This document shows positions 1 to 54,464 of a stretch of 54,464 nt of DNA, piece by piece. How positions within the stretch are numbered: the first letter of the stretch is position 1; each line of letters begins with the position of its first letter. The stretch spans positions 1 to 54,464 of the forward strand of contig LBYF01000003.1 in the NCBI GenBank assembly GCA_000996025.1, written 5' to 3'. Below the pieces are notes generated by a model. It was not told where the DNA came from and did not search any database. It saw nothing but the letters and a program-made list of their open reading frames with translations. A program made the position numbers and the translations under genes. This DNA is from Parcubacteria group bacterium GW2011_GWA2_40_14. Lineage in GTDB: Bacteria > Patescibacteriota > Minisyncoccia > Phycocordibacterales > DATDWN01.

Positions 1-667
1 TTATAATACCTTGTTTGACTAATTCTAGCATAGCCAGAAAAGATACTATGACACTAACTTTTTCAGCTTTGTCTACTTTTGCAAAATCTTTGAAGCTCAT
101 CTTGAGACTGGCCGTGATGCGTTCTCTTAAATCCTCCATCATTTCTTCCAAACTTATGACCTTCTGTACAACCGCCTTTGGCACAAACTCTATTTTTGGT
201 ATTTCCAAAATGAGAGAACTTATTGTTTCATATAGACAACTAATCGTAGTGTTTTTGTCCGGAGCAAAAACAATAACTTTTTCTTTGGATGGTAGACGCA
301 AGTATTCAGCATGTATACCAAATCTTTCTCGCAGATGAACAGAAAGAGCTTTATACTTTTGATACTCTGTCAGCCGTGCTTCCAAATCTTCTATACTGTG
401 CTCCTCCTCTTCTGTCAGTGTTAGATTTGGCAAAAGCGATTTTGATTTGATCAGTACAAGTGTGGAAGCAATGAGAATAAAATGGGCAGAGTCGGCTATG
501 GGAAAATTATCCGCTACATTTTCTCTTTGTTTTATATAAGCAATATAGTCATCTGCAACTTGCGAGAGTGAAATATCGTTTATAAAAAGCTTCCTCTTTT
601 CAATAAGAGAAAGGAGTGTGTCCAAAGGTCCTTCAAATATGTGTGTTTTGACTTGGTATTCATCCAT
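1..667 (-). CDS. scpA: Segregation and condensation protein A (ScpA), C-terminus cut by window edge
   Basis: Absent from the ORF track because it runs off the left edge. Reverse translation from ATG 667-665 reads MDEYQVKTHIFEGPLDTLLSLIEKRKLFINDISLSQVADDYIAYI..., a typical ScpA N-terminus. The 15..338 + ORF is its antisense shadow. Confidence 0.8.
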   Translation of the reverse strand, partial: MDEYQVKTHIFEGPLDTLLSLIEKRKLFINDISLSQVADDYIAYIKQRENVADNFPIADSAHFILIASTLVLIKSKSLLPNLTLTEEEEHSIEDLEARLTEYQKYKALSVHLRERFGIHAEYLRLPSKEKVIVFAPDKNTTISCLYETISSLILEIPKIEFVPKAVVQKVISLEEMMEDLRERITASLKMSFKDFAKVDKAEKVSVIVSFLAMLELVKQGII

Positions 668-704
668 CTAGTCAGTATAACGTATAATGTATAAAGTATA
701 AAAA

Positions 705-1280
705 TCAGGGATTCAACTTCTGGACAATTTCTTCCCAAGAATACACGCGGGTTATTGGAGGTTTGACTTCACTCTGATTCCACGGAGCATCCAAAAGAAG
801 CACAGGTATGCCTGCTTCCGCTACATCATAGGCATTATGCAAAGCATCTTCTACAAAAATTTCCACACCGAGTTCTTTGCAAACATCAGATTTATTGCGT
901 TTATTGCCATCACCATAAAAAAGATTAGTAAAAACAACCTGTTGAAATGCTTGCGGAAAATGCTTACTGAGCCATTCTAGTGTTTTTTCTTTCATGCTTT
1001 CAGGCCGAGCAGTAATAACAAAAAGTTCATTGTTATTTTTTAATGTGTTAATTCCTTCCATACTTCCGTAAATTGGCAAGGCATTAAGGTGCATTTCGTG
1101 TTCGTAGAAATCAAAAACTCTTTGTTTTGAGTCTTCGGGAGTACAACTCCATCTTTCCCACAAATTCCAAACATTGTCATCCTCCCTTTTATAGTTCGTG
1201 CCATATTGAATATTATGATATCCACGAAGAGTATCCTGAAAATCTAGTAAAATATCATCTAAATCAAAGCCTATAATCAT
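705..1280 (-). CDS. HAD-superfamily 5'(3')-deoxyribonucleotidase-like hydrolase
   Basis: N-terminal FDLDDILLDF (DxD nucleophile motif) and C-terminal FVEDA motif. Starts 1 nt after the aspS stop, so probably co-transcribed. Confidence 0.6.
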   Translation of the reverse strand: MIIGFDLDDILLDFQDTLRGYHNIQYGTNYKREDDNVWNLWERWSCTPEDSKQRVFDFYEHEMHLNALPIYGSMEGINTLKNNNELFVITARPESMKEKTLEWLSKHFPQAFQQVVFTNLFYGDGNKRNKSDVCKELGVEIFVEDALHNAYDVAEAGIPVLLLDAPWNQSEVKPPITRVYSWEEIVQKLNP

Positions 1281-1281
1281 A

Positions 1282-2676
1282 CTAATTTTTTCTTATTGAT
1301 ATACCTAACTCAAGGAGTTGTTTTTCTGACAATTCTTTCGGCGCTTTCATTACTGCTGTTTGCCCGCGGCCCGTCATAGGGAAAGCCTGAACTTCGCGCA
1401 AATACGTCTCCCCCGTTAGATTCATGATATTTCTTTCGATGCCGAGAGCAATGCCTCCGTGTGGCGGCGTACCGTATTTGAAAGCATCAAGCATATGGCC
1501 AACACTTGCTGTTATTTCTTCCTCACTATACCCCATGGCTTTATATGTCGCCTGAAGTATTTCCGGATCGTGTGCGCGGATTGAGCCTCCACCTGATTCA
1601 TATCCATTGCAAACAAGGTCATATTGGGTGGTCAGTATTTCCCCTATATGTTTACCTTCTTTAAGCCACTCAATATGCTCTGGAATAGGCATGGAAAATG
1701 GATTGTGGGTGAATGTCCAAGTTCCTTCGTCAGTTTTTTCAAAAAATGGAAAATTAATTACCCAAGCGTACGCCAAAATGCCTTTTTCTTTTTCCTCCGG
1801 CGTGCGCATATCAAACTTGTCTGCACCATACTTTTCCACGGCATCTTTGTAGCTAATTCTTGGAAACGGCTTCTCTCGTATGGTGTGTCCCATTGATTCC
1901 ACAACTGTAGTAATCATTTCCTCTACCGTATTCATGACATCTTCCATCTCTACAAAAGACATTTCAATATCCACCTGGCTATGCTCAAATCCCCTATCTG
2001 CACGCAAATCCTCGTCGCGAAGAGCTCTGGCAATTTGGAAGTATTTTTCAAAGCCAGCAACCATGAGAAGTTGCTTGTACTGCTGTGGCGACTGTGGCAA
2101 AGCATAAAACTTGCCTGGATGCATGCGGGAAGGAACAACAAAATCCCTCGAGCCTTCTGGAGTTGATTCAGTCAAAAGAGGAGTTTCAATTTCAGTAAAT
2201 TTTTGCGAGAAAAGATATTCGCGAACTTTTTGGACAAATTCACTGCGTGTTCTAAGATTTTTCTGGAGGCGCTCGGAACGCAAATCCAGATAACGATATT
2301 TCAATCTAACCTGCTCATCAATGTTGGCAGTATTGCTAGTTATATCAAATGGCAATGTTTCTGCTTTATTAATAACTTCAATACTCAGTATTTCAAGTTC
2401 AATATCGCCGTTTTGTACTCCATCTTTTATATTCTTCTCAGGGCGTTTATTAACAAGGCCTTTTATGGATAGAACCCACTCCGTACGCACTTCTTTGACT
2501 GCTTCCAAGGGTTCCGTGTGATTGGGCAAGACAACACATTGGACTTTACCCGTCATATCTCGCATGTCCATAAAAACCATTTTGCCTTGGTCACGCCTGA
2601 CATCCACCCAGCCGGAAATAGAAACTTCTTCTCCAACATGTTTCGCTAAATCTTTTATATAAATTCGTTTCATCAT
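1282..2676 (-). CDS. aspS: Aspartyl-tRNA synthetase, compact form without the large bacterial insertion domain
   Basis: OB-fold N-terminus (ISGWVDVRRDQGKMVFMDMRD) and class II motifs (FYALPQSPQQYKQLLM, RDEDLRADR, GGGSIR). Start MMKRIYIKDL at 2676/2673 is preferred over the track start at 2703. Confidence 0.9.
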   Translation of the reverse strand: MMKRIYIKDLAKHVGEEVSISGWVDVRRDQGKMVFMDMRDMTGKVQCVVLPNHTEPLEAVKEVRTEWVLSIKGLVNKRPEKNIKDGVQNGDIELEILSIEVINKAETLPFDITSNTANIDEQVRLKYRYLDLRSERLQKNLRTRSEFVQKVREYLFSQKFTEIETPLLTESTPEGSRDFVVPSRMHPGKFYALPQSPQQYKQLLMVAGFEKYFQIARALRDEDLRADRGFEHSQVDIEMSFVEMEDVMNTVEEMITTVVESMGHTIREKPFPRISYKDAVEKYGADKFDMRTPEEKEKGILAYAWVINFPFFEKTDEGTWTFTHNPFSMPIPEHIEWLKEGKHIGEILTTQYDLVCNGYESGGGSIRAHDPEILQATYKAMGYSEEEITASVGHMLDAFKYGTPPHGGIALGIERNIMNLTGETYLREVQAFPMTGRGQTAVMKAPKELSEKQLLELGISIRKN

Positions 2677-2712
2677 AAGAAATGATACCATGACAATCAA
2701 CAATCACTATCA

Positions 2713-2741
2713 TTGACAAGTAATAAAGATGTTGATAATTT
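2713..2741 (+). promoter_or_regulatory. Sigma70-like promoter candidate for the 2758 ORF
   Basis: TTGACA (2713-2718), 17-nt spacer, TAATTT (2736-2741). AGGAGG SD lies just before ATG 2758. Confidence 0.35.
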
Positions 2742-2757
2742 AATTTAGGAGGTTTCA

Positions 2758-3069
2758 ATGAAAAGATTTTCAGTTTGGGTAGATGCAGAAAATGCAGAAG
2801 AAGCACGCGAACTTCTAACCCTAATGCCAAACTCTGAAATTAGGGCACGTATGACCAAAGTCGGCTTTGTCCACCCGGATGGTCATGCCAGAAAATGCGA
2901 TGTCCCTCCACCGGGGCACAAGCTCATAATTTATGGGGAAGATTGCCTGGCGGTTCCAATCGTAACTGGGGAACCATATTCCCAGATACATTACGAGCGC
3001 TCTAACCCCACTCCAGACGGAACACTCTTTTGGAAAAACGGCGAGTGGAGACCACCTGTAGAACCGTAG
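2758..3069 (+). CDS. Hypothetical protein (103 aa)
   Basis: AGGAGG SD 5 nt upstream, own hairpin terminator, locally higher GC than its neighbours. No recognisable motif. Confidence 0.55.
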   Translation: MKRFSVWVDAENAEEARELLTLMPNSEIRARMTKVGFVHPDGHARKCDVPPPGHKLIIYGEDCLAVPIVTGEPYSQIHYERSNPTPDGTLFWKNGEWRPPVEP

Positions 3070-3075
3070 CACCAT

Positions 3076-3114
3076 CGGTAGAATCACACCCACGATTCTA
3101 CCGATTATTTTTTA
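3076..3114. terminator. Bidirectional rho-independent terminator
   Basis: Perfect 10-bp stem CGGTAGAATC (3076-3085) / GATTCTACCG (3094-3103) followed by ATTATTTTTT. Sits between convergent ORFs. Confidence 0.75.
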
Positions 3115-3405
3115 TACTTGCATAAGTCGCATGGCAAAAGGCAGAAAATAGGATTGCATATCTTCGGTACTAACTTCGTATTTGTTTGAGTCTTGACCAA
3201 TATCATCTATGACATCGGCGAGAATATTTATTTCTGCATTATTTTTTGTGTCAGGTAGATTTTTTAACTCTAAAAGGATTGCTTTGGCCCTCTCCATTGC
3301 AGATGAAAATAAATTTGTATTTCCTTTTGCTTTGGCAGAAAAAATCTGTGACACTTCAGAGCCAAGATTTGCCATGAGAAAGAGTGATGTACGAGTTGTA
3401 TTCAT
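3112..3405 (-). CDS. Hypothetical helical protein (97 aa)
   Basis: ORF whose ATG overlaps the TGA of the upstream 45-codon ORF (ATGA). No motif recognised. Confidence 0.45.
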   Translation of the reverse strand: MNTTRTSLFLMANLGSEVSQIFSAKAKGNTNLFSSAMERAKAILLELKNLPDTKNNAEINILADVIDDIGQDSNKYEVSTEDMQSYFLPFAMRLMQV

Positions 3406-3539
3406 TTTATTTTTGAATCAATAATTTCCTTTTCTTTTTCAATATCCACGACCCCTTTGACTACACCGATATAAAACTCTTTGCCAATCTCCTTGAGCTC
3501 GCTCACTGTTATTGTTTCAGAAACTATGATGATATTCAT
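3402..3539 (-). CDS. Small ORF (45 aa), possibly an N-terminal DUF5674-like fragment
   Basis: MNIIIVSETITVSELKEIGKEFYIGVVKGVVDIEKEKEIIDSKIK. The first ~36 aa resemble, from memory, the N-terminus of DUF5674-type proteins (..ELKEIAKE....KAVVDIEKE..). Below the 60-aa track cutoff. Confidence 0.35.
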   Translation of the reverse strand: MNIIIVSETITVSELKEIGKEFYIGVVKGVVDIEKEKEIIDSKIK

Positions 3540-3581
3540 CTATAAATGATAACATATTTATTATTGTAGACCAATTTTTAA

Positions 3582-3895
3582 TCATTTTTTAAACCTCTTT
3601 GCTCGCAGATTATAGAGTTCAGCATACAACCTTTTTTGTTTCATTAGCTCCACATGATTCCCCTCTTCGATTAACCTACCTTTATCCAACACAAAAATTT
3701 TGTCGCATTCTGAAATGGTGGAGAAGTCATGGGAGATGAGGAGGGCAGTAGTTTGTTTAGACAAATTTTCAATAGAATCATATTTTCCAAGGCGTTCTCA
3801 CCACGACTTATGATGCTTTGCTTAATGCCGGAGTTTTCACTGGTATGTTGTCCGATCGAAAAGCCGAACAGTTTATTCAGAGTAAACTCCCGCAT
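3582..3895 (-). pseudogene. Remnant of an ABC-transporter ATP-binding domain
   Basis: The 60-aa ORF reads ..TTALLISHDFSTISECDKIFVLDKGRLIEEGNHVELM.., i.e. H-loop and C-terminus of an ABC ATPase. A decayed LSGGQ-like stretch (ENSGIKQSIISRGENAL) lies upstream in another frame. No Walker A or transmembrane part. Confidence 0.6.
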
Positions 3896-3937
3896 TCTTT
3901 CAGGGATAGCTCCGTCTAAAAATATACTTGTGTCAAG

Positions 3938-4807
3938 TTAGTACAATTTTACTCCAATTGCTTCCCTAACTGCTTCCATTTTCTTTTCAGCTTTTTGTTT
4001 TGCGCGTTTGCCTCCTTCTTTTAAAATATCTAGAACATATTCCGTGTCTTGTTCTAGTTGGGCGCGCTTTTCACGCAGTGGCCCGATAAATGCTTTGAGA
4101 TCGCTAATCAGAGCTTCTTTCAGTATTTTATACTTCCCTTTATTCTCATCATATAGTGAAGCAAGCTCGCTTTCTGATTTAAACAATCTGTGAATAGCAT
4201 ACACATTTTCTGGTCTTTCACCAGATGAATCAGTCACAATGGACATCACCGCTTTTTCAATCTCTTCGTCGCTAGCAAAAAGCGGAATGGTATTTCCATA
4301 ACTCTTGCTCATTTTTCGTCCGTCAGTACCGGGCACCACTGCTACTTCTGGCATTATTTTTACATCAGGTAATTTGAAAATATCGGCATTAAAAACTCTG
4401 TTGAATTTTTCCGCCGTGTCGCGAGCGTATTCAACATGCTGTTTCTGGTCCTGGCCGACAGGCACAATATCCACATCGTATAGCAAAATATCTGCGGCCA
4501 TGAGCATGGGGTAATTAAATAAACCGACAGTAATTTCCCTACCATTTGTTATTGCGTCTTTGTAGGCATGAGACCTTTCCAGATACGGCATTGGCGTGAT
4601 AGTGTCAAAAATCCAGGCCAGTTCGGTATGTTCTGATACATCAGACTGCTTAAATATAGTGCATTTCTGCGGGTCAAGACCGATAGCCAAGAAATCAAGA
4701 GCTAGGTCCAAAATGTTTCTCTGCATCTTTTCCTTGTTCTGAACAGAATTCATGGCATGATAGTCCGCAAGAAAAAATATGCAATTGTAGTCCTCTTGCA
4801 TATCCAC
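3938..4807 (-). pseudogene. trpS: N-terminally truncated tryptophanyl-tRNA synthetase copy
   Basis: 289 codons, otherwise intact (ADYHAM, GQDQKQHVEYARD, KMSKS). About 35 N-terminal residues including the HIGH-type loop are missing. In-frame TAA lies 11 codons upstream of the first possible start (GTG at 4807). An intact trpS is at 8751..9746. Confidence 0.75.
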
Positions 4808-5006
4808 AAACTGTAAGCTTTTTATATTTTTGCTTTACTCTTTTTTTGTTAATACCAAGATAGTCCTCCATTTCGTTACCGTTCATAATACCAGCAATGG
4901 GAATGCCGTATTTTTCCAAGATAAAATACTCGCCGTTGAGATGGGCTCGCTTGACGATTAAACCAAGATTGATGCGGGCTTTGGTGATAGCAATGTGATT
5001 GACCAT
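4695..5006 (-). CDS. Orphan Phd/YefM-family antitoxin whose reading frame runs on into the trpS remnant
   Basis: First ~50 aa MVNHIAITKARINLGLIVKRAHLNGEYFILEKYGIPIAGIMNGNEMEDYL match the Phd/YefM antitoxin fold signature. The remainder is out-of-frame trpS DNA. No toxin gene follows. Confidence 0.6.
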   Translation of the reverse strand: MVNHIAITKARINLGLIVKRAHLNGEYFILEKYGIPIAGIMNGNEMEDYLGINKKRVKQKYKKLTVCGYARGLQLHIFSCGLSCHEFCSEQGKDAEKHFGPSS

Positions 5007-5010
5007 GGTG

Positions 5011-5040
5011 TTGATTGATATTGATTAAGGTTGATTAAAG
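5011..5040. repeat. Three exactly 10-bp-phased TTGATT repeats (candidate operator)
   Basis: TTGATTGATA TTGATTAAGG TTGATTAAAG, starting 5 nt upstream of the antitoxin ATG (5006, minus strand). Confidence 0.6.
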
Positions 5041-5127
5041 TGTATCAGTCCATCATCAAAAGTCAATGGAAAAAATAAAATCCTACCACCTATTATTAAG
5101 TAACAGAATTGCAAACCTCTATTTTGA

Positions 5128-5397
5128 CTTTTAGCAAAAAAACATGACGAACTTGCCGCTCGCTCCCAAGGAGTTACTCACTTTATCGGACGGCTACTCT
5201 CGGACTTTAAATTTTCCAAAACTCCTATTGATACAAAGGGTGCCGAGGAACTTTACAAAGTAATGGAACAAACCTGTAATGATAGCTGGGAACTTTTTAC
5301 TAGTCTTCAAAATTATAACCAGTACACCAAAAAAATGCGCATCCAGTTAGGCAGAGCATATGACCGTTTATGTAATAAACTTCTAATAACTAGTTAG
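5128..5397 (+). pseudogene. Fragment copy of the prephenate dehydrogenase gene
   Basis: Translates LAKKHDELAARSQGVTHFIGRLLSDFKFSKTPIDTKGAEELYKVMEQTCNDSWELFTSLQNYNQYTKKMRIQLGRAYDRLCNKLLITS*. This is near-identical to residues ~170-255 of the 45724..47055 protein, with roughly 88% nt identity by eye. Confidence 0.85.
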
Positions 5398-5427
5398 TTG
5401 ACAAATATAGTGAGATTATGATAGCTT
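5398..5427 (+). promoter_or_regulatory. Promoter candidate for the T-box leader
   Basis: TTGACA (5398-5403), 18-nt spacer, TAGCTT (5422-5427). Confidence 0.4.
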
Positions 5428-5433
5428 AAATCT

Positions 5434-5696
5434 AGATTTAATTGATAATAACAAAGCCTTTGATTGTGGTCCCTTGCATCTATAATGCTCGGGATTGGGC
5501 CTCGGTCGTCTAGATCTAGACAAGGTGGTCTCTGCATAAGTGGAGACTCGGATTCCTCCGTAACCATAGGAAAACTGATGTCAAAGAGTCAGTGAGAGAG
5601 CAAGCGCTCTAAAAGTAAGGTGGTACCACGAGAAACTTCTCGTCCTTTTTACACAAGTAATTTTGTGTATGAAGAACGGGAAGTTTTTCTGTTTCC
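5434..5696 (+). promoter_or_regulatory. T-box riboswitch leader (transcription attenuation type)
   Basis: T-box core AAGGTGGTACCACG at 5617-5630. Antiterminator: A1 AAGG (5617-20)/CCTT (5644-47), 7-nt bulge TGGTACC (5621-27), A2 ACGAGA/TCTCGT. Mutually exclusive terminator CTTCTCGTCCTT (5636-47)/AAGAACGGGAAG (5672-83) followed by TTTTT. Stem I candidate 5457-5469/5558-5570. Stem III AGAGC/GCTCT at 5597-5610. Confidence 0.75.
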
Positions 5697-5734
5697 CATA
5701 GTTCTTTACATTAACATAGAAAAAGGAGTGAGTG

Positions 5735-6493
5735 ATGAAATCTTTTACCGATAGGTTTAAGTTTAGACCGGACAAAAATCTTTTCGTTGGGATAGAACGA
5801 GAATGTTTTCTCACTAGAGAGGGCAAAATTGTACCTATATCACCAGAGGTCGTAGCTAAAATTGACGACAAGATACATTTTGGTTACGAACTGTCGGCGT
5901 GTCAGCTTGAGATGAGAACCGACCCAACTCCTCTAGAGGGAGTGAGCCAGGCTTTGACAGACTCGGACAAATTACTCCGAGAATACGAACAAAGCTTTAA
6001 CTTCAATACTCTCCACCAAGAGGTTGCCCCATATGACATGCCCCTTGATGTCTATCCGGACCCGACTGGCCGTTACCAAGAAATAACAAAGAACATGCCT
6101 GTCAAAGTATTGCGAGCCGCCTGTCGAGTAGCAGGCACACACATCCACATTGGCATGGCATCTCCGAAAAACGCCATCAAGGCCTATAACACAGCGATAG
6201 AGCATTTGCCAAGACTTTGTAAAATGGGTGACAAGTCAAAAGGAGAACGTTTGCAAATATACAAAATCGTAGCACCAAATTTCAAGTCTCCTCACTACGA
6301 TGACTGGGATTGTTACGAACGATATGCCAAAAATCACGGATTTGATGAGACTCCCCGTAATTGCTGGCATCTTATTCGCATCTCAATTCACGGTACAATT
6401 GAATTTCGGCTCTTTGGTGCAACTGCAGACATTAGAGAAATTGTGGAATGGGCCAATGTCTGCCACTCTATCTGTAAAAACGCTCTCACGTAG
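5735..6493 (+). CDS. Glutamate-cysteine ligase family 2 (YbdK-like) carboxylate-amine ligase, short form
   Basis: GIERECFL, ELSACQLEMRT, GTHIHIG and GTIEFRLF match the GCS2 signature blocks. GGAG SD 6 nt before ATG 5735 (the track starts at GTG 5732). Confidence 0.65.
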   Translation: MKSFTDRFKFRPDKNLFVGIERECFLTREGKIVPISPEVVAKIDDKIHFGYELSACQLEMRTDPTPLEGVSQALTDSDKLLREYEQSFNFNTLHQEVAPYDMPLDVYPDPTGRYQEITKNMPVKVLRAACRVAGTHIHIGMASPKNAIKAYNTAIEHLPRLCKMGDKSKGERLQIYKIVAPNFKSPHYDDWDCYERYAKNHGFDETPRNCWHLIRISIHGTIEFRLFGATADIREIVEWANVCHSICKNALT

Positions 6494-6498
6494 AGTGT

Positions 6499-6530
6499 AA
6501 GCGAGACCTGACAAGTCTCGCTTATTTTTT
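6499..6530 (+). terminator. Rho-independent terminator
   Basis: AAGCGAGAC (6499-6507)/GTCTCGCTT (6515-6523) followed by ATTTTTT. Confidence 0.8.
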
Positions 6531-6562
6531 AAAAAAATGTATTGTAATATAACATATACCCT

Positions 6563-7345
6563 ATGAAAAATGGACAAAAAGTTATTCTAAATATTGGTAC
6601 ACACGGAGACGAGCGAATCGGTCTCAAGGTTGCCCGTATTATTGAAAAAATAAGAATCAAAAGTGGGAAACTTACTGTAAACATAGCCAATCCACGCGCT
6701 TTTAAATTAAATAAACGCTTTATAGACGAGGACCTAAATCGTGCATTTCCTGGCAAAAAAAATGGAAATTATGAGGAGCAACGCGCATATAAACTTCTAC
6801 CTCTAATCAAATCGGCTGATATTGTCATTGATATACATTCAACCACAAGTGAATTAAGAGATGCTCTAATCGTTACGAAATTAAATAATAAAATTAAAGA
6901 GTACGTTTATATTATCAGTCCAAAATACCTTCTCGTTATGAATGCTACAAAAAAAACTGTACTAATATCTCATGCAAAAATCGGTCTGGCTTTTGAATAT
7001 GGAAAAGATAATGACCCAAAAGTAGCCGAAAAAATAATTGATGGAATAAAATCATTACTTGTCCATATTGGAATGATAGAGAAACTAAAGAAAAATGAAA
7101 CTAAAATAAAACCCTCATTCTTTGACGTTTATAAATCTGTACCAAAACCAAAAGGAGCAATACTGGACAAAAAGATAAAAAATTACACTCTCGTAAAAAA
7201 GAACCAAATATACGCATTTATTAAAAATAAAAAAATAAAAGCGGCAGAAGACTTCTACCCCATCCTTTTTGGTAATAAAAACTATAAAAATATATTCGGC
7301 TTTGCGGGTAAAAAACTATTTGTTTCTAATACCAGTATAATGTAA
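6563..7345 (+). CDS. Succinylglutamate desuccinylase/aspartoacylase-family zinc deacylase
   Basis: GTHGDERIG, NPRAFKLNKRFIDEDLNRAFPG and DIHS match the AstE/AspA (M14-like) zinc-binding blocks. Confidence 0.7.
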   Translation: MKNGQKVILNIGTHGDERIGLKVARIIEKIRIKSGKLTVNIANPRAFKLNKRFIDEDLNRAFPGKKNGNYEEQRAYKLLPLIKSADIVIDIHSTTSELRDALIVTKLNNKIKEYVYIISPKYLLVMNATKKTVLISHAKIGLAFEYGKDNDPKVAEKIIDGIKSLLVHIGMIEKLKKNETKIKPSFFDVYKSVPKPKGAILDKKIKNYTLVKKNQIYAFIKNKKIKAAEDFYPILFGNKNYKNIFGFAGKKLFVSNTSIM

Positions 7346-7384
7346 CATAGTCTCTGGGTTGTTCTGTCCACCAAAATTTAAAAA

Positions 7385-7414
7385 TTGACATTTCTTCATA
7401 GATATAGATATGAT
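7385..7414 (+). promoter_or_regulatory. Promoter candidate for tRNA-Trp
   Basis: TTGACA (7385-7390), 18-nt spacer, TATGAT (7409-7414), about 20 nt before the tRNA 5' end. Confidence 0.5.
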
Positions 7415-7433
7415 TGTCTCAGTCAGCACATTA

Positions 7434-7505
7434 GGGGACGTCGGTTAGTGGCTAAACCAGCGGTCTCCAAAACCGCCACCGGGGGTTCGAGTCCCCCCGT
7501 CCCTG
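7434..7505 (+). tRNA. tRNA-Trp (anticodon CCA)
   Basis: 72-nt cloverleaf. Acceptor GGGGACG/CGTCCCT (G1-U72). D arm GGTT-AGTGGCTA-AACC. Anticodon arm GCGGT-CTCCAAA-ACCGC. T arm GGGGG-TTCGAGT-CCCCC. Discriminator G. No encoded CCA. Confidence 0.9.
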
Positions 7506-7510
7506 TAAAA

Positions 7511-7536
7511 CCTTGCTCCCTAGAGCAAGGTTTTTT
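7511..7536 (+). terminator. Rho-independent terminator after tRNA-Trp
   Basis: CCTTGCTC/GAGCAAGG stem followed by TTTTTT. Confidence 0.85.
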
Positions 7537-7586
7537 CCTTACCTAAAAGAAAAGAGGTCACCTTTTTATGAGCAACCTCTTGTTAT

Positions 7587-8735
7587 CTAACCAGTTTTTT
7601 GACCTGTTACGACAATGTAAGCGCCGCCGTTCAGTGTCGAATCGGCCAACTGCTTATCCATCATCATGATTGACTTCTGGACCTCCGGCTGGTTTTCAAA
7701 AAGATCATTTGGCAAAATGGCACTAAGGGTCGGGTAGGTCTGAATCTCATCTATGGTAATTTTTCCTCTGACCAAATCGGAAATTTCACTCACAGAATAT
7801 GGTTTGGCATAAACCGACAGTGTTCGATTGCCTAAGTGAACATCGAGACATTCATCAATAGAATTTAGTTCCGCTGCCAATCCTGTTGACCACGGTATAA
7901 AGTCCCATCGATATCGAAGTGCTTCAACATTGTAAAACGAGAGTAGAAATCTGCCGTGCGGTACAAGAACTCTGCCAATTTCCTTCAGAACTCCTGATAT
8001 CTCTCTGATGTCGCTGGCTGTTCCAAGATTCATAACAGCAAACGACACAGAATTATCCGGCTCAGGAATTCCCTTTTGAATGTCTACAACACCGAAAGAA
8101 GCATTTTTTACACCGAAGTCATTCGCTCTCTTTTTTGCTTTTTCGATCATATCCTGGCTGACATCGTAGCCGATAACCCGCTCAAACCGACCAGCAAATT
8201 GAAAGGTTAGCCGTCCAGTGGCACATCCGAGATCAAGAAAAACATATCTGTTTGACAACTTTCGGAGTTCTTGTTCCAGCACTTCATTCTCGAATGCTAG
8301 GTAGTCATGTGTTGCAAAGAAAGCTTTGTCGTAATCAGTATCGTACGTTTTTGACCATCGCTTGGCCAAAACTAGTAGATTCCGATCGAGTGACTTTTGC
8401 CACTCGCTTTCAACAGCAGGGGTCTTTCCCTTTTTCTTTTTTCGGCTTGTTATGTTTTGCAACTGAATCATTTGTTGCTTGCATGACTCACCGATAATAG
8501 TGTAGAGAACTGTCTCGGCAAAATGAGGGTTCATCTTGTTTTTCCGAGCCCATATTCGAACTTGTGCAAGACGTTTGCTTTCGATCTTAGCCCTGAAAAT
8601 CTTTTCAGCCTTAGAAATCTTGTATTCTCCAACTTGAAGAGCCAAATCCATTCTTCTCTTCAAGAGAGCCATGAGCATCATGTCAACTTTGGCAAGGCGA
8701 CCACCAAGCTGACTGAGATTTAACAGCTTATGCAT
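7587..8735 (-). CDS. Chorismate mutase (AroQ-type) fused to a class I SAM-dependent methyltransferase
   Basis: The N-terminal ~95 aa LGGRLAKVDMMLMALLKRRMDLALQVGEYK...GESCKQQ carry the AroQ Arg/Arg/Lys/Ser/Gln pattern. The C-terminal part has VFLDLGCATGRL (motif I) and a Rossmann methyltransferase layout. GGAGG SD present. Lies 15 nt downstream of trpS. Confidence 0.7.
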   Translation of the reverse strand: MHKLLNLSQLGGRLAKVDMMLMALLKRRMDLALQVGEYKISKAEKIFRAKIESKRLAQVRIWARKNKMNPHFAETVLYTIIGESCKQQMIQLQNITSRKKKKGKTPAVESEWQKSLDRNLLVLAKRWSKTYDTDYDKAFFATHDYLAFENEVLEQELRKLSNRYVFLDLGCATGRLTFQFAGRFERVIGYDVSQDMIEKAKKRANDFGVKNASFGVVDIQKGIPEPDNSVSFAVMNLGTASDIREISGVLKEIGRVLVPHGRFLLSFYNVEALRYRWDFIPWSTGLAAELNSIDECLDVHLGNRTLSVYAKPYSVSEISDLVRGKITIDEIQTYPTLSAILPNDLFENQPEVQKSIMMMDKQLADSTLNGGAYIVVTGQKTG

Positions 8736-8750
8736 GATCTGACCTCCACT

Positions 8751-9746
8751 TCAATAAATGACGATTCCTATTTTTTCGCGGACTTCTTTTACTGTTTCAA
8801 TGATGAGCGCTCGAGCTTTTTTGCCACCCTCGTGGAGAACCTCTCGAACAAAATCGTTTTTGTCGACTATCTCTACACGAGCGGCTTGAAATGGTTCTAG
8901 AACTTTGGCAATGTTGTCCACAAGCTGATGTTTGCATTCAACACAACCAATTTCCGCTTTTAAACACGCATTGGCGATAGCTCGAATTTCAATTTCCCCA
9001 ACCGTTACCAATTCATGGACAGGATACACGGACTGGCACCTTTTGTATGGATCGCCTGGATCAGAACGAAGTTTGCGTTCAATGTCGGTAACGCCAAATT
9101 TCAGATATCGTTCACGTATGACTGGAATAGTCATACTGAGTTCGATAGCATTATCCGCGTCCGACTTGCTCATCTTTTTTCCATCCAGTCCTGGAACGCG
9201 AATCATTTCTGTCATCATTTCAGGAAGAATAAATGTCTCACCGAAACGATTATTGAATTTTCGAGCAAGAGATCTCGCAAGTTCAACATTAGGAACTTGA
9301 TCTTCTCCAACCGGAACAAGCGTTGCTTTAGGACCTAAAATATCAGCTGCCATAAGAACAGGATATGTCAAAAGTCCAAGGTTAACGTTGTCAGGATTTT
9401 TTTTGATCTTTTCCTTGAAAGTCGGAATTCGTTCGAGTTCCCCCACCTGCTGAATCATACTCAAATAGAGACACAACTCAGAGATTTCAGGAATACTTGA
9501 TTGAGCGTAAATAATCGACTGCTCTGGGTCAAGACCCGCCGCAATGTAATCCTTGACGATTTCAGTCAGATTACCCCGAATTTCTTCAGGGCTTTCCATT
9601 GTTGTCAGTGAATGCAAGTCAGCAATGAAATACATGCAAGTATTTCCTGGTTGCTGAAATTTCACAAAGTTGATGACGGCGCCAAGAAAGTTACCCAATT
9701 GTAATCTAGATGTGGCGCGAATACCGGACAAAACGATTTGTGACAT
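8751..9746 (-). CDS. trpS: Tryptophanyl-tRNA synthetase, full length, with a four-Cys motif
   Basis: LSGIRATSRLQLGNFLGA, GEDQVPNVELAR and KMSKS motifs. Cys237-x23-Cys261-x6-Cys268-x2-Cys271 in the C-terminal domain. Confidence 0.9.
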   Translation of the reverse strand: MSQIVLSGIRATSRLQLGNFLGAVINFVKFQQPGNTCMYFIADLHSLTTMESPEEIRGNLTEIVKDYIAAGLDPEQSIIYAQSSIPEISELCLYLSMIQQVGELERIPTFKEKIKKNPDNVNLGLLTYPVLMAADILGPKATLVPVGEDQVPNVELARSLARKFNNRFGETFILPEMMTEMIRVPGLDGKKMSKSDADNAIELSMTIPVIRERYLKFGVTDIERKLRSDPGDPYKRCQSVYPVHELVTVGEIEIRAIANACLKAEIGCVECKHQLVDNIAKVLEPFQAARVEIVDKNDFVREVLHEGGKKARALIIETVKEVREKIGIVIY

Positions 9747-10120
9747 TATTATCTCCTAGTTGTAAAGGTTATTTGTACTACAGACTCTAACTTGAGACTA
9801 TCATACAATAATGATGTTGTAAATGTGTTTATTTTTTCATATAACAAATCCAGGAAAATATCTCTCTCCTGCAATACGTCCTGGTGCATACTTCACATCT
9901 ATTTCCACCAATTCACCTGGCTGGTCAGTGTGGGCTGTTGGGATTGTGGCTATTGCCATGACCCTGCAGGGTATAGAACTCTGCTACAAAATATTTTGTG
10001 CTAAGAAATGAGAACTGGCGGTCGGGTAAAACCGGCCAGCCATTTTTTATTTACGATAAGCACGATACTGCTTCAAGTTGCACTTCGCTTGCTAGCTCAG
10101 TATCTAACGAAAACATGTCG

Positions 10121-12841
10121 CTACGCTCTGTGTTTTCGTAAGACCTTTTTCAAGTACGTGCCGGTGTACGATTTATCATTGTTGGCAATGTCTTCCGGTG
10201 TGCCTTTTGCCACCAAGTTTCCCCCACCATCGCCACCTTCGGGACCAATGTCCAAAATATAGTCGGATGATTTGATAACATCCATGTTATGCTCAATGAC
10301 GAGGACTGTGTTGCCTTTGTCCACCAATTTTTGCAAAATTTCAATTAATTTTTTAACATCTTCGTAGTGTAGACCGATAGTTGGCTCGTCCAAAAGGTAA
10401 ATGGTTTTCTGCAAATGCGGACGATAAAGCTCCGATGATATTTTAACACGCTGGGCTTCACCGCCAGAAAGCGTCGTGGCTGACTGACCGAGCTCAAGAT
10501 AGCCGAGACCGACATCGTCCATTGATTTCAATCTGTCATATATAGATGGAATATCTTCAAAAAACTTTAAGGATTCTTCCACTGTCATTTTCAATATTTC
10601 GTATATATTTTTCTTTTTATAATGTACTTCCAGAGTTTCTTTCATAAAACGCTTGCCTTTACAAACATCACACGGCACATACACAGTCGGCAGAAAGTGC
10701 ATTTCCACTTCTATTAGCCCATTCCCGCAGCAGGTTTCGCATCGACCACCTTTGACATTGAAAGAAAATCTGTTGGCCTTCCAACCGCGGGCGCGAGCTT
10801 CGGCTGTCTCGGCAAACAAATCACGTATAAATGTCCAGCTACCGGTGTATGTTGCCGGGTTTGAACGTGGGGTGCGACCTATGGGCGATTGGTCAATCAA
10901 GATGGCTCGTCCGAGATACTCCGTGCCAGTGAATGTTTTGCAGTTAAAAATTTCGGCAGAGCGATAGCGTCTTTCAAAACGAGCCTGCAAGTTTTTGTGT
11001 AAAATTTCGTAGACAAAAGATGATTTGCCCGAGCCGGAAACACCTGTAATGGTAATCAGTCGTCCGAGTGGTATGTCCACATTAAGATTTTTTATATTGA
11101 AAATTTTACCCCCACGAACCTGCAATTCACCCTTTTGATTATCCCTCCTTTTTTCTGGGACTTCTAGAACTTTATCTCCACGCAGATAATCAAGCGTCAG
11201 AGATTTTGATGGATTAGTTTTTGCAGTTATCAAATCGTCCAGATAGCCAGAAACAACCACATGGCCGCCGTGAACGCCCGCTCCCGGACCGATATCTACA
11301 ATATAGTCAGAAGCAAAAATTGTGTCCTCGTCGTGCTCAACTACAATAATAGTGTTACCTAAGTCTCGTAAATCAAGAAGGGTTTGGACAAGACGGTCGT
11401 TGTCGCGAGCGTGAAGGCCGATTGTCGGTTCATCAAGCACATACAAAGCCCCAACAAGCCCCGAGCCGAGCTGTGAAGCAAGTCTGATACGCTGTGCCTC
11501 GCCACCAGAAAGAGTGTGAGCCCGCCGGTCAAGCGAAAGATATTCAATACCGACATTTATCATAAACAGAAGGCGAGCTTCTATTTCCCTCATGACCACT
11601 TTGGAGATATTTTTCTCACGAACAGTTAATTTGAGGTTAGTAGCAAAGTCATAAGCATCTTTTATAGACATCACCGTCAGTTCCACAATATTCTTTTTAC
11701 CAATCAAAACATGTAGAGCTTCTGGACGCAGTCTCGCACCTTTACAGACAGGACAGGGTTCTTTACCGAAAAAGTGACGCGTACCGAGACCATTACATTC
11801 TGGACATGCGCCATATGGAGAGTTAAATGAAAACAATCTTGGTTCAACCTCTGGATATGAGTAGCCATCCTTTGGACAGGATAGTTTTGATGATAAAAAT
11901 ATCACATCATCAATTTCCGCCTTCGGCGGAGCCACATCCACACTGTTATATTTATTTTTCGGGATATTTCCTGCTTCGCTGGAAATATCCCGAAAAATTA
12001 TTTTAACCTGACCATCTGACTCATGAAGAGCTTTTTCCAAAGATTCGGACAAACGCTCATCGGCGGACTTTGGGTCTGTTTTAAAATCAAGAAGAGAAAT
12101 ACTGTCCACAAGCACATCTATTATATGCCGTTTTGTTTTTGAAAGTTCCACGCGGTCTCGTAGGCTTTTTCTCTCGCCGTCAACAAGAATGTGTGAGTAG
12201 CCCTTGCCGAGCAAATCGTAGAGAAGCTGATAGTATTCACCTTTCCTGCCCTTGACCACCGGAGCAAATATTTCAAGATACACTGGTAAAGGAATTTTTG
12301 ACTTGCTAACACTGGGTGTTAGCAAACGCTTTTGTTGAGCCATTTTTTCTGAAATTCTTTCAGAAATGAAGTTTTTTATTTCTTCGTTTGAAAGTTTGGT
12401 GATTTCTTCTCCGCAGACGAGACAGTGGGGGTGTCCGATACGAGCATATAAAATACGTAGATAATCGTAGATTTCGGTGATGGTTGCCACGGTTGAACGC
12501 GGATTGTTTGAACGGGACTTTTGGTCAATAGAAATAGCTGGGGATAATCCCACTATTTCGTCCACATCCGGCTTTTGCATCTGTCTCAAAAACTGCCGAG
12601 CATATGAAGATAGTGACTCAACATATCGTCTCTGACCTTCAGCAAAAATCGTATCAAAAGCTAGAGACGATTTACCTGAACCTGACAGACCCGTAAAAAC
12701 CACCATCTTATTTCTCGGCATTTCTACAGTAATATTTTTCAGGTTATGCGTCCGCGCTCCTTTAACTATGATTAAATCTTGATTTGCTTTTTTACCGAAG
12801 TGCCCTTTTTCTTCAGAGTTTCTGGTCAAGACTCTCATCAC
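10121..12841 (-). CDS. uvrA: Excinuclease ABC subunit A
   Basis: Two ABC ATPase modules ([26 protein letters not shown] twice) and zinc-finger Cys pairs. The start overlaps the upstream 74-aa ORF by 29 nt. Confidence 0.95.
11955..11997. repeat. 43-nt perfect hairpin inside uvrA coding sequence
   Basis: TTTTTCGGGATATTTCC (11955-11971), loop TGCTTCGCT, GGAAATATCCCGAAAAA (11981-11997). Read in frame as [15 protein letters not shown]. Confidence 0.9.
12303..12325. repeat. 23-nt palindromic element, family B, in-frame in uvrA
   Basis: TTGCTAACAC-TGG-GTGTTAGCAA. An identical copy sits at 24462-24484 in an unrelated methyltransferase. Both encode LLTPSVSK. Confidence 0.9.
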
Positions 12842-13037
12842 AGATCTGATCAGGGTTTGTGAGCAAATCTGGTGTATTGCGGTTCAGTAAGTTCACCAGT
12901 TCCGTCGCAACCTTTTGATCATAACATATTGCGACTCGTACCTCTTTCGCATCAGTAACAAGAAATCTTTGAGAACCAAACTCCCCTCGCCCATAGTCCT
13001 GGCAAGAAAATGGGGTTGTCATTTCAGATATACTCAT
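12813..13037 (-). CDS. Hypothetical protein (74 aa) between uvrB and uvrA
   Basis: GGAGG SD 8 nt upstream of the ATG. Locally higher GC. No motif recognised. Confidence 0.5.
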   Translation of the reverse strand: MSISEMTTPFSCQDYGRGEFGSQRFLVTDAKEVRVAICYDQKVATELVNLLNRNTPDLLTNPDQICDESLDQKL

Positions 13038-13054
13038 CTAAGAACCTCCTAAAC

Positions 13055-15193
<2,139 letters not shown>

Positions 15194-15214
15194 TAGAGCA
15201 CTATAACATAAAAA

Positions 15215-16033
15215 CTATTTACGATTTTCAGATATAACTTCTTTTATCTCTTCTAAAATATCATCCAGAGTAACCGTGGCTTTGACAAGGAAGCGCGCGG
15301 CACCGAGAGATTTTGCTTTTTTATTATTGGACTGCTGACCTAAATTGGACAGCATAATAACAGGAATGCGTTTTATTTTCTTGTCTGATTTTATCTTTTT
15401 TAAAATCTCAAAACCATCCATACCCGGCAGAATAATATCCAAAAGAATAATGTCCGGCATTTTCTCGGATATCATTTGCAGAGATTCTTCACCATTAGTG
15501 GAATGAAAAAAAACACATTTTGTAGAAGTCAGTTTTCGTGAAATAATATCATTAAGAAATTTATCATCTTCCACCCACATAATTTTCTTTCCTTCCAAAC
15601 TGACATCTTGTCCTTTTGATAAGGCATTTCCATCTGCATCAGTCTGTATGTCATTTGCCATATCGCCTTTACGCAACTGTGAGCGAACTTTGACCATAAC
15701 TTCTTCTGGGTCAAATTGAGCTTTGACCAAATAGTCTTTGACACCTAAAGCAAGGACGCGGTTTATTTCTACTGGCTGGCCGGAGTTAGAAATAACAATA
15801 ACAGGAATGTCGGCGATGCTGTCGTCTTTGGCTTTTGCCTCCAAGATTTCGTAACCGTTCATGTTTGGTAAAATAATATCTAACAATATAAGGTCAGGCT
15901 TCTCTAGACGGATTTTCTGAAAACCGTCCGCCCCATCACGAGCCAGAGTGGTTTCAAATCCCTCTTTGACCATTTTTTGAACCAGAACATCTCCCAAAAA
16001 AACATCGTCCTCAATAATTAAAATTTTTTTCAT
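15215..16033 (-). CDS. Response regulator with two receiver domains and no output domain
   Basis: Two REC modules (ILIIEDD...DLILLDIILPNMNG...KAQ and IMWVEDD...DIILLDIILPGMDG...KAT). Confidence 0.85.
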   Translation of the reverse strand: MKKILIIEDDVFLGDVLVQKMVKEGFETTLARDGADGFQKIRLEKPDLILLDIILPNMNGYEILEAKAKDDSIADIPVIVISNSGQPVEINRVLALGVKDYLVKAQFDPEEVMVKVRSQLRKGDMANDIQTDADGNALSKGQDVSLEGKKIMWVEDDKFLNDIISRKLTSTKCVFFHSTNGEESLQMISEKMPDIILLDIILPGMDGFEILKKIKSDKKIKRIPVIMLSNLGQQSNNKKAKSLGAARFLVKATVTLDDILEEIKEVISENRK

Positions 16034-16050
16034 TCCGTATTAAATTAAAA

Positions 16051-16893
16051 TTAATTTTTCTTTATATCTTCTATTTTTATAGGCACAGTAAAATAAAATG
16101 TTGTGCCTTTATTCTCCTCACTTTCAAACCAAATCGTTCCGCCATGTTTTTCCACAATTGTTTTAGCAATATAAAGTCCAAGTCCTGACCCATCCGTCTC
16201 ACGCTTGACAGCGTTGCGTCCGCGGAAAAATCTTTCAAAAATCTTTTTCTTCTGGTCTTCTGGAATACCAATGCCAGTATCGTTAATAGATATCTGGAGC
16301 ATATCCTCCACTTGTTCCACATCCAACACAATTTTGCCACTTTCAATTGTATACTTTATAGCATTTTCCAGCAAATTTTGAAGTGCTGCCCTCATCGTTT
16401 CCGGGTCAACGTAGACTTGTGGTAAATTTTCTAACTTGCGTTTAAACTCTATAGAGATGTTTCTCTTTATGGCTTCTGGACTAATTTCAAACAAAACATT
16501 ATCCAAAAGATCTACAATGTTGATATATCTAAATCCATAATGCATTTTGCCAGACTGTATCCTGTCAGTGTCTAGCATGTCGTTAATCAAAGTTATCATG
16601 CGATTATTGCTCTCATAACTTTTCATAAGAAAGGTCTTCTGGTCATTATTGAGAGCTCCCAAGTCCCCGTTCAGAAGCATATTTAGTGTCCACTTGATTC
16701 CAGAGAGCGGTGTACGAAGCTGGTGAGCCACCACAGAAATAAAATTTGATTTGATTTCATCAAATTCTTGCAGTTTTTCATTTGCCCTAGCAAGTTCAAG
16801 GTCGCGACGGACAAGCAAACGCGCGCTCTGCTGTTGTTCTTTCAGTAATTCCTCCAGTTGTTTGATTCGCTCTGTACCGTTTTTTTCATCCAT
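16051..16893 (-). CDS. Cytoplasmic histidine kinase (HisKA + HATPase_c)
   Basis: H-box FISVVAHQLRTPLSGI, N/G boxes (NLLENAIKYT, DTGIGIP, GSGLGLYI). Coiled-coil N-terminus and no TM segment. Confidence 0.85.
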   Translation of the reverse strand: MDEKNGTERIKQLEELLKEQQQSARLLVRRDLELARANEKLQEFDEIKSNFISVVAHQLRTPLSGIKWTLNMLLNGDLGALNNDQKTFLMKSYESNNRMITLINDMLDTDRIQSGKMHYGFRYINIVDLLDNVLFEISPEAIKRNISIEFKRKLENLPQVYVDPETMRAALQNLLENAIKYTIESGKIVLDVEQVEDMLQISINDTGIGIPEDQKKKIFERFFRGRNAVKRETDGSGLGLYIAKTIVEKHGGTIWFESEENKGTTFYFTVPIKIEDIKKN

Positions 16894-16911
16894 TATTTTT
16901 AGGGCAAATTC

Positions 16912-18111
16912 TTAATCTGCAAGTACACAAATAACCACCGTTTCATTGTGGAATGCCGAGTTGCACTTTTCTATATTTTTAACTTCTCCCCCAAGAGGAG
17001 CTTGTTCGCCATAAGTATAAAAACCGATAAGCGGAACCTGATTACCGATGGCTTCTTGAATAGCTTTAATTTCATCACCAGACTTGTCGCCAAAAAGTTT
17101 ATTTCTAGCAATGCAATTGAATATAATAACAGCTTTTGGTGCGCTACCTTCCAGCTGTTCCATGGCGTTTAGGGCAGCGGCTTTGGCTACCTTTACTGCT
17201 TCGTCGCGACTACCAACCATTAGACGAATTTCCGAGCCCTCTGGAATTTCTGCTGCGCAGGTGATAGAACCATGCTCATCTACCGTGATAGGGTCACGGA
17301 TAAGGAGCTCGTCAGACCCAGCCACTTTCATACCCAGAGGATAAGTGATAGCAAGCTTTGCCAATGTTTCCGTACGCAAAACTTTTGCTTCTTCTTCGCC
17401 AAAATAATCCTCGTAAATTTTAATTGCCGGCTTGCCATCTATTTCATGTATGACCGAACCGCTAGATTTTGTTACTGTCACCGGTTCACCAACAGGTATC
17501 CAGCCATGCTTTACTCCAATTCCTATTTTAAAGTTACCTGTCAAGCCAAGTCCAACTACTGCTCCAGAATAAACCTTATCATTTAGATATTGATATGTTT
17601 TTTTGAAAGCAAAATCGTCGCCTGATGCTCCGCCAACAACCGGAAAATGAGTGCCTAGAGAATCCAGAACTCCACGCACAATGTCAGCGCCATTACCAGC
17701 AAGAACATCTGGAATCATCAGGAATGCCTTTAAGGCCGGACCAGCTTCTGCTTTTACTTTATCTGCCGCCTCCTTTCCAGCCGCTCTTGGATTAACTTTG
17801 ATATTTTCTCCAACACCTGTAAAATATTTAATTTCTGGAGATTTAATAGCCATAACAACCACTGAGTTATCTTTAAGTGGACCTTGTGTAGTAATCTCTC
17901 CAGATGTTGATGAGCCAACAAGCATAGCCTCTGGGGCAACCGAACGCACACCTTGCAACATCTTTTCCTGGTCGTATTTGACCGATGAAAAAACGATAAG
18001 TAAATCTGGATTTTTTTCACTAAGTTGGTCTATTGCATCCTGACAGGCATTTGCTCCGACTGTGTATGAGTCATCACCTTGACCTACTCCGACACTTGCA
18101 TTTATTCCCAT
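16912..18111 (-). CDS. FIST-domain sensory protein
   Basis: Layout and blocks typical of FIST_N/FIST_C (LIVFSSVKYDQEKML...GSSTSGEI...FYTYGEQAP). First gene of the operon with the kinase and the double-REC protein. Confidence 0.75.
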   Translation of the reverse strand: MGINASVGVGQGDDSYTVGANACQDAIDQLSEKNPDLLIVFSSVKYDQEKMLQGVRSVAPEAMLVGSSTSGEITTQGPLKDNSVVVMAIKSPEIKYFTGVGENIKVNPRAAGKEAADKVKAEAGPALKAFLMIPDVLAGNGADIVRGVLDSLGTHFPVVGGASGDDFAFKKTYQYLNDKVYSGAVVGLGLTGNFKIGIGVKHGWIPVGEPVTVTKSSGSVIHEIDGKPAIKIYEDYFGEEEAKVLRTETLAKLAITYPLGMKVAGSDELLIRDPITVDEHGSITCAAEIPEGSEIRLMVGSRDEAVKVAKAAALNAMEQLEGSAPKAVIIFNCIARNKLFGDKSGDEIKAIQEAIGNQVPLIGFYTYGEQAPLGGEVKNIEKCNSAFHNETVVICVLAD

Positions 18112-18244
18112 GATAAAAATATTAACTAATAATTAGTTTATTATACCATAATACTGCAAAAGAAAGTCATTTTTATATGTGGAAAAATCTCCAGTCTGTA
18201 TAGTTTCTCGCATACCGTCCACCATGTGGAAAATAAAATATAAA

Positions 18245-18703
18245 TTATTGTTGCTCTACTTTCAGAAGTTCCACCTCAAAAATCAAAGTTGAACCGCCGG
18301 CAATAGGACCGTAATCACTCATGCCGTATCCAAGTTCTGGTGGAATAGTCAGAGTTCTTTTACCACCAACACGCATTCCTAGAATACCCTCGTCCCATCC
18401 TTTGATAACCGCTCCGCTACCCAAGACAAACTGAAGCGGCTCCTTTCTAGCCACAGATGAGTCAAAAATAGTACCGTCAACAAAGCGACCAACATAGTGC
18501 ACAGTGATTCTATTGCCGGCCATTGCTCCATCGCCCGTTCCATATGCCGTATCTTCCATCAAAACTTCTGGTCCTTCTTCCATCATAGTTATTTTATTGT
18601 TATTAAAATAAGAAACCAATCCTTCTCCAAAAATAAAAAAGAAACCTATTACAAATACTGCCACTACTACTGCCACCCATTCTTTTTGTGATAATGTTTT
18701 CAT
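18245..18703 (-). CDS. Membrane-anchored FKBP-type peptidyl-prolyl isomerase
   Basis: N-terminal TM helix, then VHYVGRFVDGTIFDSS...GSGAVIKGWDEGILGMRVGGKRTLTIPPELGYG. Confidence 0.85.
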   Translation of the reverse strand: MKTLSQKEWVAVVVAVFVIGFFFIFGEGLVSYFNNNKITMMEEGPEVLMEDTAYGTGDGAMAGNRITVHYVGRFVDGTIFDSSVARKEPLQFVLGSGAVIKGWDEGILGMRVGGKRTLTIPPELGYGMSDYGPIAGGSTLIFEVELLKVEQQ

Positions 18704-18794
18704 GCCTATAGTATATTATGTTTCAAATTTAATGTAAAATGGGAAAATGAGAAAAGTAAAACCTACTCCTGCCATCGTGTCCAACACATACCCT

Positions 18795-19484
18795 ATGCGT
18801 ATAAACAAATACCTTGCCCATAAAGGCGTAGCCACGCGCACAGGCGTGGACGAGCTTATCACGCACAGCAAAGTGCTTATAAACGGTAAACTGGCCAAAC
18901 TTGGAGATAAGGTTCTAGAAACAGATGTGGTGGAAGTGCGTGGAGTTCACCACAAAAAGAAACTTGTTTACTTTGCCTACAACAAACCAAAAGGCGTGGT
19001 CAGCACAAATCCACAAGGCAACGAAAAATCCATTCCCCCTATGTCCGACATCGGGGTAAAGGTTTTTCCGATTGGTCGCTTGGATAAAGAGTCGCATGGC
19101 CTCTTGATATTAACTAATGATGGTAGGATAACCGACAGATTACTCAATCCAATCTACGAACACCAAAAGGAGTATGTTGTGGAAGTGGATAGACGCTTCA
19201 CACCTGGGTTTCAGAAAAATATGCAAGAAGGTGTCAAGCTTTCCGATGGCAAAACAAAACCTGCGCAGGTGAACCGAATGAATGATACAACATTTAGCTT
19301 AGTTTTAACCGAAGGTAGAAATCGCCAAATCAGGAGAATGACAGAAAAACTAGGTTACACTGTCCGTGACCTAAATCGGACTCGAATTCAGAATATTGAA
19401 TTAGCAAAATTACCACCGAATTCACACAGAGAAATAATCGGCGAAGAACTTAAAACATTTTTGATAAGTTTAAGGTTGCAGTGA
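18795..19484 (+). CDS. RsuA/RluB-family pseudouridine synthase with S4 domain
   Basis: MRINKYLAHKGVATR (S4 domain) and GRLDKESHGLLILTNDG (catalytic Asp). The ORF is open from 18747, but the S4 N-terminus favours ATG 18795. Confidence 0.85.
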   Translation: MRINKYLAHKGVATRTGVDELITHSKVLINGKLAKLGDKVLETDVVEVRGVHHKKKLVYFAYNKPKGVVSTNPQGNEKSIPPMSDIGVKVFPIGRLDKESHGLLILTNDGRITDRLLNPIYEHQKEYVVEVDRRFTPGFQKNMQEGVKLSDGKTKPAQVNRMNDTTFSLVLTEGRNRQIRRMTEKLGYTVRDLNRTRIQNIELAKLPPNSHREIIGEELKTFLISLRLQ

Positions 19485-19510
19485 GAATAGAGAGACAGTA
19501 CAATATAAGT

Positions 19511-20239
19511 ATGACTGAAAAAGAAGTAGTAAATCTGCCGTTAAAGGATCTCAATATCAAACCCTTGACAAAGCAGGAGATTCACGACACTGCAGTAGAA
19601 AGAGTGCATTTAATATCAAAAGAATTTTCTGACGGTTTTAACTTCCTCCGAAACTATCCGAGGTCAGTGACAATTTTCGGTGGAAATCTGATTAAAGAAA
19701 ACAATCCGTATTATATAAAAGCCCGAGCTCTAGGAGCACGTATTGCAAATGAATTGCATTATTCTATTTTAACCGGTGGAGGACCCGGTATCATGGAAGC
19801 GGCAAATCGTGGGGCATTTGAAGCAGGTGGAGAATCTGTTGGCTTGACTATAGAACTGCCACTGCACCAAATTCAAAACCCATATCTAAATAAACACTTA
19901 AATTTTCATTATTTCTTCAGTCGTAAAGTATGTCTAGCTTTTTCCGCAGAGTCATATGTTTTCTTCCCAGGTGGTTTTGGAACATTTGACGAATTTTTTG
20001 ACCTTCTTACTCTTATTCAAACAGGTAAAATTGAGAAAGTGCCAGTAATACTAGTCGGGTCTGATTTTTGGAAACCATTTGATGAATTAATGAGAAAAGA
20101 AATGCTTGGCCTGGGTACTATAGATAAAGATGATTTAGATTTATATACTATTACAGATAATGAAAATGAGATAATAGAAATCATTAAAAACGCCCCAGTA
20201 CGTCACGGCATTAAATTTATCCACAATCACTTAGAATAA
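19511..20239 (+). CDS. LOG/TIGR00730-family Rossmann protein (nucleotide phosphoribohydrolase-like)
   Basis: GGGPGIMEAANRGA and PGGFGTFDEFFDLLTLIQTGK motifs. Start MTEKEV at 19511 is preferred. Confidence 0.8.
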   Translation: MTEKEVVNLPLKDLNIKPLTKQEIHDTAVERVHLISKEFSDGFNFLRNYPRSVTIFGGNLIKENNPYYIKARALGARIANELHYSILTGGGPGIMEAANRGAFEAGGESVGLTIELPLHQIQNPYLNKHLNFHYFFSRKVCLAFSAESYVFFPGGFGTFDEFFDLLTLIQTGKIEKVPVILVGSDFWKPFDELMRKEMLGLGTIDKDDLDLYTITDNENEIIEIIKNAPVRHGIKFIHNHLE

Positions 20240-20242
20240 CAA

Positions 20243-20461
20243 TTATTTGGAAATTTCTTTTTTTATTTCCTTGAATTCGTTTTCTATTTCGGATAGGCGA
20301 GAGCGGGAGAATTTGATAAGTTGCGCCCCTTCCTTGACATATTCTAGTCCTTTCTCCACGTCTAATTCAGACTGCGACTCAAACCACGAGACGATTTGAG
20401 CCAGTTTTTTCAATATATCATTTAGATTTACTTCTTCAGTTTTTTCGTTTTGTTTTTTCAT
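20243..20461 (-). CDS. xseB: Exodeoxyribonuclease VII small subunit
   Basis: LNDILKKLAQIVSWFESQ..LDVEKGLEYVKEGAQLIKFSRSRL, typical XseB, directly downstream of xseA. Start MKKQNEK at 20461. Confidence 0.8.
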   Translation of the reverse strand: MKKQNEKTEEVNLNDILKKLAQIVSWFESQSELDVEKGLEYVKEGAQLIKFSRSRLSEIENEFKEIKKEISK

Positions 20462-20471
20462 TGTATTGAAT

Positions 20472-20497
20472 ATTATGTACGATATATCGTACATAAT
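20472..20497. repeat. 26-nt perfect palindrome, family C, between xseA and xseB
   Basis: ATTATGTACGATATATCGTACATAAT. The core TACGATATATCGTA recurs at 24255-24280. Confidence 0.9.
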
Positions 20498-20502
20498 ATT
20501 TT

Positions 20503-21741
20503 CTATATCACTTTACTTTGTATTATACCATCTGAAACTAAAATGTCTAATCCATCACCTACTTTAGCATCTTTTACGCTTTTTAAGACTTTTCCCTTGT
20601 TGCGTACAATGCTATAGCCACGAGCAAGAGCTCTTTCTGGACTGGAAAATTCAATTGCTTTAGCTGATTGTTTAATAATCTCTTTTGTATTAGTTATAAA
20701 CAGCACAAACCCACGCTCTAGATCTTTTGCTTTTTGGGAAATACTTTCAGAAATCCTAGCGATGCCAGATTCAATTCTAACCACTGCATGTAAAAGCCTT
20801 TGCTCTGCCTTCTCTAATACCTCCAAAAGTTTTACAAAGCGACTTTGTATTATTGCTTCCGAATTTTCTACTCTAAATTGGCTGTTTTGGAGCCCAGATT
20901 GAAATTGGGTAAAAATCTTTTCTTCAGACAATCGCACATAGGACAAAGCTTCGCTCCATGTTGAGTTCAAAAGATTTGCCACGGCAGTAGGAGTGGAAAC
21001 ATTTTTATCAGAAACAAGCGAAACCAAAGAAATATCTTTGTCATGTCCTATACCCGTCAAAACTGGAGCTCCAAAACTAGCAACTGTCCGCACAAGCATT
21101 TCGTTATTGAAAGCCATAAAAGATTCAAGTGAACCACCTCCACGCATTATAACAAGGACGTCTAACTTTTTATCACGCAGAATTTTCATGGCAGAAATTA
21201 AATCCTTAACCGCATCCTGCCCTTCCACTTTTGAATCCACAAATAAAATTTCAAAGCCGAATTTGCCTAGATTTCCGAGGAAGTCGTTTATAACCGCTCC
21301 ACTTTTAGAAGTGATAACTCCGATACGGTGCGGATAGGACGGTATCTCCCGTTTGCGACTTTCGGTAAACAGTCCTTCTGATTCTAACTTCTTTTTCAGT
21401 TCATTGTAGGCCTTCTCCAGAGCTCCCTCTCCAACAAGCTCAACTTGTTCCACCTGTAGGGTTAATCCGCCATTTGGCTTGTATATATTTGGAGTAGCCG
21501 ACACTATAACCTCCATACCATCTTTTATTTCTACTCCAGAAATTTTGAAATCCCTCTTCCACATAAAACATTTCAGTGTACTCTGGTCTTTGCCGTCTTT
21601 TATGGAAAAATATAGGTATGAACGACCAGGGTACTCTTGTACACCAGAAACTTCACCAACAATTTTTGCTTTCTCAACTTTGAGAGTAACGTTCAGTTTA
21701 TCTAAATATTGACTAACTGAAATAATGTCTGGGGAGTTCAT
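20503..21741 (-). CDS. xseA: Exodeoxyribonuclease VII large subunit
   Basis: OB-fold N-terminus (VSGVQEYPGRSYLYFSIKD), RIGVITSKSGAVINDF, IMRGGGSLE and TGIGHDKD blocks. Confidence 0.9.
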   Translation of the reverse strand: MNSPDIISVSQYLDKLNVTLKVEKAKIVGEVSGVQEYPGRSYLYFSIKDGKDQSTLKCFMWKRDFKISGVEIKDGMEVIVSATPNIYKPNGGLTLQVEQVELVGEGALEKAYNELKKKLESEGLFTESRKREIPSYPHRIGVITSKSGAVINDFLGNLGKFGFEILFVDSKVEGQDAVKDLISAMKILRDKKLDVLVIMRGGGSLESFMAFNNEMLVRTVASFGAPVLTGIGHDKDISLVSLVSDKNVSTPTAVANLLNSTWSEALSYVRLSEEKIFTQFQSGLQNSQFRVENSEAIIQSRFVKLLEVLEKAEQRLLHAVVRIESGIARISESISQKAKDLERGFVLFITNTKEIIKQSAKAIEFSSPERALARGYSIVRNKGKVLKSVKDAKVGDGLDILVSDGIIQSKVI

Positions 21742-21746
21742 GTTTA

Positions 21747-22352
21747 TTATTGTTTCTTCTTTTTTATTCTTCCGTGCACAAATTCAATAATGGCCGGCAG
21801 AAGTGAAACAAAAATAATAGCAATAATTATAGGGGTAAGATAGAGATCAGCACCAGGAATTGCCCTGCCAAGGTAAAAACCCATAGTCGTAATACCTCCA
21901 GTCCACAAAATCCCGCCGACTAGATTGTCTCTCATAAAAGCCCTGCGAGGCATTTCCACTGCTCCTGCCAAAGTTGGGGCAAAAGACCTGACAACTGGAA
22001 CAAATCTTCCAATAATTATTGTTCTGTGACCATATTTTCTATAAAACTTTTCTGTGTAGTCTAAATGTTTTCGTTTGAACCAGTATCTGTCGCCACTGTC
22101 TAAAATAATATCTCGCAATTTCTTGCCCATTATATATGTGAAAATATATCCAGTGACGCTGGCTACAAACAAAACTGCCACAAGCAGGGCTAGATTAAAA
22201 TGTCCTCCAGACGCCAAAAAGCCGGTAGTAAAAAGCAAACTATCTCCCGGCAAGAAAAAAGTCGGCGGAAATGATTCCAAAAAAATAATTAAAAATAAAA
22301 TAACATACCCCCAATATCCAGCTGTTTGTATGAGATGAATCAAATAATCCAT
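21747..22352 (-). CDS. DedA-family membrane protein
   Basis: PGDSLLFTTG and IIIGRFVPVVRSFAPTLAG motifs. Multi-TM. Confidence 0.8.
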   Translation of the reverse strand: MDYLIHLIQTAGYWGYVILFLIIFLESFPPTFFLPGDSLLFTTGFLASGGHFNLALLVAVLFVASVTGYIFTYIMGKKLRDIILDSGDRYWFKRKHLDYTEKFYRKYGHRTIIIGRFVPVVRSFAPTLAGAVEMPRRAFMRDNLVGGILWTGGITTMGFYLGRAIPGADLYLTPIIIAIIFVSLLPAIIEFVHGRIKKKKQ

Positions 22353-22376
22353 AAGAAGGATTATATCATGGAAGTT

Positions 22377-23660
22377 TTACTCCACGAAGGTCAATGCTTT
22401 GCCAGATTTGCCTGCGCGGCCAGTACGGCCGATTCGGTGAACGTAGTCATCGTAGGTGGCTGGTAAGTCAAAGTTTATAACATGAGAGACATCTGAAATA
22501 TCCAGACCTCGAGCGGCTACATCTGTGGCTACCAGTATCTGCACCTTGCCTTCTTTAAAAAGTTTCAGTGAACGCTGACGGCCTGACTGGTTTTTGTTTC
22601 CATGAATTGATTCTGCTTTAAAACCACGTCCAACTAAAAGTTTTGTCAGTTTTTCCACGCCATGTTTTGTTCTGCCGAAAATAAGCACTTTACCAAAGTC
22701 TGGCTGGATAAGCATACTGTGTAGAACATCTAGTTTATTATCCCCTCGGCTGACACGGACTACATCTTGGTCAACCCCTTTTGCTGTGTCTTGAGTTTTG
22801 ACCGAAATCATTACCGGCTCACGCAGGAACTCTTTTATCAGTTTTTCTATTTCTCCTGAAAGAGTGGCGGAAAAGAAAAGAGTGTGACGTGGCTTTGGCA
22901 TTTGGGCCATGATGTTTCGCATATCGTTTATAAACCCCATATCAAGCATACGGTCGGCCTCGTCTAAAACCACTGTTTTGAAAAAGGAAAGATTTAGAAC
23001 TTTTCGTTCTATCAAATCCTTCAGTCGTCCCGGTGTGCCAATAACAAATTCATTGCGATATCGCAAATCACGTATCTGATTGCCGATTGAAGTCCCTCCA
23101 ACACAAACCACAGAATACAATCTCATTCCAATTGTAAAATCTTTCAGTTCTTCCTGTATCTGTAATGCGAGCTCTCTAGTAGGAACCATAATTAAAACGT
23201 TCTCCTTTGGATGCGTTAAAACTTTGTGTATAAGAGGTACCAGATACGCCGCAGTCTTTCCTGTTCCTGTGTTTGCAATACCAACCACATCTTGTCCTTT
23301 CAAAATATGCGGAATGGTTTTGTCTTGAATTGGAGTAGGCGTGACATAACCCTTGCTAACAATATTTTTCTTTAAATTTTCTTCCACTTGAAAGTCAGTA
23401 AAGTTGTGCTCCGGCACAAAATGCTCGGCTTTTTCTGTAATAACAGCTCTATTTACAAAACGAGACGGATGAATGTTGTCGCTACGACCTCTGCCACCAC
23501 CACTTCGCATTCCAGGTCTTGATCCCACTCTACTACCCCTGAAAGGCGCTCTGTTAGTAGTATTTCTTGCACCAAAAGATGGCCGACCAAAGGTAGGTCT
23601 GCCTGCGCCCGCGGGTCTTCCAAAAGTCCGCGTTTGCGGACGTCGTGTACGTGTTTCCAT
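22377..23660 (-). CDS. DEAD-box RNA helicase with an Arg/Gly-rich N-terminal tail
   Basis: Q motif, NTGTGKT, VLDEADRMLDMGF, SAT, HGNKNQSGR and HRIGRTGRAG. Confidence 0.9.
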   Translation of the reverse strand: METRTRRPQTRTFGRPAGAGRPTFGRPSFGARNTTNRAPFRGSRVGSRPGMRSGGGRGRSDNIHPSRFVNRAVITEKAEHFVPEHNFTDFQVEENLKKNIVSKGYVTPTPIQDKTIPHILKGQDVVGIANTGTGKTAAYLVPLIHKVLTHPKENVLIMVPTRELALQIQEELKDFTIGMRLYSVVCVGGTSIGNQIRDLRYRNEFVIGTPGRLKDLIERKVLNLSFFKTVVLDEADRMLDMGFINDMRNIMAQMPKPRHTLFFSATLSGEIEKLIKEFLREPVMISVKTQDTAKGVDQDVVRVSRGDNKLDVLHSMLIQPDFGKVLIFGRTKHGVEKLTKLLVGRGFKAESIHGNKNQSGRQRSLKLFKEGKVQILVATDVAARGLDISDVSHVINFDLPATYDDYVHRIGRTGRAGKSGKALTFVE

Positions 23661-23770
23661 ATATGAAATTGATTGAGATTGTTAAAATATCTCTCCAATT
23701 TCAAATAAGACTCGCGTCTGTAAAGTTCAAGTATTTTGAACCGAAACCAGTGAGAAAACTCAATGAAATA

Positions 23771-23799
23771 AGTATATATTATTAGTCGTATTTTGTCAA
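23771..23799 (-). promoter_or_regulatory. Near-consensus promoter for the DEAD-box helicase (about 100-nt 5' UTR)
   Basis: Minus strand TTGACA (23799-23794), 17-nt spacer, TATACT (23776-23771). Confidence 0.55.
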
Positions 23800-23857
23800 A
23801 CCATGTAGTGAGCTTTGCTCTACTACTAGGGTCAAATTTTTGTGTGTACTTAGAACA

Positions 23858-24619
23858 TTATTTTTTCATATATGCAATCCAGAAATTGCGTTTATAGGAG
23901 CGCTGATTCATTCGCGGGTAGCTTGTTTTCTTTTCCAGATGGAGAATGGTGAAATATTTTTTATAAAATGAGGTAAAATCATCTTTACTCCATACCCGCT
24001 CGGTCAGGTTTATTTCTGGCATGACATATGTATCTTTTTCTTTACCAGGAAATTGTTTCAACAGATTTTTGGCATTTACATCGCCGTCTTTACATAATGC
24101 TTTAACAAAAAAGTATCCACCAGACTTCAGTACGCGATATGTTTCAGCCATATAGACTTCCCTCTCTGCTTCAGAAAGTGAATTTGAAGATGTTACATCC
24201 AGCACAATATCAAAAGTATTATTTTCAAATGGAAATGTTTCTCCAATACTCTGCTTTATATACGATATATCGTATATAAATCCTTCAGCACTTTTTAGAT
24301 TCTTCTTGGCAATATCAATGACTGTTTGGGAAATTTCCAGACCAGTCACAGTATTTCCAAGCGATCCAAACTCCGCTTTAGTCAGAGACTCGAGCGAGGC
24401 GAAGTAGTACGAGTTTCTGCCTGTTCCCGAACCAAGGTCCAGAACCACTAACCTCTCATTTTTGCTAACACTGGGTGTTAGCAAACCTTTGTCTATAGCC
24501 ATTTTTGGCTTCTTTTTCAAAAACTTAACAAAACGCAAAATATCATTCTGTGGAATATTATCTTTGGTCAGAAGTTTTGACTCCCCATATTCCCTATCCC
24601 AGACTTTTTCCTGCGCCAT
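23858..24619 (-). CDS. Class I SAM-dependent methyltransferase carrying two palindromic insertions
   Basis: VLDLGSGTGRNSYYF motif I. Contains the family B (24462-24484) and family C (24255-24280) palindromes in frame. Confidence 0.8.
   Translation of the reverse strand: MAQEKVWDREYGESKLLTKDNIPQNDILRFVKFLKKKPKMAIDKGLLTPSVSKNERLVVLDLGSGTGRNSYYFASLESLTKAEFGSLGNTVTGLEISQTVIDIAKKNLKSAEGFIYDISYIKQSIGETFPFENNTFDIVLDVTSSNSLSEAEREVYMAETYRVLKSGGYFFVKALCKDGDVNAKNLLKQFPGKEKDTYVMPEINLTERVWSKDDFTSFYKKYFTILHLEKKTSYPRMNQRSYKRNFWIAYMKK
24255..24280. repeat. 26-nt perfect palindrome, family C, in-frame in the methyltransferase
   Basis: TTTATATACGATATATCGTATATAAA, read as FIYDISYIK. Confidence 0.9.
24462..24484. 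repeat. 23-nt palindromic element, family B, in-frame in the methyltransferase
   Basis: TTGCTAACACTGGGTGTTAGCAA, identical to 12303-12325. Confidence 0.9.
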
Positions 24620-24668
24620 GTTGTCTAATAGACTACCACAAACTTTCAGATTTGGATGAGATCCGACA

Positions 24669-24733
24669 CTGAAAACTTTGAGATGCCCGCAAGCGTACTC
24701 GTTGTACGGTGAGGACTATCTCAAAGTTTTCAG
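24669..24733 (-). other. Long hairpin with conserved loop (candidate structured RNA or repeat), copy 1
   Basis: Perfect 16-bp arms CTGAAAACTTTGAGAT/ATCTCAAAGTTTTCAG around a 33-nt loop. The loop reverse complement aligns with the loop of the 53734-53794 hairpin (CTCAyCGTACmAC..AGTACGCyT.CG). Lies just downstream of the kinase gene on the same strand. Confidence 0.45.
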
Positions 24734-24786
24734 CTAGGTGAGAAGTGATGTTATCACTTCGCAAGACCTTTTCAGGGTTTTTGTAA

Positions 24787-26502
24787 TCAAAAAGTCGAAA
24801 AGGTGTACTGCTCCTGTAAGGAGATCGCCAAATGTGGAAGTTCTATGATAAAGGTACTTCCTCTTCCTCGACCGGGAGATTCTACCCAGACTTTGCCTTT
24901 GTGAGCTTCTACTACACCCTTGACGAAGACCAGACCGTAGCCAGTAGCGTTTATGTTGATTTTGAGGGATTCTACTCCTCTACCGCCAGCCTTGAACAAT
25001 CTATCCCTATCCTCCGGAGCAATACCTATACCGGTATCTTTGACAGTCAGTTTTATATTTTTATCATGGCACGATAGAGTAATAGTAATTCCTCCATGCT
25101 CTGTGTAGTTTATAGAATTATCTATCAAGTTTCGGACGGCTTCGCCAAGTTGAGTAGTATCACCGATTATATTGTAATCTCCCGGGGTAATTTCCAGATT
25201 GAGAACCAGTCCTTTTTTGTCGGTATGTTCTTTTTGTTTGGAAACAACATCCTCCACAAGTAGCTTCATATCCAATGGCTTCATGTCGTACGGCAATGTC
25301 CCACTCTCGGCCGAAGCTCCCTTCAGAATTCCTTGGACATAGTTAATCCCAGTATCTGTTTCTTCCAAACCTTTTTCTAAAAGTGGCACGGTGTCAGCAG
25401 GCATAACCCCATAGTCACCAGTCATAAGTTCGGCAAAAATATTTTTGGCATTACCAAACCGCCCCTTAATCTGGTGATTCATAAAATGCATAAGCGACAC
25501 CTGCCCTTCATTTGCCGTTTTTAATTCCCCCGCCAATTTCTCAATCTTTTCCCGTTGTTCAATTTCCTTTTTAACACTTTTTATAAGTAAGTATCCAAAA
25601 ACCATAACCAAAACAAAAGTAATTCCAGTTAAAATTCTATTGGTTACTGTCCTGACAAAGAAAAACTCTGAACCTATAAACACAACAAGTGCTCCGATAA
25701 GAACTTGCGCTCCAAAAACTTTGGCATTAAAAGTTTTATATTTGACTATAATATAAGCCAAAAATGCCAAAAAAACAGGTACTCCAAATATTCCATACTG
25801 ACCAATAGTCCAACTATAATCGCCGAGTACAGAATTTGTGTTAAATAAACTGCCGATAACATTTCCGAATGAAAAAGCGATTAGAAAACCGATGCTACCT
25901 AAAGTTATCAAAAGAATTTTTTGTTTTTCGTTTTTATCTCTTCTTTGTACATAACTCTTTATGACAAACGAGAGTATCCACAGGATAAATATAATCTCAA
26001 TAAAATAACCATAATATGCCATTGGTCCTTCCACTGCGTCTCTATCGCAATTAGAAATATCGTATCCTAAAATAGCCAGTTTGGTGGAAGCAAATATGAC
26101 AGTTGGGGTTAAAAGTAAAAATATTATCAGTTTTTTAGTGAAAGAAATATCTTTCTCATCAATAAACAAATAGAGAAAATGTAGCAGTCCGGCATAAATC
26201 ATTGGTTCTAACAATACTAATATTGACCATGCATACATTGTTAAAGCAGGTTTGTCCGTTGCCCAAATTATAAGGTCATTGAAAAGCCAAATATCCAAAA
26301 GAATTGTGGTTACTAAAAGAATTTTTGTCGCCAGATTTTTACTGCTCTTAAAATATAAAAATGTTACAAGTATAAGAGATGCTACCAGAGGAAAAAGATG
26401 TGAATAATAGATAAGCGGGTCAAAGACATTGTTTGATATAAAAAGAAACCTTACAGAATCCCAATTGCAAGCAGAGATCAAATTTACAACTTCGTTGGTC
26501 AT
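24787..26502 (-). CDS. Membrane sensor histidine kinase (multi-TM N-terminus)
   Basis: About 9 predicted TM segments, then FMNHQIKGRF (phospho-His region) and HATPase blocks (NLIDNSINYT, DTGIGIAPEDRDRLF, GYGLVFVKG). Confidence 0.8.
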   Translation of the reverse strand: MTNEVVNLISACNWDSVRFLFISNNVFDPLIYYSHLFPLVASLILVTFLYFKSSKNLATKILLVTTILLDIWLFNDLIIWATDKPALTMYAWSILVLLEPMIYAGLLHFLYLFIDEKDISFTKKLIIFLLLTPTVIFASTKLAILGYDISNCDRDAVEGPMAYYGYFIEIIFILWILSFVIKSYVQRRDKNEKQKILLITLGSIGFLIAFSFGNVIGSLFNTNSVLGDYSWTIGQYGIFGVPVFLAFLAYIIVKYKTFNAKVFGAQVLIGALVVFIGSEFFFVRTVTNRILTGITFVLVMVFGYLLIKSVKKEIEQREKIEKLAGELKTANEGQVSLMHFMNHQIKGRFGNAKNIFAELMTGDYGVMPADTVPLLEKGLEETDTGINYVQGILKGASAESGTLPYDMKPLDMKLLVEDVVSKQKEHTDKKGLVLNLEITPGDYNIIGDTTQLGEAVRNLIDNSINYTEHGGITITLSCHDKNIKLTVKDTGIGIAPEDRDRLFKAGGRGVESLKININATGYGLVFVKGVVEAHKGKVWVESPGRGRGSTFIIELPHLAISLQEQYTFSTF

Positions 26503-26666
26503 ATTTTCAAAAGATTTTTTATAGAATCCAGAGCGTTTGGGACAGAATTTGCATCAGTAAAAAAAGTTATATCTTCCAAATAAATATAGCGATAAAAAGA
26601 AATGAAAGCAGAAATTATTATCGAAAAAATAAATAATATTAATAATACTTTAGATTTTTTGTCCAT
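26499..26666 (-). CDS. Small membrane protein (55 aa), translationally coupled to the kinase
   Basis: MDKKSKVLLILFIFSIIISAFISFYRYIYLEDITFFTDANSVPNALDSIKNLLKI. Its TGA overlaps the kinase ATG (ATATGA). Below the track cutoff. Confidence 0.4.
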   Translation of the reverse strand: MDKKSKVLLILFIFSIIISAFISFYRYIYLEDITFFTDANSVPNALDSIKNLLKI

Positions 26667-26688
26667 TTAAATTTCTTATATAAAATAT

Positions 26689-27177
26689 CTATATAATATT
26701 TTTATTTCCATTATAAGTCTTATACACTTTTTTAAAATAAGTAGGGATATAAGGCAAGTATTTCTTGAAAGTTCTAGTCGGTAAGTACTGAATTGACCGA
26801 ATAATTTTTCTGCAGTTTTTCTCTCCGCAATTACATTTCATTTTCCACATATCATCTCCTTCAATTATGGAATAGTCTATGGTGATTTCTTCTCCTTCTT
26901 TTATATTCTTAAGAGCAACCATTGTTACCTTACCTTTTATACTGGAATTTGGATTACATGAGTGATTCAAATATTCATTTGGATATTGCGGGTCAATCCA
27001 TCTATGTTTTCCAATTCCTATCCAATCTGGATACGTTAACGACTCTTTTTTATTTCTTGGAACAAAAAGTTTTATTTCTCCCTTAATATGCTGTATAACT
27101 TCGTCTTTTTTAATATTCTCACCGGCAAAAAGACCGATTCTATCTATTTTACTTGTGCTGTGATAAATATGTTTCAT
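26689..27177 (-). CDS. SET-domain protein (lysine methyltransferase fold), the only intact copy
   Basis: GLFAGENIKKDEVI, NHSCNPN, EEITIDYS and post-SET CNCGEKNCRK. Confidence 0.85.
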   Translation of the reverse strand: MKHIYHSTSKIDRIGLFAGENIKKDEVIQHIKGEIKLFVPRNKKESLTYPDWIGIGKHRWIDPQYPNEYLNHSCNPNSSIKGKVTMVALKNIKEGEEITIDYSIIEGDDMWKMKCNCGEKNCRKIIRSIQYLPTRTFKKYLPYIPTYFKKVYKTYNGNKNII

Positions 27178-27350
27178 GTGTTTGCAATTTTAACATATAA
27201 TTTATAAAAAATCTATCTTTTATATTACAGGTGATATTTAATTGTACAACAACCTCGTTAATCTTGACAAGATTTCGCCATTTGATATTCTGTATATAGA
27301 CGCTCTTTTGAGTGTACTATCAAACCCACGAGGAGAAAGGACTTGGAAAA

Positions 27351-27695
27351 ATGGCACCAGTTTTAACACTTCCAGACATTTCGGAAGTCACACCACTTTC
27401 CGACAAAGACCAGCCGATGATCGACGAGATTATTGATGTGTTGCGAAGGCATGGCAACCTAAATCGGTTTGGTCTTGTGCTTCTCCATCAGCATTTTAAC
27501 CTTGCTGATGACGAGGTGTTAGTTGAATCGACCGACAAAGAAAATCGTACTCAAACGACTAAGCCGATAAAGAAAGACGATCTGTCACGGATGAATCATA
27601 CAGAAACGTCATGGCGTCTTGATACAGGAAAGCCGATGATGGCTTGCTCGTGTATTAAGTTCGGTGACGATCATCAGCACCTGAGCAGAGGCTGA
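27351..27695 (+). CDS. Hypothetical protein (114 aa)
   Basis: GGAG-rich SD before ATG 27351. Higher GC than surroundings. Own hairpin downstream. No motif recognised. Confidence 0.5.
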   Translation: MAPVLTLPDISEVTPLSDKDQPMIDEIIDVLRRHGNLNRFGLVLLHQHFNLADDEVLVESTDKENRTQTTKPIKKDDLSRMNHTETSWRLDTGKPMMACSCIKFGDDHQHLSRG

Positions 27696-27702
27696 CTCCA
27701 TA

Positions 27703-27731
27703 CCCCGCTACTTGTAAATAAGGTGGCGGGG
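27703..27731 (+). terminator. Hairpin terminator candidate
   Basis: CCCCGCTACTT / AGGTGGCGGGG stem with a weak T tract. Confidence 0.5.
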
Positions 27732-27758
27732 TAAACTATATTTTAGTATCATAGTTTT

Positions 27759-28448
27759 ATGATTTTTTGGAATCAAAAAGAAGTCCTGTTTAGTGGAATA
27801 TCTGAATACGTCAATAAATACGGGGTAAAATCTGTCCTTGATATAGGCGCGGGCGACGGAAATCTAGCGTTGAAAATATCAAACATTATAAATGACTACA
27901 CTGCCATAGAAAATGACAATAGAAAAATCGAGAATTTGAGAAAACTTAGATTGAAAGTAATAAAAGGAAATTTTCCAGCGGTAAAAATTGCAAAAAAATA
28001 CGATTTAGTTCTTTCTTCACATTCTGTACCTGAAAATATTGAGGAAATCGAACAATTTTTAAAAGAAGCTTGTAGGTTGGTAAAATCAGGAGGTTTATTG
28101 CTCATCATTACCTTTAAGGGCGGAAAAGGAGATGTTTTTAAATTAAAAGAAAAATTAAAAAGAACTGCCGAAATAGCAGACAAGGAGCACTTCGAAAAAA
28201 TAAGTAATACTTTAAGAAAACTGGGAAAGATTAAGATTAAAAAGAAAATAAGTACAATTAAATCGGATAAGTTAAGGGATATTATCAAAATCGTACGATT
28301 TTCTTTAGGAAATTCAAAAAATCAAGAACTTAAGAAAAAAATAATAAGTTTAATGAAAAAACACTTTAAAACAAATGGTAAATACCTTTTTAAATTTGAA
28401 CATCTTTTTCTGTCATTGAAGAAATATGGTCGACAACATGCAAAATGA
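27759..28448 (+). CDS. Class I SAM-dependent methyltransferase
   Basis: VLDIGAGDGNLALKI motif I and GGLLLIITF motif. Confidence 0.7.
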   Translation: MIFWNQKEVLFSGISEYVNKYGVKSVLDIGAGDGNLALKISNIINDYTAIENDNRKIENLRKLRLKVIKGNFPAVKIAKKYDLVLSSHSVPENIEEIEQFLKEACRLVKSGGLLLIITFKGGKGDVFKLKEKLKRTAEIADKEHFEKISNTLRKLGKIKIKKKISTIKSDKLRDIIKIVRFSLGNSKNQELKKKIISLMKKHFKTNGKYLFKFEHLFLSLKKYGRQHAK

Positions 28449-28453
28449 AAAGT

Positions 28454-28543
28454 TTAAAAAAGTATTCCTTTTTTAAAAGATTTTTTTGTAAAAATTCCCT
28501 TCCCGGATATTTTACTTTTTGCAACATATAAATCTTTTTTCAT
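28454..28543 (-). pseudogene. SET-domain gene 5' remnant (29 codons)
   Basis: MKKDLYVAKSKISGKGIFTKKSFKKGILF*. About 92% identical over ~75 nt to the remnant at 30920-30997. Confidence 0.75.
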
Positions 28544-28740
28544 ATATAATGGTATTCTATTTATTCTATCAGATTGATAAAAAATATAATACAATCAAAA
28601 TAATGAAAAACCAAAAAAATATATTTTATAAAAAATCTACCTTTTCACATAAGTCCAGTGTGGATAAAAAATGGTTAATTTGATGATTGACAAAATAGAT
28701 TTTAAGTTTACTATGTAGGGTAGAATTGGGAGGTATGGGT

Positions 28741-29850
28741 ATGAGTTCATTTCAAGTAAAAATAGTTGGGGATTTTTGCAATATACGTTGTACTTATTGC
28801 AGGAATCGTGATTTTGATCAAGATACAAATGTAGTGATGTCTATTGAGAAACTCGAGAAACTCTTTGTCTTTCTCAATTCATTACCACAAGCACAGATTC
28901 GTACGAATTGGCATGGGGGAGAGCCGCTACTTGCGGGCAAAAGATTCTTCAGTCATGTTTTGAGGCTGGAGAGTCAATATCAGCAAAAAATGTGGCGAAA
29001 TGTCGTTCAAACAAACGCCATGCTTGTTGATGATGAGTGGGCCAAATTTTTTCACGATAATAACTTCCTTATAGGAGTGAGTATTGATGGAAGCGAGAAA
29101 ACACACAACAGTGACAGAATTAATGTTGCGGGACGCGATACCTACAAAGAAGCAATGCGTGGTGTGGAAATCCTGCGACATCATGACATTTTTCCTGGTG
29201 TCATCTGCACCGTTACCAAAAAGACAGTGAGATATGCGGAAGAAATGCTTCTTGGTTTGGTGAACGCTGGATTCAAGGATATCGCTTTCAACGCTTTCTA
29301 TAACACAGCATCAGACTGTAATGGAGATACATACGGTCTGACAGATAAAGAGTGGCTGACGTTTCTTATAGAAATATTTGAAACTTGGCTTACTCTCAAC
29401 GACCCTACAGTTCATGTTCGTGAGTTAGATAGCATGCTCGCATGGACCAAGTCCAAGAGCGCTAACTCCTGTGTCTACAAAGGTACGTGCCACCAGTGGT
29501 TTGTCGTGGATTACACTGGGGACATCTATCCTTGTGAGAGGTTGGGTAGGACAACTCACTTCGGTAGTATTGATACCTTGAGAACTTTTCAAGACTTGAT
29601 GGATACTCCAGTCTTTCTCAACTGGAAAGAATCGATAGTTCAACTTCCAAAGAAATGTCAAGCTTGCAGTTTACAGTCATTGTGCCATAATGGCTGTGTG
29701 AGTCATAGAACTGCAGATGAAGAGGGGGTTCCCCTCTATACTTATTGCGAAAGCAGACTCGGTTTCTATGATTACATTATGAGAAGGCTTGGCGGAAAGG
29801 AGGTAAACAACCATGTCACTCAAAAACAGTTCTTTGTTGGAATCCCCTGA
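28741..29850 (+). CDS. Radical SAM enzyme with C-terminal SPASM domain (peptide-maturase/anSME-like)
   Basis: CNIRCTYC (CxxxCxxC), GGEPLL, and SPASM Cys clusters (CVYKGTCHQWFVVDYTGDIYPC, CQACSLQSLCHNGC). GGGAGG SD. ATG 28741 or 28735. Confidence 0.85.
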   Translation: MSSFQVKIVGDFCNIRCTYCRNRDFDQDTNVVMSIEKLEKLFVFLNSLPQAQIRTNWHGGEPLLAGKRFFSHVLRLESQYQQKMWRNVVQTNAMLVDDEWAKFFHDNNFLIGVSIDGSEKTHNSDRINVAGRDTYKEAMRGVEILRHHDIFPGVICTVTKKTVRYAEEMLLGLVNAGFKDIAFNAFYNTASDCNGDTYGLTDKEWLTFLIEIFETWLTLNDPTVHVRELDSMLAWTKSKSANSCVYKGTCHQWFVVDYTGDIYPCERLGRTTHFGSIDTLRTFQDLMDTPVFLNWKESIVQLPKKCQACSLQSLCHNGCVSHRTADEEGVPLYTYCESRLGFYDYIMRRLGGKEVNNHVTQKQFFVGIP

Positions 29851-30013
29851 AGAAGTTAAAAAGCTCCAATCTCAACTGTTAGAGAATCTGGCGCTTCAAG
29901 ACGCATTTGGTCGGATCGAGGATCCTAGTCGCTTTTCATCGGGAATACCAAAAATCACGAGCTATGATGATTTCCACTACGACGATTGTGGATACTCTGA
30001 TGCTCCGACGTAG
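29813..30013 (+). CDS. 66-aa candidate precursor peptide
   Basis: AAAGGAGG SD inside the 3' end of the rSAM gene, with a 38-nt overlap. MSLKNSSLLESPEEVKKLQSQLLENLALQDAFGRIEDPSRFSSGIPKITSYDDFHYDDCGYSDAPT has a single Cys in a C-x3-D context. A strong terminator follows. Confidence 0.55.
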   Translation: MSLKNSSLLESPEEVKKLQSQLLENLALQDAFGRIEDPSRFSSGIPKITSYDDFHYDDCGYSDAPT

Positions 30014-30071
30014 ACCATGATCAATGACAACAGCAAAAACCGACTCGGAGGAAATCACCAGTCAGTTAAAA

Positions 30072-30101
30072 AGCGGGTTCGCAAAAACCCGCTTTTCTTT
30101 T
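30072..30101 (+). terminator. Rho-independent terminator
   Basis: AGCGGGTT/AACCCGCT stem followed by TTTCTTTT. Confidence 0.8.
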
Positions 30102-30112
30102 AATATGAACGT

Positions 30113-30901
30113 ATGATTAATAAAAATATTTTAATGTCCTATGACGAGTATTCAAAAATTCAGCATGAGACTCCATATTTTTATATTTTTCGATCAGGAG
30201 GTCGGTTAACTTATTATTTCGGTTCTAATCATTCTCATGATCCAAATCACCCGCAATTCAATTTATTAAGGAAAAAATGGAACGAATTTACCAGTGAGAC
30301 TAGAGCTGTGAAAACGGTAGTTATTGTGGAAGCACATGAAATAGCTAAATTAGAAGCTACCATGGAGGAATCTATTATCAAGCATGGTGAGTCAGGCGCT
30401 GGGGCCTATTTGGCGTATGAATTTGAGTCATTGCTTATTTTTGGAGAACCTCATAATGATAAAATAATTGCCCATTTACTTAGAAATTTTTCTAAAGAAG
30501 AAATCCTCTTGTGGCATGTATGTCAGGCTATAAAATTTTGGCAACAGCACAAAATGGGTAGAAGCATACAAGAATTTCTGTCAAATCAAACGCAGAAATA
30601 TCGTAGATTACTAAATTGGCCGGACTTAGTTATATCTGTAGAGCTTATTAATACAATATATAAAAAGCTATTTAATCGAGAGCTAAATATTGATAATGAA
30701 AAAACACTCTCTGAAATCACCACTCCCGTAAGCATTCAATCGAGGATCAATGAACTATCTAGAAGTCAATCTATATATAGAAATGAATATGTATTGGGTC
30801 AGATAGAGAAATATTGGAGCGAAGGATACAACATCTTTGTAATTTACGGGGCTGGTCATGCAGTAATGCAAGAACCTGCTATCCGTAGTTTAGTAAGCTA
30901 G
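30113..30901 (+). CDS. Hypothetical protein, possibly TraB/PrgY/GumN/Tiki-superfamily
   Basis: YFGSNHSHD (GxxH), VVIVEAHE and the C-terminal VIYGAGHAVMQEP (GAxH) fit the superfamily pattern. Weak, by-eye call. Confidence 0.4.
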   Translation: MINKNILMSYDEYSKIQHETPYFYIFRSGGRLTYYFGSNHSHDPNHPQFNLLRKKWNEFTSETRAVKTVVIVEAHEIAKLEATMEESIIKHGESGAGAYLAYEFESLLIFGEPHNDKIIAHLLRNFSKEEILLWHVCQAIKFWQQHKMGRSIQEFLSNQTQKYRRLLNWPDLVISVELINTIYKKLFNRELNIDNEKTLSEITTPVSIQSRINELSRSQSIYRNEYVLGQIEKYWSEGYNIFVIYGAGHAVMQEPAIRSLVS

Positions 30902-30919
30902 TTTCTAAATATTTTAATC

Positions 30920-30997
30920 TCATATTTTAAAAGATTTTTTTGTAAAAATCCCCTTCCCGGATATTTGACTTTTTGCAACGTATAGATCTTTTTTCAT
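30920..30997 (-). pseudogene. SET-domain gene 5' remnant (25 codons)
   Basis: MKKDLYVAKSQISGKGIFTKKSFKI*. Confidence 0.75.
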
Positions 30998-31031
30998 ATT
31001 TTATACATTCAGTATATTATAAAAAGTAATT

Positions 31032-31463
31032 TTAATTATTTTCTATTTCATTAACAACTTCCAATAACTTTTTTCTATAGTTTCCTATAATTCTATGGTC
31101 AGCTTTTGGAATAACGATAACTTTCCATCCACATTTTAGAGTTTTTGCAACCCTTTGAATTTCTTTTAAACACCACTTTTCTTTCTCGCCAACAAGAAAG
31201 ATTATTTTTTTTACTTTAAGAGTTTTTAGACTTTCTGCTGGAGTTGGTGAACACATAATAAGTGTTTTTACTTTATTTTTTTCAGCATGTATATAGGCTA
31301 GAATACAACCAAGACTGAACCCTACTAATACATCCACCCTTCCTATTTTGGGAGTAATGGTACTTTTGTTCCAGTCAATTCTAGGAATATGAAAATACTT
31401 TGAAAGAGACTTGTACTCAGACAAATCGCCAAGACCATATAAAAATGTGATTGCCTTTTTCAT
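31032..31463 (-). CDS. Small serine-hydrolase-like protein (alpha/beta fold?)
   Basis: GFSLG nucleophile-elbow motif and a late ADH motif. Only 143 aa. Confidence 0.5.
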   Translation of the reverse strand: MKKAITFLYGLGDLSEYKSLSKYFHIPRIDWNKSTITPKIGRVDVLVGFSLGCILAYIHAEKNKVKTLIMCSPTPAESLKTLKVKKIIFLVGEKEKWCLKEIQRVAKTLKCGWKVIVIPKADHRIIGNYRKKLLEVVNEIENN

Positions 31464-31473
31464 AATAAATGAT

Positions 31474-31499
31474 GAAAGACAGACTGAAATCTGTCTTTC
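31474..31499 (-). terminator. Hairpin between the DUF397 gene and the hydrolase gene
   Basis: Perfect 10-bp stem GAAAGACAGA/TCTGTCTTTC. Confidence 0.5.
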
Positions 31500-31505
31500 T
31501 GCGAG

Positions 31506-31745
31506 TTAAATATCAAACTCGCCTTTCTTGGCGCCATCCAGAAACGCATTCCATTCTGAATGGGTGAAGAACAGAGTGCCGTTGGCACGGTTCTTGCTAT
31601 CGCGGACAGCAACACCTTCAGGTTTGATTGCCACTTCAACGCAAACATATAACTTGCATCGCAAAGTACTTGATGATGTTTTGAAGTCGCCTTCCATGAC
31701 CTTGAACGATTTGTCCTGGCCTTGTTGGGCCGGTCCTGCTTTCAC
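31506..31745 (-). CDS. DUF397-domain protein
   Basis: FKTSSSTLRCKLYVCVEVAIKPEGVAVRDSKNRANGTLFFTHSEWNAFLDGAKKGEFD matches the DUF397 pattern (KSS.S....CVEVA....V.VRDSK...G..L.F....W.AF...K.GEFD). GTG start with GGAGG SD. Confidence 0.7.
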   Translation of the reverse strand: MKAGPAQQGQDKSFKVMEGDFKTSSSTLRCKLYVCVEVAIKPEGVAVRDSKNRANGTLFFTHSEWNAFLDGAKKGEFDI

Positions 31746-31855
31746 TTTTTTCTCACCTCCAATCCGAAAGAGCTAAAGTAAGTCACAGTTTGCTACCGAT
31801 GACTCCTGATTATAATCATATAGCATTATAATTTGTTGTCAACTATATTTCAGTC

Positions 31856-32371
31856 TTAATTTTCACTAGCTGTTTTAATTTTTTCCACTATAGCTGACCA
31901 GCTTTCGACTTTTGTCACTTTTGACAAAAATTGTTTGAACTCGTCAATTTCTGCTTGGTCAGGCTGATATAAAAACAGATGAGGCACAGTATTAACCATG
32001 TGACTTAAAACCTCAAGACGATCATCGACAAAACATGAAACGTTATTATCGCTACAAATTTTATCTTTTTCATGCCTTTCTCTGCAAAAGAAAACATTTT
32101 CTGGTTTTACTCCAGTTTTTGTGTAAAAATTATTATCCTTCAGCCAAGCTAAAATTTTTTCTTGTGCCCACGGGGTACATTTTGATATCAAAAAAATGTT
32201 CCCTTGAAATTTATTATCATTTAATTTTTTAATAGCATCAAACATGCCCTCTGCGGCGGGAATGGTCGAATATCGTTCCTCATGCAAAGTCTTATCTTCT
32301 TTATCTGTAAGACGATGATTAATAATAACATTACCAATATCAATACCCAGAGATTCTTTTTTTATTGTCAT
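31856..32371 (-). CDS. Hypothetical protein, paralog 1 (HAD-like layout, degenerate motif I)
   Basis: LGIDIGNVII ... FVDDRLEVLSHMV. Paralogous to 32436..32930. Start MTIKKE at 32371. Confidence 0.55.
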   Translation of the reverse strand: MTIKKESLGIDIGNVIINHRLTDKEDKTLHEERYSTIPAAEGMFDAIKKLNDNKFQGNIFLISKCTPWAQEKILAWLKDNNFYTKTGVKPENVFFCRERHEKDKICSDNNVSCFVDDRLEVLSHMVNTVPHLFLYQPDQAEIDEFKQFLSKVTKVESWSAIVEKIKTASEN

Positions 32372-32406
32372 AATAAAAATAATTATACACAAAAGTTAAC
32401 AAAATA

Positions 32407-32432
32407 CAGCCCCTCGACGGTTCGAGAGGCTG
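32407..32432 (-). terminator. Hairpin terminator between the two paralogs
   Basis: CAGCCCCTCGA/TCGAGAGGCTG stem. On the minus strand TATTTTGTT follows. Confidence 0.6.
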
Positions 32433-32435
32433 TTG

Positions 32436-32930
32436 CTAAACAAGCAGTGTTCGGACAATTTCATCCCACGATGTGACCAATTGAACATGAGGTAGAAAGT
32501 CTTGATACTGCTTGACTTCTTTTTGTTGTGGTTTAAGTAGGTACAGATTTTTCACCTTGTCAACAAGATAACTAAGTACTTCAAGACGATCATCAACGAA
32601 GTGAGTTGCTTGATACAAATCACATATCGAAGACTTGTCACGTCCATTTTTAGTCCTCATCACTTGTGCTGGATAAATACCAGTCCTACTGAAGAAGTCA
32701 TGCGACTTCAACCAAGACAAGATTTTTTGATCGGCAACATCCGAAGCGTTATAAACTACGAATATGTTGCCTGCAAATCTTTCCTGATTAAGCTGCCACA
32801 AAGCCTCGATGACTCCTGGCATCTGTGGAATCACATTATAATCTCCAGATTGAACAAACTCTGGAGTTGTCCCGAATCCTACGTGATCAATGATCACGTT
32901 TCCCAAATCAACACCAAAACTTTCTCTCAT
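32436..32930 (-). CDS. Hypothetical protein, paralog 2
   Basis: FGVDLGNVIIDH ... FVDDRLEVLSYLV. Same block order as 31856..32371 (GNIF, ILxWLK, F(Y/F)xxTG). Confidence 0.55.
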   Translation of the reverse strand: MRESFGVDLGNVIIDHVGFGTTPEFVQSGDYNVIPQMPGVIEALWQLNQERFAGNIFVVYNASDVADQKILSWLKSHDFFSRTGIYPAQVMRTKNGRDKSSICDLYQATHFVDDRLEVLSYLVDKVKNLYLLKPQQKEVKQYQDFLPHVQLVTSWDEIVRTLLV

Positions 32931-33033
32931 TACTCACCCACTTTCTAGATCTAATCTATTATCTACTATACATAACTTTATTTTTGTTGTCAAATCAAAT
33001 TTCAAAACATAATTTTTATAAATTCTCTCAACT

Positions 33034-33150
33034 TCATCCAGATTTTATTCCAGACAGAAGACATTTTGTATTCAACAAATTTTTAATATTCTCCCCGGCA
33101 AAAAGACCGATTTCATCTATTTTACTTACACTATGATAAATATGTTTCAT
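33034..33150 (-). pseudogene. SET-domain gene 5' remnant (38 codons)
   Basis: MKHIYHSVSKIDEIGLFAGENIKN, then unrelated sequence. About 90% nt identity to the first ~70 nt of the intact gene at 27108-27177. Confidence 0.8.
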
Positions 33151-33236
33151 ATTTTTTATAGTATATCATATAAAATTCTGTTTCTTCAATATCACTATTT
33201 TAATAGCTTGAAATTATACAATAAAGCCAAATTTTA

Positions 33237-33245
33237 TGGTATAAT
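33237..33245 (+). promoter_or_regulatory. Extended -10 promoter candidate (TGgTATAAT)
   Basis: TGGTATAAT, 17 nt before ATG 33263. Implies a very short leader. Confidence 0.4.
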
Positions 33246-33262
33246 AGCCAAACTCACAAACT

Positions 33263-33934
33263 ATGCAAAATATTTTTGAAAACAAATCAAAAGATGTCCT
33301 TGTTTTGTTTTCTGGTGGCAGAGATTCTTCTTCTGTCGCGGCTCTATTAGCTTTGGCTGGATATAAGATAAAACTATATACCTACCAAGCCGGTCTGCCG
33401 GAACTGACCGGACCACGAGGAGATTCCGCGCCAGATATTAGACATAAAGAACTTACACAAGCTTTTCCTGAAGATATTGACAGAGAAAGAATTATTGAGG
33501 GCAGTACATATTTGATTAGAAAACTAGCCATAGAAAAAACAAATATTGAACATGTTATCTACCCTATCGCCTTGGCGCTTGCGGTACACGCTAATGCCGT
33601 TTGCTATTGCTTAAAAAACAACATAAACACGATAGCTTCCGGATATTCCGGTTATCAAGCAAAAGAAGACAGGTATATTGAACAGAGCGGTGATTTTGTT
33701 TCACTGACTAAAGAATTTTTAGAGGAATATGATATCTCATATCTTACGCCAGTTATAGAAAAGTCTAAACTTGAAGTAATGGATATTTTGGAACGGCACA
33801 ATATCAGTTCCAATTCTCTTGAAAATAAATCTGTTTTTGGAGGAATTTCTTTTGATAAAGAAAAAGCCAAAGCTTTCTGGAAATCTTCTATTTCTTTATG
33901 TAGGGAATTTATAAAAAATATGCAAACCAGTTAA
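33263..33934 (+). CDS. PP-loop ATP pyrophosphatase (adenine nucleotide alpha-hydrolase, QueC/ExsB-like size)
   Basis: VLVLFSGGRDSS (SGGxDS PP-loop), 223 aa. Confidence 0.7.
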   Translation: MQNIFENKSKDVLVLFSGGRDSSSVAALLALAGYKIKLYTYQAGLPELTGPRGDSAPDIRHKELTQAFPEDIDRERIIEGSTYLIRKLAIEKTNIEHVIYPIALALAVHANAVCYCLKNNINTIASGYSGYQAKEDRYIEQSGDFVSLTKEFLEEYDISYLTPVIEKSKLEVMDILERHNISSNSLENKSVFGGISFDKEKAKAFWKSSISLCREFIKNMQTS

Positions 33935-33938
33935 AAGT

Positions 33939-34538
33939 ATGATAAAAAAAGATGCAACGTTATTGGTGACTTCTTCCTTATTAAAGAAAGCTGTGTATTT
34001 TGCGGCCAAAAAACATGACGGGCAATATCGCAAAGGAACAGATGTGCCATATTTTGCTCATCCAGTCTTGGTGGCATTAGGCGTTTTTAAATATTCACAG
34101 GATGAAAACGTGCTGGCAGTGGCAATTTTACACGATGTGATGGAAGATTGCGACGTTACATATACGGAACTGAAAGAGCTATTCGGCAGTAAGGTGGCCA
34201 ATATTGTCAAGGAAGTGAGTTCTCCGACAAATATACCGGTAAAAAACAGAAGCTGGAAAGATAGAAAGGTGTCGTATATGCGGCAAATTAAAAATATTTC
34301 AAAAGAAGCTTGCATTATCGTGGCGGTTGATAAAATGACCAATATGCAAGCGTATTTCGGAGCTACTGAAGCCAACAACAAAAAAAGTCTGGGTAAGTTC
34401 GGAGGTACATTAACGGATTATTTTTGGTATTATGGAGAAATATATAATATACTAAAATCAAATCTTGGAAATCATCCTGTTATAAAAGAATACGAAAAGC
34501 TTTTAAAAAATCATGAGAAAAACTTGCAAAAAGACTAG
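33939..34538 (+). CDS. HD-domain (p)ppGpp hydrolase-like protein (small alarmone hydrolase)
   Basis: AAKKHDGQYRKGTDVPYFAHPVLVA and AILHDVMEDCDVTYTELKELFGSKVANIVKEVS match the RelA/SpoT hydrolase (HD_4) blocks. Confidence 0.8.
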   Translation: MIKKDATLLVTSSLLKKAVYFAAKKHDGQYRKGTDVPYFAHPVLVALGVFKYSQDENVLAVAILHDVMEDCDVTYTELKELFGSKVANIVKEVSSPTNIPVKNRSWKDRKVSYMRQIKNISKEACIIVAVDKMTNMQAYFGATEANNKKSLGKFGGTLTDYFWYYGEIYNILKSNLGNHPVIKEYEKLLKNHEKNLQKD

Positions 34539-34578
34539 TATTCCACTAAGCTACTGTTAGAAAGGATGGTAAAAAAAG

Positions 34579-35067
34579 ATGGGTCAAGAGTTGATTCTCT
34601 TGTATCGAAAACTAATCGGTTGTTCCATTGAGTTTATTGCGGACGAGATTGCCACGACAGTTAAGCCGGTACTTTCGCAAAGTCCGACTATCAGCTACCG
34701 AATCAAAAGTCAAGACACACTGGCAAAAAAGATGATTCTGGTGAAGACAGAATCAATTATTGATATTGACGATGTGTATGCTTTCCGGATTCTCGTTTCC
34801 TCAGCGAACGAAGCATACTTGGTTCTTAAGGCGCTGACGAAGTCTTTCCGAGGTTTTTTAGACCATGACTATATTGCCAATCCAAAGACCCGTCCTGACA
34901 AACCTCATCTAGATGGAAAAAGTCTTAAGTTGCTTCAGTTCATCGCTTACAAAAACAACGTTCCATTTGAAATACAAATCACGACTTTTGAATGGAACGA
35001 GAGCAATGAATTGCTTCACGACGAATACCACCGAGAAAAATATCCAATTATAGACCATTCAGATTGA
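34579..35067 (+). CDS. RelA/SpoT-type nucleotidyltransferase (small alarmone synthetase; toxSAS candidate)
   Basis: YRIKSQDTLAKKM, DVYAFRILV and FEIQITTFEWNESNELLHDEYHREKY match the synthetase-domain blocks. Only 162 aa. Confidence 0.7.
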   Translation: MGQELILLYRKLIGCSIEFIADEIATTVKPVLSQSPTISYRIKSQDTLAKKMILVKTESIIDIDDVYAFRILVSSANEAYLVLKALTKSFRGFLDHDYIANPKTRPDKPHLDGKSLKLLQFIAYKNNVPFEIQITTFEWNESNELLHDEYHREKYPIIDHSD

Positions 35068-35073
35068 TAAGAA

Positions 35074-35187
35074 CTAATCTGAAGGGTCTTTTTTGTCTGC
35101 AACCAGTTTTTTTAATGTTAATATATCTTCTCCGACAAAGACGCCCATTCCATCTATTTTACTTTGAGCATGATATATTTGTTTCAT
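35074..35187 (-). pseudogene. SET-domain gene 5' remnant (37 codons)
   Basis: MKQIYHAQSKIDGMGVFVGEDILTLKK... Its upstream ATTTTATATAGTATATCAT is shared with the remnant at 33150. Confidence 0.75.
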
Positions 35188-35276
35188 ATTTTATATAGTA
35201 TATCATCCGTTTCATTGACAATAAAAGTGATTTGTGTAAAATAACATACAGATTTATGAAGAAAGGAGGTGAAAAT

Positions 35277-35348
35277 ATGGGATACCTGTATGCTGACAAG
35301 CCGGGTGTGGATAAACCACCACATCTTCCCAGACCGCGTCCAAGGTGA
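35277..35348 (+). CDS. 23-aa proline/arginine-rich peptide (oncocin-like core) or leader peptide
   Basis: AAAGGAGGTGAAAAT-ATG (ideal SD and spacing). MGYLYADKPGVDKPPHLPRPRPR*. Not in the track (short, and masked by the artificial 5' extension of the peptidase ORF). Confidence 0.5.
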   Translation: MGYLYADKPGVDKPPHLPRPRPR

Positions 35349-35355
35349 CAAAACA

Positions 35356-35385
35356 AAACGGGAGGATAGAGATATCTTCCCGTTT
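35356..35385 (+). terminator. 13-bp hairpin 8 nt after the peptide stop (terminator/attenuator candidate)
   Basis: AAACGGGAGGATA-GAGA-TATCTTCCCGTTT, followed by CAAATTTATTT (interrupted T tract). Confidence 0.55.
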
Positions 35386-35406
35386 CAAATTTATTTAAAA
35401 TTTTAT

Positions 35407-37401
35407 ATGGAAAAACTTAAAAAAGACAAGTATGCTTTTTTTGAAAAAAATACGGAGAGAACCGAAAAATGGATACTGTCAGAACAGTCCAAAACAACGG
35501 ATTATTTCAAAAATAACTCATATAAGAAAAGACTTTTCAAGCGGTTGGAAAAGATAAAAGACATTGATGAAAAGTTTCTCCCAGTCATACGAGGAGAAAT
35601 GTATTTTTTCCGTTGGAGAAAAAAGGGTGAACAGGTCTCTTCTTTGTATATGCAGAAAAATGCCAAATCAAAACAGGAAAAAATACTGGATTGTAACGCT
35701 ATGTTTAAAAAACACGGTTTGGTCGTAACTGACTGGACTGTTTCTAAAACGGGTAAGCTTCTTTCATATTCTGTTTCTAAATCAGGAAATGACAAATCAT
35801 CAATCCATGTCATAGATATTCAAAAAAGAAAAAATTTAACTGACTTTATTCCGGAAGAGATATATCCTGAATTCGAATGTTGGATGCCGGATGAGAGCGG
35901 TTTTTATTATAGCAGAAATAATCCCGGTACATCAAAAGAAGATGTAAAAATGCAAAATAAAATCTATTTTCACAGGATTGGCCACGGTTTTGCAAACGAC
36001 AGATACTTCTTCGGTAGAGACCTGAGCAAAACAGACAGAGTGCAAATGAAAATATCGGATGATGGGAATTATTTTCTTGTTACCGTTTTTGATTTTGCAC
36101 ATGAAAAAGAAAATGCAGAGATATACTTGGGAATTAGCTCCAACAAAAAGATAATCAGAATTCTCGGTAAAGAAAATTGCTTGCGATACCCGGTCTTGCA
36201 TAGAAACTGCGTCTATATCTTAAGTAATAAAGACACTCCTCACTGGAAAATTGAAAAGGCTTCCGTAAAAAATTTATTGGAAGGAAAGAAGAATTGGCGG
36301 GTTATAATCAAAGAAAATAAAAACCGAGTGATAGAATCTTTCAGTTTTATACAAGATAAAATGTTTTTAATCACACTGGAAAATGTTTCCTCTCATATCG
36401 GCGAATACACTCTATCTGGAAAATATAAGAGAAATATCAAACTGCCAGCTATAGGCACAGTATCCAAAATATATTGCCAAAAAGAAGGCAATGAGTTATT
36501 TTTCGCTTTTTCCTCTTTTGTTTTTCCAAAAGTCATATACAATCTTTCATTAAAAAATGATAAATTATCCGTTTTCTTTCAAAGAAAAATTTCAAATTCT
36601 TTAGAAAATACGACGGTAAGACAACATTTCTTCAAATCAAAAGACGGGGTTAAAGTTCCTATGTTTTTAATTCATAAAAAAACAATAAAAAAAGACGGCA
36701 ACAATCCCCTGCTTTGCTACGGCTATGGCGGTTTTGGTACGTCGTTAACGCCGTCTTTTGACCCGGGTATTATTCCTTTTCTGGAGGATGGCGGGATATA
36801 CGCGGAGATAAACATTCGAGGAGGAGGCGAATTCGGCGAAAAGTGGCACGAAGCCGGAAAATTATTCAATAAACAAAATTCTTTTGATGATTTTATATCC
36901 GGAATTAAATATCTTTACAAAAATAAATACAGTCGGCCTGAAAAAACCGCCATATTCGGTTGGAGCAACGGAGGACTGCTGGTTGGAGCAGTCGTAACTC
37001 AAGAGCCGGAAATATGCAAAGTGGCTGTTATCGGCGCTCCAGTTTTAGATATGGAAAAGTATTACTTATTTGACGGCGGCCGGTATTGGATACACGAATA
37101 CGGAAACCCTAAAAATAAAAGATATTTGGAAAATCTCCTTTCATATAGTCCGTATCACAATATACAAAAAGAAACAAGCTATCCTTCAATGCTTATCTTG
37201 AGCGCCAGAGAAGATGACAGGGTTCATCCAATGCATGCGTATAAATTTGTGGCTAAAATGAGAGATATTGCAAGACTGAAAAATCCTCTGCTGTTGCGAT
37301 TGGAAGAAAAAGCCGGTCATAGCGGAGCAAACGGCATGAATAAATCAAATGAACAACAAGCGGACATATTGTCTTTTATATACAAAGAATTGAGAACTTA
37401 A
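35407..37401 (+). CDS. Prolyl oligopeptidase (S9A family)
   Basis: N-terminal KYAFFEKNTERTEKWILSEQSKTTDYF (PYRWLED-type region), beta-propeller, catalytic GWSNGG, D and H (AGHSG). Start MEKLKKD at 35407 rather than 35269. Confidence 0.9.
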   Translation: MEKLKKDKYAFFEKNTERTEKWILSEQSKTTDYFKNNSYKKRLFKRLEKIKDIDEKFLPVIRGEMYFFRWRKKGEQVSSLYMQKNAKSKQEKILDCNAMFKKHGLVVTDWTVSKTGKLLSYSVSKSGNDKSSIHVIDIQKRKNLTDFIPEEIYPEFECWMPDESGFYYSRNNPGTSKEDVKMQNKIYFHRIGHGFANDRYFFGRDLSKTDRVQMKISDDGNYFLVTVFDFAHEKENAEIYLGISSNKKIIRILGKENCLRYPVLHRNCVYILSNKDTPHWKIEKASVKNLLEGKKNWRVIIKENKNRVIESFSFIQDKMFLITLENVSSHIGEYTLSGKYKRNIKLPAIGTVSKIYCQKEGNELFFAFSSFVFPKVIYNLSLKNDKLSVFFQRKISNSLENTTVRQHFFKSKDGVKVPMFLIHKKTIKKDGNNPLLCYGYGGFGTSLTPSFDPGIIPFLEDGGIYAEINIRGGGEFGEKWHEAGKLFNKQNSFDDFISGIKYLYKNKYSRPEKTAIFGWSNGGLLVGAVVTQEPEICKVAVIGAPVLDMEKYYLFDGGRYWIHEYGNPKNKRYLENLLSYSPYHNIQKETSYPSMLILSAREDDRVHPMHAYKFVAKMRDIARLKNPLLLRLEEKAGHSGANGMNKSNEQQADILSFIYKELRT

Positions 37402-37414
37402 CATTATCAGAAAT

Positions 37415-37445
37415 CCCTCACCAGTCTTTGTAAAACTGGTGAGGG
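37415..37445. terminator. Bidirectional terminator
   Basis: Perfect 11-bp stem CCCTCACCAGT/ACTGGTGAGGG between convergent genes. Confidence 0.8.
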
Positions 37446-37446
37446 G

Positions 37447-38022
37447 TTATATTTTCCTCTCCTTTCTTTTTGGAAAAAACAGAAACCAGAGAAGAACTCC
37501 GTCTAAGACAAAGAGCCAGACCGGATATACAATTTCACCAAATGTCATTTGCCGGATAGCAAAGAGATTGATGAAATTTCCGGTTTGAGTCAGCGTCCAG
37601 GCGAATTTGTCTTCTTCCTTTGGATGTTTTCTGGTTTTTTGGATCGTTGGCCACAGAGCAAAGGTGTCAGTGGTCAACGCGGCAATAAGCGCCACATCTG
37701 GCCGTTTGAAAACCCAGAGAACAATCAAACTGACAACAGAACCCAAGATACAGAAATTTTCACCAACTTCTTTTTGCTTTTTTCCATATCTTATTGAAAG
37801 CAAAGCGATGGTAATGATACCAATCACTTCGCTTCTGGCAACCCACAAGGTTTCCTTGGCTCCAGCGGCCTCTGCGCTAAAGTAGAGCGTTACTGCCAGC
37901 GGAGACCAAATCCACCATGTGGTCCGACTTGGTTTGGTTTCTCCCCTAAATATGGATAGGATGTAAAATCCATATCCAAGAAGAGAAAATATACCGGCAA
38001 CTTTCCCAAAAATTTCTTGCAA
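37447..38022 (-). CDS. Integral membrane protein, unknown function
   Basis: About 6 hydrophobic segments. TTG start preceded by AAGGAGG. Confidence 0.6.
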   Translation of the reverse strand: MQEIFGKVAGIFSLLGYGFYILSIFRGETKPSRTTWWIWSPLAVTLYFSAEAAGAKETLWVARSEVIGIITIALLSIRYGKKQKEVGENFCILGSVVSLIVLWVFKRPDVALIAALTTDTFALWPTIQKTRKHPKEEDKFAWTLTQTGNFINLFAIRQMTFGEIVYPVWLFVLDGVLLWFLFFPKRKERKI

Positions 38023-38098
38023 AAAGCACCTCCTTTTCTAGTTTCAATTATAGCATATTTAATAGTGATTTGTCAAATATACGTAAGGTAGTATCTTT

Positions 38099-39283
38099 TT
38101 AAAAATACTTTTTGAGGAAACTCTTGACCTCTTCAAGTTTCATGGAATCAGCATATTCGCTTGGAAATATATCTAAATTATCTTCTTGGCGAAGTTCAGA
38201 CCATTGATTACTGAATATTTTCTCTATCCCTTTCATTAAGGAGAGTCCTAGATTTGGATATATATCTTCTATACTATGTGCTAAATAGTAAATGATATTA
38301 CGTTGATAAGTGCTCTGATCCTCCTTGCGTTCTTGATAATTTGAAAAACTATATTTTGGATAACAAGCGTCCAGAATAACTTTTGAGATATCCCATAAAG
38401 GCATCAATAGCTTTATAGAACCAAATTTACGCACAGGGAATGCAAGAGGTTTTTGTCCATTCATTAATGAAAATAGCAGGTCTGACAATAGGTCCTCACG
38501 ATTAAAACCAAGTATATATTCGTTTGTGTGATATTCTTGGCAAAGTTTTCGTGCAACAATGGAAATGAGATAGGTACCAAAGAAATGGCTCGTGTTATTA
38601 CCGAACTTCTCAGAGTATTCCTTATAAAAGTTACTGAGAGACTCCTTCATTTCTAATAGTTTTTCAATTTCCTCATTTCTATAAACATGATGAGTAAGAC
38701 CATGAGTAAGACAGAGTTCAGAAGCTCTATCTGCTGCAAATGTAGGCCAGATTGGTTCAAAAATAATGGTAAAGAAAATAAAGCGTTTGTTGGAATTCTC
38801 TAAGGTTAGCGCTTTAAGTCCTTGCGCAAGGGTATTACTGTCTCCACCGCCAGAAATTCCTACGATTACAGTATTAAAGGAACTATTTTTCTTAACAAAG
38901 TCAACAACTTTTCCCTTCACCAATTCTTTTGCAGAATCTGGATTTAATTCATGAATAGTTTGACTACAACCATCATCTCCAAAGTTAAATTCTGGAATGG
39001 TGATTACAGGATTTTCGACTTTATTATAGAATGTTTTCTGTGGTAGTACATCCTTTAAATCTATATTCCTAATACAATGAAGCATTATCTTTTCTTCAAA
39101 AGGAATAACAAAAATCAGTGTGTTGAGTGGAATTGGGCGTACTTCTTCTCCCATTTTTGCGTATCCTTGGAAAAGATTTGATGGAATACGTTTCGTTCGC
39201 AAGACTTCTTCTAAAGTAAGGGAATCATCTGTCTTTACCGCAATCTCTTCAGAAGCAGTTTTGATAGTGATGTCTCTTAACAT
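38099..39283 (-). CDS. TilS/TtcA-like PP-loop ATPase with a ~130-aa N-terminal extension
   Basis: VIVGISGGGDSNTLAQGL (PP-loop) and LGFNREDLLSDLLFSLMNG (TilS-like block). The N-terminal domain is unassigned. Confidence 0.65.
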   Translation of the reverse strand: MLRDITIKTASEEIAVKTDDSLTLEEVLRTKRIPSNLFQGYAKMGEEVRPIPLNTLIFVIPFEEKIMLHCIRNIDLKDVLPQKTFYNKVENPVITIPEFNFGDDGCSQTIHELNPDSAKELVKGKVVDFVKKNSSFNTVIVGISGGGDSNTLAQGLKALTLENSNKRFIFFTIIFEPIWPTFAADRASELCLTHGLTHHVYRNEEIEKLLEMKESLSNFYKEYSEKFGNNTSHFFGTYLISIVARKLCQEYHTNEYILGFNREDLLSDLLFSLMNGQKPLAFPVRKFGSIKLLMPLWDISKVILDACYPKYSFSNYQERKEDQSTYQRNIIYYLAHSIEDIYPNLGLSLMKGIEKIFSNQWSELRQEDNLDIFPSEYADSMKLEEVKSFLKKYF

Positions 39284-39289
39284 AAATAA

Positions 39290-39457
39290 TTAGTTGAATG
39301 CTGCGAGAGAAGACGTACACAAAATGTGTTCTATTTTCGCATTAGTGAGTCGGTCTAATCCTTTATCAATGAGAGATGCGAAAAGACCAGATTTAGAGAT
39401 AGTTAAAACTTTAGACTTTTCTATATTTATAATAGGTAATGTTGTAATATTTTGCAT
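39290..39457 (-). CDS. Small ORF (55 aa; the ORF is open to 39553)
   Basis: MQNITTLPIINIEKSKVLTISKSGLFASLIDKGLDRLTNAKIEHILCTSSLAAFN. Stops 6 nt before the PP-loop gene ATG. No clear SD. Confidence 0.35.
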   Translation of the reverse strand: MQNITTLPIINIEKSKVLTISKSGLFASLIDKGLDRLTNAKIEHILCTSSLAAFN

Positions 39458-39633
39458 GTTATATGTTCTTGCCCAGTTTTTATTAATAATTCTCCACAAA
39501 CGGATGTAGTGCGAGAATGAGCTTATCATGGCAAATATAAATATCTTTGTCAAATCTTTTTATATATAAAAAATGGGGCTATGGACACTGCCCACGACCC
39601 CATTCAAGTATTTGTCACCAAAGATTAGATGAC

Positions 39634-40749
39634 TTACATGTATCCTCGCTCTCCCTTGTTCAGTTTTGGATAGAGGCGTTGCATCCATTCATTGACCATT
39701 GGACGCTGAAGCGATCCTTCCGGCGAACGAAAGACTAGTGTCGCTACAACGTTTTTTTGGTCAGGACGAATACCAAGATTCTCTCTTGCCTTAATCGGTA
39801 ACTGCTCGTAAGAAATCTCGGAGTATTGAATCTCCTCAATGTAGACGGCTTCTAATCCAAGCTCATCACGTATCTCCTCACAGACATCCTCTTCAGTTTT
39901 GTCCATAGAGGTAGAGTACGAGAGTACCCTCTTTGTAGCAGGCTGGTCAGATACCTTCATGAACTTATCAAGATTTGTCATCTGACGTTTTATTCGTGGG
40001 TCACTTGACCTCAAAATACGAATATCGTCAATTTCTTTAGTGATCATGACGAGCCGATCAAGTCCCATTCCCAGAGCAAGTCCGGAGTATTCTTGCGGGT
40101 CAAGACCGGCATTCTTGAGAACTGTCGGGTTAGCCTCTCCACATTCAAGAACTTCAAGCCACTTTCCATTCACTAGAACCTCAACCTCAAGACCATTAAT
40201 CGTGTACGGATGCTTCATCTCATTGGCTCGATACTTGTATCCGGGAATGACACTGTTCAATATCGTTTCAATTAGATGAATGAGGTCTAGGCGACCAAAA
40301 TGAGGATTTCCATGTTTGATTCGCCAGACGTCCATCTGATTTGGTTCACCACAGTGAATTTTGTCAACAACATCACGACGGTAACACATACCCGGCAAAA
40401 CAACGATTGTATCGTTGACACCGTCACGAGATGCTTTCCTAAGCCAGTTTGGGATGGCTGCTGAAGTATGGGTTCGTAAAATGATGTCCTCTGTGACATA
40501 CCTTGTATAGCGAGACGACCGCCCAGCATTGTCCACCGGGAAAAGAAGGTCATCGAAGTTTTCTTTCACAGACACTTCCGGATTTGAGCGAACTTCTTCA
40601 ATAATCGTCTCAGCATAGGATGTTTCCATAGCCTGCTTTATATTAGAGACGACAATATTGACGGCGTGAATTCCATTCTTCGGATCGGTTAAGTCTGGAA
40701 TGACTAACGAAGCTTCCAAACGTTCTGGTGACATGATTTCTTTTTTCAT
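39634..40749 (-). CDS. Stand-alone PheRS-alpha-like class II ligase with a C-terminal ferredoxin-fold (FDX-ACB-like) domain
   Basis: ILRTHTSAAIPNWL, VLPGMCYRRDVVDKIH and GLALGMGLDRLVMI match class IIc motifs 1-3 of PheS. No PheS N-terminal coiled coil. The C-terminal ~95 aa resemble the B3/4-B8-type anticodon-binding fold. GGAG SD. Confidence 0.7.
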   Translation of the reverse strand: MKKEIMSPERLEASLVIPDLTDPKNGIHAVNIVVSNIKQAMETSYAETIIEEVRSNPEVSVKENFDDLLFPVDNAGRSSRYTRYVTEDIILRTHTSAAIPNWLRKASRDGVNDTIVVLPGMCYRRDVVDKIHCGEPNQMDVWRIKHGNPHFGRLDLIHLIETILNSVIPGYKYRANEMKHPYTINGLEVEVLVNGKWLEVLECGEANPTVLKNAGLDPQEYSGLALGMGLDRLVMITKEIDDIRILRSSDPRIKRQMTNLDKFMKVSDQPATKRVLSYSTSMDKTEEDVCEEIRDELGLEAVYIEEIQYSEISYEQLPIKARENLGIRPDQKNVVATLVFRSPEGSLQRPMVNEWMQRLYPKLNKGERGYM

Positions 40750-40923
40750 GAGTGTATCTCCTTTCTATATCTTTGTCATGTAATTAATAACACGACTTAG
40801 TTTGGTTAGAACTAATCTGTCATTTATAATATAGAGATGACTTTTATTGTCAATGATTCTATAGGTTTGTAATATGGGGAAAAGATTATATTTTATGAAT
40901 GCTTTGTGAGTTATAATTGTTTT

Positions 40924-42261
40924 ATGTTTAGGAATACTGAAAGAGGTTATATCGGGTTTGTCATACTAGCCATAGTAGCAGTAGCTCTCGGAGCAGTTTC
41001 GCTCTTTTTTTATGAACAGAAAAAACCAACTCCGTCGCCGACAGAACAGTTAGAAAAAATTGTTATGGAAGATGCCAGAGCAAATCAGCTGGCTAATGTT
41101 GTAGAAGCCACCACAACCATAGTAATAGCCACAACAACTGAAATAAAAACCGAGCAACTTGTTCCAGTTCCTGTTTCAAAGAAAATTGTATCTTACGCAG
41201 ATACTCCTCCTAAACCGACTGCAAAACCGACCATTCAAGCGGAACCGTCAGTAGTCATTCCTCCATCTCCACCGAAAGAGCCGACACTTATAGTGGAAAC
41301 TGGAGAACAGCCGAAACAAACTTTGCTTATCGGCTCTGCCCGTCTTGTGCCATTTACTGTTGTTAATCTGACGGCAAAAGAGACGGATATTGAAATTGAA
41401 AGTCTGGAGGTGGAAAGAAAAGGAATGGGCTCTGACCGCATTTTTGTGGAGGTTGGGGTTATAGACCATGGCTTGGAGAAAAAACTAAACGCAAACCATC
41501 AATACGTTATGAGAAAACCGTTCACCATTAAAGCCGGCGAGACGGAGGAAATAACTTTGTACGGCAATATAACAGACAAAAGCACTCTTGCCACATACGA
41601 AGGACAAAGCCCTTCTCTGGCTTTAATTAAAATAAATATAAACGCCAAAACACCGGCAAAAATCTCCGGAGTCCTTCCTATAGTCGGCACGGCTCATATC
41701 GTGAACTCATCTTTAACCATTGGCTCTATGACATTGTCCAGTAGCGGTTTTGACCCCGGCATAAATAAAAACATTTACATCAACGACACCGGCATCATAT
41801 TTTCGGCGGTCAGAGGTCTTGTCGGCGGGTCGGAAGTGATTAACCTCCAATTTTTCGGCTGGACTCAAAATGGTTCGGCTTCTTACCTCAACATCTCAAA
41901 TGTTCAAATATGTGTTTTTTATAAAGCTGATACAAAATGTTTTCCAGCCGATGTGGATTCTGTCGGAAAATATTATTCGGCGGAATTTGGCGATATGAAA
42001 ATCGGCAAGGGCGAGTCTTTTGACCTCTACATCAAAGGCGATGTTCTGCCAAGCGGAGTAAATAGGACTGTCAATTTTGATATAACCACTTCTTATGACG
42101 TTTTGGGTCTTGGGCAAAGTTACAATAACTTTATATACAGCCAAGGGGGAGAGTTGGACGGCGCCCAGCCGGAGGGTTCTTTCTCCATCACGGAATACCC
42201 GTTTTATAACGGCTACGCTCACAGCATAGTCAGCGGTTCATTCAATAACATCGGAAGATAA
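40924..42261 (+). CDS. N-terminally anchored extracytoplasmic protein, unknown function
   Basis: TM helix (GFVILAIVAVALGAVSLFF), a Pro/Thr-rich linker, then a beta-rich domain. Confidence 0.6.
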   Translation: MFRNTERGYIGFVILAIVAVALGAVSLFFYEQKKPTPSPTEQLEKIVMEDARANQLANVVEATTTIVIATTTEIKTEQLVPVPVSKKIVSYADTPPKPTAKPTIQAEPSVVIPPSPPKEPTLIVETGEQPKQTLLIGSARLVPFTVVNLTAKETDIEIESLEVERKGMGSDRIFVEVGVIDHGLEKKLNANHQYVMRKPFTIKAGETEEITLYGNITDKSTLATYEGQSPSLALIKININAKTPAKISGVLPIVGTAHIVNSSLTIGSMTLSSSGFDPGINKNIYINDTGIIFSAVRGLVGGSEVINLQFFGWTQNGSASYLNISNVQICVFYKADTKCFPADVDSVGKYYSAEFGDMKIGKGESFDLYIKGDVLPSGVNRTVNFDITTSYDVLGLGQSYNNFIYSQGGELDGAQPEGSFSITEYPFYNGYAHSIVSGSFNNIGR

Positions 42262-42275
42262 ATATATAAAAAGAT

Positions 42276-42299
42276 AGACGCCACTTTTACATGGCGTCT
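42276..42299. terminator. Bidirectional hairpin terminator
   Basis: AGACGCCA/TGGCGTCT stem between convergent genes. Confidence 0.7.
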
Positions 42300-42325
42300 C
42301 TGAACAAAAACAGTCACCCCAAATG

Positions 42326-43189
42326 CTACTTGGAGGTTACATCTGGATAAGAACCGAGGCAATGCATGGGATGAAGAGAAATCCCAAGACTCCGAAATTC
42401 CTCCCAAGCCTCGTTTAAGGTTGGGTCCGTGACGTGTCCCCTAACCTCAATGACAAACGTGTACTCCCATTTTTTACCTAAAATGGGATTGGGGTAGACA
42501 AGCAGGACACTTATGCCCCTTTTTGCAAACACATCCAGTGTTTTGCACAAAACGCCGGACTGATCTTGAGTCAGGTTAACGAGAAAACAAGTCTTGTCTT
42601 TTCCCGTAGGGTCTGCGTGCTCTTTGCCGAGAATCCAGAAACGAGTCTCACTGTTCTTGTGGTCTGTCACTGAGTCTGGATAGACCAGTTTTAGATCATA
42701 GAGTTTGAGTGCTGCCTCTGAGGCAAGCGCGGCAACTCTTGGGTCATTGTGAGCTTCGGCTGCCGCTTCACCAGTTGAATTGGAATTCTCAACCTTAACC
42801 CCTTTGCTACGTAACCCTGAGACAAACTTTTCACACTGTTGAACTCCGGCAGTATGAGAGAGAAGGCGTTCTGGTGAAGTCCCTACGCCATCCCTCGACA
42901 TACAGAAAAATCGGATAGGAACAGTAACTTCACCCCAGATTTTGACACCAAGGTGCGCATCATGAACCTCAATCGCTCGGATTGTTTCTGCAACAACTCC
43001 AACAATAACATTCTCAATAGCCACAACCCCATATGCTACTTCCTTTGTACCTACTGCATAGCAAATGTCGTTATGAGTCTTGTATGGAACAGAGACTACG
43101 TTTTCGGGACGACCTTGAAAAAAGTTCTGGAGCGCCTGGTGGCCAAAAGTTGCACCATCAGGCCCGAGATATCCAACTTTGGTACTCAT
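42326..43189 (-). CDS. pheA: Prephenate dehydratase with ACT domain
   Basis: VGYLGPDGATFGHQA, SHTAGVQQC and an ACT-like C-terminus. ATG 43189 overlaps the tyrS TGA (ATGA). Confidence 0.85.
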   Translation of the reverse strand: MSTKVGYLGPDGATFGHQALQNFFQGRPENVVSVPYKTHNDICYAVGTKEVAYGVVAIENVIVGVVAETIRAIEVHDAHLGVKIWGEVTVPIRFFCMSRDGVGTSPERLLSHTAGVQQCEKFVSGLRSKGVKVENSNSTGEAAAEAHNDPRVAALASEAALKLYDLKLVYPDSVTDHKNSETRFWILGKEHADPTGKDKTCFLVNLTQDQSGVLCKTLDVFAKRGISVLLVYPNPILGKKWEYTFVIEVRGHVTDPTLNEAWEEFRSLGISLHPMHCLGSYPDVTSK

Positions 43190-44439
43190 GGCTCTGCTCC
43201 TTCCCAACTAGCAAGGACTCTGATACGTTTTTTCTTTCCGGCACTTAGGAGCAGTTCGTTTTTCCTGAACATTTCTTCGGTAATGAGAGTCTTGCCCGAA
43301 ATTACCTTCTGACCTTGGACATAGGCACCTCCCTGCTCAGCCAGTCTATGAGCTTCGGACTTAGTTGACACTAAACCCGTCTCAACAAACAAGTCGGCCA
43401 AAGTTATGCCTTTAACAAATTTCTCTCGAGCAATGCTAGCTGTAGGCATAGACGCCATACCTTCAGATGTTTCACCAAACGCCGCTCGAGAAGCGTCCTT
43501 AGCTTTATTCGCCTCCTCCTCGCCGTGAGCAAGGAAGGTTACTTCAAAAGCTAGAACCTCTTTTGCCTTTCGGAGATCTGCTCCCTCGAGCTTTCCTAGC
43601 TCGTTCACCTCTTCGAGCGGTAGGAAAGTGAAAAACTTCAGAAAACTGACAACATCCCTGTCATCAGTATTTATCCAGTACTGGTAAAACTCGTACGGAG
43701 AAGTTTTCTCTCCATCCAGCCAGATAGTTCCCGACTCCGTCTTTCCCATCTTTCCACCTGTAGCCGTGGTAAGGAGTGGAAAGGTCAAAGCGTGGACGCT
43801 ATGGCCAGTTACCTTACGGACAAGGTCGTTGCCCGCAAGAATGTTTCCCCATTGGTCGTCCCCACCCATTTGGATTGTGCAGTTATACTTCTGGAACAAG
43901 ACCAAAAAATCATACGCCTGCAAGATCTGGTAGTTAAACTCTATGAAGGAAAGACCTTCCTGTCGTTCGAGACGGAGTTTGTATGCCTCCGAACGAATCA
44001 TCTCGTTTACCTTGAAGTGTCGTCCGATATCACGGAGGAAATCAATGTAATTGAGATTGAGAAGCCAATCGGCATTGTTCAGAAACAATCCTTGTTTTCC
44101 ATCCAGAACAGCGTACCGTTTCAGTTGGGTAAGAATTTTTTCTCCGTTTGCGCTGATTTCTTCCAACGTCATCATCCGACGTAGTTCGGTCTTTCCACTT
44201 GGATCACCGATCATGGTTGTTCCGCCACCGATAATGGCTATCGGAAAATGGCCATGCCGTTGAAGCTGGGCAATTGCCATTATCGGCACTAAACTTCCAA
44301 CATGTAGACTATCAGCTGTTGGGTCAAAGCCAACATAAAAAACTTGGCCTTTTTCTGACAGAACTTTTTCAAGTGCCTTTTCATCAGTACTTTGCTTCAC
44401 AAATCCGCGTTTTTTGAGTGTGTCTAGGATGTCGTTCAT
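43186..44439 (-). CDS. tyrS: Tyrosyl-tRNA synthetase
   Basis: FYVGFDPTADSLHVGS (HIGH region), KMGKTESG (KMSKS region) and a C-terminal S4-like domain. Confidence 0.92.
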   Translation of the reverse strand: MNDILDTLKKRGFVKQSTDEKALEKVLSEKGQVFYVGFDPTADSLHVGSLVPIMAIAQLQRHGHFPIAIIGGGTTMIGDPSGKTELRRMMTLEEISANGEKILTQLKRYAVLDGKQGLFLNNADWLLNLNYIDFLRDIGRHFKVNEMIRSEAYKLRLERQEGLSFIEFNYQILQAYDFLVLFQKYNCTIQMGGDDQWGNILAGNDLVRKVTGHSVHALTFPLLTTATGGKMGKTESGTIWLDGEKTSPYEFYQYWINTDDRDVVSFLKFFTFLPLEEVNELGKLEGADLRKAKEVLAFEVTFLAHGEEEANKAKDASRAAFGETSEGMASMPTASIAREKFVKGITLADLFVETGLVSTKSEAHRLAEQGGAYVQGQKVISGKTLITEEMFRKNELLLSAGKKKRIRVLASWEGAEP

Positions 44440-44616
44440 ATATTCTCCTGTGGTTTTGTTTAGAGTTTAGAGGTTTCAATGTACTTTTGCATATATAAGT
44501 TATGCAAGTTGCTATCTAACTCCAAACTATTACAAATACGTACTATTGTCAATCCAAAATGAGCTGATTGTACAAACTCAATCTATCTTAGATACTAGAA
44601 TAATAGCTGGAGATTG

Positions 44617-45033
44617 TCAATTGAGGAGTTTTTCCATCAAACCTTTTATTTGATTATATGTTTTTTCCGAAACATCACGTGTGGCAAGTGGTGGATTTTT
44701 CACTTCCCACAATATTACTTTTTTATTGTTGGACAGAAAGTCTGGGATAAATGGTTCTTCTGCCATAGAAACAACAATGCTAGATTCTTCAATCATTTTT
44801 GGTATAAGTTTTTTTGTACGATTGTTTCTTATGTAAATACCTTTTTCTTCCATCAGTTCAAAAAAATCCGGTGTTTGGAAATATTTTTGAATCTCCACTC
44901 CTTCTGGTTCAAGGGTAGAACCAACATATGTACCAGCAGAATGAGCATCAAATGTACCTGTGATTTGATTGTACATCGCAGCAGCCATTTGACTACGGAA
45001 TTGGTTGCTTTTACAAATAAATAATATCTTCAT
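44617..45033 (-). CDS. Low-molecular-weight phosphotyrosine phosphatase/ArsC-family protein
   Basis: ILFICKSNQFRSQMA (CX5R(S/T) P-loop). Confidence 0.8.
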   Translation of the reverse strand: MKILFICKSNQFRSQMAAAMYNQITGTFDAHSAGTYVGSTLEPEGVEIQKYFQTPDFFELMEEKGIYIRNNRTKKLIPKMIEESSIVVSMAEEPFIPDFLSNNKKVILWEVKNPPLATRDVSEKTYNQIKGLMEKLLN

Positions 45034-45052
45034 ATCCGTATATTATCAAAAA

Positions 45053-45081
45053 TAGACTGGCACACAAATTATGCCAGTCTA
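45053..45081 (-). terminator. Rho-independent terminator
   Basis: TAGACTGGCA/TGCCAGTCTA stem. On the minus strand TTTTTG follows. Confidence 0.75.
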
Positions 45082-45089
45082 CCTGAATA

Positions 45090-45656
45090 CTAACTTCTCT
45101 GCAAAATATTCTCCACTAGTGTATCCATATTGGCATCGTTTTCATTACTTATGACAATATGGTTTGGGTCATGAGCAGAAAATGTCTCAAAAATTTCTTC
45201 AAACATCCGATTCATTCGGAGCGCCTCTTCAGTTGACAGGATGTGTCCCTCTCTACTCATTGACTGAAGACGGTCTTTGACCGTGGGATACGGGCAGCGC
45301 ACCTCAACCCACAATACTTCCACACTTTGTTCCGCGCAGAGGCTCTCTAACTGAAATCGGAGTGACTGCAAATGAAATACTTCGTCCATTATGACAGTGG
45401 ACACTCCTTGGTCAAAAAGACCAAAAACATATTCCAACGCCTTTTGATAGTAAGACCATCGTAACTCCGGTGGATCAATTTCCTTTGTCACGAGAGTAGG
45501 GTCAACTTCAGTTTTTTTAAAGTCGTCTAGGTCAACAATTTTGGCGCCGGTTTTTTTACGCACTTCCTTAGAAATGGTTGACTTGCCTACGCCAGGCAAT
45601 CCCGCGAACAATAGGAGTTTTTTCACATACACCTCGTCATCTGGTTTGAACCGCAA
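45090..45656 (-). CDS. P-loop kinase-like ATPase (AAA_33-like)
   Basis: LLLFAGLPGVGKSTISKEV Walker A. TTG start in the track. Confidence 0.6.
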   Translation of the reverse strand: MRFKPDDEVYVKKLLLFAGLPGVGKSTISKEVRKKTGAKIVDLDDFKKTEVDPTLVTKEIDPPELRWSYYQKALEYVFGLFDQGVSTVIMDEVFHLQSLRFQLESLCAEQSVEVLWVEVRCPYPTVKDRLQSMSREGHILSTEEALRMNRMFEEIFETFSAHDPNHIVISNENDANMDTLVENILQRS

Positions 45657-45723
45657 AGAACTAAACCGTTACTGGTCCCTCAAAAAATACTACATCCACA
45701 GCAAAAGAAGTCAAATGCCGATG

Positions 45724-47055
45724 TTATCTTGTTACAAGGAGAAAGCTCGTGTTATTTATTTTGTCATCCTGCAAATTCTCCGCGATTATCTCCAAATCAT
45801 ATAATTCTGAAAGATGCTTTGGTCCAAGGATAGCAGTTGTTTTGGGTAACCTGTCTCTGGCAAGAGCCTGGGCAGCTTTTGCGGTATCAACTAGATTTCC
45901 TTTTCCGCTTTCTAATATAAGGTGAGGAAAATTACGGGAAAGGGTATTTTTGCATTGCTTGAAAACTTGAGAATGAGCCATGATTTTTCTGATTCTATCT
46001 TTAGTAATCTCTTTTCTTTTCATAAGAAAATGTTGGATTGAAATCACAACTTCTTCTACAATAGTGAATTTATAGCGTGACATGGCTTTGATAGATTCAC
46101 TGACAATTCCTCCGATAGAATTATGAGTTGCAAATAAACCATAATCTATACTGCCCTCGTACAAAGCCTTAAGAACATTTTCAGATGTATAGAGATAGGA
46201 TATTTTATAATCATTAAGACCTGTGGTTTTTAGATAATGCAAGATAGCCTGTTCATTGAAACTACCTATACCACCTTGAATGCCAAATGTTTTATAATTC
46301 CACTTATGTATGGGAGCTGGCAGAAGCTTATTGTATAAGCGGTCATATGCTCTACCTAACTGAATACGCATTTTTTTGGTGTACTGGTTATAATTTTGCA
46401 AACTATTGAAAAGTTCCCAGCTATCATTGCAGGTCTGCTCCATTACTTTTTGCAGTTCTTCAGCGCCTCTAGTATCAATGGAAGTTTTAGAAAATTTAAA
46501 TTCAGAAAGTAATCGCCCAATAAAATGAGTTACCCCTTGAGAACGAGCTGCTAATTTATCATGCTCTTTTGATGTTAATTCCACAATATTAAGACCTTTG
46601 GCACTAAAATAATTTTTCCAAAATAGATATGTCTTCCTGTCAGATTTGAACTGGTTCATAACAATCCGCAAATTATTAAAACCCTCCTTACTGCTATCTG
46701 GTCCAAACATTGGGTGGGTTAGTATCGCACCAGTTTTTGTGCCCTTAAGATGTTGTGAAAAAATTTTTTCAGGAAAAGCTTTCACGGACAATGTATCTAT
46801 AAGTGTATGGCTATCTCTAAAATATTTTTTATGTTTTTTTATGACAGCGTCAAATGTAGAAATAGGCACACAATAAAAAATAACCTGACTCTCATAGATA
46901 TTCTTAAGATTAGAACTGATTGTTGTTCTGGTATCAAGTTTGTATTTTTTGAATACCTCTCTATTTTTATCAAAAAGAACAATATCAAAGTGACCCGCCA
47001 AAAGACGGTATAGAGTTTTGCCAAATCTCCCAAAACCTATTATGCCAACTTTCAT
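45724..47055 (-). CDS. Prephenate dehydrogenase fused to a prephenate dehydratase domain (no ACT)
   Basis: N-terminus KVGIIGFGRFGKTL (NAD fold) plus the TyrA dimerisation region. C-terminus FGIQGGIGSFNEQA ... AHSQVFKQC ... NNTSFLLVTR (PDT blocks). Confidence 0.8.
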   Translation of the reverse strand: MKVGIIGFGRFGKTLYRLLAGHFDIVLFDKNREVFKKYKLDTRTTISSNLKNIYESQVIFYCVPISTFDAVIKKHKKYFRDSHTLIDTLSVKAFPEKIFSQHLKGTKTGAILTHPMFGPDSSKEGFNNLRIVMNQFKSDRKTYLFWKNYFSAKGLNIVELTSKEHDKLAARSQGVTHFIGRLLSEFKFSKTSIDTRGAEELQKVMEQTCNDSWELFNSLQNYNQYTKKMRIQLGRAYDRLYNKLLPAPIHKWNYKTFGIQGGIGSFNEQAILHYLKTTGLNDYKISYLYTSENVLKALYEGSIDYGLFATHNSIGGIVSESIKAMSRYKFTIVEEVVISIQHFLMKRKEITKDRIRKIMAHSQVFKQCKNTLSRNFPHLILESGKGNLVDTAKAAQALARDRLPKTTAILGPKHLSELYDLEIIAENLQDDKINNTSFLLVTR

Positions 47056-47262
47056 ACTGATGAATATAACAGTGTGCAATTATTTCCACAATAGGATACA
47101 GTTTCTGATTCAGAACATTTTTTGCAACATATGAAATACTTGTTACATTTATCACATTTCCTTTGCAATAATCACTCGCCTTTTCAATCCAAGTTTAATT
47201 GGACCTTTAATTAATTAATTTTGAAAATTGTGACATTGGTTATTGATTGGAAATTGTAAATT

Positions 47263-47631
47263 CTATTTTAGTCCTTTACAATTACCGCCGGGAATATAAC
47301 CGGCCGCTTTTGCACTTTCAATATCGGCAAAAGGAACTTGGTTTTCCGGCTTGACTCGCTTGATTGTTCCGCACCACGGGAAATAATATTTCTTGGAACT
47401 TTTTACCCCTATAACCTGCCCAGATATTGTCGCTTCAGCAATATCTGCAGAGTTCACAACTGCGCTAGTTTGTGACTGGTTATTATATTTTATTTTTATA
47501 GGAGTATGTTTATCTTCTAAAGCCGAAAGTTGTCCAAGAGCAAAGAAAATACTGGCTATAACCAGAATAAGCAGTAATGTATAAAACGGCTTGATTTTTT
47601 CTAACATTTCCTTTATACTACTCATATTCAC
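47263..47631 (-). CDS. Membrane-anchored protein with a C-terminal Cys-containing small domain
   Basis: TM helix, then KKYYFPWCGTIKRVKPENQVPFADIESAKAAGYIPGGNCKG. Confidence 0.5.
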   Translation of the reverse strand: MNMSSIKEMLEKIKPFYTLLLILVIASIFFALGQLSALEDKHTPIKIKYNNQSQTSAVVNSADIAEATISGQVIGVKSSKKYYFPWCGTIKRVKPENQVPFADIESAKAAGYIPGGNCKGLK

Positions 47632-47650
47632 TATATTTTAACACACATGT

Positions 47651-47830
47651 ATGGCGCATAAAAAGTCAGCTGGAACAACTAAAAACGGTCGCGATTCAAA
47701 TCCAAAATATCTTGGGGTCAAATTAACCGACGGTGACATAGCTCAAGCTGGCTCTGTTTTAATACGCCAGAGAGGTACTATGCATTTTGATAACAGAACT
47801 GTTATAAAGAAAATGGTCAGTATTGTTTAA
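47651..47830 (+). CDS. rpmA: Ribosomal protein L27, unusually short (59 aa)
   Basis: [43 protein letters not shown] matches the L27 N-terminal two thirds. The C-terminal part is shortened ([16 protein letters not shown]). Below the track cutoff. Confidence 0.6.
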
Positions 47831-47844
47831 AAAGAATACAAAAA

Positions 47845-47878
47845 ATCATTCTGATATTCTGCAGAATATCAGAATGAT
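47845..47878. terminator. Bidirectional terminator (34-nt perfect palindrome)
   Basis: ATCATTCTGATATTCTG/CAGAATATCAGAATGAT flanked by A and T runs, between rpmA and rplI. Confidence 0.85.
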
Positions 47879-47881
47879 TTT

Positions 47882-48325
47882 TTATTGACTTTCAATCAAC
47901 ACTGTAAATTCCGCTTTTTTGCCAAGCGCCTCAATTGTTATTTGATACTCCCCCACTTCCTTTATTGGTTTTGGAAGCTGAATCGATTCAGGGTCAATAT
48001 TGAGCCGAGCTATTTTTAATATTTCTAAAGCAAGCATTTCTTTTGTCACTCCGGCAAACAAATGACCTTTATCATTTGCTTTTTCTTTCAGATTCAAAGT
48101 TATATTTTTAATTGTCTCAAGGTTTTTGGAAAGCAATTCACCTTGTATCTGACGTTCCACCAAATCGTTCTTTTTCATTTGCTCAATCTTTTGTATTCCA
48201 CTAGCTGTAGCTACAGTAGCCAAAGCACGCGGAAAAAGCCAATTTAACGCATAGCCATCAGAGACATCTTTGACATCGTATTTTCTGCCAATTTTTGGAA
48301 CATCTCGGAGTAGTATGATTTGCAT
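47882..48325 (-). CDS. rplI: Ribosomal protein L9
   Basis: MQIILLRDVPKIGRKYDVKDVSDGYALNWLFPRALA. Confidence 0.9.
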   Translation of the reverse strand: MQIILLRDVPKIGRKYDVKDVSDGYALNWLFPRALATVATASGIQKIEQMKKNDLVERQIQGELLSKNLETIKNITLNLKEKANDKGHLFAGVTKEMLALEILKIARLNIDPESIQLPKPIKEVGEYQITIEALGKKAEFTVLIESQ

Positions 48326-48330
48326 AAAAG

Positions 48331-49563
48331 TTATTTATTTAAAATTTCCAAAGCGCGATTCAATTGATTATCATTACCATTTGCAAACTCTTTTTCGTCC
48401 AGTTTGACAACTACATTAGGTGTCAATCCTCCGTTTGAAATAGAAGTACCTTTTGGAGTCAGCCATTTTGCGATGGTTACTTTGACAGAAGTGGTTGGAG
48501 TAATGTTGACTAGCTCTTGTACAGAACCCTTACCAAACGACTGTGTACCAACGAGAGTAGCAATTCCATGTTCATGTAAAGCTCCAGCCAAAATCTCCGA
48601 AGCGCTGGCCGAACCCCCGTCAATTAAGACAACCATTTTCAGAGTATTATTGAAAACATTATAACCCTTGCTACGATAAATCTGCGCATCTTGCTCATCT
48701 CTAAAATCTTCTTTGACTATTACTTTTCCCAGAGGCAGAAACCATGATGCCATATCTATGGCCGCTTCCAAATACCCACCCGGATTGCCACGCAAATCAA
48801 TAATAAGTTTATGCTTGCCGGACTCTACAAATTCTCGCAAAGCATTACGAAAAAGATTTGACGAAATAGCCGAAAAGTTATAAAGCCGGATAATAAAAAC
48901 TTCTCCTTTTATCTCTGTATCAACCGTAGGTATGTTTATAACGTCTCTGGTAACACTGACTTCAAAAGAATTTTTGACACCGGTACGTATAATAGTCAAT
49001 TTAACGGCTGTACCCTTTGGTCCTCTTATAAGTTTGATAGCCTCATCAGTATTAAGGGTGTTGGTTAGAGTATTATCTATTTTTATAATTTTGTCACCTG
49101 CTTTTATACCAGCATTGTACGCCGGTGAACCTTTGATAGGCGAGATGACCGTAAGAATGCTGTCTTTCATGCCAACTTCCATACCAACACCTTCTATACT
49201 TCCCTGTATTTCTTCACTAAAACTTTTTGATTCTGCCGGTGGTAAAAAAACAGTATATGGGTCACCGAGAGACGCAACCATACCGGAGATTGCTCCATAA
49301 ACCCGAGTTTGGTCATCTACTTTGTCTGTTGTGGTGCTGTTTGTTGGAACATATTTTTCATTTATAACATTCCATGTTTTCCAAAATGGAGCAAAATCCA
49401 CTGTGTTTTGCAAAGTGTCCGTTTTGTTTATAATAGATATTACTTTATCTTCCTCTGTAACTCCCGCCCTGCCAGAATAAAAGCCAATAATAAAAACGAC
49501 TCCTACAGCCACAATGTAGAGTGGAAGATACCTAAAACGTTTGGAGAAAAAATTATTATTCAT
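48331..49563 (-). CDS. S41 carboxy-terminal processing peptidase with PDZ domain
   Basis: N-terminal TM, GSPAYNAGIKAGDKIIKID (PDZ), DLRGNPGG and VLIDGGSASASEI. Confidence 0.9.
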   Translation of the reverse strand: MNNNFFSKRFRYLPLYIVAVGVVFIIGFYSGRAGVTEEDKVISIINKTDTLQNTVDFAPFWKTWNVINEKYVPTNSTTTDKVDDQTRVYGAISGMVASLGDPYTVFLPPAESKSFSEEIQGSIEGVGMEVGMKDSILTVISPIKGSPAYNAGIKAGDKIIKIDNTLTNTLNTDEAIKLIRGPKGTAVKLTIIRTGVKNSFEVSVTRDVINIPTVDTEIKGEVFIIRLYNFSAISSNLFRNALREFVESGKHKLIIDLRGNPGGYLEAAIDMASWFLPLGKVIVKEDFRDEQDAQIYRSKGYNVFNNTLKMVVLIDGGSASASEILAGALHEHGIATLVGTQSFGKGSVQELVNITPTTSVKVTIAKWLTPKGTSISNGGLTPNVVVKLDEKEFANGNDNQLNRALEILNK

Positions 49564-49704
49564 TTAAATCAAAGTATCTCAAAAAATTATGTTGTGGTCA
49601 ATAATTTTTTCCTTTTCCCTAATAGCATTGCACCTAGTATAGCATTATTCACTTTGAGACATGCGTCTGTACATATAATTTTTAATTTGATATGATGTAA
49701 ATAT

Positions 49705-49890
49705 ATGAATAATTCAGATACTAAATTAAACTATATTATAGAACAAAAAATCTTAGAGTTTTTCGGCGATCCAGACAGTTTTTCTGTTGTCAGAAAAGAT
49801 TTTATAAAAAAAATGAAAGATAGACTAAATTTAAAAAAACAAAAACTAATTTCTCATAAACAAGTTCTGAAAAAATATGGTCTCAATTAG
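49705..49890 (+). CDS. Small antitoxin-like protein (61 aa)
   Basis: Position and the C-terminal ISHKQVLKKYGL resemble small TA antitoxins. Same frame as the toxin fragment that follows its TAG. Confidence 0.4.
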   Translation: MNNSDTKLNYIIEQKILEFFGDPDSFSVVRKDFIKKMKDRLNLKKQKLISHKQVLKKYGLN

Positions 49891-49998
49891 GTGGACACCG
49901 GAGTCGGTGATTATCGGCTTATCTATAAACATAATAATAAGGAAATGATTATTGTTGCCGTAGGACATAGAAAAGAAATATATAAAAATCTGATATAA
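49891..49998 (+). pseudogene. C-terminal fragment of a RelE/ParE-family toxin
   Basis: VDTGVGDYRLIYKHNNKEMIIVAVGHRKEIYKNLI* is the conserved RelE/ParE C-terminal third (GDYRxIY....V.V..IGHRKE.Y). The N-terminal ~55 codons are absent. Confidence 0.65.
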
Positions 49999-50005
49999 TC
50001 TAGTC

Positions 50006-50815
50006 ATGATAAAGACATATAAACTAAACAGGGAGACATGGGTTGATATTGACAATGGCACTCCGGAGGAAATTAACTCCGTAATGGACAAATACGGCAT
50101 CCACCCTTTTGTAGCAAAAGAGCTCTTCTCTAGCACACCCAAACCGAGAATTGAATTCCATGACCAGTATATTTATTGTATTCTGCACTTTCCTGCTTCT
50201 AAACATACTCACTCAAAAGATAAAAATCAGGAAGTGGATTTTATTATTGGAAAAGACACATTAATAACAGCCAGGTATGACACCATAGACGCCTTGCACA
50301 AACTTGGCAAGGACTTGGAAGTGGAAGAGGTTTTGGATAAAGGCAACCACATATACAATCATTCTCATATTATATTTACCAGATTACTTCGGGGGCTATA
50401 TACTGGAGTGTTTGAAGAATTGGAATATATTGAAGATACAATAGAAAACATTACCTCTAATATATTCAAGAAAAAAGAGCGTGAAATGGTCGTATCTATT
50501 TCCGAAATTACCCGCACACTCCTTGATTTCAAACGAGTAACTGACCTGCACCAAGAGATATTGGAAGCACTGAAAGAGAGAGGGCAAGAGATATTTGGCA
50601 ACGAATTTGCTAATGAAATGGAAGTTATTATTCTAGATTTTCTGAAAATAAACACTACTATCAAATCAAACTTGGAAATGCTTCGTGAACTGCGCGAGAC
50701 GGATTACTCACTCCTTTCCGCCAAGCAAAATGAAAAACTGAGCCAATGGACAATTATAGGTTCCGTACTTCTTATTCTCGGCATCATCGCCACTATTGCC
50801 ACAATATTTTTCTGA
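50006..50815 (+). CDS. CorA-like protein lacking the GMN motif and second TM helix
   Basis: The N-terminal cytoplasmic domain is typical of CorA (TWVDIDNGTPEEINSVMDKYGIHPFVAKEL...). It ends after one TM (WTIIGSVLLILGIIATIATIFF*), 2 nt before the cysS ATG. Confidence 0.55.
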   Translation: MIKTYKLNRETWVDIDNGTPEEINSVMDKYGIHPFVAKELFSSTPKPRIEFHDQYIYCILHFPASKHTHSKDKNQEVDFIIGKDTLITARYDTIDALHKLGKDLEVEEVLDKGNHIYNHSHIIFTRLLRGLYTGVFEELEYIEDTIENITSNIFKKKEREMVVSISEITRTLLDFKRVTDLHQEILEALKERGQEIFGNEFANEMEVIILDFLKINTTIKSNLEMLRELRETDYSLLSAKQNEKLSQWTIIGSVLLILGIIATIATIFF

Positions 50816-50817
50816 TT

Positions 50818-52233
50818 ATGGATATTTTTTTACACAACACACTCTCCGGAAAAAAGGAGAAATTTACGCCGATTGAACCGGGAAAGGTTTCCATGTACAA
50901 CTGCGGGCCGACAGTCTATGACTACGCCCATATCGGCAACTTACGTAGCTATGTCTTTGCTGACGTTTTGCGGAGAATGTTTGAATACAACGACTACAAA
51001 GTTAAACAGATAATAAATATCACTGATATCGGCCACTTGACAAGCGATGGTGATGAAGGTGAAGACAAAATGACAAAAGCCTTGAAAAGAGAGTCTAAAC
51101 CTCTCACTCTAAAAGCAATGCGAGAAGTGGCTGATTTTTATTTTGCAAAATTTAAAAAAGATTTAATCTCCTTGAACATTGAATCACCTGAACAATTCCC
51201 TTTTGCAAGCGACAATATAACAGAAGATATTGCTCTGATAACCAAACTAACAGAAAAAGGTTTCACTTACAGAACATCAGACGGAATTTATTTTGATACA
51301 AGCAAATTTGCTGATTACGGAAAATTGGGAAATATCATGCAAATAAAAGATGGGCAATCACGCATTGGAATAAATCCTGAAAAAAGAAACTCTCGTGACT
51401 TTGCTGTCTGGAAATTCAACGCGGAGCTTGGATATGATACGCCTTTTGGAAAAGGATTCCCTGGCTGGCATATAGAGTGTTCGGCTATGTCAGTCAAATA
51501 CCTTGGGCCTGAATTTGACATTCACACAGGAGGTATTGACCACATCCCAGTTCATCATAACAATGAGATAGCCCAGTCTGTTTGCGCAGGGTATCCATAC
51601 GCACGCTATTGGATGCACAATGCTTTTTTGATTTTAGAATCTGGCAATAAAATGTCAAAATCCAGAGAAAATTTTACTCCTCTAAAAATACTTAAAGAAA
51701 AAGATATTGACCCGCTCGCCTATCGTTATTTACTACTTACTGCCCACTACTCTTCCCCACTCCAGTTTAGTTGGGAAGCGGTAGAAGGAGCACAGGTAGC
51801 GTGGAAGCGTCTCAAAACCTTCATGTCAAAGAGTCCCTTTGACACTGTACAAGGTGGAACCTTGTACAGTTCCCCGATGTCCGACATAGGGGAAGAATAT
51901 AGAAAAAAGTTCTGGATTTATATAAATAATGACTTGGATACACCACAAGCGCTCGCTTTAGTCTGGGAAATTGTAAAAGATGACAAAATTTCAGAAAAAG
52001 ACAAGCGAGATTTGATACTTGATTTTGACAAAGTACTTGGATTGAAACTCGATGAAGGTATGTCAAGGATGCCCCTTGACATACCGGAACACATACAAAA
52101 TCTGATTGCCGAGCGTGATAAGTCCAGAGCAGAAAAAGATTTTGTCAAAAGCGATGAATTGCGAGCAGAAATAGAATCACTCGGTTTTGAGGTAATGGAT
52201 ACGGGAGAAGGCACAAGAGTTGAGAAAAAATAA
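50818..52233 (+). CDS. cysS: Cysteinyl-tRNA synthetase
   Basis: MYNCGPTVYDYAHIGNLRSY (HIGH), GWHIECS, HHNNEIAQS and KMSKS. Start MDIFLHN at 50818. Confidence 0.92.
   Translation: MDIFLHNTLSGKKEKFTPIEPGKVSMYNCGPTVYDYAHIGNLRSYVFADVLRRMFEYNDYKVKQIINITDIGHLTSDGDEGEDKMTKALKRESKPLTLKAMREVADFYFAKFKKDLISLNIESPEQFPFASDNITEDIALITKLTEKGFTYRTSDGIYFDTSKFADYGKLGNIMQIKDGQSRIGINPEKRNSRDFAVWKFNAELGYDTPFGKGFPGWHIECSAMSVKYLGPEFDIHTGGIDHIPVHHNNEIAQSVCAGYPYARYWMHNAFLILESGNKMSKSRENFTPLKILKEKDIDPLAYRYLLLTAHYSSPLQFSWEAVEGAQVAWKRLKTFMSKSPFDTVQGGTLYSSPMSDIGEEYRKKFWIYINNDLDTPQALALVWEIVKDDKISEKDKRDLILDFDKVLGLKLDEGMSRMPLDIPEHIQNLIAERDKSRAEKDFVKSDELRAEIESLGFEVMDTGEGTRVEKK
51824..51869. repeat. Two adjacent hairpins in-frame in cysS (family A copy plus a singleton)
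   Basis: TGTCAAAG-AGTCC-CTTTGACA (51824-51844), then CTGTACAAGG-TGGAA-CCTTGTACAG (51845-51869). Read as MSKSPFDTVQGGTLYS. Confidence 0.9.
52057..52085. repeat. Family A palindrome in-frame in cysS
   Basis: GGTATGTCAAGG-ATGCC-CCTTGACATACC. The 22-nt core ATGTCAAGGATGCCCCTTGACA is identical to uvrB 13806-13827. Confidence 0.9.
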
Positions 52234-52310
52234 ACAAACCATTAGTCCCCACTTTTTCCACTTGTTATGCAGTTTGACACTGAAAAAGGTATGCGTGGTA
52301 GAATACCTTC

Positions 52311-53702
52311 ATGTCACCACAGCAAACTATTATCACTCAAACAGTTCAAAATCGGCTTCGCATACCTCCACAAAACTTGGAAGCGGAAATGGCCCTACTT
52401 GGAAGTATCATGCTTCGGCCGGAAGCTCTGTATGATGTCGTTGATATAATTTCTCTGGATTCTTTTTATTCTGAAAAACACAGAATCATTTTTGAAACAA
52501 TGATGGAACTTTTTACAAAACGTGAACCTATTGATTTGCTTTCCGTTTCTTCTCGGCTTAAAGAAAAAGGTTGGCTGGACCAAATCGGCGGTAACACATA
52601 TCTGACAGAAATAGTAAATGTCGTGCCATCCTCTGCAAACATCGTACATTACGGTAGTATTGTTCAAAAAAAATATATGATGAGACGTCTGATAGAAGCA
52701 TCGGACCATATCTCACAAATCGGCTACGATGAAAATCATGAACTGGAAGAAATGCTGGACTCCGCGGAGAAAAAACTTTTTGATGTAACAAATTTCAATA
52801 CTTCGCATAAATTTGTGCACATCAAGGAAGAACTGGGCGAAGCATGGGACAGATTGGACAGATTGCATACAGACGGCAACGGCATGCGTGGAATTGCTAC
52901 TGGATTTTCAGATATTGACCTCAAACTCTCCGGCCTGCAAAAATCAGACTTGATAATTTTGGCTTCTCGTCCAAGCATGGGTAAGACATCTTTGGCCTTG
53001 GACATTGCTCGCCAAGCCGCGGTAAACCATGGTAAGCATGTGGGTATTTTCTCTCTGGAAATGTCATCTCAACAGCTTGTAGACCGTATGCTGGCGGCAG
53101 AGTCCAACGTGGACGCCTGGAAACTCCGTACAGGCAAACTCTCCCGTCAGGATGATTTCCAGTCCATTCGGGAGTCCTTGGATAAGATGAGCAAAGCCCC
53201 TATTTTCATAGACGATAGCCCGGGTAATAACATCTTACGTATGCGTTCTATTTCCCGCCGTTTGAAAAGCGAAAAAGGACTTGACCTTATCATTGTGGAC
53301 TATCTCCAGCTCATGATTCCACAAACAAAAAACGACAATGTCGTTCAGCAAGTAACAGAAATTTCACATTCGCTTAAAAACCTTGCCCGCGAACTGGACG
53401 TGCCAGTGTTGGCCCTGTCCCAGCTGTCGCGTGCAGTGGAATCCCGCGGAGGTCGTCCTCGCCTCTCTGACCTTCGTGATAGCGGAAGTATTGAGCAGGA
53501 TGCCGATGTGGTCATGTTCATTCATCGCGAGGACAAATATAAAGACGAAACTGAAAAAACAAACATCGCCGAGATTTTGATTGAAAAGCATAGAAATGGC
53601 GAGACTGGTAAAGTTGAACTATTTTTCAATGAAAAAAAAGCCACTTTCCAAAGTATAGATAAACAGCACACAGGAATGGAAAAGGAATTTAGTGACTTTT
53701 AG
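52311..53702 (+). CDS. dnaB: Replicative DNA helicase DnaB
   Basis: PPQNLEAEMALLGSIM, ASRPSMGKTS (Walker A), IVDYLQLM and RDSGSIEQDAD. Confidence 0.95.
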   Translation: MSPQQTIITQTVQNRLRIPPQNLEAEMALLGSIMLRPEALYDVVDIISLDSFYSEKHRIIFETMMELFTKREPIDLLSVSSRLKEKGWLDQIGGNTYLTEIVNVVPSSANIVHYGSIVQKKYMMRRLIEASDHISQIGYDENHELEEMLDSAEKKLFDVTNFNTSHKFVHIKEELGEAWDRLDRLHTDGNGMRGIATGFSDIDLKLSGLQKSDLIILASRPSMGKTSLALDIARQAAVNHGKHVGIFSLEMSSQQLVDRMLAAESNVDAWKLRTGKLSRQDDFQSIRESLDKMSKAPIFIDDSPGNNILRMRSISRRLKSEKGLDLIIVDYLQLMIPQTKNDNVVQQVTEISHSLKNLARELDVPVLALSQLSRAVESRGGRPRLSDLRDSGSIEQDADVVMFIHREDKYKDETEKTNIAEILIEKHRNGETGKVELFFNEKKATFQSIDKQHTGMEKEFSDF

Positions 53703-53733
53703 AAACTTCCACATTTGGACAATCTCATCGCCT

Positions 53734-53794
53734 AAAATGAAAAAGAGATGCTCATCGTACCACTAAGTACGCCTCCGCTTCTCTTTTTCATTTT
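53734..53794 (+). other. Long hairpin with conserved loop, copy 2
   Basis: 15-bp arms AAAATGAAAAAGAGA/TCTCTTTTTCATTTT around the 31-nt loop TGCTCATCGTACCACTAAGTACGCCTCCGCT. Lies just downstream of dnaB on the same strand. Confidence 0.45.
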
Positions 53795-53870
53795 ATACGC
53801 GACCTTGCCTCAAATCTGAAAGTTCTATCAGTAGTTGTTTATTATTTTTTAGTCAAATATAATAGTCAAC

Positions 53871-54464
53871 ATGGATAATACAGATAAACTTATAGAACTC
53901 TTCAAGGAGTTTCCGGGTATCGGACCAAGGCAAGCTAAACGCTTTGTTTATTTTTTGCTCAACAGAAACCCTTCATACGCCAATAATCTAGCTAAACTTG
54001 TGACCGAAGTACGGGCTACTGTGCATTCGTGTGATACTTGTTTTCGCTTTTTTCCAAATGGAAACAGTTCAACATGCACAATTTGTAGTGATGAAAACCG
54101 AGATAAGACATCACTCATGCTTGTTTCGCATGATGTGGATTTTGAAAATATAGAGCGAACAAAATTTTACAACGGTTATTATTTTATCATCGGTGGTAGT
54201 ATTCCAATCCTAGAAAAAGACCCGGAAAAAAGAATTCGACAAAAAGAGCTTCTTAACACAATAGAGAAAAGAATCGGAGAAGGCCTTTCGGAAATAATAA
54301 TCGCTCTAAACTACAACCCTGAAGGCGAAAATACTCTTTCGTATCTGAAAGAAATCTTGACAAGGTTAAACCTTGTTAGTAAAGTCAAAATATCCACTCT
54401 CGGTCGTGGTCTCTCCACTGGCACAGAGCTGGAATATTCTGACTCTGACACTATCAAAAACGCC
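53871..54464 (+). CDS. recR: Recombination protein RecR, C-terminus cut by window edge
   Basis: LIELFKEFPGIGPRQAKRFVYFLL (HhH), CDTCFRF...CTICSD (zinc finger) and a Toprim region. Confidence 0.9.
   Translation, partial: MDNTDKLIELFKEFPGIGPRQAKRFVYFLLNRNPSYANNLAKLVTEVRATVHSCDTCFRFFPNGNSSTCTICSDENRDKTSLMLVSHDVDFENIERTKFYNGYYFIIGGSIPILEKDPEKRIRQKELLNTIEKRIGEGLSEIIIALNYNPEGENTLSYLKEILTRLNLVSKVKISTLGRGLSTGTELEYSDSDTIKNA

What the first reader, a model, noticed from the sequence alone, without database searches (positions are those of the whole stretch)
26689..35187. Five cassettes in a row, each bounded by a 5' stub of the same SET-domain gene: serial integration at one site
One intact SET-domain gene (26689..27177, minus strand) is followed to the right by four same-orientation copies of only its promoter-proximal end.
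- 28454-28543: MKKDLYVAKSKISGKGIFTKKSFKKG...
- 30920-30997: MKKDLYVAKSQISGKGIFTKKSFKI*
- 33034-33150: MKHIYHSVSKIDEIGLFAGENIKN...
- 35074-35187: MKQIYHAQSKIDGMGVFVGEDILTLKK...

Homology always stops at about codon 22-27. Stubs 4 and 5 also share ~20 nt upstream of the ATG (ATTTTATATAGTATATCAT).

Between successive stubs lie unrelated gene sets.
- A 114-aa protein plus a methyltransferase.
- A rSAM/SPASM enzyme plus a peptide plus a TraB-like protein.
- A hydrolase plus a DUF397 protein plus two paralogs.
- A PP-loop ATPase plus SAH plus SAS.
- The Pro-rich peptide plus prolyl oligopeptidase.

This is the footprint expected when elements integrate repeatedly into the 5' end of a target gene while bringing a replacement 5' end. 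Each event displaces the previous stub outward. No integrase, transposase or phage gene is present in the window, so the mobilising machinery is either elsewhere or unknown.
Basis: partly seen in the sequence, partly recalled or inferred. Interest (0 to 1): 0.8.

Follow-up and report, generated by a model that had tools for sequence, protein, structure and literature searches.

The report
Gene-module array bounded by SET-gene stubs
In one tiny groundwater bacterium, about 10 kb of unrelated accessory gene modules sits exactly where a conserved gene should start, and each module is separated from the next by a leftover copy of that gene's first ~24 codons, which looks like repeated insertion at one spot by machinery that is not visible here.

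Summary
One intact SET gene (26689-27177, minus strand) is preceded by four same-orientation copies of only its promoter-proximal ~95 nt. All four copies stop within about 6 nt of each other, inside the A-tract of the conserved Lys-Lys-Gly codons.

In 56 of 76 related Paceibacterota loci a membrane-protein gene lies directly upstream of SET. In this window 10.3 kb (27178-37446) separates them.

- The stubs differ mostly at synonymous sites, so each was once the working 5' end of a SET gene.
- Two stubs belong to a different SET clade that occupies the same locus in other lineages.
- Two of the stub-bounded modules occur as intact modules in other CPR genomes, with no SET gene nearby.

Serial insertion at the SET 5' end is therefore the best reading.

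Several points remain open or count against a strict integrase model:
- More than 20 assemblies carry the same array, so no polymorphism was seen.
- No recombinase lies in the 54 kb.
- No two-sided core sequence is conserved at the junctions.
- No stub lies next to the membrane gene.
- The only other case (L186) has different breakpoints.

Site-specific and microhomology-driven joining cannot be separated. This is a new variant of tandem accretion. Interest is moderate.

The parts
26689..27177 (-). Intact SET-domain gene (162 aa). Its first 24 codons plus ~22 nt upstream form copy a1 of the repeated unit. It carries Asp25 where the family has a near-invariant Gly.
   Evidence: Pfam SET E 2.4e-14; alignment A2; repeat family D1
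27178..28465 (+). Module B: a divergent intergenic region with a 27-nt element X (27195-27221) and a sigma70-like promoter, a 114/127-aa protein (27312-27695) and a class I methyltransferase (27759-28448).
   Evidence: The same 2-gene module occurs in a Taylorbacteria contig, L210 7592-8684 (65% and 52% aa).
28466..28550 (-). Stub a2: type-B SET 5' end (MKKDLYVAKSKISGKGIFTKKSFKKG), ATG at 28543. Homology ends after TAAAAAAGGA.
28551..30919 (+). Module C: an intergenic region with a second copy of element X (28619-28645), a radical SAM/SPASM peptide maturase (28741-29850), a 66-aa peptide (29813-30013) and a 262-aa protein (30113-30901).
   Evidence: An orthologous 3-gene block is in L129 6770-8884, 75% nt identity, running exactly from the first start codon to the last stop codon.
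30920..31004 (-). Stub a3: type-B SET 5' end, ATG at 30997, 94% identical to a2 over 24 codons. Homology ends after TAAAA.
31005..33078 (-). Module D (genes on the minus strand): alpha/beta-hydrolase-like (31032-31463), DUF397 (31506-31745), and two paralogs of 178 and 164 aa (31856-32392, 32436-32930) with their own promoter at 32993-32965.
   Evidence: paralogs 39% identical, E 3e-45
33079..33172 (-). Stub a4: type-A SET 5' end, ATG at 33150, 90% nt identity to a1 over 23 codons. Its upstream element Y is shared with a5. Homology ends after TAAAAA.
33173..35106 (+). Module E: QueC-like PP-loop ATPase (33263-33934), HD_4 hydrolase (33939-34538) and a RelA_SpoT small alarmone synthetase-like protein (34579-35067).
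35107..35205 (-). Stub a5: type-A SET 5' end, ATG at 35187, 73% nt identity to a1, with an 8-nt insertion just before the A-tract. Upstream element Y is present.
35206..37414 (+). Module F: a promoter (35215-35242), a 23-aa Pro/Arg-rich peptide ORF (35277-35348), a hairpin (35356-35385) and a prolyl oligopeptidase (to 37401). It lies inside the insertion but has no stub on its far side.
37415..38022 (-). Far flank of the insertion: the 191-aa membrane-protein gene (37447-38022) and its terminator hairpin (37445-37415). In relatives this gene lies directly upstream of SET.
24787..26666 (-). Near flank: the conserved small ORF (55 aa) and the 7TM histidine kinase that follow SET in relatives.
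   Evidence: the kinase follows SET in 65 loci

Best explanation
The stretch 27178-37446 is an accessory-gene island built by repeated insertion of foreign gene modules at one point, the 5' end of the SET gene. This happened in a lineage whose ancestors had the membrane gene immediately followed by SET.

Each event joined incoming DNA to the resident SET gene inside the A-tract of codons 23-25 (Lys-Lys-Gly). The incoming DNA carried its own promoter region and its own first ~24 SET codons, so an intact SET gene was regenerated next to the gene body. The previous promoter and 5' end were pushed outward as a stub. The newest module is therefore B and the oldest are E and POP.

The incoming 5' ends came from at least two SET clades, and so from different donor lineages.

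- **Shown:** the insertion relative to synteny, the common breakpoint, the former coding function and mixed ancestry of the stubs, and the portability of two modules.
- **Inferred:** the order of events, and that the joining was done by a sequence-specific recombinase supplied in trans. My split is about 0.55 site-specific against 0.45 microhomology or illegitimate joining at the A-tract, given that serial insertion is true.

The array is now fixed in the sampled population. It may be a fossil rather than an active system.
For: 1. **Synteny.** A membrane-gene homolog ends less than 300 nt upstream of SET in 56 of 76 loci. The kinase follows SET in 65 loci. In the window the gap is 10,273 nt (closest relatives).
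2. **No cargo near SET elsewhere.** No cargo gene has a homolog within 10 kb of SET in about 70 relatives.
3. **Common breakpoint.** All four stubs end within T-AAAAAA-GG. No 3' SET fragment exists.
4. **Former function.** pS far exceeds pN between copies: a1-a4 0.25/0.07, a1-a5 0.68/0.18, a2-a3 0.22/0.02. All keep their ATG and reading frame.
5. **Mixed ancestry.** The type-B stubs match the single SET gene of L043, L054 and L038 (21/26 aa), which sits at the same locus in those genomes.
6. **Portable modules.** Module C in L129 and module B in L210 are the same discrete gene blocks elsewhere, with no SET nearby. The methyltransferase and 262-aa families are tiny and patchy.
7. **Own promoters.** Each module has its own sigma70-like promoter.
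8. **Second lineage.** L186 also has 5' SET fragments next to the membrane gene, then cargo, then intact SET genes, again with pS 0.63 and pN 0.07.
9. **Independent assemblies.** The array is identical in independent assemblies.
Against: - No presence/absence polymorphism of any module was seen in more than 20 contigs of the species.
- No integrase, transposase, relaxase or phage gene lies in 54 kb.
- There are five 5' copies for five cargo units, and no stub lies between the POP gene and the membrane-gene terminator. Either POP arrived by another route or the native stub was deleted.
- The cargo-side flanks of the junctions are unrelated, except for a marginal 11/13 match between a4 and a5 (p about 0.045). 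A-tract lengths differ (4, 5, 7, 6). This is not what a classical two-sided core site predicts.
- Stubs were found in only 2 of about 150 distinct SET loci, and the L186 breakpoints differ (codons 17 and 85).
- The upstream elements X and Y combine with types A and B in all four ways, which points to extra recombination among the copies.
Confidence: 0.55

Rival explanations
1. Serial import without any dedicated recombinase. DNA segments of the form cargo - promoter - SET came from related genomes that already carried cargo between the membrane gene and SET. They were taken up by natural transformation. One end joined by homologous recombination in or beyond SET. The other end joined by illegitimate, microhomology-mediated recombination at the long A-tract of the resident SET gene, in the manner of homology-facilitated illegitimate recombination or transformation-made merodiploids.
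For: - Genomes with stub-less cargo upstream of SET exist: L048 with 4.3 kb and L126 with a divergent CYTH gene.
- This model explains five copies for five cargo units with no missing stub.
- It fits the variable A-tract lengths at the junctions and the unrelated cargo-side flanks.
- It fits the different breakpoints in L186.
- No recombinase lies in the window.
- Transformation is known to create partial duplications (PMC3784515, found).
Against: - Four of four joints fall in the same A-tract, although SET has other A-runs.
- Type-B donors are only ~50% identical in protein to the resident SET and kinase, which is too diverged for the homologous arm.
- The incoming cargo ends are trimmed to 18-45 nt after the last stop codon in three modules, which looks more precise than random fragment ends.
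Confidence: 0.27
2. The stubs are remnants of a former tandem array of full-length SET paralogs (types A and B). Each was later truncated by deletion or overwritten by cargo.
For: - Tandem SET-A/SET-B pairs are common in relatives, in about ten of ~70 genome loci and more in the metagenome loci.
- pS far above pN is also expected for paralogs that were once functional.
Against: - It requires four independent truncations at the same ~6-nt site.
- No 3' remnant of any kind exists.
- No relative has more than two adjacent SET genes or cargo between tandem copies, apart from L186.
- The cargo lies between the copies and maps to portable modules.
Confidence: 0.08
3. The repeated unit is kept because it works as a reusable promoter/leader module (divergent promoters for the cargo operons, or a small expressed peptide). 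It was copied internally to drive newly acquired genes, and is not a by-product of integration.
For: - Three of the four stubs and the intact gene sit back-to-back with a cargo operon that starts 80-180 nt away.
- The stubs keep their ATG and reading frame.
Against: - The cargo promoters found by the scan lie outside the repeated ~95 nt.
- Module D is not divergent from its stub.
- Internal copying does not explain two SET clades, or the excess of synonymous change.
Confidence: 0.05
4. Assembly or binning artefact, in which chimeric joins at a short repeat created the array.
For: Some same-species contigs end inside or near the array: L004 at ~33011, L006 at ~27357, L005 at ~31852.
Against: - The full array is colinear at 99.7-100% identity in contigs assembled independently with different assemblers and from different samples. 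These include ENA ERZ5996431, JGI 3300009031, GCA_001824095.1, GCA_001825405.1 and ERZ978281.
- The stubs share no exact repeat long enough to mislead an assembler.
Confidence: 0.01

Closest known systems
Tandem accretion of site-specific integrative elements and their decayed derivatives (CIMEs, cis-mobilizable elements) at the end of a target gene, for example ICESt1/ICESt3-related islands at fda in Streptococcus thermophilus (review PMC5704250)
   Same: - Units lie head to tail in one orientation.
- Each is separated by a direct repeat that is a partial copy of the target gene's end.
- The intact gene is regenerated only at one end of the array.
- The units themselves lack integration genes.
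   Different: - The target is the 5' end of a protein-coding gene, not a 3' end or a tRNA gene.
- The units are only 1.3-2.4 kb.
- No integrase, relaxase or remnant of one lies anywhere in 54 kb.
- The repeats are 64-94% identical and belong to two gene clades.
- No conserved core lies on the element side of the junctions.
- The host is a CPR bacterium.
SXT/R391 integrative conjugative elements, which insert into the 5' end of prfC and supply a new promoter and 5' coding sequence (from my own knowledge; not checked in a paper here)
   Same: Insertion is into the 5' coding end of a conserved gene. The element brings replacement 5' codons and a promoter, so the gene stays functional.
   Different: SXT is a ~100-kb self-transmissible element with its own tyrosine integrase. 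Here the units are tiny, integrase-less and stacked four to five deep.
Integron cassette arrays
   Same: Both are a one-orientation array of small (1-4 gene), promoter-poor to promoter-bearing modules with unrelated accessory functions. No recombinase lies inside the modules, and the array grows at one end.
   Different: - No intI gene was found.
- The inter-cassette repeats are not attC-type imperfect palindromes. Folding z-scores are -0.2 to -2.6 with no common structure.
- The repeats are copies of a host gene's 5' end.
- Most cargo operons point away from the platform gene and have their own promoters.
SCCmec-type composite islands at the end of rlmH(orfX), and Xer-dependent IMEX/dif-module arrays (from my own knowledge)
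   Same: These are stacks of cassettes, many lacking their own recombinase. They are delimited by short direct repeats of the attachment sequence, and recombination is supplied in trans (Ccr or host XerCD).
   Different: - SCC targets a 3' end with 15-nt repeats.
- IMEX and dif modules are bounded by 28-nt dif-like sites.
- Neither kind of site was recognised here.
- Here the repeat is ~95 nt of promoter plus coding sequence.
Homology-facilitated illegitimate recombination and transformation-generated merodiploids in naturally competent bacteria (PMC3240628, PMC3784515)
   Same: These processes can add foreign DNA next to a homologous anchor and create partial duplications without any mobile-element machinery. 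This matches the lack of a recombinase, the ragged A-tract junctions and the variable breakpoints in L186.
   Different: Their joints are normally scattered. Four joints at one site, and donors as diverged as the type-B clade, are not expected.

Membership tests
Integron | intI tyrosine integrase gene next to the array | tested here: not met
   No Phage_integrase or any recombinase hit by Pfam, NCBIfam or PHROGs in any ORF of the 54-kb window
Integron | attC sites: imperfect palindromes that fold as single-strand hairpins at each cassette boundary | tested here: not met
   DNA folds of both strands of all five repeat units give z-scores of -0.16 to -2.6, with no shared hairpin architecture
Tandem accretion of integrative elements / CIME | Direct repeats that are partial copies of the target gene's end flank each unit, with the intact gene at one end only | tested here: met
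   Five same-orientation copies of -22..+72 of SET, of which only a1 is joined to the gene body
Tandem accretion of integrative elements / CIME | A cognate integrase (in a neighbouring functional element or elsewhere in the genome), or remnants of integration/transfer genes | tested here: not met
   None in the window.
Tandem accretion of integrative elements / CIME | Conserved core (identity segment) present on both sides of every junction | tested here: inconclusive
   The gene-side sequence is conserved and all junctions lie in T-AAAAAA-GG. The element-side flanks are unrelated, except for an 11/13 match between a4 and a5 (p~0.045).
Tandem accretion of integrative elements / CIME | Excision or presence/absence polymorphism of units | tested here: not met
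   All contigs of the species carry the same array. Raw reads were not available, so rare excision is untested.
SXT/R391-like 5'-end integration | The element supplies a replacement promoter and 5' codons that keep the target gene intact | tested here: inconclusive
   The intact gene has an ordinary promoter-like site and an in-frame a1. The stubs were once functional 5' ends. Whether a1 was brought in or is native cannot be told from 24 codons.
IS / transposon | Transposase gene, terminal inverted repeats, short target-site duplication | tested here: not met
   No transposase. No inverted repeats bracket the modules. The repeat is ~95 nt, not a short duplication.
Xer-dependent IMEX / dif modules | 28-nt dif-like XerC/XerD sites at the module boundaries | not tested
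   No dif consensus for CPR bacteria was on hand. By eye, no dyad-symmetric 11-6-11 site is shared by the type-A and type-B junctions.
Prophage / phage-derived island | Phage structural or replication genes; att match in viral contigs | tested here: not met
   PHROGs gives only two hits of unknown function. There are no stub matches in IMG/VR, and viral SET homologs are distant at <=39%.

The most novel reading that the evidence does not exclude
Some Paceibacterota may have a cassette-capture platform of a new kind. Small integrase-less gene modules would each carry a mimic of the promoter and first ~24 codons of a conserved SET gene. A trans-acting, still unidentified recombinase would insert them at the conserved Lys-Lys-Gly A-tract of that gene. 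This would be functionally like an integron, with a host gene's 5' end serving as both attachment site and repeat. It would be the first cassette system described for CPR bacteria.
Probability: 0.15. Interest if true: 0.8.

Novelty: new variant of a known kind. Interest (0 to 1): 0.55.

Why it matters
CPR/Patescibacteria have tiny genomes and few recognised mobile elements, and how they gain accessory genes is largely unknown. This locus records at least four successive gene gains at one nucleotide-scale site. The donors belong to different lineages, and the site is next to a conserved membrane-protein/SET/7TM-kinase operon. If a dedicated recombinase is behind it, that would define a new cassette-type gene-capture mechanism and a handle for engineering these uncultivated bacteria. 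If not, it is an unusually clean natural example of repeated illegitimate insertion at one hotspot. In either case the stubs provide a ready-made diagnostic for finding such islands.

Tried and rejected
- **attC-like hairpins.** I folded both strands of all five units and found no common structure.
- **Structured RNA or tRNA target.** Rfam and ARAGORN find only a tRNA-Trp at 7434-7505, far from the locus.
- **Phage origin.** Two exact-pattern scans of IMG/VR for stubs found nothing. Viral SET homologs are all distant.
- **Defence-island annotation of the cargo.** PADLOC gives only generic domain hits.
- **Hidden recombinase among unannotated ORFs.** Pfam at E<=1, NCBIfam and PHROGs were all negative. 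The 451-aa ORF at 40906-42261 is a secreted Pro-rich/beta-rich protein.
- **3' SET remnants.** None found.
- **Other stub arrays.** I searched 70 GTDB-representative loci and 80 metagenome loci, about 1.9 Mb of flanks. Only L186 turned up.
- **Closer relatives.** I looked for polymorphism in closer relatives, but the nearest SET is 81% identical and sits on a 1.3-kb contig.
- **GC content as a marker of foreign origin.** Cargo genes range from 0.29 to 0.475 against a core of 0.393 +/- 0.049. This is heterogeneous but not decisive.
- **Apparent indel in L082.** It lies at the POP/membrane-gene junction and is only a scaffold gap of Ns.
- **dif-like site.** A resemblance near a1 was considered and dropped because the type-B copies do not share it.

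Full report
**1. What is there**

The window is a chromosomal stretch of a CPR bacterium (Paceibacterota). It is probably Candidatus Zambryskibacteria. That is an inference from the neighbouring GenBank accession series and from the names attached to homologs. The window is full of housekeeping genes: several aminoacyl-tRNA synthetases, UvrA, UvrB, PheS, ribosomal protein L9 and DnaB.

An intact SET-domain gene lies at 26689-27177 on the minus strand (Pfam E 2.4e-14). Upstream of it, on the same strand, are four copies of only its promoter-proximal end. Their ATG codons are at 28543, 30997, 33150 and 35187. I call the five copies a1 (the intact gene's own 5' end) to a5 (the outermost stub).

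At the DNA level they form two families:
- **Type A:** a1, a4 and a5. a4 is 90% and a5 is 73% identical to a1 over 22-23 codons.
- **Type B:** a2 and a3, which are 94% identical to each other.

A SET profile run against the six-frame translation of 26-38 kb finds the full gene and the four stubs and nothing else. The stubs end at profile positions 23, 24, 25 and 23, and no 3' SET fragment exists. When the copies are aligned with full-length genes from other genomes, every breakpoint falls inside the T-AAAAAA-GG that encodes the conserved Lys-Lys-Gly. Similarity among the copies begins about 18-26 nt upstream of the ATG, so the repeated unit is roughly -22 to +72.

The array is not an assembly artefact. 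It is colinear at 99.7-100% identity in contigs from independent assemblies and samples.

**2. It is an insertion into a conserved operon**

In relatives the gene order is a ~190-210-aa multi-pass membrane protein, then SET (sometimes two tandem SET genes), then a ~55-aa ORF, then a 7TM histidine kinase.
- A membrane-gene homolog ends less than 300 nt upstream of the first SET gene in 56 of 76 loci.
- The kinase follows SET in 65 loci.
- The same order holds in the closest relatives that could be retrieved.

In the window the membrane gene is at 37447-38022, which is 10,273 nt from SET. Its terminator hairpin is conserved in position with that of the nearest genome, L011. The POP gene's stop codon follows only 14 nt after the hairpin.

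None of the 13 cargo genes has a homolog within 10 kb of SET in any relative. The whole stretch 27178-37446, POP included, is therefore inserted DNA.

**3. The stubs were once working 5' ends of different origin**

Differences between the copies are concentrated at synonymous sites. The pS/pN values are 0.25/0.07 for a1-a4, 0.68/0.18 for a1-a5, 0.51/0.18 for a4-a5 and 0.22/0.02 for a2-a3. All copies keep their ATG and an open frame up to the breakpoint. They therefore diverged while being translated as part of functional SET genes, not as dead copies made in place.

The type-B stubs are closest (21/26 aa) to the single SET gene that occupies the same locus in other lineages: L043, L054 and L038. 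In some genomes types A and B sit in tandem.

**4. The stub-bounded units are real modules**

- **Module C** (radical SAM/SPASM maturase, peptide, 262-aa protein) has an orthologous block in L129. It aligns at 75% nt identity exactly from the first start codon to the last stop codon. There it lies next to a paralogous 7TM kinase, with no SET gene or stub nearby.
- **Module B** (127-aa protein plus methyltransferase) is the same two-gene unit in a Taylorbacteria contig, again with no SET nearby.

Each module has its own sigma70-like promoter. The GC content of the cargo genes is heterogeneous.

**5. How it was probably built**

The simplest history is serial insertion at the SET 5' end. Each incoming unit joined the resident gene at the Lys-Lys-Gly A-tract and brought a promoter and first ~24 codons that regenerated SET. 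The previous 5' end was left outside as a stub. This is the geometry of tandem accretion at attachment sites (PMC5704250), transposed to the 5' end of a protein-coding gene.

Two points argue for sequence-specific joining. The breakpoint coincides in four of four stubs, and it does so across two SET clades that share little DNA identity except at this conserved motif.

Several points argue against a classical integrase:
- No recombinase lies in the window.
- No conserved sequence lies on the cargo side of the junctions.
- A-tract lengths at the junctions are 4 to 7.
- There are five copies for five cargo units, with no native stub next to the membrane gene.
- The upstream elements are mosaic. 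Element X is shared by a1 and a2. Element Y is shared by a3, a4 and a5. So X and Y combine with types A and B in all four ways.

**6. A second, different example**

Among about 150 distinct SET loci, only L186 (a Hainich groundwater contig) also has 5' SET fragments. Its layout runs in this order:
- the membrane gene;
- a 17-codon stub plus a hairpin;
- an 85-codon fragment with a homopolymer frameshift;
- 2.9 kb of cargo;
- two intact SET genes;
- the kinase.

The 85-codon fragment differs from the intact gene with pS 0.63 and pN 0.07. The phenomenon therefore recurs, but with other breakpoints. That keeps a recombinase-free route in play: import of cargo-plus-SET segments from genomes such as L048 or L126, which have stub-less cargo upstream of SET, with an illegitimate joint.

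**7. Verdict**

The 'serial integration at one site' reading is the best-supported history. The mobilising mechanism is unresolved, and there is no sign that the array is still active.

It is a new variant of a known kind (tandem accretion or cassette arrays) in a phylum where such things are undescribed. Literature searches for the SET gene or for such islands in these bacteria found nothing relevant. Interest is moderate at 0.55.

Noticed in passing
window 35215-35407 (+): There is a 23-aa ORF, MGYLYADKPGVDKPPHLPRPRPR (35277-35348). It has a near-perfect Shine-Dalgarno sequence (AAAGGAGGTGAAAATATG), an 11/12 sigma70 promoter (35215-35242) and a hairpin right after it (35356-35385). It lies just upstream of the prolyl oligopeptidase. 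Its core VDKPPHLPRPRP is almost identical to the insect proline-rich antimicrobial peptide oncocin (VDKPPYLPRPRPPRRIYNR), a sequence confirmed in the literature. A ribosome-targeting PrAMP-like peptide gene next to a prolyl peptidase in a bacterium deserves its own study.
   Followed up: partly
L186 7067-7550: A 115-aa gene is flanked by two perfect 33-nt direct repeats that contain a hairpin (TTAATAATGCGGAAGCCTTGCTTCCGCAAACAA). The first repeat starts exactly at the breakpoint of the 85-codon SET fragment. It looks like a mini-cassette with att-like or terminator repeats.
   Followed up: partly
window 24787-27177 and 37447-38022; loci L007-L209: The order membrane protein, SET methyltransferase, ~55-aa ORF, 7TM (AgrC-like) histidine kinase is a widely conserved gene cluster in Paceibacterota. 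It is often found with two or three tandem SET paralogs. Its function is unknown.
   Followed up: partly
L127 4860-11400, L129 5099-10760, L210 700-8700: Homologs of the window's cargo modules (rSAM-peptide-262aa, and 127aa-methyltransferase) lie next to a second, paralogous 7TM histidine kinase locus in other CPR genomes, together with NUDIX and methyltransferase genes. The flanks of 7TM kinase genes may be general variable regions, or these genes may work with the kinases, for example in peptide signalling.
   Followed up: no
L048 5523-9800: Another Zambryskibacteria genome has a 4.3-kb stub-less insertion between the membrane gene and SET. It carries a phosphoglycerate-mutase-like gene, a NUDIX gene, an ATP-grasp-like gene and an asparagine synthase gene. 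The junction is therefore a recurrent insertion spot.
   Followed up: partly
window 27195-27221 and 28619-28645 (-): A 27-nt element (AAAAGRTAGATTTTTTATAAAWTATAT) occurs only twice in the window, in the intergenic regions of modules B and C. It lies at different distances from the SET-type ATG (-43 and -101). Zero matches are expected by chance. Its role is unknown.
   Followed up: no
window 27103-27105 (codon 25 of SET): The intact SET protein has Asp at position 25, directly at the junction site, where more than 90% of homologs have Gly (alignment A2). The string AAAAAAGAC recurs 27 nt past the breakpoint of stub a5. This could be a junction scar or a lineage marker.
   Followed up: no
window 33263-35067 (+): Module E pairs a small RelA_SpoT synthetase-like protein with an HD_4 hydrolase and a QueC-like PP-loop ATPase. 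The pairing is reminiscent of toxic small alarmone synthetase/hydrolase toxin-antitoxin pairs. PADLOC gave no specific hit.
   Followed up: no
window 3938-4807, 8751-9746, 43186-44439; 42326-43207, 45724-47079: One 54-kb stretch of a reduced genome holds three class-I Trp/Tyr-type tRNA synthetase paralogs and two prephenate dehydratase genes.
   Followed up: no

Follow-up and report, generated by a model that had tools for sequence, protein, structure and literature searches.

A radical SAM/SPASM maturase and precursor peptide cassette of CPR bacteria with repeated aromatic-x-Asp motifs, a candidate source of three-residue cyclophanes

The window analysed here, a 54,464-nt stretch of DNA from Parcubacteria group bacterium GW2011_GWA2_40_14, an uncultured groundwater bacterium, contains a gene for a radical SAM (rSAM)/SPASM enzyme, an overlapping open reading frame (ORF) for a 66-aa peptide, a terminator-like hairpin, and a gene for a 262-aa protein (hereafter protein C). 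Every sequence feature named in a first-pass annotation of this DNA was found present by direct sequence reading, in the ORFs, and in domain matches. The features of the locus were as follows:

28466 to 28550, reverse strand: left boundary repeat, a 5' remnant of a SET-domain gene; cassette edge, outside the system.
28687 to 28714, forward strand: promoter-like site ahead of the rSAM gene, TTGACA-16-TACTAT; consensus match only, 10/12.
28741 to 29850, forward strand: rSAM/SPASM peptide maturase, 369 aa (Pfam Radical_SAM, Fer4_12, and SPASM).
29796 to 29803, forward strand: Shine-Dalgarno sequence AAAGGAGG inside the rSAM coding sequence, 9 nt ahead of the ATG at 29813 (sequence reading).
29813 to 30013, forward strand: precursor peptide ORF, 66 aa (syntenic ORFs, selection on the frame).
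29891 to 29917, forward strand: recognition-type leader motif A27-L-Q-D-A-F-G-R-I35 (conservation, HMM).
29963 to 30001, forward strand: core Y51-D-D-F-H-Y56-D-D-C59-G-Y61-S-D63 (motif counts).
30069 to 30096, forward strand: terminator-like hairpin (11 pairs, then a T-run) between the peptide ORF and the protein C gene (scan).
30113 to 30901, forward strand: protein C, 262 aa, putative metal-dependent hydrolase (alignment, AF2 model).
30920 to 31004, reverse strand: right boundary repeat, a second SET-gene 5' remnant; cassette edge, outside the system.

The two boundary repeats formed an 85-nt direct repeat (28466–28550 vs. 30920–31004, 91% identical), which aligned with the 5' end of an intact SET gene at 26689–27177. 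Neither the upstream methyltransferase (27759–28448) nor a 127-aa ORF (27312–27695) had a homolog in any related locus, and both were rejected as cassette members. A prolyl oligopeptidase (35269–37401) was considered as leader protease because Pro precedes many cores; it lay near the cassette in locus L098 only and was therefore not accepted as a conserved component. The high G+C content of the cassette was set aside as a sign of horizontal transfer, since housekeeping genes within the window reach similar G+C.

The order rSAM/SPASM gene, overlapping 66-aa ORF, hairpin terminator, and 262-aa gene recurred in over 30 loci of Parcubacteria type (CPR), and the order of the three genes was found in 30 of the 34 related loci with enough downstream DNA. 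Because a word-based protein search with the 66-aa peptide returned only the identical sequence, on 52 contigs, relatives of the peptide were traced by synteny. Comparison of related loci, the check that the first-pass annotation had called for, showed the peptide ORF kept beside homologous rSAM genes, with syntenic ORFs in more than 40 loci, and both synteny and leader were retained among loci whose rSAM enzymes ranged from 100% to ~33% identity. The terminator proposed earlier after the peptide ORF corresponded to the 11-pair hairpin with its T-run. An equivalent hairpin was present in most of the 23 folded intergenic regions; its stems varied compensatorily across loci (GCGGG/CCCGC, GTGAG/CTCAC, GCAGA/TCTGC, and others), and a loop near TTGCAAAA was kept in most hairpins of closer relatives.

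The peptide ORF overlapped the end of the rSAM gene, stop codon included, by 38 nt. The last 14 rSAM codons, which run beyond the stop of the homologs, overlapped the peptide ORF, and the strong Shine-Dalgarno sequence reported earlier was confirmed within the last rSAM codons; the same GGKEV-coding stretch forms the rSAM 3' end in loci L001 and L081. Values of pN in the peptide frame were 0.22–0.44 vs. pS values of 0.6–0.99, and dN/dS was ~0.2 where computable, with synonymous sites saturated. The peptide had no NCBIfam match. Every ortholog, and the distant subgroups too, carried the leader pattern A-[LI]-x-[GA]-A-[FL]-x-R-[IV], and a leader HMM run over ~1 Mb of fetched DNA matched only rSAM-adjacent ORFs, apart from a single off-target (L062, E = 0.72) that was not credible. 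A fortuitous small ORF, with the rSAM enzyme acting on something else, would be in keeping with the lack of peptide homologs in the word-based search and with a search for RNA runs, in which no transcripts of the cassette were found. That reading is scarcely credible and is already contradicted by the comparison of loci: the syntenic ORFs share a leader and a core grammar, synonymous change clearly exceeds nonsynonymous change, the Shine-Dalgarno sequence is strong, and the leader HMM gave no credible match elsewhere. Because the gene order recurs and the peptide frame is under purifying selection, the pairing of maturase and precursor is genuine as judged from sequence. The cassette is CPR-specific. 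The first-pass description of a minimal RiPP cassette held for the maturase, the precursor, an accessory protein, and the lack of a dedicated transporter; the protease role given there to protein C is one that we infer only.

The rSAM gene has an alternative start at 28735, which yields a 371-aa form present in databases. Its product scored over the Pfam cut-offs for PF04055 (57.7 bits) and PF13186 (23.2 bits), and the CxxxCxxC motif and two auxiliary-cluster Cys groups described in the first-pass annotation were located as C13-x3-C17-x2-C20 and eight auxiliary cysteines (C244, C250, C265, C306, C309, C315, C319, and C336), the latter aligning one-to-one with those of the anaerobic sulfatase maturase (anSME) 4K36. 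The motif, the SPASM domain, and the auxiliary Cys pattern place the enzyme in the radical SAM/SPASM superfamily. All 11 cluster cysteines were invariant or nearly so across 36 homologs, and no N-terminal RRE domain was found in the enzyme. Among the 336 homologs retrieved, those with names belonged to CPR/Parcubacteria.

In sequence, the enzyme came closest to two groups, the anaerobic sulfatase maturases and DynA, the maturase of the dynobactin cyclophane. Its best PDB match was anSME 4K36 (164 bits, 11/11 cluster cysteines aligned) and its best NCBIfam match was the anSME model TIGR03942 (237.8 bits vs. a cut-off of 349.45); six other clade members scored 242–287 bits against this model, all under the cut-off. 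For every clade member tested, the best curated model after anSME was DynA, to which the window enzyme scored 187.8 bits (cut-off 450). Scores against further models were 142.3 bits for PapB (NF047865; cut-off 340, with end-to-end alignment), 133.5 for AmcB (cut-off 425), 127.1 for GrrM/OscB (cut-off 310), 107.2 for YhhB (cut-off 445), 95.5 for FxsB (cut-off 370), 86.9 for XyeB (cut-off 450), and 66.9 for the SCIFF maturase (TIGR03974; cut-off 425). No curated NCBIfam family cut-off was reached, cyclophane-maturase models included, and the solved triceptide synthase ChlB scored 53 bits in the PDB search.

The closest sequence relatives, anSMEs, share with the cassette enzyme its length, the absence of an RRE, and three [4Fe-4S] sites. 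Oxidation of Cys or Ser to formylglycine, either at a C/S-P position of the neighbouring peptide or in an unlinked sulfatase, was weighed, as suggested by the best NCBIfam and PDB matches and by the tolerance of the conserved Cys position for Ser. We regard it as very improbable. The window enzyme and its six scanned clade relatives all remained at 238–287 bits, below the anSME cut-off, the peptides contain no C/S-x-P/A-x-R motif, and several orthologs carry Ala at the Cys position. No sulfatase was present among the ORFs of the 54-kb window scanned against Pfam, which together with the TIGR03942 score indicates that the enzyme is probably no true anSME; a sulfatase substrate would moreover not account for the tight translational coupling to a short, acidic peptide whose leader is conserved. 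Resemblance to anSME is also known from cyclophane synthases such as DarE, which are nearest in sequence to anSME (PMC10288494).

The core of the window peptide contains three Tyr-x-Asp motifs, to which the overlapping H55-Y-D adds a fourth [YFWH]-x-D, and a nested F-H-Y. Across 29 peptides, [YFWH]-x-D was observed 113 times vs. 30.7 ± 4.5 in shuffles (z-score 18), and the aromatic-to-Asp spacings i+1, i+3, and i+4 showed no enrichment in the same comparison. Acidic orthologous cores contained 2–6 copies of [Tyr/His/Phe/Trp]-x-Asp, and 91 of the 105 post-leader Tyr and Trp residues of 27 non-redundant peptides start such a motif, whose middle residue (X2) is free (13 residue types) and whose third position is fixed as Asp. 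In these peptides, aromatic-x-Asp at exactly i,i+2 appears as the sole strongly conserved core feature. The cores were extremely acidic, with 28% Asp and 2% Lys plus Arg over the last 22 residues. Distant subgroups kept the leader and had period-three Trp-x-x cores such as WDKWDNWDQWDQ and WKGNWDNWKDWDQWQD, a form of aromatic repeat that typifies triceptide precursors.

The single Cys of the 66-aa ORF is C59, in the context C-G-Y-S-D, as reported earlier, and the first-pass annotation had built on it a ranthipeptide reading in which the enzyme, like PapB, forms a thioether between the Cys59 sulfur and Cβ of Asp63 (C-x3-D). PapB and other ranthipeptide enzymes resemble the present system as rSAM/SPASM proteins acting on Asp-rich cores, and the PapB model aligned end to end. 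The single C-x3-D of the window peptide has counterparts in 16 of 29 relatives vs. 5.6 expected, at most one per peptide, and the Cys prefers the position 'Y-x-D-C-P/G', Y-x-D-C being strongly enriched (21 observed vs. 0.9 expected). This enrichment is unexplained by cyclophane formation and counts against the cyclophane model preferred below. The thioether donors of ranthipeptides are conserved, however, and post-leader Cys was absent from 3 of the 29 orthologous peptides, with 0–2 Cys per core; PapA and SCIFF-type precursors have six. At the usual position, Cys was replaced by Ser in L106 and by Ala in L004, L090, L102, and L115, with the remaining core unchanged. Peptides with the C-terminal sequence YVDCPGE lack an Asp at +4, the W-rich cores of distant subgroups contain no Cys, and C-x3-D was seen only where an aromatic-x-Asp motif starts two residues past the Cys. 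With the PapB score (142 bits) far under its cut-off of 340 as well, the thioether proposal did not stand up and is improbable: by these alignments the lone cysteine is not the conserved target, which is [Y/H/F/W]-x-D.

Because the conserved target is the repeated aromatic-x-Asp and not the lone Cys, a ring-crosslinked peptide is proposed. The defining bonds of triceptides run from an aromatic residue to Cβ within Ω1-X2-X3 motifs and are formed by rSAM/SPASM enzymes (PMC11499958); published cases are YxdB, which couples Tyr-C3 with Asp-Cβ, and OscB, which couples Trp with Asn or Asp (PMC11002830). The orthologous peptides show the pattern of triceptide precursors, a repeated Ω1-X2-X3 with Ω aromatic, and the YxdB and OscB systems likewise combine a short leader precursor and an aromatic-x-Asp substrate motif with a single rSAM/SPASM maturase of ~360 aa without RRE. 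In contrast to these, the cassette enzyme lies below every curated 3-CyFE model and its chemistry is predicted; the leader family is CPR-specific; and the αKG-HExxH hydroxylases, S9 proteases, or transporters of triceptide clusters are replaced by an uncharacterised 262-aa protein. We consider the chances about even that the cassette makes a triceptide-like peptide with rings between aromatic residues and Asp-Cβ. Retention of all eight auxiliary-cluster cysteines and the rank of DynA directly behind anSME among the curated models count for this cyclophane model, as do the conserved synteny and leader; the position of the enzyme below all curated cyclophane-maturase cut-offs, with only 53 bits to ChlB, counts against it.

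Under the cyclophane model, the rSAM gene and the peptide ORF would be co-transcribed from the promoter-like site at 28687–28714 to the hairpin after the peptide, and the 66-aa peptide would be recognised through its leader motif A-L-x-G-A-F-x-R-I. In each [Tyr/His/Phe/Trp]-x-Asp, the SPASM enzyme would then remove one hydrogen from Cβ of the Asp (position i+2), and this carbon would be joined to the aromatic ring at i, giving several three-residue cyclophane rings. Both the type of bond and the residues joined are what we infer from the motif and its precedents. Candidate ring sites in the window peptide are Y51-D53, Y56-D58, and Y61-D63, with a predicted loss of 2 Da per ring. Protein C, translated from read-through transcripts or from its own start, may trim the modified peptide as a putative metal-dependent hydrolase.

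Other radical chemistry on the same motif is unlikely, though it carries appreciable weight; it could comprise a DarE-type ether between Tyr-O and Asp-Cβ, a link within the nested F54-H55-Y56, hydroxylation or oxidation at Asp Cβ, or epimerisation. DynA, DarW, and DarE were among the better-scoring models, and C-C, C-N, and C-O links are all known from the same rSAM scaffold (PMC11499958). DynA, DarE, and DarW are anSME-like, as is the cassette enzyme, and are known to make aromatic-to-Cβ C-C links; clade scores against the daropeptide maturase models were nevertheless 188–235 bits vs. cut-offs of 450–650, and daropeptide cores are Trp/Lys-rich with the pattern Ω1-X2-Ω3, whereas those studied here are poly-acidic Tyr-x-Asp cores without a BamA-type Gram-negative context. 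The aromatic-x-aromatic triplet (F-H-Y, F-Q-Y, W-K-Y, or Y-V-Y) kept in close relatives was limited to one subgroup, whereas aromatic-x-Asp is universal and has a published precedent for C-C linkage (PMC11002830).

The GxxH, E, and GAGH blocks of protein C noted in the first-pass annotation were recovered as FGxxH (G37/H40), E73, and GAGH (G246/H249), invariant across 25 homologs; the full set of invariant residues was F36, G37, H40, F59, E73, R223, G246, and H249. An AF2 model of the protein showed an alpha/beta fold (pLDDT 92.7). Foldseek of this model against the PDB, in which TraB-family chains are present, gave no match (best E = 0.42, TM ≤ 0.22). The TraB_PrgY_gumN model (PF01963) matched at the C-terminal R...GxxH block and scored 12.6 bits vs. 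a cut-off of 26.8; it was sub-threshold in 15 of 25 relatives (best E = 5.6e-4), the best distant relative reaching 23.5 bits, and matches of the family to DUF5694 were sub-threshold only. Alignment of the family with PrgY by hhalign covered only the last 36 columns, around the R...GxxH block (P = 0.018), and the family profile gave chance-level matches only against the PDB, where PrgY itself matched TraB-family chains weakly (E = 0.056). NCBIfam contained nothing for protein C, nor for the HExxH neighbours of distant subgroups.

Protein C has the motif set of the TraB/Tiki families, namely two GxxH plus a Glu and an Arg that are both conserved, all of them collinear. By eye, its order GxxH, E, G-E, acidic residue, R, GxxH matched that of PrgY of pCF10 (GTAH, E45, GAE, D, R191, GQAH), which, unlike protein C, has membrane segments. 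The TraB/PrgY-like label given earlier is thus weakly supported: the motif order agrees with it, and the missed Pfam cut-off and the lack of a PDB fold match do not. Sequence comparison places protein C in a separate, large, uncharacterised family with motif-level resemblance to TraB/PrgY, comprising 2212 representatives at E ≤ 1e-3, none annotated. We propose that it is a metal-dependent hydrolase. It was also found with no rSAM gene nearby (L121) and so may not serve this peptide exclusively.

In PQQ biosynthesis, the rSAM/SPASM enzyme PqqE joins a Tyr ring carbon to an acidic side-chain carbon in PqqA, a peptidase excises the product, and an exporter is not needed. By analogy, the product might be no exported peptide of the antibiotic type, and the peptide might instead be a multi-copy precursor of a small Tyr-Asp crosslinked molecule, for instance a quinone cofactor resembling PQQ or a unit that binds metal, which we consider a long shot. 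Each Tyr-x-Asp would be crosslinked by the rSAM enzyme and then cut out by the 262-aa hydrolase, giving 2–6 molecules per peptide for intracellular use in CPR cells with their reduced genomes. The absence of an exporter or immunity gene, the acidity of the core, the repetition of the motif, the wide distribution of both gene families in CPR, and the parallel with Tyr-Glu coupling by PqqE fit this idea, none of them being a test of it. PqqA has a single E-x3-Y site and its pathway needs PqqD, PqqB, and PqqC, whereas the sites of the cassette are repeated and spaced i,i+2; PqqE was absent among the best 25 NCBIfam matches of the rSAM enzyme.

In the CPR/Patescibacteria, which are uncultured and have tiny genomes, very little secondary metabolism is known. 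The cassette described here has three genes, is widely conserved, and is readily synthesised, and the prediction for it is specific: a poly-acidic peptide bearing several Tyr-Asp cyclophane rings. If true, it would define a new maturase clade between the sulfatase maturases and the dynobactin/darobactin enzymes as well as a new leader family, and it would provide the first functional handle on the unannotated protein C family, with its ~2200 representative clusters.

The gene cassette lay in the chromosome of a CPR bacterium of Parcubacteria type. The window sequence was also present in groundwater and soil metagenomes, and its remaining genes encoded tRNA synthetases, UvrA/B, DnaB, and similar housekeeping functions. 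The following features were identified:

28687-28714: promoter-like site
28741-29850, + strand: radical SAM (rSAM)/SPASM enzyme, 369 aa (Pfam Radical_SAM, Fer4_12, SPASM)
29796-29803, + strand: Shine-Dalgarno sequence AAAGGAGG, 9 nt before the ATG at 29813, within the last enzyme codons
29813-30013, + strand: peptide ORF, 66 aa, with one cysteine, in C-G-Y-S-D
30069-30096: hairpin and T-run between the peptide ORF and the 262-aa gene
30113-30901, + strand: 262-aa protein with FGxxH, E, and GAGH blocks, directly 3' of the hairpin

Apart from the promoter-like site, the first-pass annotation had recognized these elements from the sequence (a maturase with CxxxCxxC and two auxiliary Cys groups, an overlapping Shine-Dalgarno-driven ORF, and a terminator followed by a protein with GxxH...E...GAGH), and all were recovered here. 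Gene order, conservation, and motifs are established.

The radical-SAM motif of the enzyme was C13-x3-C17-x2-C20; because the N-terminus begins directly at this motif, the enzyme is without an RRE domain. Eight further cysteines (C244, C250, C265, C306, C309, C315, C319, and C336) had one-to-one counterparts in both auxiliary-cluster sites of 4K36, a sulfatase maturase of known structure, and were invariant or nearly invariant across 36 homologs. All listed NCBIfam maturase models scored far under their cut-offs: anaerobic sulfatase maturase (anSME; 237.8 bits vs. 349.45), the dynobactin maturase DynA (187.8 vs. 450), and PapB (142.3 vs. 340), followed by AmcB, DarW, GrrM/OscB, DarE, YhhB, FxsB, and XyeB; the ranking was identical for six further clade members. 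Among PDB entries, anSME (164 bits) preceded CteB (61) and the triceptide synthase ChlB (53). The first rank of anSME in both collections would favor formylglycine formation, but its NCBIfam score lay under the cut-off, no sulfatase was found among the window ORFs scanned against Pfam, and the C/S-x-P/A-x-R motif was absent from the peptides. Moreover, cyclophane-forming enzymes such as DarE also have anSME as their nearest sequence relative, yet perform different chemistry (PMC10288494), so that an anSME-like sequence is not evidence for sulfatase maturation. We consider formylglycine formation very improbable.

The window rSAM gene continues 14 codons (29809-29850) beyond the stop of close homologs, which end in GGKEV-stop (relatives at loci L001 and L081), and it is this extension that makes the gene overlap the peptide ORF by 38 nt. 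Since a word-based protein search with the peptide returned only the identical sequence, synteny was used to find its relatives, in 80 genome loci (the best genome matches) and 39 metagenome loci encoding enzyme relatives. Named enzyme homologs came from Zambryski-, Yonath-, Yanofsky-, and Pacebacteria. The non-CPR members of the 80 best genome matches, mostly Bacteroidales, Acidimicrobiia, and Bacillota, had no such leader/core peptides at their loci and are presumably true sulfatase maturases. A small ORF began at or just after the enzyme stop in every close relative with sufficient downstream DNA. An HMM of the leader region, searched against about 1 Mb (25,000 stop-to-stop segments), matched 41 small ORFs at E <= 0.05, all adjoining an enzyme gene; the sole off-target match (L062) had E = 0.72. 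In close relatives, pS in the peptide frame was 0.6-0.99 (saturated) vs. a pN of 0.22-0.44, and dN/dS was about 0.2 where computable. Synteny, leader matches, and dN/dS together identify the ORF as a conserved gene, and we give next to no credence to a non-coding ORF. Conservation beside homologous rSAM genes had been proposed beforehand as a check on the peptide, and the ORF withstands it.

All orthologs shared the leader motif A-[LI]-x-[GA]-A-[FL]-x-R-[IV] (ALQDAFGRI, residues 27-35, in the window), followed by a variable linker, frequently with Pro, and a strongly acidic C-terminal core; Pro precedes many cores (GIP/K, GEP/G, DNP/Y). The cores were assembled from aromatic-x-Asp units, as in the window (YDDFHYDDCGYSD) and in further orthologs (YSDYSDYSDCPAED; YTDYTDYTDCPGE; YVDCPYDDYQD; YVDSPYDDYQD; YEDYEDAPDP; YGDEYLDNTDQ). 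Across 29 peptides, [YFWH]-x-D occurred 113 times vs. 30.7 +/- 4.5 in composition-preserving shuffles; aromatic-Asp spacing of i+1 was at chance and i+3 and i+4 were depleted. In 27 non-redundant peptides, 91 of the 105 post-leader Tyr/Trp residues opened such a motif. The first position was held by Tyr (88), His (10), Phe (4), or Trp (3), and the middle one by 13 different residue types.

In triceptide biosynthesis, an rSAM/SPASM enzyme links the aromatic ring of Ω1 to the Cβ of X3 in Ω1-X2-X3 motifs, which are frequently repeated and use all four aromatic residues (PMC11499958); YxdB connects C3 of Tyr with the Cβ of Asp, and OscB joins Trp to Asn or Asp (PMC11002830). The window clade shows the same grammar, with a fixed aromatic, a free middle residue, a fixed Asp, and a spacing of exactly i,i+2. 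As this matches the triceptide signature, multiple cyclophanes are the best explanation: three-residue rings would form on Y51-D53, Y56-D58, and Y61-D63, a prediction to which we assign roughly even chances. The bond type we infer. A different radical reaction at this motif, such as an ether link or use of a nested F-H-Y triplet, appears rather unlikely. That triplet, F54-H55-Y56, lies within the stretch of residues 51-56 (29963-29980), nested between two Y-D-D motifs, and is of the aromatic-x-aromatic type that daropeptide maturases use; close relatives have F-Q-Y, W-K-Y, Y-V-Y, or Y-T-Y in its place.

The first-pass annotation had proposed ranthipeptide chemistry, a Cys-Asp thioether in C-x3-D. 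Although C-x3-D is present in the window, it occurs only where another aromatic-x-Asp unit begins two residues past the Cys. Post-leader Cys was absent from 3 of the 29 peptides, and the usual Cys position (Y-x-D-C-P/G) was occupied by Ser in L106 and by Ala in L004, L090, L102, and L115, with an unchanged core around the replacement. These losses argue against the proposal, and we consider a thioether improbable. The enrichment of Cys at this position (Y-x-D-C, 21 observed vs. 0.9 expected) is real, and cyclophane formation does not account for it.

Enzymes of about 30-37% identity from other CPR lineages retained the leader type (LLGSIARVS, AIAGALERLS, ALQGAFERA) beside Trp-rich cores of period three, a further triceptide-like trait: WDKWDNWDQWDQ (L019 and L022), WKGNWDNWKDWDQWQD (L028), WQQWGDWDNGHAD (L007), WDQWNNWDD (L008), and WSDTYPFDNYDDFVDFPD (L010). 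Membership of the leader family thus extends well beyond the Tyr-x-Asp subgroup. The third gene in the distant subgroup encoded a conserved ~295-aa protein (N-terminus ...FFIQNLSEWHFS...) with no NCBIfam match; the L007 copy had an HExxH motif (WHELIH) and a weak SprT-like Pfam match, and the protein may act as a peptidase or as one of the αKG-HExxH hydroxylases described in triceptide clusters.

L007:4230-4625, L008:6899-7252, L010:2548-2718, L015:1309-1578, L019:1325-1534, L028:4343-4552, L029:178-351: distant-subgroup peptides
L007:4675-5580 (-), L008:7305-8192 (-), L016:7214-8164, L021:7305-8189 (-), L032:7300-8172 (-): genes of the ~295-aa protein

The 262-aa gene lay 3' of the peptide in 30 of the 34 loci with enough DNA, and some of the distant enzymes were accompanied by a family member in a different gene arrangement (L028, L029, L019). 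F36, G37, H40, F59, E73, R223, G246, and H249 were invariant. An exhaustive profile search retrieved 2212 representative clusters at E <= 1e-3, indicating a large, unannotated family. The TraB/PrgY label of the first-pass annotation is weak: the PrgY motif order (GTAH, E45, GAE, D, R191, GQAH) was collinear by eye, but Pfam TraB_PrgY_gumN matched below threshold (12.6 bits; cut-off 26.8) and the AlphaFold2 model (alpha/beta fold; pLDDT 92.7, pTM 0.87) matched nothing in the PDB by Foldseek (best E = 0.42, TM <= 0.22), where TraB-family chains are present. Fifteen of 25 relatives matched at E < 1 (best 23.5 bits vs. 26.8), the sub-threshold matches being confined to the C-terminal R...GxxH block, which hhalign also aligned with PrgY of pCF10 (36 columns, P = 0.018). 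A remote relationship to the TraB/Tiki proteins, rather than membership, is plausible. From its motifs and gene position, the protein may be a metal-dependent hydrolase trimming the modified peptide. A 37%-identical member away from any rSAM gene suggests, with L002, a second, independent association:

L121:2565-5954: 262-aa family member between a 213-aa HExxH (VHELIH) protein and a 369-aa protein of unknown function
L002:2558-3211: 217-aa HExxH (HEITH) gene 3' of the 262-aa member, resembling the 213-aa protein

A Yanofskybacteria contig had a second, divergent paralog about 5 kb upstream of the cassette (L004:1141-1968).

An equivalent hairpin was found in most of the 23 folded intergenic regions, with stems varying in a compensatory manner and a loop near TTGCAAAA in closer relatives. 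In L001, L002, L084-L086, L088, L091, L092, L096, and L110, DNA identity at this site (75-84%) exceeded that of the flanking coding regions, more than a plain terminator needs. Separation of the third gene from the enzyme-plus-peptide unit by a stop or attenuation point is thus conserved.

The cassette was flanked by two 85-nt direct repeats (28466-28550 and 30920-31004; 91% identical), both left over from the 5' end of a SET-domain gene. The interval 27.2-33.2 kb resembles a succession of gene blocks that were inserted or recombined, with a SET 5' end closing each block:

26689-27177, - strand: intact SET-domain gene
28466-28550, 30920-31004, 33080-33173, - strand: SET 5' remnants, about 30 codons each plus upstream DNA

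A 127-aa ORF (27312-27695), of higher G+C than its surroundings, had a promoter-like site of its own (27264-27291) as well as a strong hairpin of terminator type (27701-27733); it matched nothing in Pfam or NCBIfam, and none of the fetched loci contained a homolog. Adjacent small HD-domain (HD_4) and RelA/SpoT-domain genes (33939-35067) look like a split small alarmone hydrolase/synthetase. A prolyl oligopeptidase (S9A, 710 aa, 35269-37401, 4.4 kb downstream) was rejected as a cassette part, being non-syntenic except in L098. The window also held three class-Ib (Trp/Tyr-type) tRNA-synthetase-like genes, a chorismate mutase-methyltransferase fusion, and two prephenate dehydratase genes, one fused to prephenate dehydrogenase (jointly 3938-4807, 8751-9746, 43186-44439; 7587-8735; 42326-43207; 45724-47079), a density of functions related to aromatic amino acids that is unusual for a CPR genome.

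No transporter or immunity gene was conserved with the cassette in related loci, and the comparative data greatly strengthened the earlier proposal of a minimal maturase-precursor-accessory cassette without transporter. The maturase clade, leader family, and partner protein are outside every curated family tested, YxdB being compared by description only; by its sequence features, the cassette would work most like a Tyr-x-Asp triceptide pathway.

What the first reader, a model, noticed from the sequence alone, without database searches (positions are those of the whole stretch)
35277..35406. 23-codon ORF encoding an oncocin-like proline-rich peptide, followed by a hairpin and a prolyl oligopeptidase gene
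AAAGGAGGTGAAAAT-ATG is the best SD in the window. It opens an ORF reading MGYLYADKPGVDKPPHLPRPRPR*. Residues 11-23 (VDKPPHLPRPRPR) match the N-terminal 13 residues of the insect-derived antimicrobial peptide oncocin at 11 positions. From memory, oncocin is VDKPPYLPRPRPPRRIYNR, related to pyrrhocoricin and metalnikowin. Its (Y)LPRP core binds the ribosomal exit tunnel and peptidyl-transferase centre and blocks the start of elongation.

Eight nt after the stop lies a 13-bp hairpin (35356-35385) with a T-rich tail. The start of an S9A prolyl oligopeptidase, which cleaves after Pro in short peptides, follows 22 nt later. The ORF track hides the peptide under an artificial 46-codon 5' extension of the peptidase ORF in another frame.

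There are two non-exclusive readings.
- **Bioactive peptide.** It is a ribosome-targeting proline-rich peptide encoded by a bacterium. The N-terminal MGYLYADKPG could be a pro-piece removable after Pro9, and the adjacent peptidase would serve as processing or immunity enzyme.
- **Leader peptide.** Six Pro in 23 codons, including a KPP stall context, would pause ribosomes. A ribosome paused in the last codons would cover the left arm of the hairpin and allow read-through into the Pro-specific peptidase. That would be a proline/EF-P-sensing attenuator.

To my knowledge neither has been described for this gene family.
Basis: partly seen in the sequence, partly recalled or inferred. Interest (0 to 1): 0.85.

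Follow-up and report, generated by a model that had tools for sequence, protein, structure and literature searches.

The report
Bacterial oncocin-like peptide gene family
A tiny, never-annotated gene in front of a proline-cutting peptidase in several ultra-small groundwater bacteria encodes a peptide whose conserved core matches animal antimicrobial peptides that block the ribosome; if it works the same way, it would be the first such peptide known to be made by bacteria.

Summary
ORF 35277-35348 (MGYLYADKPGVDKPPHLPRPRPR*) has a promoter-like site, one of the two strongest Shine-Dalgarno (SD) sites in the window, a 13-bp hairpin and then an S9A prolyl oligopeptidase (POP).

It is a conserved gene. 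I found five more versions, each directly upstream of a POP of one deep Patescibacteria lineage (POPs 33-77% identical):
- MGNDKKPPERPPHLPRPRPN
- MAEDKKPPERPPTLPRPRPK
- MEDDKKPPERPPWLPRPRP
- MENDKKPPERPPYLPRPR
- MTDKPPHLPQPRPQPRPQPPKK

The core [DE][KR]PP-x-LP[RQ]PR is kept through synonymous codon changes. It matches the ribosome-binding core of type I proline-rich antimicrobial peptides (PrAMPs): oncocin, Bac7, Dal2. The C-terminal tail and stop position vary. No called protein in 5.8 billion clusters resembles it.

Contigs whose POP genes differ at 1 of 2025 nt either carry the ORF or have a clean 73-nt deletion of SD plus ORF. Promoter, hairpin and POP stay intact.

No significant antiterminator structure was found, and residues other than Pro are conserved. 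This weakens the proline/EF-P attenuator reading.

Best reading (about 0.4): a stand-alone small gene for a ribosome-targeting PrAMP-like peptide, paired with a cognate peptidase acting as antidote and/or maturase. The function is untested.

The parts
35215..35242 (+). Promoter-like site for the small gene: TTGACA, 16 nt, TAAAAT
   Evidence: 11 of 12 matches. The -35 block CATTGACA and the -10 region align with the equivalent regions of L004, L217, L252 and L248.
35262..35271 (+). Shine-Dalgarno site AAAGGAGGTG, 5 nt before the ATG
   Evidence: -12.9 kcal/mol, tied strongest in the window. GAAAGGAGGTGA or GGGGGTGA is present in all six family members.
35277..35348 (+). Small gene, 23 codons plus stop: MGYLYADKPGVDKPPHLPRPRPR*
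   Evidence: Conserved in five other loci with synonymous changes. Best-conserved of the six reading frames.
35307..35339 (+). Codons 11-21, VDKPPHLPRPR: the conserved PrAMP-like core ([DE][KR]PP-x-LP[RQ]PR)
   Evidence: Alignments A3 and A6. Shuffle test against oncocin and Bac7. The only PDB hit is the type I PrAMP chimera DalDro, GHDKPPYLPRPT.
35356..35385 (+). 13-bp G+C-rich hairpin, terminator-like
   Evidence: A hairpin of 11-17 bp with a different sequence stands at the same place in L004, L217, L246, L247, L252 and the deletion variant L089/L248.
35383..35406 (+). U-rich tail and A/U-rich spacer. Contains TAAAAT at 35396-35401, a possible -10 box for a leaderless peptidase mRNA (inferred only).
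   Evidence: Many genes of the window have a -10-like box a few nt before the ATG and no SD.
35407..37401 (+). S9A prolyl oligopeptidase, 664 aa, no signal peptide evident, catalytic Ser-Asp-His columns conserved
   Evidence: Pfam; PDB; S520, D603/D604 and H638 invariant in 26 relatives. No signal peptide by inspection of the N-terminus, no predictor run.

Best explanation
**What it is.** The 23-codon ORF is a genuine, conserved and so far unannotated small gene. It has its own promoter, a very strong ribosome-binding site and a terminator-like hairpin. It is genetically paired with the prolyl oligopeptidase (POP) that follows it.

**How it most likely works (inferred, not shown).**
- The peptide's conserved core, [DE][KR]-P-P-(H/Y/W/T)-L-P-(R/Q)-P-R, binds the ribosome at the peptidyl-transferase centre, A-site crevice and upper exit tunnel. 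This is the mode of type I proline-rich antimicrobial peptides (oncocin, Bac7, Dal2), and it blocks the first elongation step.
- The adjacent post-proline peptidase is the cognate enzyme. It can cut the peptide at every Pro-X bond, which would keep the producer's own ribosomes free (antidote or immunity).
- In members with an extra N-terminal DK(K)PP unit, a first cut after that unit would expose an oncocin-like N-terminus (maturation).
- The hairpin ends most transcripts after the small gene. The peptide message would then be abundant and the enzyme message scarce, as in the microcin C mccA-mccB arrangement.

**Not determined.** Whether the target ribosomes are the producer's own (a toxin/antidote or growth-control module) or those of a host or competitor cell.
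For: **Shown**
1. Six versions of the ORF, each with SD, hairpin and POP, occur in a deep POP lineage: window, L004, L217, L252, L247, L246. In an NJ tree their POPs form one clade plus one adjacent deep branch.
2. Selection acts on the peptide sequence.
   - Within PPxLPRPRP, window vs L004 has 6 synonymous and 0 non-synonymous codon changes.
   - L004 vs L217 has 7 of 9 nucleotide differences at third codon positions.
   - The sense frame is the best-conserved of the six frames.
3. The peptide core persists while the POPs fall to 33-51% identity. No flanking gene of L004 has a match in the window, so only peptide plus POP are shared.
4. The conserved positions are those that contact the ribosome in PrAMP structures.
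   - These are Asp2, Pro4-Pro5, the stacking residue at position 6 (Tyr in oncocin, Arg in Bac7), Leu7, Pro8 and Arg9 (PMC4797290, PMC4797285).
   - The family has H, H, H, Y, W or T at position 6.
   - The window's last 10 residues, PPHLPRPRPR, equal Bac7(7-16) PPRLPRPRPR except H for R.
   - Shuffles reaching the observed identities: 0 of 3000 (window and L246 vs oncocin), 3-6 of 3000 (L004, L217, L252 vs Bac7).
5. Conservation is high in the N-terminal and core part. The tail is variable in length and sequence, as in type I PrAMPs (PMC4797290).
6. L246 has the core at the N-terminus (M-TDKPPHLP...), the same register as VDKPPYLP in oncocin.
7. There is strain-level presence/absence. POP genes differing at 1 of 2025 nt either carry the ORF (L252) or have a 73-nt deletion of SD plus ORF (L248-L251, L254, L255, L089). 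Dispensable toxin and bacteriocin genes commonly show this pattern (own knowledge).
8. The enzyme is a true post-proline oligopeptidase.

**From the literature**
- The related S9A enzyme oligopeptidase B is reported to degrade PrAMPs (Mattiuzzo 2014, cited in PMC8533160).
- An N-terminal extension keeps oncocin inactive until a protease removes it (PMC12529121).
- A short ORF, an intrinsic terminator and then the enzyme gene set the peptide-to-enzyme ratio in microcin C (PMC4231749).
Against: - There is no functional data of any kind. Ribosome binding is inferred from sequence resemblance alone.
- Five of the six peptides carry 6-10 extra N-terminal residues. Type I action needs a free N-terminus close to the D-K (oncocin lacking Val1-Asp2 loses 80-fold activity, PMC4797290), so these would need processing.
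- A POP cut would leave G-V-D-K... in the window but E-R-P-P... in the others, one residue short of oncocin.
- Position 6 is His or Thr in four of six members, not Tyr or Arg.
- No signal peptide, export system or conserved transporter is linked, so delivery to another cell is unexplained.
- The same POP would also destroy the mature peptide.
- Only six loci are known.
- Pro-rich short ORFs in front of a hairpin are also what a leader peptide looks like.
Confidence: 0.4

Rival explanations
1. Cis-acting leader peptide. Ribosomes slow down on the Pro-rich ORF when Pro-tRNA or EF-P activity is limiting. Their position relative to the hairpin changes termination or mRNA fate, and so tunes expression of a proline-specific peptidase.
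For: - The layout is short ORF, then terminator-like hairpin, then gene, in all six loci.
- 6-9 Pro in 18-23 codons, with PP-containing motifs (PPE, PPW, PPH) in every member.
- In four of five loci measured the hairpin base is 4-7 nt after the stop, so a terminating ribosome would touch it.
- In the window, 8 nt of the ORF (ATCTTCCC) repeat the hairpin's right arm and could pair with the left arm (-12.9 kcal/mol, 3.8% of shuffles do as well).
- The regulatory logic is attractive for an amino-acid-scavenging organism.
- There is precedent for proline-codon leaders sensitive to EF-P: mgtL (PMC6460261, PMC5021804).
Against: - No alternative pairing is shared. The left-arm duplex is not better than shuffles in L004 (p 0.09) or L217 (p 0.36).
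- D, K, L and R are as conserved as Pro, and Pro codons change freely.
- The stop lies 0-9 codons after the core, and the spacer to the hairpin is 16 nt in L004.
- The 73-nt natural deletion removes SD and ORF but keeps promoter, hairpin and an intact POP. It is the commoner haplotype among sampled contigs (7 versus 1).
- Other Patescibacteria-like POPs lack the ORF (L006, L090, L093, L245). So do 80 POP loci from other phyla.
Confidence: 0.25
2. A small protein that acts on a target other than the ribosome. It could be a substrate-like regulator or inhibitor of the adjacent POP, or a ligand of the DnaK substrate cleft (the first reported PrAMP target). The likeness to PrAMPs would then reflect general rules of extended Pro/Arg-rich peptide recognition.
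For: - The peptide is within the size limit of POP substrates (<30 aa, 10.1101/2024.09.22.614393) and is full of Pro-X bonds.
- The link to the POP is strict.
- Oncocin and Bac7 were reported to bind DnaK (PMC4797290).
- In L004 and L248 the pair lies a few genes downstream of dnaK-dnaJ (grpE too in L004).
Against: - The position-by-position match to the ribosome-contacting core goes beyond composition.
- The dnaK neighbourhood is absent from the window.
- No structural or binding test was possible.
Confidence: 0.2
3. Precursor of a ribosomally made natural product (RiPP), with the POP as processing or macrocyclising enzyme. This would resemble the eukaryotic POP-type cyclases PCY1, GmPOPB and OphP.
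For: - The POP is homologous to those cyclases (PCY1 about 2e-81, POPB about 4e-74, OphP about 9e-71).
- The layout is precursor-like: short ORF, hairpin, enzyme.
- In the window, PP-loop ATPases and a PheS-related ligase lie nearby.
Against: - The nearby enzymes are not conserved with the pair.
- There is no C-terminal follower: 0-1 residue after the last core Pro in four of six members.
- The tail is variable.
- The POP is more similar to ordinary bacterial prolyl endopeptidases.
Confidence: 0.08
4. Chance ORF in a 5' untranslated region. What is really conserved would be an RNA element or an ORF on the other strand.
For: - The ORF is only 23 codons.
- The antisense frame reading GRGRG is the second-best conserved.
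- No gene caller reports the peptide.
Against: - Start codon, SD and stop are kept in six loci.
- Third-position and synonymous changes dominate.
- The antisense frame has a stop in L004 and no shared ORF.
- No Rfam family matches.
Confidence: 0.02

Closest known systems
Type I proline-rich antimicrobial peptides (oncocin/Onc112, pyrrhocoricin, metalnikowin, Dal2, Bac7)
   Same: - Length is 18-23 residues.
- The core is D-K-P-P-(aromatic or basic)-L-P-R-P-R-P.
- The window peptide shares 11 of 13 positions with oncocin 1-13, 9 of 10 with Bac7 7-16, and 9 of 12 with DalDro 1-12.
- The N-terminal and core part is conserved and the C-terminal tail is variable.
   Different: - Encoded by bacteria, whereas PrAMPs are described from animals, insects and plants (PMC4797285, PMC12056610).
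- A stand-alone ORF, not a secreted pre-pro-protein.
- Most members have an N-terminal extension.
- His or Thr often replaces Tyr or Arg at the stacking position.
- Always paired with a POP that shows no evident signal peptide.
- Activity is untested.
Proline-codon leader ORFs and classical attenuators (mgtL/mgtP, his/trp/phe leaders)
   Same: A short ORF rich in one amino acid, upstream of a terminator-like hairpin and a gene whose product relates to that amino acid.
   Different: - No detectable antiterminator.
- Residues other than the sensed amino acid are conserved.
- The ORF can be deleted in nature while the hairpin and gene stay.
Microcin C operon mccA-terminator-mccB, and bacteriocin structural gene followed by immunity gene
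   Same: - A very short, strongly translated ORF.
- An intrinsic terminator between it and the gene of the enzyme that acts on the peptide (PMC4231749).
- The order is peptide first, protective or processing gene second.
   Different: - The partner is a peptidase, not an adenylating enzyme or a membrane immunity protein.
- There is no export gene.
- The peptide is unrelated.
Toxin-antitoxin modules in which the antidote removes the toxin enzymatically or by proteolysis
   Same: A two-gene unit with a putative translation inhibitor and a neutralising enzyme. Presence/absence varies between strains.
   Different: - The toxin would be an 18-23-residue ribosome-tunnel peptide.
- The antidote would be a housekeeping-type S9A peptidase.
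- No described type matches this.

Membership tests
Type I PrAMP (oncocin/Bac7 type) | Core P-P-x-L-P-R-P with a stacking residue (Tyr or Arg) at x, followed by Pro-Arg repeats | tested here: met
   All six peptides have PP-x-LP-(R/Q)-P-R. x is H, H, H, Y, W or T. The match exceeds composition-preserving shuffles. Core definition from PMC4797290 and PMC4797285.
Type I PrAMP (oncocin/Bac7 type) | A free N-terminus a few residues before the core that reaches the A-site pocket (Val1-Asp2 of oncocin are needed) | tested here: inconclusive
   L246 (M-TDKPP...) is in the oncocin register. The other five have 6-10 more N-terminal residues and would need cleavage. D/E-K/R before PP is conserved. Requirement from PMC4797290 and PMC12529121.
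Type I PrAMP (oncocin/Bac7 type) | Binds the 70S exit tunnel and peptidyl-transferase centre and arrests ribosomes at start codons | not testable with these tools
   Needs toeprinting, cell-free translation or cryo-EM.
Type I PrAMP (oncocin/Bac7 type) | Secreted host-defence product of an animal or plant precursor protein | tested here: not met
   An 18-23-codon stand-alone ORF in Patescibacteria contigs, with no signal peptide.
Leader-peptide transcription attenuator | Short translated ORF enriched in the sensed codons, upstream of the regulated gene | tested here: met
   6-9 Pro codons in 18-23. Strong SD.
Leader-peptide transcription attenuator | Terminator hairpin between the ORF and the gene | tested here: met
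   11-17-bp G+C-rich hairpins followed by U-rich sequence in all loci.
Leader-peptide transcription attenuator | Mutually exclusive antiterminator pairing that depends on ribosome position | tested here: not met
   Best ORF/left-arm duplex: window p 0.04, L004 p 0.09, L217 p 0.36. Nothing is shared between loci.
Leader-peptide transcription attenuator | The downstream gene depends on the leader ORF | tested here: inconclusive
   A natural 73-nt deletion of SD plus ORF coexists with an intact POP gene differing at 1 of 2025 nt. Expression was not measured.
S9A prolyl oligopeptidase | N-terminal beta-propeller plus C-terminal alpha/beta-hydrolase domain with a Ser-Asp-His triad | tested here: met
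   Pfam PF02897 and PF00326. GWSNGG Ser520, DDRVHP Asp and GH His638 are invariant in 26 relatives.
S9A prolyl oligopeptidase | Closer to post-proline enzymes than to oligopeptidase B | tested here: met
   2bkl 3.6e-120 and 3iuj 7.8e-112 versus oligopeptidase B about 4e-57. The NCBIfam OpdB model scores 192 bits against a cut-off of 1313.
RiPP with POP-type macrocyclase (amatoxin, orbitide, omphalotin) | Precursor with a C-terminal recognition (follower) sequence after the core | tested here: not met
   0-1 residue after the last core Pro in four of six members. The tail is variable.

The most novel reading that the evidence does not exclude
Ultra-small Patescibacteria encode genuine type I ribosome-targeting proline-rich peptides. 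This would be a third, independent invention of the oncocin/Bac7 pharmacophore and the first in bacteria. The adjacent prolyl oligopeptidase would serve as self-protection and/or activating protease. The pair would act either as a peptide-toxin/peptidase-antidote module or as a weapon against the host cells these epibionts live on.
Probability: 0.35. Interest if true: 0.92.

Novelty: new variant of a known kind. Interest (0 to 1): 0.8.

Why it matters
**If the peptides bind the ribosome**
- They would show that the PP-x-LPRP tunnel-binding solution has been reached by bacteria as well as by insects and mammals.
- They would give natural variants (His, Trp or Thr at the stacking position; Gln for Arg) for antibiotic design.
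- They would reveal a self-protection strategy based on a post-proline peptidase.
- They would open a concrete, testable handle on how Patescibacteria, which cannot yet be grown alone, control their own or their hosts' translation.

**If it is a leader peptide**
- It would be a sequence-specific, tunnel-sensed regulator of a peptidase in an organism group whose gene regulation is almost unknown.

**In either case**
- Gene callers miss the gene and extend the peptidase ORF over it. This shows how such genes stay hidden.

Tried and rejected
**Searches that did not help**
- Genome-collection scan with a POP alignment. These served as a negative control: none has such an ORF.
- Metagenome scan with the back-translated PPHLPRPRP pattern. 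It stopped at 120 rows, all out-of-frame matches, nearly all in high-GC DNA. It did not even return the known JGI contigs, so it says nothing about family size.
- Viral-contig scan: only high-GC chance matches.
- Protein database search with the three concatenated peptides: no candidate.
- tblastn against phages and plasmids: nothing relevant.
- Rfam: no known leader or riboswitch.

**Ideas considered and dropped**
- Search for an antiterminator: not significant.
- Type II (apidaecin/drosocin-like) trapping of release factor by the just-released peptide. Rejected because the C-terminus lacks the penultimate Arg pharmacophore described in PMC13233979, and the stop position varies.
- A functional link to the neighbouring QueC-like, HD, RelA-SpoT, PP-loop and SrmL genes. 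Rejected because the L004, L247 and L246 neighbourhoods show none of these domains.
- PADLOC: no defence-system assignment.
- The idea that the two small minus-strand ORFs are SET-domain fragments: no Pfam support.
Full report
**1. What is in the window**

The sequence at 35277-35348 reads ATG GGA TAC ... AGG TGA and translates to MGYLYADKPGVDKPPHLPRPRPR*.

- It is preceded by AAAGGAGGTG (35262-35271).
- Predicted pairing of this site with the anti-SD is -12.9 kcal/mol. That ties with one other gene for the strongest among 45 large-ORF starts in the window. 36 of those 45 have no recognisable SD.
- A TTGACA-16-TAAAAT promoter-like site lies at 35215-35242.
- Seven nt after the stop a 13-bp hairpin (35356-35385) forms. 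It is followed by a U-rich stretch and, 21 nt later, the ATG (35407) of a 664-aa protein.
- That protein has both prolyl-oligopeptidase domains.
- Its best solved relatives are bacterial prolyl endopeptidases (2bkl 3.6e-120), far ahead of oligopeptidase B (about 4e-57). The catalytic Ser, Asp and His columns are invariant.

Public gene calls start the peptidase at upstream out-of-frame codons (703- and 710-aa versions). This covers the small ORF.

The same locus sits on GCA_001824155.1 (MHWO01000027) and on many groundwater metagenome contigs. The nearest named relatives are Patescibacteria, including Candidatus Zambryskibacteria, Parcubacteria and Sungbacteria.

**2. The ORF is a conserved gene**

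I looked up contigs that encode relatives of the peptidase and read the DNA in front of them. Five further loci have the same layout of promoter-like site, strong SD, short ORF, hairpin and POP.

| Locus | ORF coordinates | Peptide | POP, identity to window POP |
|---|---|---|---|
| L004 | 9861-9923 | MGNDKKPPERPPHLPRPRPN | P0002, 51% |
| L217 | 123-185 | MAEDKKPPERPPTLPRPRPK | P0004, 52% |
| L252 | 173-232 (GTG start) | MEDDKKPPERPPWLPRPRP | P0127, in the 90%-identity cluster of P0003 (51%) |
| L247 | 1872-1928 | MENDKKPPERPPYLPRPR | P0034, about 40% |
| L246 | 1363-1431 | MTDKPPHLPQPRPQPRPQPPKK | P0039, about 41% |

Evidence for selection on the peptide:
- Within PPxLPRPRP, window vs L004 has six synonymous and no non-synonymous codon changes.
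- L004 vs L217 differ at nine nucleotides over the last 18 codons, seven of them at third positions.
- The sense frame is the best-conserved of the six frames. The second-best (antisense) frame has a stop in L004 and no shared ORF.

Evidence for a specific pairing with the POP:
- In an NJ tree the POPs of the window, P0002/P0003/P0004 and P0039 form one clade, with P0034 as an adjacent deep branch.
- P0034 and P0039 are only 33% identical, so the peptide core is far better conserved than the enzyme.
- No flanking gene of L004 has a match in the window, and the L246 and L247 neighbourhoods show other domains. Only the peptide-POP pair is shared.
- POPs of other Patescibacteria-like lineages lack the ORF (L006, L090, L093, L245; 41-45% identical). 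So do 80 POP loci from other phyla.
- No called protein in a 5.8-billion-cluster collection shares even three 5-residue words with the peptides.

**3. A natural deletion**

Contigs that encode the identical POP protein (P0127) come in two forms.
- L252 carries the ORF.
- L248-L251, L254 and L255 have a clean 73-nt deletion, and so does L089, whose POP (P0003) belongs to the same 90%-identity cluster. The deletion removes the SD and the whole ORF.
- The deletion keeps the promoter-like site, the spacer after the stop, the hairpin and the POP.
- The POP genes of L252 and L248 differ at 1 of 2025 nt.

The ORF is therefore dispensable at strain level. The peptidase gene stays intact without it, and the hairpin does not need the ORF to be retained.

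**4. What the peptide resembles**

The shared core is [DE][KR]-P-P-x-L-P-[RQ]-P-R, with x = H, H, H, Y, W or T.

The reference sequences are:
- oncocin, VDKPPYLPRPRPPRRIYNR (PMC12529121, PMC4797290)
- Bac7(1-16), RRIRPRPPRLPRPRPR (PMC4797285)
- pyrrhocoricin, [20 protein letters not shown] (PMC4797285)
- metalnikowin, VDKPDYRPRPRPPNM (PMC4797285)

Matches found here:
- The window peptide has 11 identities with oncocin and the L246 peptide has 10. None of 3000 composition-preserving shuffles reached these values.
- The L004, L217 and L252 peptides have 9 identities with Bac7(1-16). Only 3-6 of 3000 shuffles did as well.
- The window's last ten residues equal Bac7 7-16 except His for Arg.
- The only PDB chain matched is the type I chimera DalDro, GHDKPPYLPRPT. 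The E-value of 0.86 is not significant on its own.

In the ribosome structures, this core takes the same conformation in all type I PrAMPs.
- The residue at x stacks on C2452/U2504 and may be Tyr or Arg.
- Leu packs on it.
- Asp2 contacts G2553.
- The C-terminal tail is disordered and variable (PMC4797290, PMC4797285).

The bacterial family shows the same pattern. The N-terminal and core part is conserved. The tail length and stop position vary: 0, 1 or 9 residues after the PRPR(P) unit.

PrAMPs are described as products of animals, insects and plants (PMC4797285, PMC12056610). Three literature searches found no bacterial example and nothing on Patescibacteria.

**5. Hairpin and possible attenuation**

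- Every locus has a stable hairpin (11-17 bp, -15 to -32 kcal/mol for the intergenic fold). The sequences differ between loci and are followed by U-rich sequence.
- The spacer from stop to stem is 7, 16, 7, 7 and 4 nt.
- I tested whether the left arm can pair with the ORF or spacer instead. The best duplexes were not clearly better than shuffles: window p 0.04, L004 p 0.09, L217 p 0.36. Nothing is shared between loci.
- No Rfam family matches.
- The missing SD in front of the POP is not informative. Most genes here lack one, and many have a -10-like box a few nt before the ATG, suggesting leaderless mRNAs.
- TAAAAT at 35396-35401, and TATAAT or GATAAT boxes after the hairpins of L247 and L217, could be such promoters for the POP. 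This is inferred from sequence only.

**6. Interpretation**

The evidence shows a translated, selected small gene that is tied to one POP lineage and is dispensable. The best-supported mechanism rests on the position-specific match to a pharmacophore whose target, the ribosomal tunnel, is universal.

On this reading (confidence about 0.4), the peptide acts on the ribosome like a type I PrAMP and the POP is its cognate peptidase.
- The POP could protect the producer by cutting Pro-X bonds. Its relative oligopeptidase B is reported to degrade PrAMPs (cited in PMC8533160).
- In members with the extra DK(K)PP unit, the POP could first expose an oncocin-like N-terminus. This would mirror the engineered pro-peptide/protease system of PMC12529121.
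- The terminator-like hairpin would give much peptide message and little enzyme message, as shown for mccA-mccB (PMC4231749).

All these steps are inferred. The weak points are:
- the N-terminal extensions
- His or Thr at the stacking position
- the absence of any export route
- the fact that one enzyme would both mature and destroy the peptide

The leader-peptide model (0.25) keeps the layout and the regulatory logic in its favour. It is weakened by section 3, by the conserved non-Pro residues and by the lack of an antiterminator.

Three other readings remain possible:
- a role as POP regulator or DnaK ligand (0.2)
- a RiPP precursor (0.08)
- a chance ORF (0.02)

**7. Novelty**

The family is unannotated, and I found no description of it. 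Whichever mechanism holds, it is a new variant of a known kind. It is either a bacterial, peptidase-linked version of the PrAMP pharmacophore or a sequence-specific Pro-rich leader for a peptidase.

**8. Limits**

- Only six loci are known.
- The two large DNA scans were truncated.
- Taxonomy of L246 and L247 was not verified.
- No expression or activity data exist.

Noticed in passing
window 33086-33169 and 35123-35206 (minus-strand ORFs 33034-33150 and 35074-35187): An 84-nt direct repeat (81% identical) lies upstream of both the QueC-like/HD/RelA-SpoT operon and the peptide gene. Each copy holds the start of a paralogous 37-38-aa minus-strand ORF (MKHIYHSVSKIDEIGLFAGENI... and MKQIYHAQSKIDGMGVFVGEDI...), which some gene callers report. 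There is no Pfam match. My impression of a SET-domain N-terminus is from memory only. This may be a trace of a duplication or insertion that built this region.
   Followed up: partly
window 35211-35254 (+) and 40814-40857 (-): The promoter block of the peptide gene (TTCATTGACAATAAAAGTGAT...) recurs in inverted orientation with 2 mismatches in 21 nt, in front of the minus-strand operon that starts with the PheS-related ligase. None of 100 shuffles had 2 or more matches. This suggests shared regulation or a copied promoter cassette.
   Followed up: partly
window 39634-40749 (-), 38099-39283 (-), 37447-38022 (-): The PheRS-alpha-like protein matches NCBIfam NF051887, 'PheS-related mystery ligase SrmL' (396 bits, cut-off 300). 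It is followed by a TilS-like PP-loop ATPase, a called 79-aa ORF and a 191-aa protein with no family match, hydrophobic by inspection, that has the other strongest SD in the window. Function is unknown. This group does not travel with the peptide-POP pair in other genomes.
   Followed up: partly
window 33263-35067 (+): An operon of a QueC-like PP-loop protein, a stand-alone RelA/SpoT HD hydrolase (199 aa) and a stand-alone RelA/SpoT synthetase domain (162 aa). The synthetase has a weak hit to the PADLOC candidate PDC-S33. In contig L002 the first gene is called as two fragments (33 and 140 aa), possibly a frameshift.
   Followed up: no
whole window, e.g. starts at 22352(-), 32371(-), 40924(+), 50006(+), 52311(+): 36 of 45 large ORFs have no Shine-Dalgarno site. 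Many have a TATAAT-like box ending a few nt before the ATG, as expected for leaderless mRNAs. The few strong SD sites therefore stand out.
   Followed up: partly
window 35269-37401 and 35290-37401; proteins P0001 (703 aa), P0122 (710 aa): Public gene calls extend the peptidase ORF upstream in another frame across the small gene. This explains why the peptide has never been annotated.
   Followed up: yes
L004 4808-8602 and L248/L249 1-2217: In the L004 and Zambryskibacteria lineages the peptide-POP pair lies a few genes downstream of dnaK-dnaJ (grpE-dnaK-dnaJ in L004). DnaK was the first reported PrAMP target. This may be coincidence, and the neighbourhood is absent from the window.
   Followed up: no
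L248-L254, about 270 nt downstream of the POP: The Zambryskibacteria haplotypes carry an rve-family transposase gene inserted after the POP, relative to L004. Upstream there is a sequence that looks like a tRNA gene by eye (not tested with ARAGORN). The upstream flank of the ORF-bearing contig L252 differs from that of the deletion haplotype.
   Followed up: no

Follow-up and report, generated by a model that had tools for sequence, protein, structure and literature searches.

The stretch of DNA analysed here (the window, 54,464 nucleotides of a Parcubacteria genome) carries a three-gene operon on its reverse strand. The first gene (39634..40749, minus strand) encodes SrmL, a 371-residue paralogue of single-chain phenylalanyl-tRNA synthetase (PheRS) with a class II core and an FDX-ACB-like anticodon-binding domain. 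The second (39290..39457, minus strand) encodes a precursor- or scaffold-like peptide of 55 residues, which has a conserved C-terminal half and ends Ala-Ala-Phe-Asn. The third (38099..39283, minus strand) encodes a 394-residue enzyme in which a ubiquitin-like domain and a β-rich linker precede a TtuA/TilS-like PP-loop ATPase. Just 6 nt separate the stop codon of the small ORF from the ATG of the PP-loop gene. These three ORFs, their motifs and their spacing are as an earlier, sequence-only reading of the window had described them.

Two promoter-like sites, both on the minus strand and both recognized by consensus match only, flank the synthetase gene. One lies upstream of SrmL (40826..40853; TTGACA-16-TATTAT, 11/12). 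The other lies between SrmL and the peptide gene (39525..39553; TTGACA-17-CATGAT with TG, 10/12), and suggests that peptide and enzyme may form their own transcription unit. Downstream, a gene for a 191-residue multi-pass membrane protein with no Pfam or NCBIfam match (37447..38022, minus strand) could provide an exporter or an immunity function. It is doubtful that it belongs to the module. The gene comes with a perfect promoter-like site of its own (38047-38076) and with a terminator-like hairpin (37415-37445), and a homologue is present in one other cassette locus only (L042, 23% identity). An S9 peptidase, a 451-residue secreted protein, a QueC-like/HD/RelA-SpoT trio and a prephenate dehydratase were also considered as members and rejected, being missing from the other cassette loci. 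The minimal cassette has no conserved exporter, leader peptidase or further immunity gene.

The operon is accessory rather than housekeeping. SrmL and the PP-loop gene are each found in 1 of 61 relatives, and a second PheRS, of the single-chain kind, is encoded elsewhere in the genome on contig C4. The core of the module, the small ORF together with the ubiquitin-like/PP-loop fusion enzyme, is nevertheless conserved from Patescibacteria to Actinobacteria, and the three-gene module is rare and horizontally spread. The search for another PheRS and for co-occurrence of the genes, both proposed by the sequence-only reading, thus came out in favour of an accessory operon.

The SrmL ligase

SrmL belongs to the NCBIfam family NF051887, 'PheS-related mystery ligase SrmL' (396.3 bits against a cut-off of 300, covering model positions 2-349 of 349). 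It is the sole passing gene in its own genome, where the C4 paralogue reaches 214 bits, and synthetases of three other cassettes also match the model (371–394 bits). Orphan PheS-like ligases, which the sequence-only reading had mentioned as present in databases, do therefore exist there under a family name that itself marks their function as a mystery.

All three class II motifs are present (LRTHTS, CYRRD..D..H and GLALGMGLDRL), so that catalytic motifs 1–3 are retained. Pfam recognizes the class II core tRNA-synt_2d alone (125 bits, residues 34–257) and does not find the PheS N-terminal domain, Phe_tRNA-synt_N. The last ~100 residues can be aligned throughout with the FDX-ACB domain of single-chain PheRS, and SrmL aligns end to end with the other single-chain PheRS of its genome and with the copies of relatives. 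Further out in the SrmL family, members are annotated with Pfam FDX-ACB (PF03147); the homologue at locus L040 scores 30.9 bits against a GA of 31.1. Domain search and full-length alignment thus bear out the architecture first read from the letters, a ligase with an FDX-ACB-like end in place of the PheS N-terminal domain. This core-then-FDX-ACB layout is that of the mitochondrial-type single-chain PheRS (TIGR00469). SrmL scores 130.4 bits in two stretches against TIGR00469 itself and 109 bits against TIGR00468 pheS, under the respective cut-offs of 258.35 and 237.45. As the sequence-only reading had stated, there is no adjacent pheT, and none is present in the 97.8%-complete genome save for a PheT C-terminal domain fused to the genome's second PheS-like gene, the one on contig C4.

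The phenylalanine pocket appears to have been remodelled. Residues F293, A294 and F295 of E. coli PheS belong to the conserved set that binds the Phe ring. They align to L-A-L in SrmL, which departs from this set; other cassette SrmLs have L-A-L or L-A-S, whereas housekeeping copies have W-A-F. The Phe-to-Leu changes might reflect a switch of substrate instead of resistance.

Most SrmL genes of the window type do not adjoin a PP-loop/peptide cassette. Those that stand without one (identity 70–81%, and 56% for one more divergent member) adjoin S66/MccF-like, S51 and GNAT family genes, and MccD/MccE1-like methyltransferase and decarboxylase genes also lie near them. The S66/MccF-like, S51 and GNAT families are known to confer immunity to aminoacyl-nucleotide antibiotics (PMC8323819).

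The small peptide and its PP-loop enzyme

The small ORF remains open to a TTG at 39553 (39290-39553, minus strand) and encodes 87 residues from that codon, or 55 from the ATG at 39457. A profile built from the C-terminal 40 residues finds matches directly upstream of the PP-loop gene at ~70 loci in two phyla, Patescibacteria and Actinobacteria, with E-values from 1e-5 to 1e-23. Some 30 residues of the protein sequence are shared across phyla, and the cassette peptides are 55–80 residues long. The small ORF is therefore a real, conserved gene. The scan found no peptide gene at locus L052, though a HisRS-like gene is present there.

The 394-residue enzyme has the motifs ISGGGDSN and NREDLLSDLLFSLMNG. 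SGGGDS, NRED and LDAC are invariant in its family, the first across 17 diverse members. Its predicted structure (pLDDT 91) finds TtuA/NcsA as the best Foldseek match (E 4e-11), followed by TilS and NadE (probability 1.00 for all); E-values for the TtuA, NcsA and TilS matches run from 4e-11 to 6e-8. With SGGxDS on a Rossmann-like fold, the enzyme is a member of the PP-loop ATP pyrophosphatase superfamily. Motif and fold agree with the PP-loop core read from the sequence, but the enzyme does not reach the TilS threshold: the score is 26.1 bits against 93.6 (TilS_N, TIGR02432), and 25.7 bits against the Pfam PP-loop cut-off of 27 (PF01171). The preceding 130 residues, formerly unassigned, can now be assigned in part. 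Residues 1–73 form a β-grasp/ubiquitin-like fold (VIA, Z 8.7; TtuB, Z 7.7, rmsd 2.1 over 62 residues). The family is small, with just 237 clusters at 50% identity among 1.84 billion representatives. No relative was found in the viral contigs searched, and a phage origin of the cassette is therefore not supported.

A model of the peptide in complex with the enzyme has an ipSAE of 0.87, a score that expresses model confidence only; the best control scores 0.00. Of 80 solved complexes, 58 came up to this mark, as did 2 of 110 mismatched pairs. The model runs have 93% or more of their contacts in common, and the partner pLDDT is at least 69. On the peptide side the modelled interface comprises residues 28–30 and 33–55; on the enzyme side it comprises Ser144 of SGGGDS, the NRED helix, R285 and Q327/R328. 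The C-terminal tail of the peptide is modelled against Ser144 in the SGGGDS loop, and the N-terminal domain of the enzyme lies outside the interface. Such an arrangement has a precedent in TtuA–TtuB, solved as a PP-loop enzyme with the C-terminus of a small protein in its active site (5gha). Because that complex is already solved, the model may in part be reproducing a known arrangement.

We predict from this model that the enzyme modifies, by adenylation, the peptide that it holds. The sequence-only reading had offered adenylation or aminoacylation of the small protein: the placement of the tail at Ser144 supports the former, and nothing indicates that SrmL aminoacylates the peptide.

Could the small protein instead be a TtuB-like carrier, whose C-terminus brings a group such as sulfur into a TtuA-like enzyme that adenylates another substrate? 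The structural matches to TtuA/NcsA, the TtuA–TtuB complex itself and the TtuB-like fold of the enzyme's own N-terminal domain all speak for this. However, the peptide is not a β-grasp protein and has no Gly-Gly tail, and the cassette lacks an E1-like activating enzyme. Furthermore, the TtuA/Ncs6 thiolases have zinc fingers and a [4Fe-4S] cluster with three Cys ligands; such a cluster may be lacking here, as the family alignment has only two invariant Cys, C191 and C307. Whereas the TtuA–TtuB, Ncs6–Urm1 and TilS systems share with the cassette a PP-loop fold, and some a TtuB-like β-grasp and a small partner's tail in the active site (modelled here), the β-grasp of the cassette is fused N-terminally to the enzyme, without a Gly-Gly tail, and therefore cannot act as a carrier. 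Nor would a carrier explain the matching of peptide and synthetase described below. We regard this reading as distinctly unlikely.

A role in tRNA chemistry, offered by the sequence-only reading as an unusual PheRS paired with a lysidine or 2-thio modifier, fares no better. Here the PP-loop enzyme would modify tRNA-Phe and SrmL would charge the modified tRNA. The nearest folds, TilS and TtuA, are consistent with this, as is the anticodon-binding domain kept in SrmL. But no TilS scores above cut-off in the window's own genome or in 40 relatives (41 genomes of the order), which makes the lack of TilS a trait of the lineage, not compensated by a PP-loop gene found in one of 61 relatives. There is no tRNA gene near the cassette, and no T-box or other Rfam family between 37000 and 41500. 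The enzyme misses the TilS and Pfam PP-loop thresholds, lacks the C-terminal tRNA-binding domains of TilS, and is accessory rather than universal. The predicted occupant of its active site is a peptide tail. Finally, cassettes whose peptide has a penultimate Gln include oxygenases and carbamoyltransferases typical of natural-product tailoring. A tRNA-directed function is highly unlikely.

Penultimate residues and neighbouring synthetases

Across phyla, and over ~70 loci, the penultimate residue of the peptide matches the specificity of the neighbouring synthetase. Peptides with tails AFN or AFF have an SrmL/PheS-like gene alongside in 11 of 11 loci. Those ending AH(I/L) have a HisRS in 26 of 28, the other two contigs being too short to tell; the HisRS at L037 is above the hisS equivalog cut-off (342 versus 287 bits). 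The Ser type (tails CASE, IGSQ and ICSG) is accompanied by SerRS in 5 loci (473 bits), and the Trp type (NGWG) by TrpRS in 2 (315 bits). No mismatch was seen among the ~70 loci. By this rule, SrmL would be a spare synthetase matched to the penultimate Phe of its peptide. This co-variation had been missed by the sequence-only reading.

Some types lack a synthetase. The Gln type does so at 20 loci; all five of its hosts that were checked lack GlnRS, and therefore would need no immunity copy. The TASV type (L147/L148) has none in the available flank. At the Thr-type locus L043 (CATK) there is no ThrRS in the flank, and the genome has only one ThrRS over cut-off. In a distant subfamily (L080, L163 and L172), left out of this tally, a 160–240-residue protein ending KPCK..S. 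lies upstream in place of the small peptide; L172 has a HisRS-like gene.

In a quick tree of the enzyme (disregarding the mis-framed rows L069 and L084), a single Patescibacteria clade includes all of F, S, T and H, and the H type has two separate origins. The matches therefore represent several independent events. Every matched synthetase that was checked has a second genomic copy, even in genomes of 0.6–1 Mb: two PheRS-like genes in the window's own genome, two SerRS, two TrpRS, and two HisRS in each of five genomes checked. Against serS, the cassette SerRS of the Ser-type genomes outscores its counterpart, so that either copy may be the housekeeping one. The synthetase gene differs in position and strand from locus to locus, often lying upstream or on the opposite strand, and SrmL subtypes have been swapped among loci whose enzymes are 81–83% identical. 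Such variability, in synthetases that keep their anticodon-binding domains, looks like the behaviour of an exchangeable immunity module.

A regulatory leader peptide would also produce a match, if ribosomes stalled at the penultimate Phe, His, Ser or Trp codon to sense charged tRNA and control the downstream gene: the sensed residue would naturally fit the synthetase type, and the ORF does lie directly upstream of the next gene across a 6-nt gap. Yet conservation spans about 30 residues rather than one codon, there is one such codon and no run, the synthetase is frequently upstream or on the other strand, and binding of the peptide to the enzyme is predicted with high confidence. We consider this extremely unlikely.

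Alternatively, the spare synthetase might supply aminoacyl-tRNA or aminoacyl-AMP, with which the PP-loop enzyme builds on a peptide scaffold, much as in the case of PEARL enzymes or VlmL of valanimycin. Synthetase paralogues in gene clusters are known to provide aminoacyl-tRNA for biosynthesis; the cassette synthetases retain their anticodon-binding domains and so could still bind tRNA; and the extra N-terminal domain of the enzyme is idle in the predicted interface. On the other hand, supply would not account for an encoded penultimate residue identical to the amino acid provided. A second synthetase for supply alone is a heavy expense for a 0.6-Mb genome, the types Gln, TASV and CATK do without a dedicated synthetase, and relatives of SrmL adjoin immunity-type genes. 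We judge supply to be unlikely.

A proposed inhibitor cassette and its known counterparts

On balance we lean slightly towards a different reading: the module would be a RiPP-like cassette for an aminoacyl-tRNA synthetase (aaRS) inhibitor, with the resistant spare synthetase as immunity. The ubiquitin-like/PP-loop enzyme would grip the ~55-residue peptide by the conserved C-terminal half, with the last residues of the peptide entering the ATP site. The enzyme would adenylate the C-terminal carboxylate or a neighbouring carbonyl, leading to a C-terminal modification. The penultimate residue, Phe in the window, would steer the product to its cognate synthetase, PheRS. SrmL, as a full single-chain PheRS whose Phe pocket is altered, would keep the tRNA-Phe of the producer charged. 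Counting against an inhibitor, the peptides are longer than known Trojan-horse precursors, the TASV and CATK types have no synthetase in the flanks available, and the minimal cassette lacks a conserved exporter, leader peptidase and further immunity gene.

No account of the cassette came up in literature searches on SrmL and PheS-related ligases, on PP-loop enzymes paired with precursor peptides, on RiPPs with aaRS self-immunity and on bacterial PheRS of the single-chain kind. A close parallel is provided by the tiarins, trifolitoxin-like RiPPs that inhibit aaRSs, in which a cluster-encoded aaRS matches the residue before a modified Gln; trifolitoxin inhibits ArgRS (bioRxiv 10.64898/2025.12.02.691738). 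The tiarin paper makes no reference to PheRS, HisRS, PP-loop enzymes or Patescibacteria. In both systems a residue of a ribosomal precursor matches a second-copy aaRS encoded in the cluster, read as self-immunity, and one scaffold serves many aaRS specificities. Indeed, matching and duplication are found together for the F, H, S and W types. Unlike tiarins, however, the cassette peptides have no conserved Gln, and their specificity residue lies at the very end of the chain, as the last but one. The sole conserved cassette enzyme is the ubiquitin-like/PP-loop ATPase, and hosts include Patescibacteria. The tiarin hallmark, a TfxB/TfxC FMN-dependent dehydrogenase pair with RRE domains, is absent from the cassette genes and conserved neighbours.

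Microcin C offers a second comparison. It is made from the MccA peptide by the adenylyltransferase MccB, has MccC/E/F as immunity, and targets AspRS. There too the C-terminus of a short ribosomal peptide is activated by ATP to give an aaRS inhibitor, as we predict here; the window peptide likewise ends in Asn, and the genes beside SrmL relatives are MccF-, MccE- and MccD-like. But the cassette enzyme is a PP-loop ATPase rather than a ThiF/E1-like MccB, and the cassette has neither a ThiF-like gene nor an invariant C-terminal Asn. The last residue varies among loci (N, F, I, L, E, G, M, V, K or Q), and succinimide chemistry therefore cannot be general. Rather than being fixed on AspRS, the target would be set by the penultimate residue, and immunity would take the form of a resistant copy of the target.

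Resistant second copies of an aaRS are established in antibiotic clusters, namely the SerRS of albomycin, the TrpRS of indolmycin and the LeuRS of agrocin 84 (in part from PMC8323819). As in the cassette, biosynthetic genes are accompanied by an intact second aaRS that shares the specificity of the first. Those clusters, by contrast, yield non-ribosomal or nucleoside products whose specificity is fixed; that of the cassette is apparently programmable by one codon of the peptide gene.

The proposal can be taken further, at a confidence that we place a little below even. The cassettes would then represent a new RiPP class, in which a PP-loop ATPase adenylates the C-terminus of a peptide and one codon aims a 'programmable' warhead at PheRS, HisRS, SerRS or TrpRS, probably at GlnRS and possibly at ThrRS or AsnRS, each with its resistant spare synthetase. 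SrmL would be the inhibitor-resistant single-chain PheRS, and the ultra-small Patescibacteria would use the compounds, or addiction-like modules, against hosts or competitors.

If this is true, SrmL, a curated family of mystery function, would gain one. For the TtuA/TilS-like branch, action of a PP-loop enzyme on the C-terminus of a peptide would be a chemistry not so far ascribed to it. The cassettes would also make up a second, enzymatically unrelated family of ribosomal peptides that hit tRNA synthetases by a simple sequence rule. The tiarin concept would extend to further class II enzymes (PheRS, HisRS and SerRS) and to TrpRS, drug-relevant targets for which resistant variants would be ready-made for mechanistic work. 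Patescibacteria with 0.6-Mb genomes would be devoting genome space to such chemistry, which would bear on the interactions of these epibionts with their hosts and competitors.

Genes, families and genomic background

The sequence-only reading had placed three minus-strand genes here, and an ORF check reproduced them exactly: a PheS-like protein of 371 aa (39634-40749), a small ORF (39290-39553; 55 aa if read from an ATG at 39457 and 87 aa if begun at a TTG further upstream) and a PP-loop protein of 394 aa (38099-39283), which begins 6 nt past the stop of the small ORF. The class II core is the sole Pfam domain detected in the 371-aa protein. Over its full length it belongs to the NCBIfam family NF051887, "PheS-related mystery ligase SrmL" (396 bits, cut-off 300), and it scores far under the pheS and mitochondrial pheS cut-offs. 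SrmL, as we call it hereafter, is of a family already catalogued, without an assigned function. The 394-aa protein has a PP-loop match below threshold in Pfam and reaches 26 bits against TilS_N in NCBIfam (cut-off 93.6).

Are these genes accessory or housekeeping? The window is contig C3 of a 637-kb genome (97.8% complete), which the names of homologues place in Patescibacteria/Parcubacteria. Had they been housekeeping genes, they should, on the sequence-only reading, have been the only PheRS and the only TilS of the genome, syntenic in relatives, with an unconserved small ORF. Instead, the genome has a second PheS-like gene on another contig, C4:22823-23923 (locus L007:1471-2790, minus strand); of 61 related genomes, this is the only one with SrmL over its cut-off and likewise the only one with the PP-loop protein; and the small ORF is conserved. 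The peptide, PP-loop and synthetase genes are therefore a sporadic accessory module, or cassette. The C4 gene, which by inspection adjoins rpsB- and tsf-like genes, encodes a single-chain, mitochondrial-style PheRS in which the PheS core is followed at the C-terminus by an FDX-ACB domain of the PheT type, and is presumably the housekeeping copy; no pheT was found in the whole genome at that completeness. Both this single-chain form and the ordinary two-gene PheRS occur among 61 relatives from a single order; our literature search turned up no article on the single-chain enzyme in bacteria. TilS was over the family cut-off in none of 41 genomes (this one and 40 relatives), the weak matches being MnmA-like only, and its absence is therefore a trait of the order.

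The cassette lies in a stretch of low GC content (about 26000-40000; 33-36% against 39-47% in the flanks) that may be a horizontally acquired island. The stretch also holds genes for a SET-domain protein, a methyltransferase, a radical SAM/SPASM enzyme (28726-29850) and an S9 peptidase. At 33263-35067, on the plus strand, three genes encode a QueC-like PP-loop protein of 223 aa, an HD-domain hydrolase of 199 aa and a small alarmone synthetase of the RelA/SpoT type (162 aa); the other cassette loci do not share this trio. Elsewhere in the window is another synthetase duplication: two TrpRS-like genes 4 kb apart on the minus strand, 3938-4807 (289 aa, missing roughly the first 30 residues of the Pfam domain) and 8751-9746 (331 aa). 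Between them are tRNA-Trp (7434-7505, plus strand), the sole tRNA of the window, and amidoligase-like and AstE/AspA-like genes (5732-7345, plus strand).

The PP-loop enzyme and its peptide

The PP-loop enzyme defines a small, distinct family, with about 110 relatives in a 90%-identity collection and just 237 clusters (E <= 0.001) among 1.84 billion 50%-identity representatives. It is found in Patescibacteria, and Actinobacteria have members with 33-37% full-length identity. SGGGDS, NRED, LDAC(Y/H)P, NY..R and several N-domain residues are invariant. In a confident AlphaFold2 model (pLDDT 91) the catalytic part is nearest to the TtuA/NcsA tRNA thiolases (Foldseek E 4e-11), followed by TilS and NH3-dependent NAD synthetase. 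Residues 1-73, folded alone, are predicted to form a beta-grasp, ubiquitin-like domain; by VIA it most resembles the Ras-binding domain of RAF (Z 8.7) and the sulfur carrier TtuB (Z 7.7, with an rmsd of 2.1 across 62 residues).

A wider ubiquitin-like/PP-loop superfamily (27-31% identity) extends to Proteobacteria, Bacteroidota, Myxococcota and Streptomyces (L079:7601-9095, L083, L086, L093, L094:7749-9167, L103, L108, L113). There too a small ORF lies upstream, with a related tail, ..E-x-I-C-G-A-S plus six residues, and in place of synthetases the surroundings hold MFS exporters or an ATP-grasp ligase. In a distant subfamily (L080:7393-7866, L163:124-318, L172:3081-3800) the upstream gene encodes no small peptide; its product is a 160-240-aa protein ending ..KPCK-x-x-S-x, and L172 has a HisRS-like gene nearby.

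We compared gene neighbourhoods at 80 genome and 80 metagenome loci. In both Patescibacteria and Actinobacteria the small ORF is kept directly upstream of the enzyme gene, and a profile built on the final 40 residues detects it at E 1e-5 to 1e-23. The N-terminal half of the peptide is variable and the C-terminal half conserved, with the consensus G-L-D-R-L/M-T ... I/V-E-x-V/I-L-C/A-x-S/x-A-L-x-A-X-Z, where X is the penultimate residue.

Structure prediction supports binding of this peptide to the enzyme. The complex with ATP gave an ipSAE (an interface confidence score) of 0.87, against 0.00 for the best control; of 80 solved complexes 58 reach the mark for this score, as do 2 of 110 mismatched pairs. 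Contacts were at least 93% shared between runs, with partner pLDDT of at least 69. In the predicted interface, peptide residues 28-30 and 33-55, the conserved half down to the final residue, meet the enzyme at Ser144 in the SGGGDS loop, along the NRED helix, at R285 and Q327/R328, and on the C-terminal helix; its ubiquitin-like domain takes no part. A regulatory leader peptide is a very improbable alternative, since it would explain neither 30 conserved residues nor the predicted binding. PP-loop enzymes such as TilS, TtuA, NadE and Asn-synthetase-like proteins adenylate a carbonyl or carboxylate oxygen. The simplest inference is that the enzyme would adenylate the peptide at or beside its C-terminus. 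Amidation, cyclization onto the preceding amide or transfer could follow.

Penultimate residue and synthetase

Across the fetched loci the penultimate residue co-varies with adjacent gene content. At 11 of 11 loci with AFN or AFF tails, the window included, the partner is SrmL or a different PheS-like gene. AH(I/L) tails accompany HisRS at 26 of 28 loci, Saccharibacteria among them, and the two remaining contigs stop within a few hundred bases; the HisRS at locus L037 exceeds the hisS equivalog cut-off. CASE, IGSQ and ICSG tails go with SerRS (five loci; 473 bits for serS), and NGWG tails, from a more distant enzyme clade, with TrpRS (315 bits) and a B12 radical SAM enzyme (two loci). At 20 actinobacterial loci with AQ(M/V) tails the neighbours are a TauD-like oxygenase, a P450 and often a carbamoyltransferase, with no synthetase; GlnRS is absent from all five Gln-type genomes checked. 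No synthetase lies within the available flank of TASV (L147/L148), CATK (L043) or TANV (a short contig). No mismatch was seen among the fetched loci.

Each matched synthetase that was checked proved to be the second copy in its genome: PheRS-like here, SerRS in two genomes of 0.6-0.8 Mb, TrpRS where checked, and HisRS in five of five actinobacterial genomes. In a quick enzyme tree (two mis-framed rows disregarded), F, S, T and H types share one Patescibacteria clade and H arises separately in Actinobacteria, so the matches are several independent events, not one inherited arrangement.

This match bears on three alternatives. The synthetase might supply aminoacyl-tRNA, which we think unlikely; the peptide might act as a TtuB-like carrier, which is distinctly improbable; or the system might modify tRNA, to which we give marginally less credence again. 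Each would leave unexplained why the encoded residue matches the synthetase.

SrmL itself can be aligned over its whole length with the single-chain PheRSs of its own genome and of relatives, including the anticodon-binding domain, which bears one insertion of ~10 aa. Motifs 1-3 are retained. E. coli PheS F293-A294-F295, two aromatics flanking the specificity-determining Ala, corresponds to Leu-Ala-Leu in SrmL and to Trp-Ala-Phe in the housekeeping copies. Several features mark the synthetase as a unit of its own that can be exchanged. In the window a promoter-like site separates SrmL from the peptide gene; strand and position of the synthetase differ from locus to locus; and enzymes 81-83% identical to the window's pair with SrmL subtypes either 79% or only 41% identical to its SrmL. 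Indeed, cassettes at L128:1612-4139 and L129:3722-6138 each carry both subtypes, one co-directional right after the enzyme gene and the other convergent.

We examined four SrmL genes that do not adjoin a cassette, all in other Patescibacteria (L120:5001-11116, L121:5001-11116, L122:3682-10995, L123:3422-10991); three are 70-81% identical to the window's and the L123 copy 56%. At the Pfam level their direct neighbours are either an MccF-like peptidase of family S66 or a family S51 peptidase together with a GNAT fragment. In the vicinity are a methyltransferase plus an Orn/Arg-type decarboxylase (the pair as MccD/MccE1), a class IIb synthetase, radical SAM/PqqD genes and dCTP-deaminase-like genes, and L123 has a canonical pheS next to SrmL. 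S66, S51 and GNAT enzymes serve in immunity against microcin C-type aminoacyl-nucleotides (PMC8323819). All four contexts are suggestive leads.

A comparison with tiarins

Tiarins, trifolitoxin-like RiPP inhibitors of aminoacyl-tRNA synthetases, introduced the matched-synthetase RiPP concept in December 2025: trifolitoxin, in which Arg precedes a modified Gln, proved to inhibit ArgRS, and the synthetases of the clusters were interpreted as resistant copies that confer immunity (bioRxiv 10.64898/2025.12.02.691738). As in the cassette, a precursor residue equals the specificity of a cluster-encoded synthetase and that synthetase is a second copy; the shared pattern includes the lack of a synthetase where the host is without the target. 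None of the tiarin enzymes is present in the cassette, and the tiarin paper mentions no PP-loop enzymes, PheRS, HisRS or Patescibacteria (bioRxiv 10.64898/2025.12.02.691738). The searchable literature yielded no description of a peptide/ubiquitin-like-PP-loop/synthetase cassette.

Against an inhibitor, no exporter or leader peptidase is conserved in the cassettes, the peptides are long, and a few peptide types have no synthetase. Nevertheless, because the pattern is tiarin-like and the tiarin enzymes are missing, we lean, by a modest degree, towards reading the cassette as an enzymatically unrelated family of the same logic, in whose Phe-type version, the one here, the product would be directed at PheRS and SrmL would be the protective PheRS of the producer.
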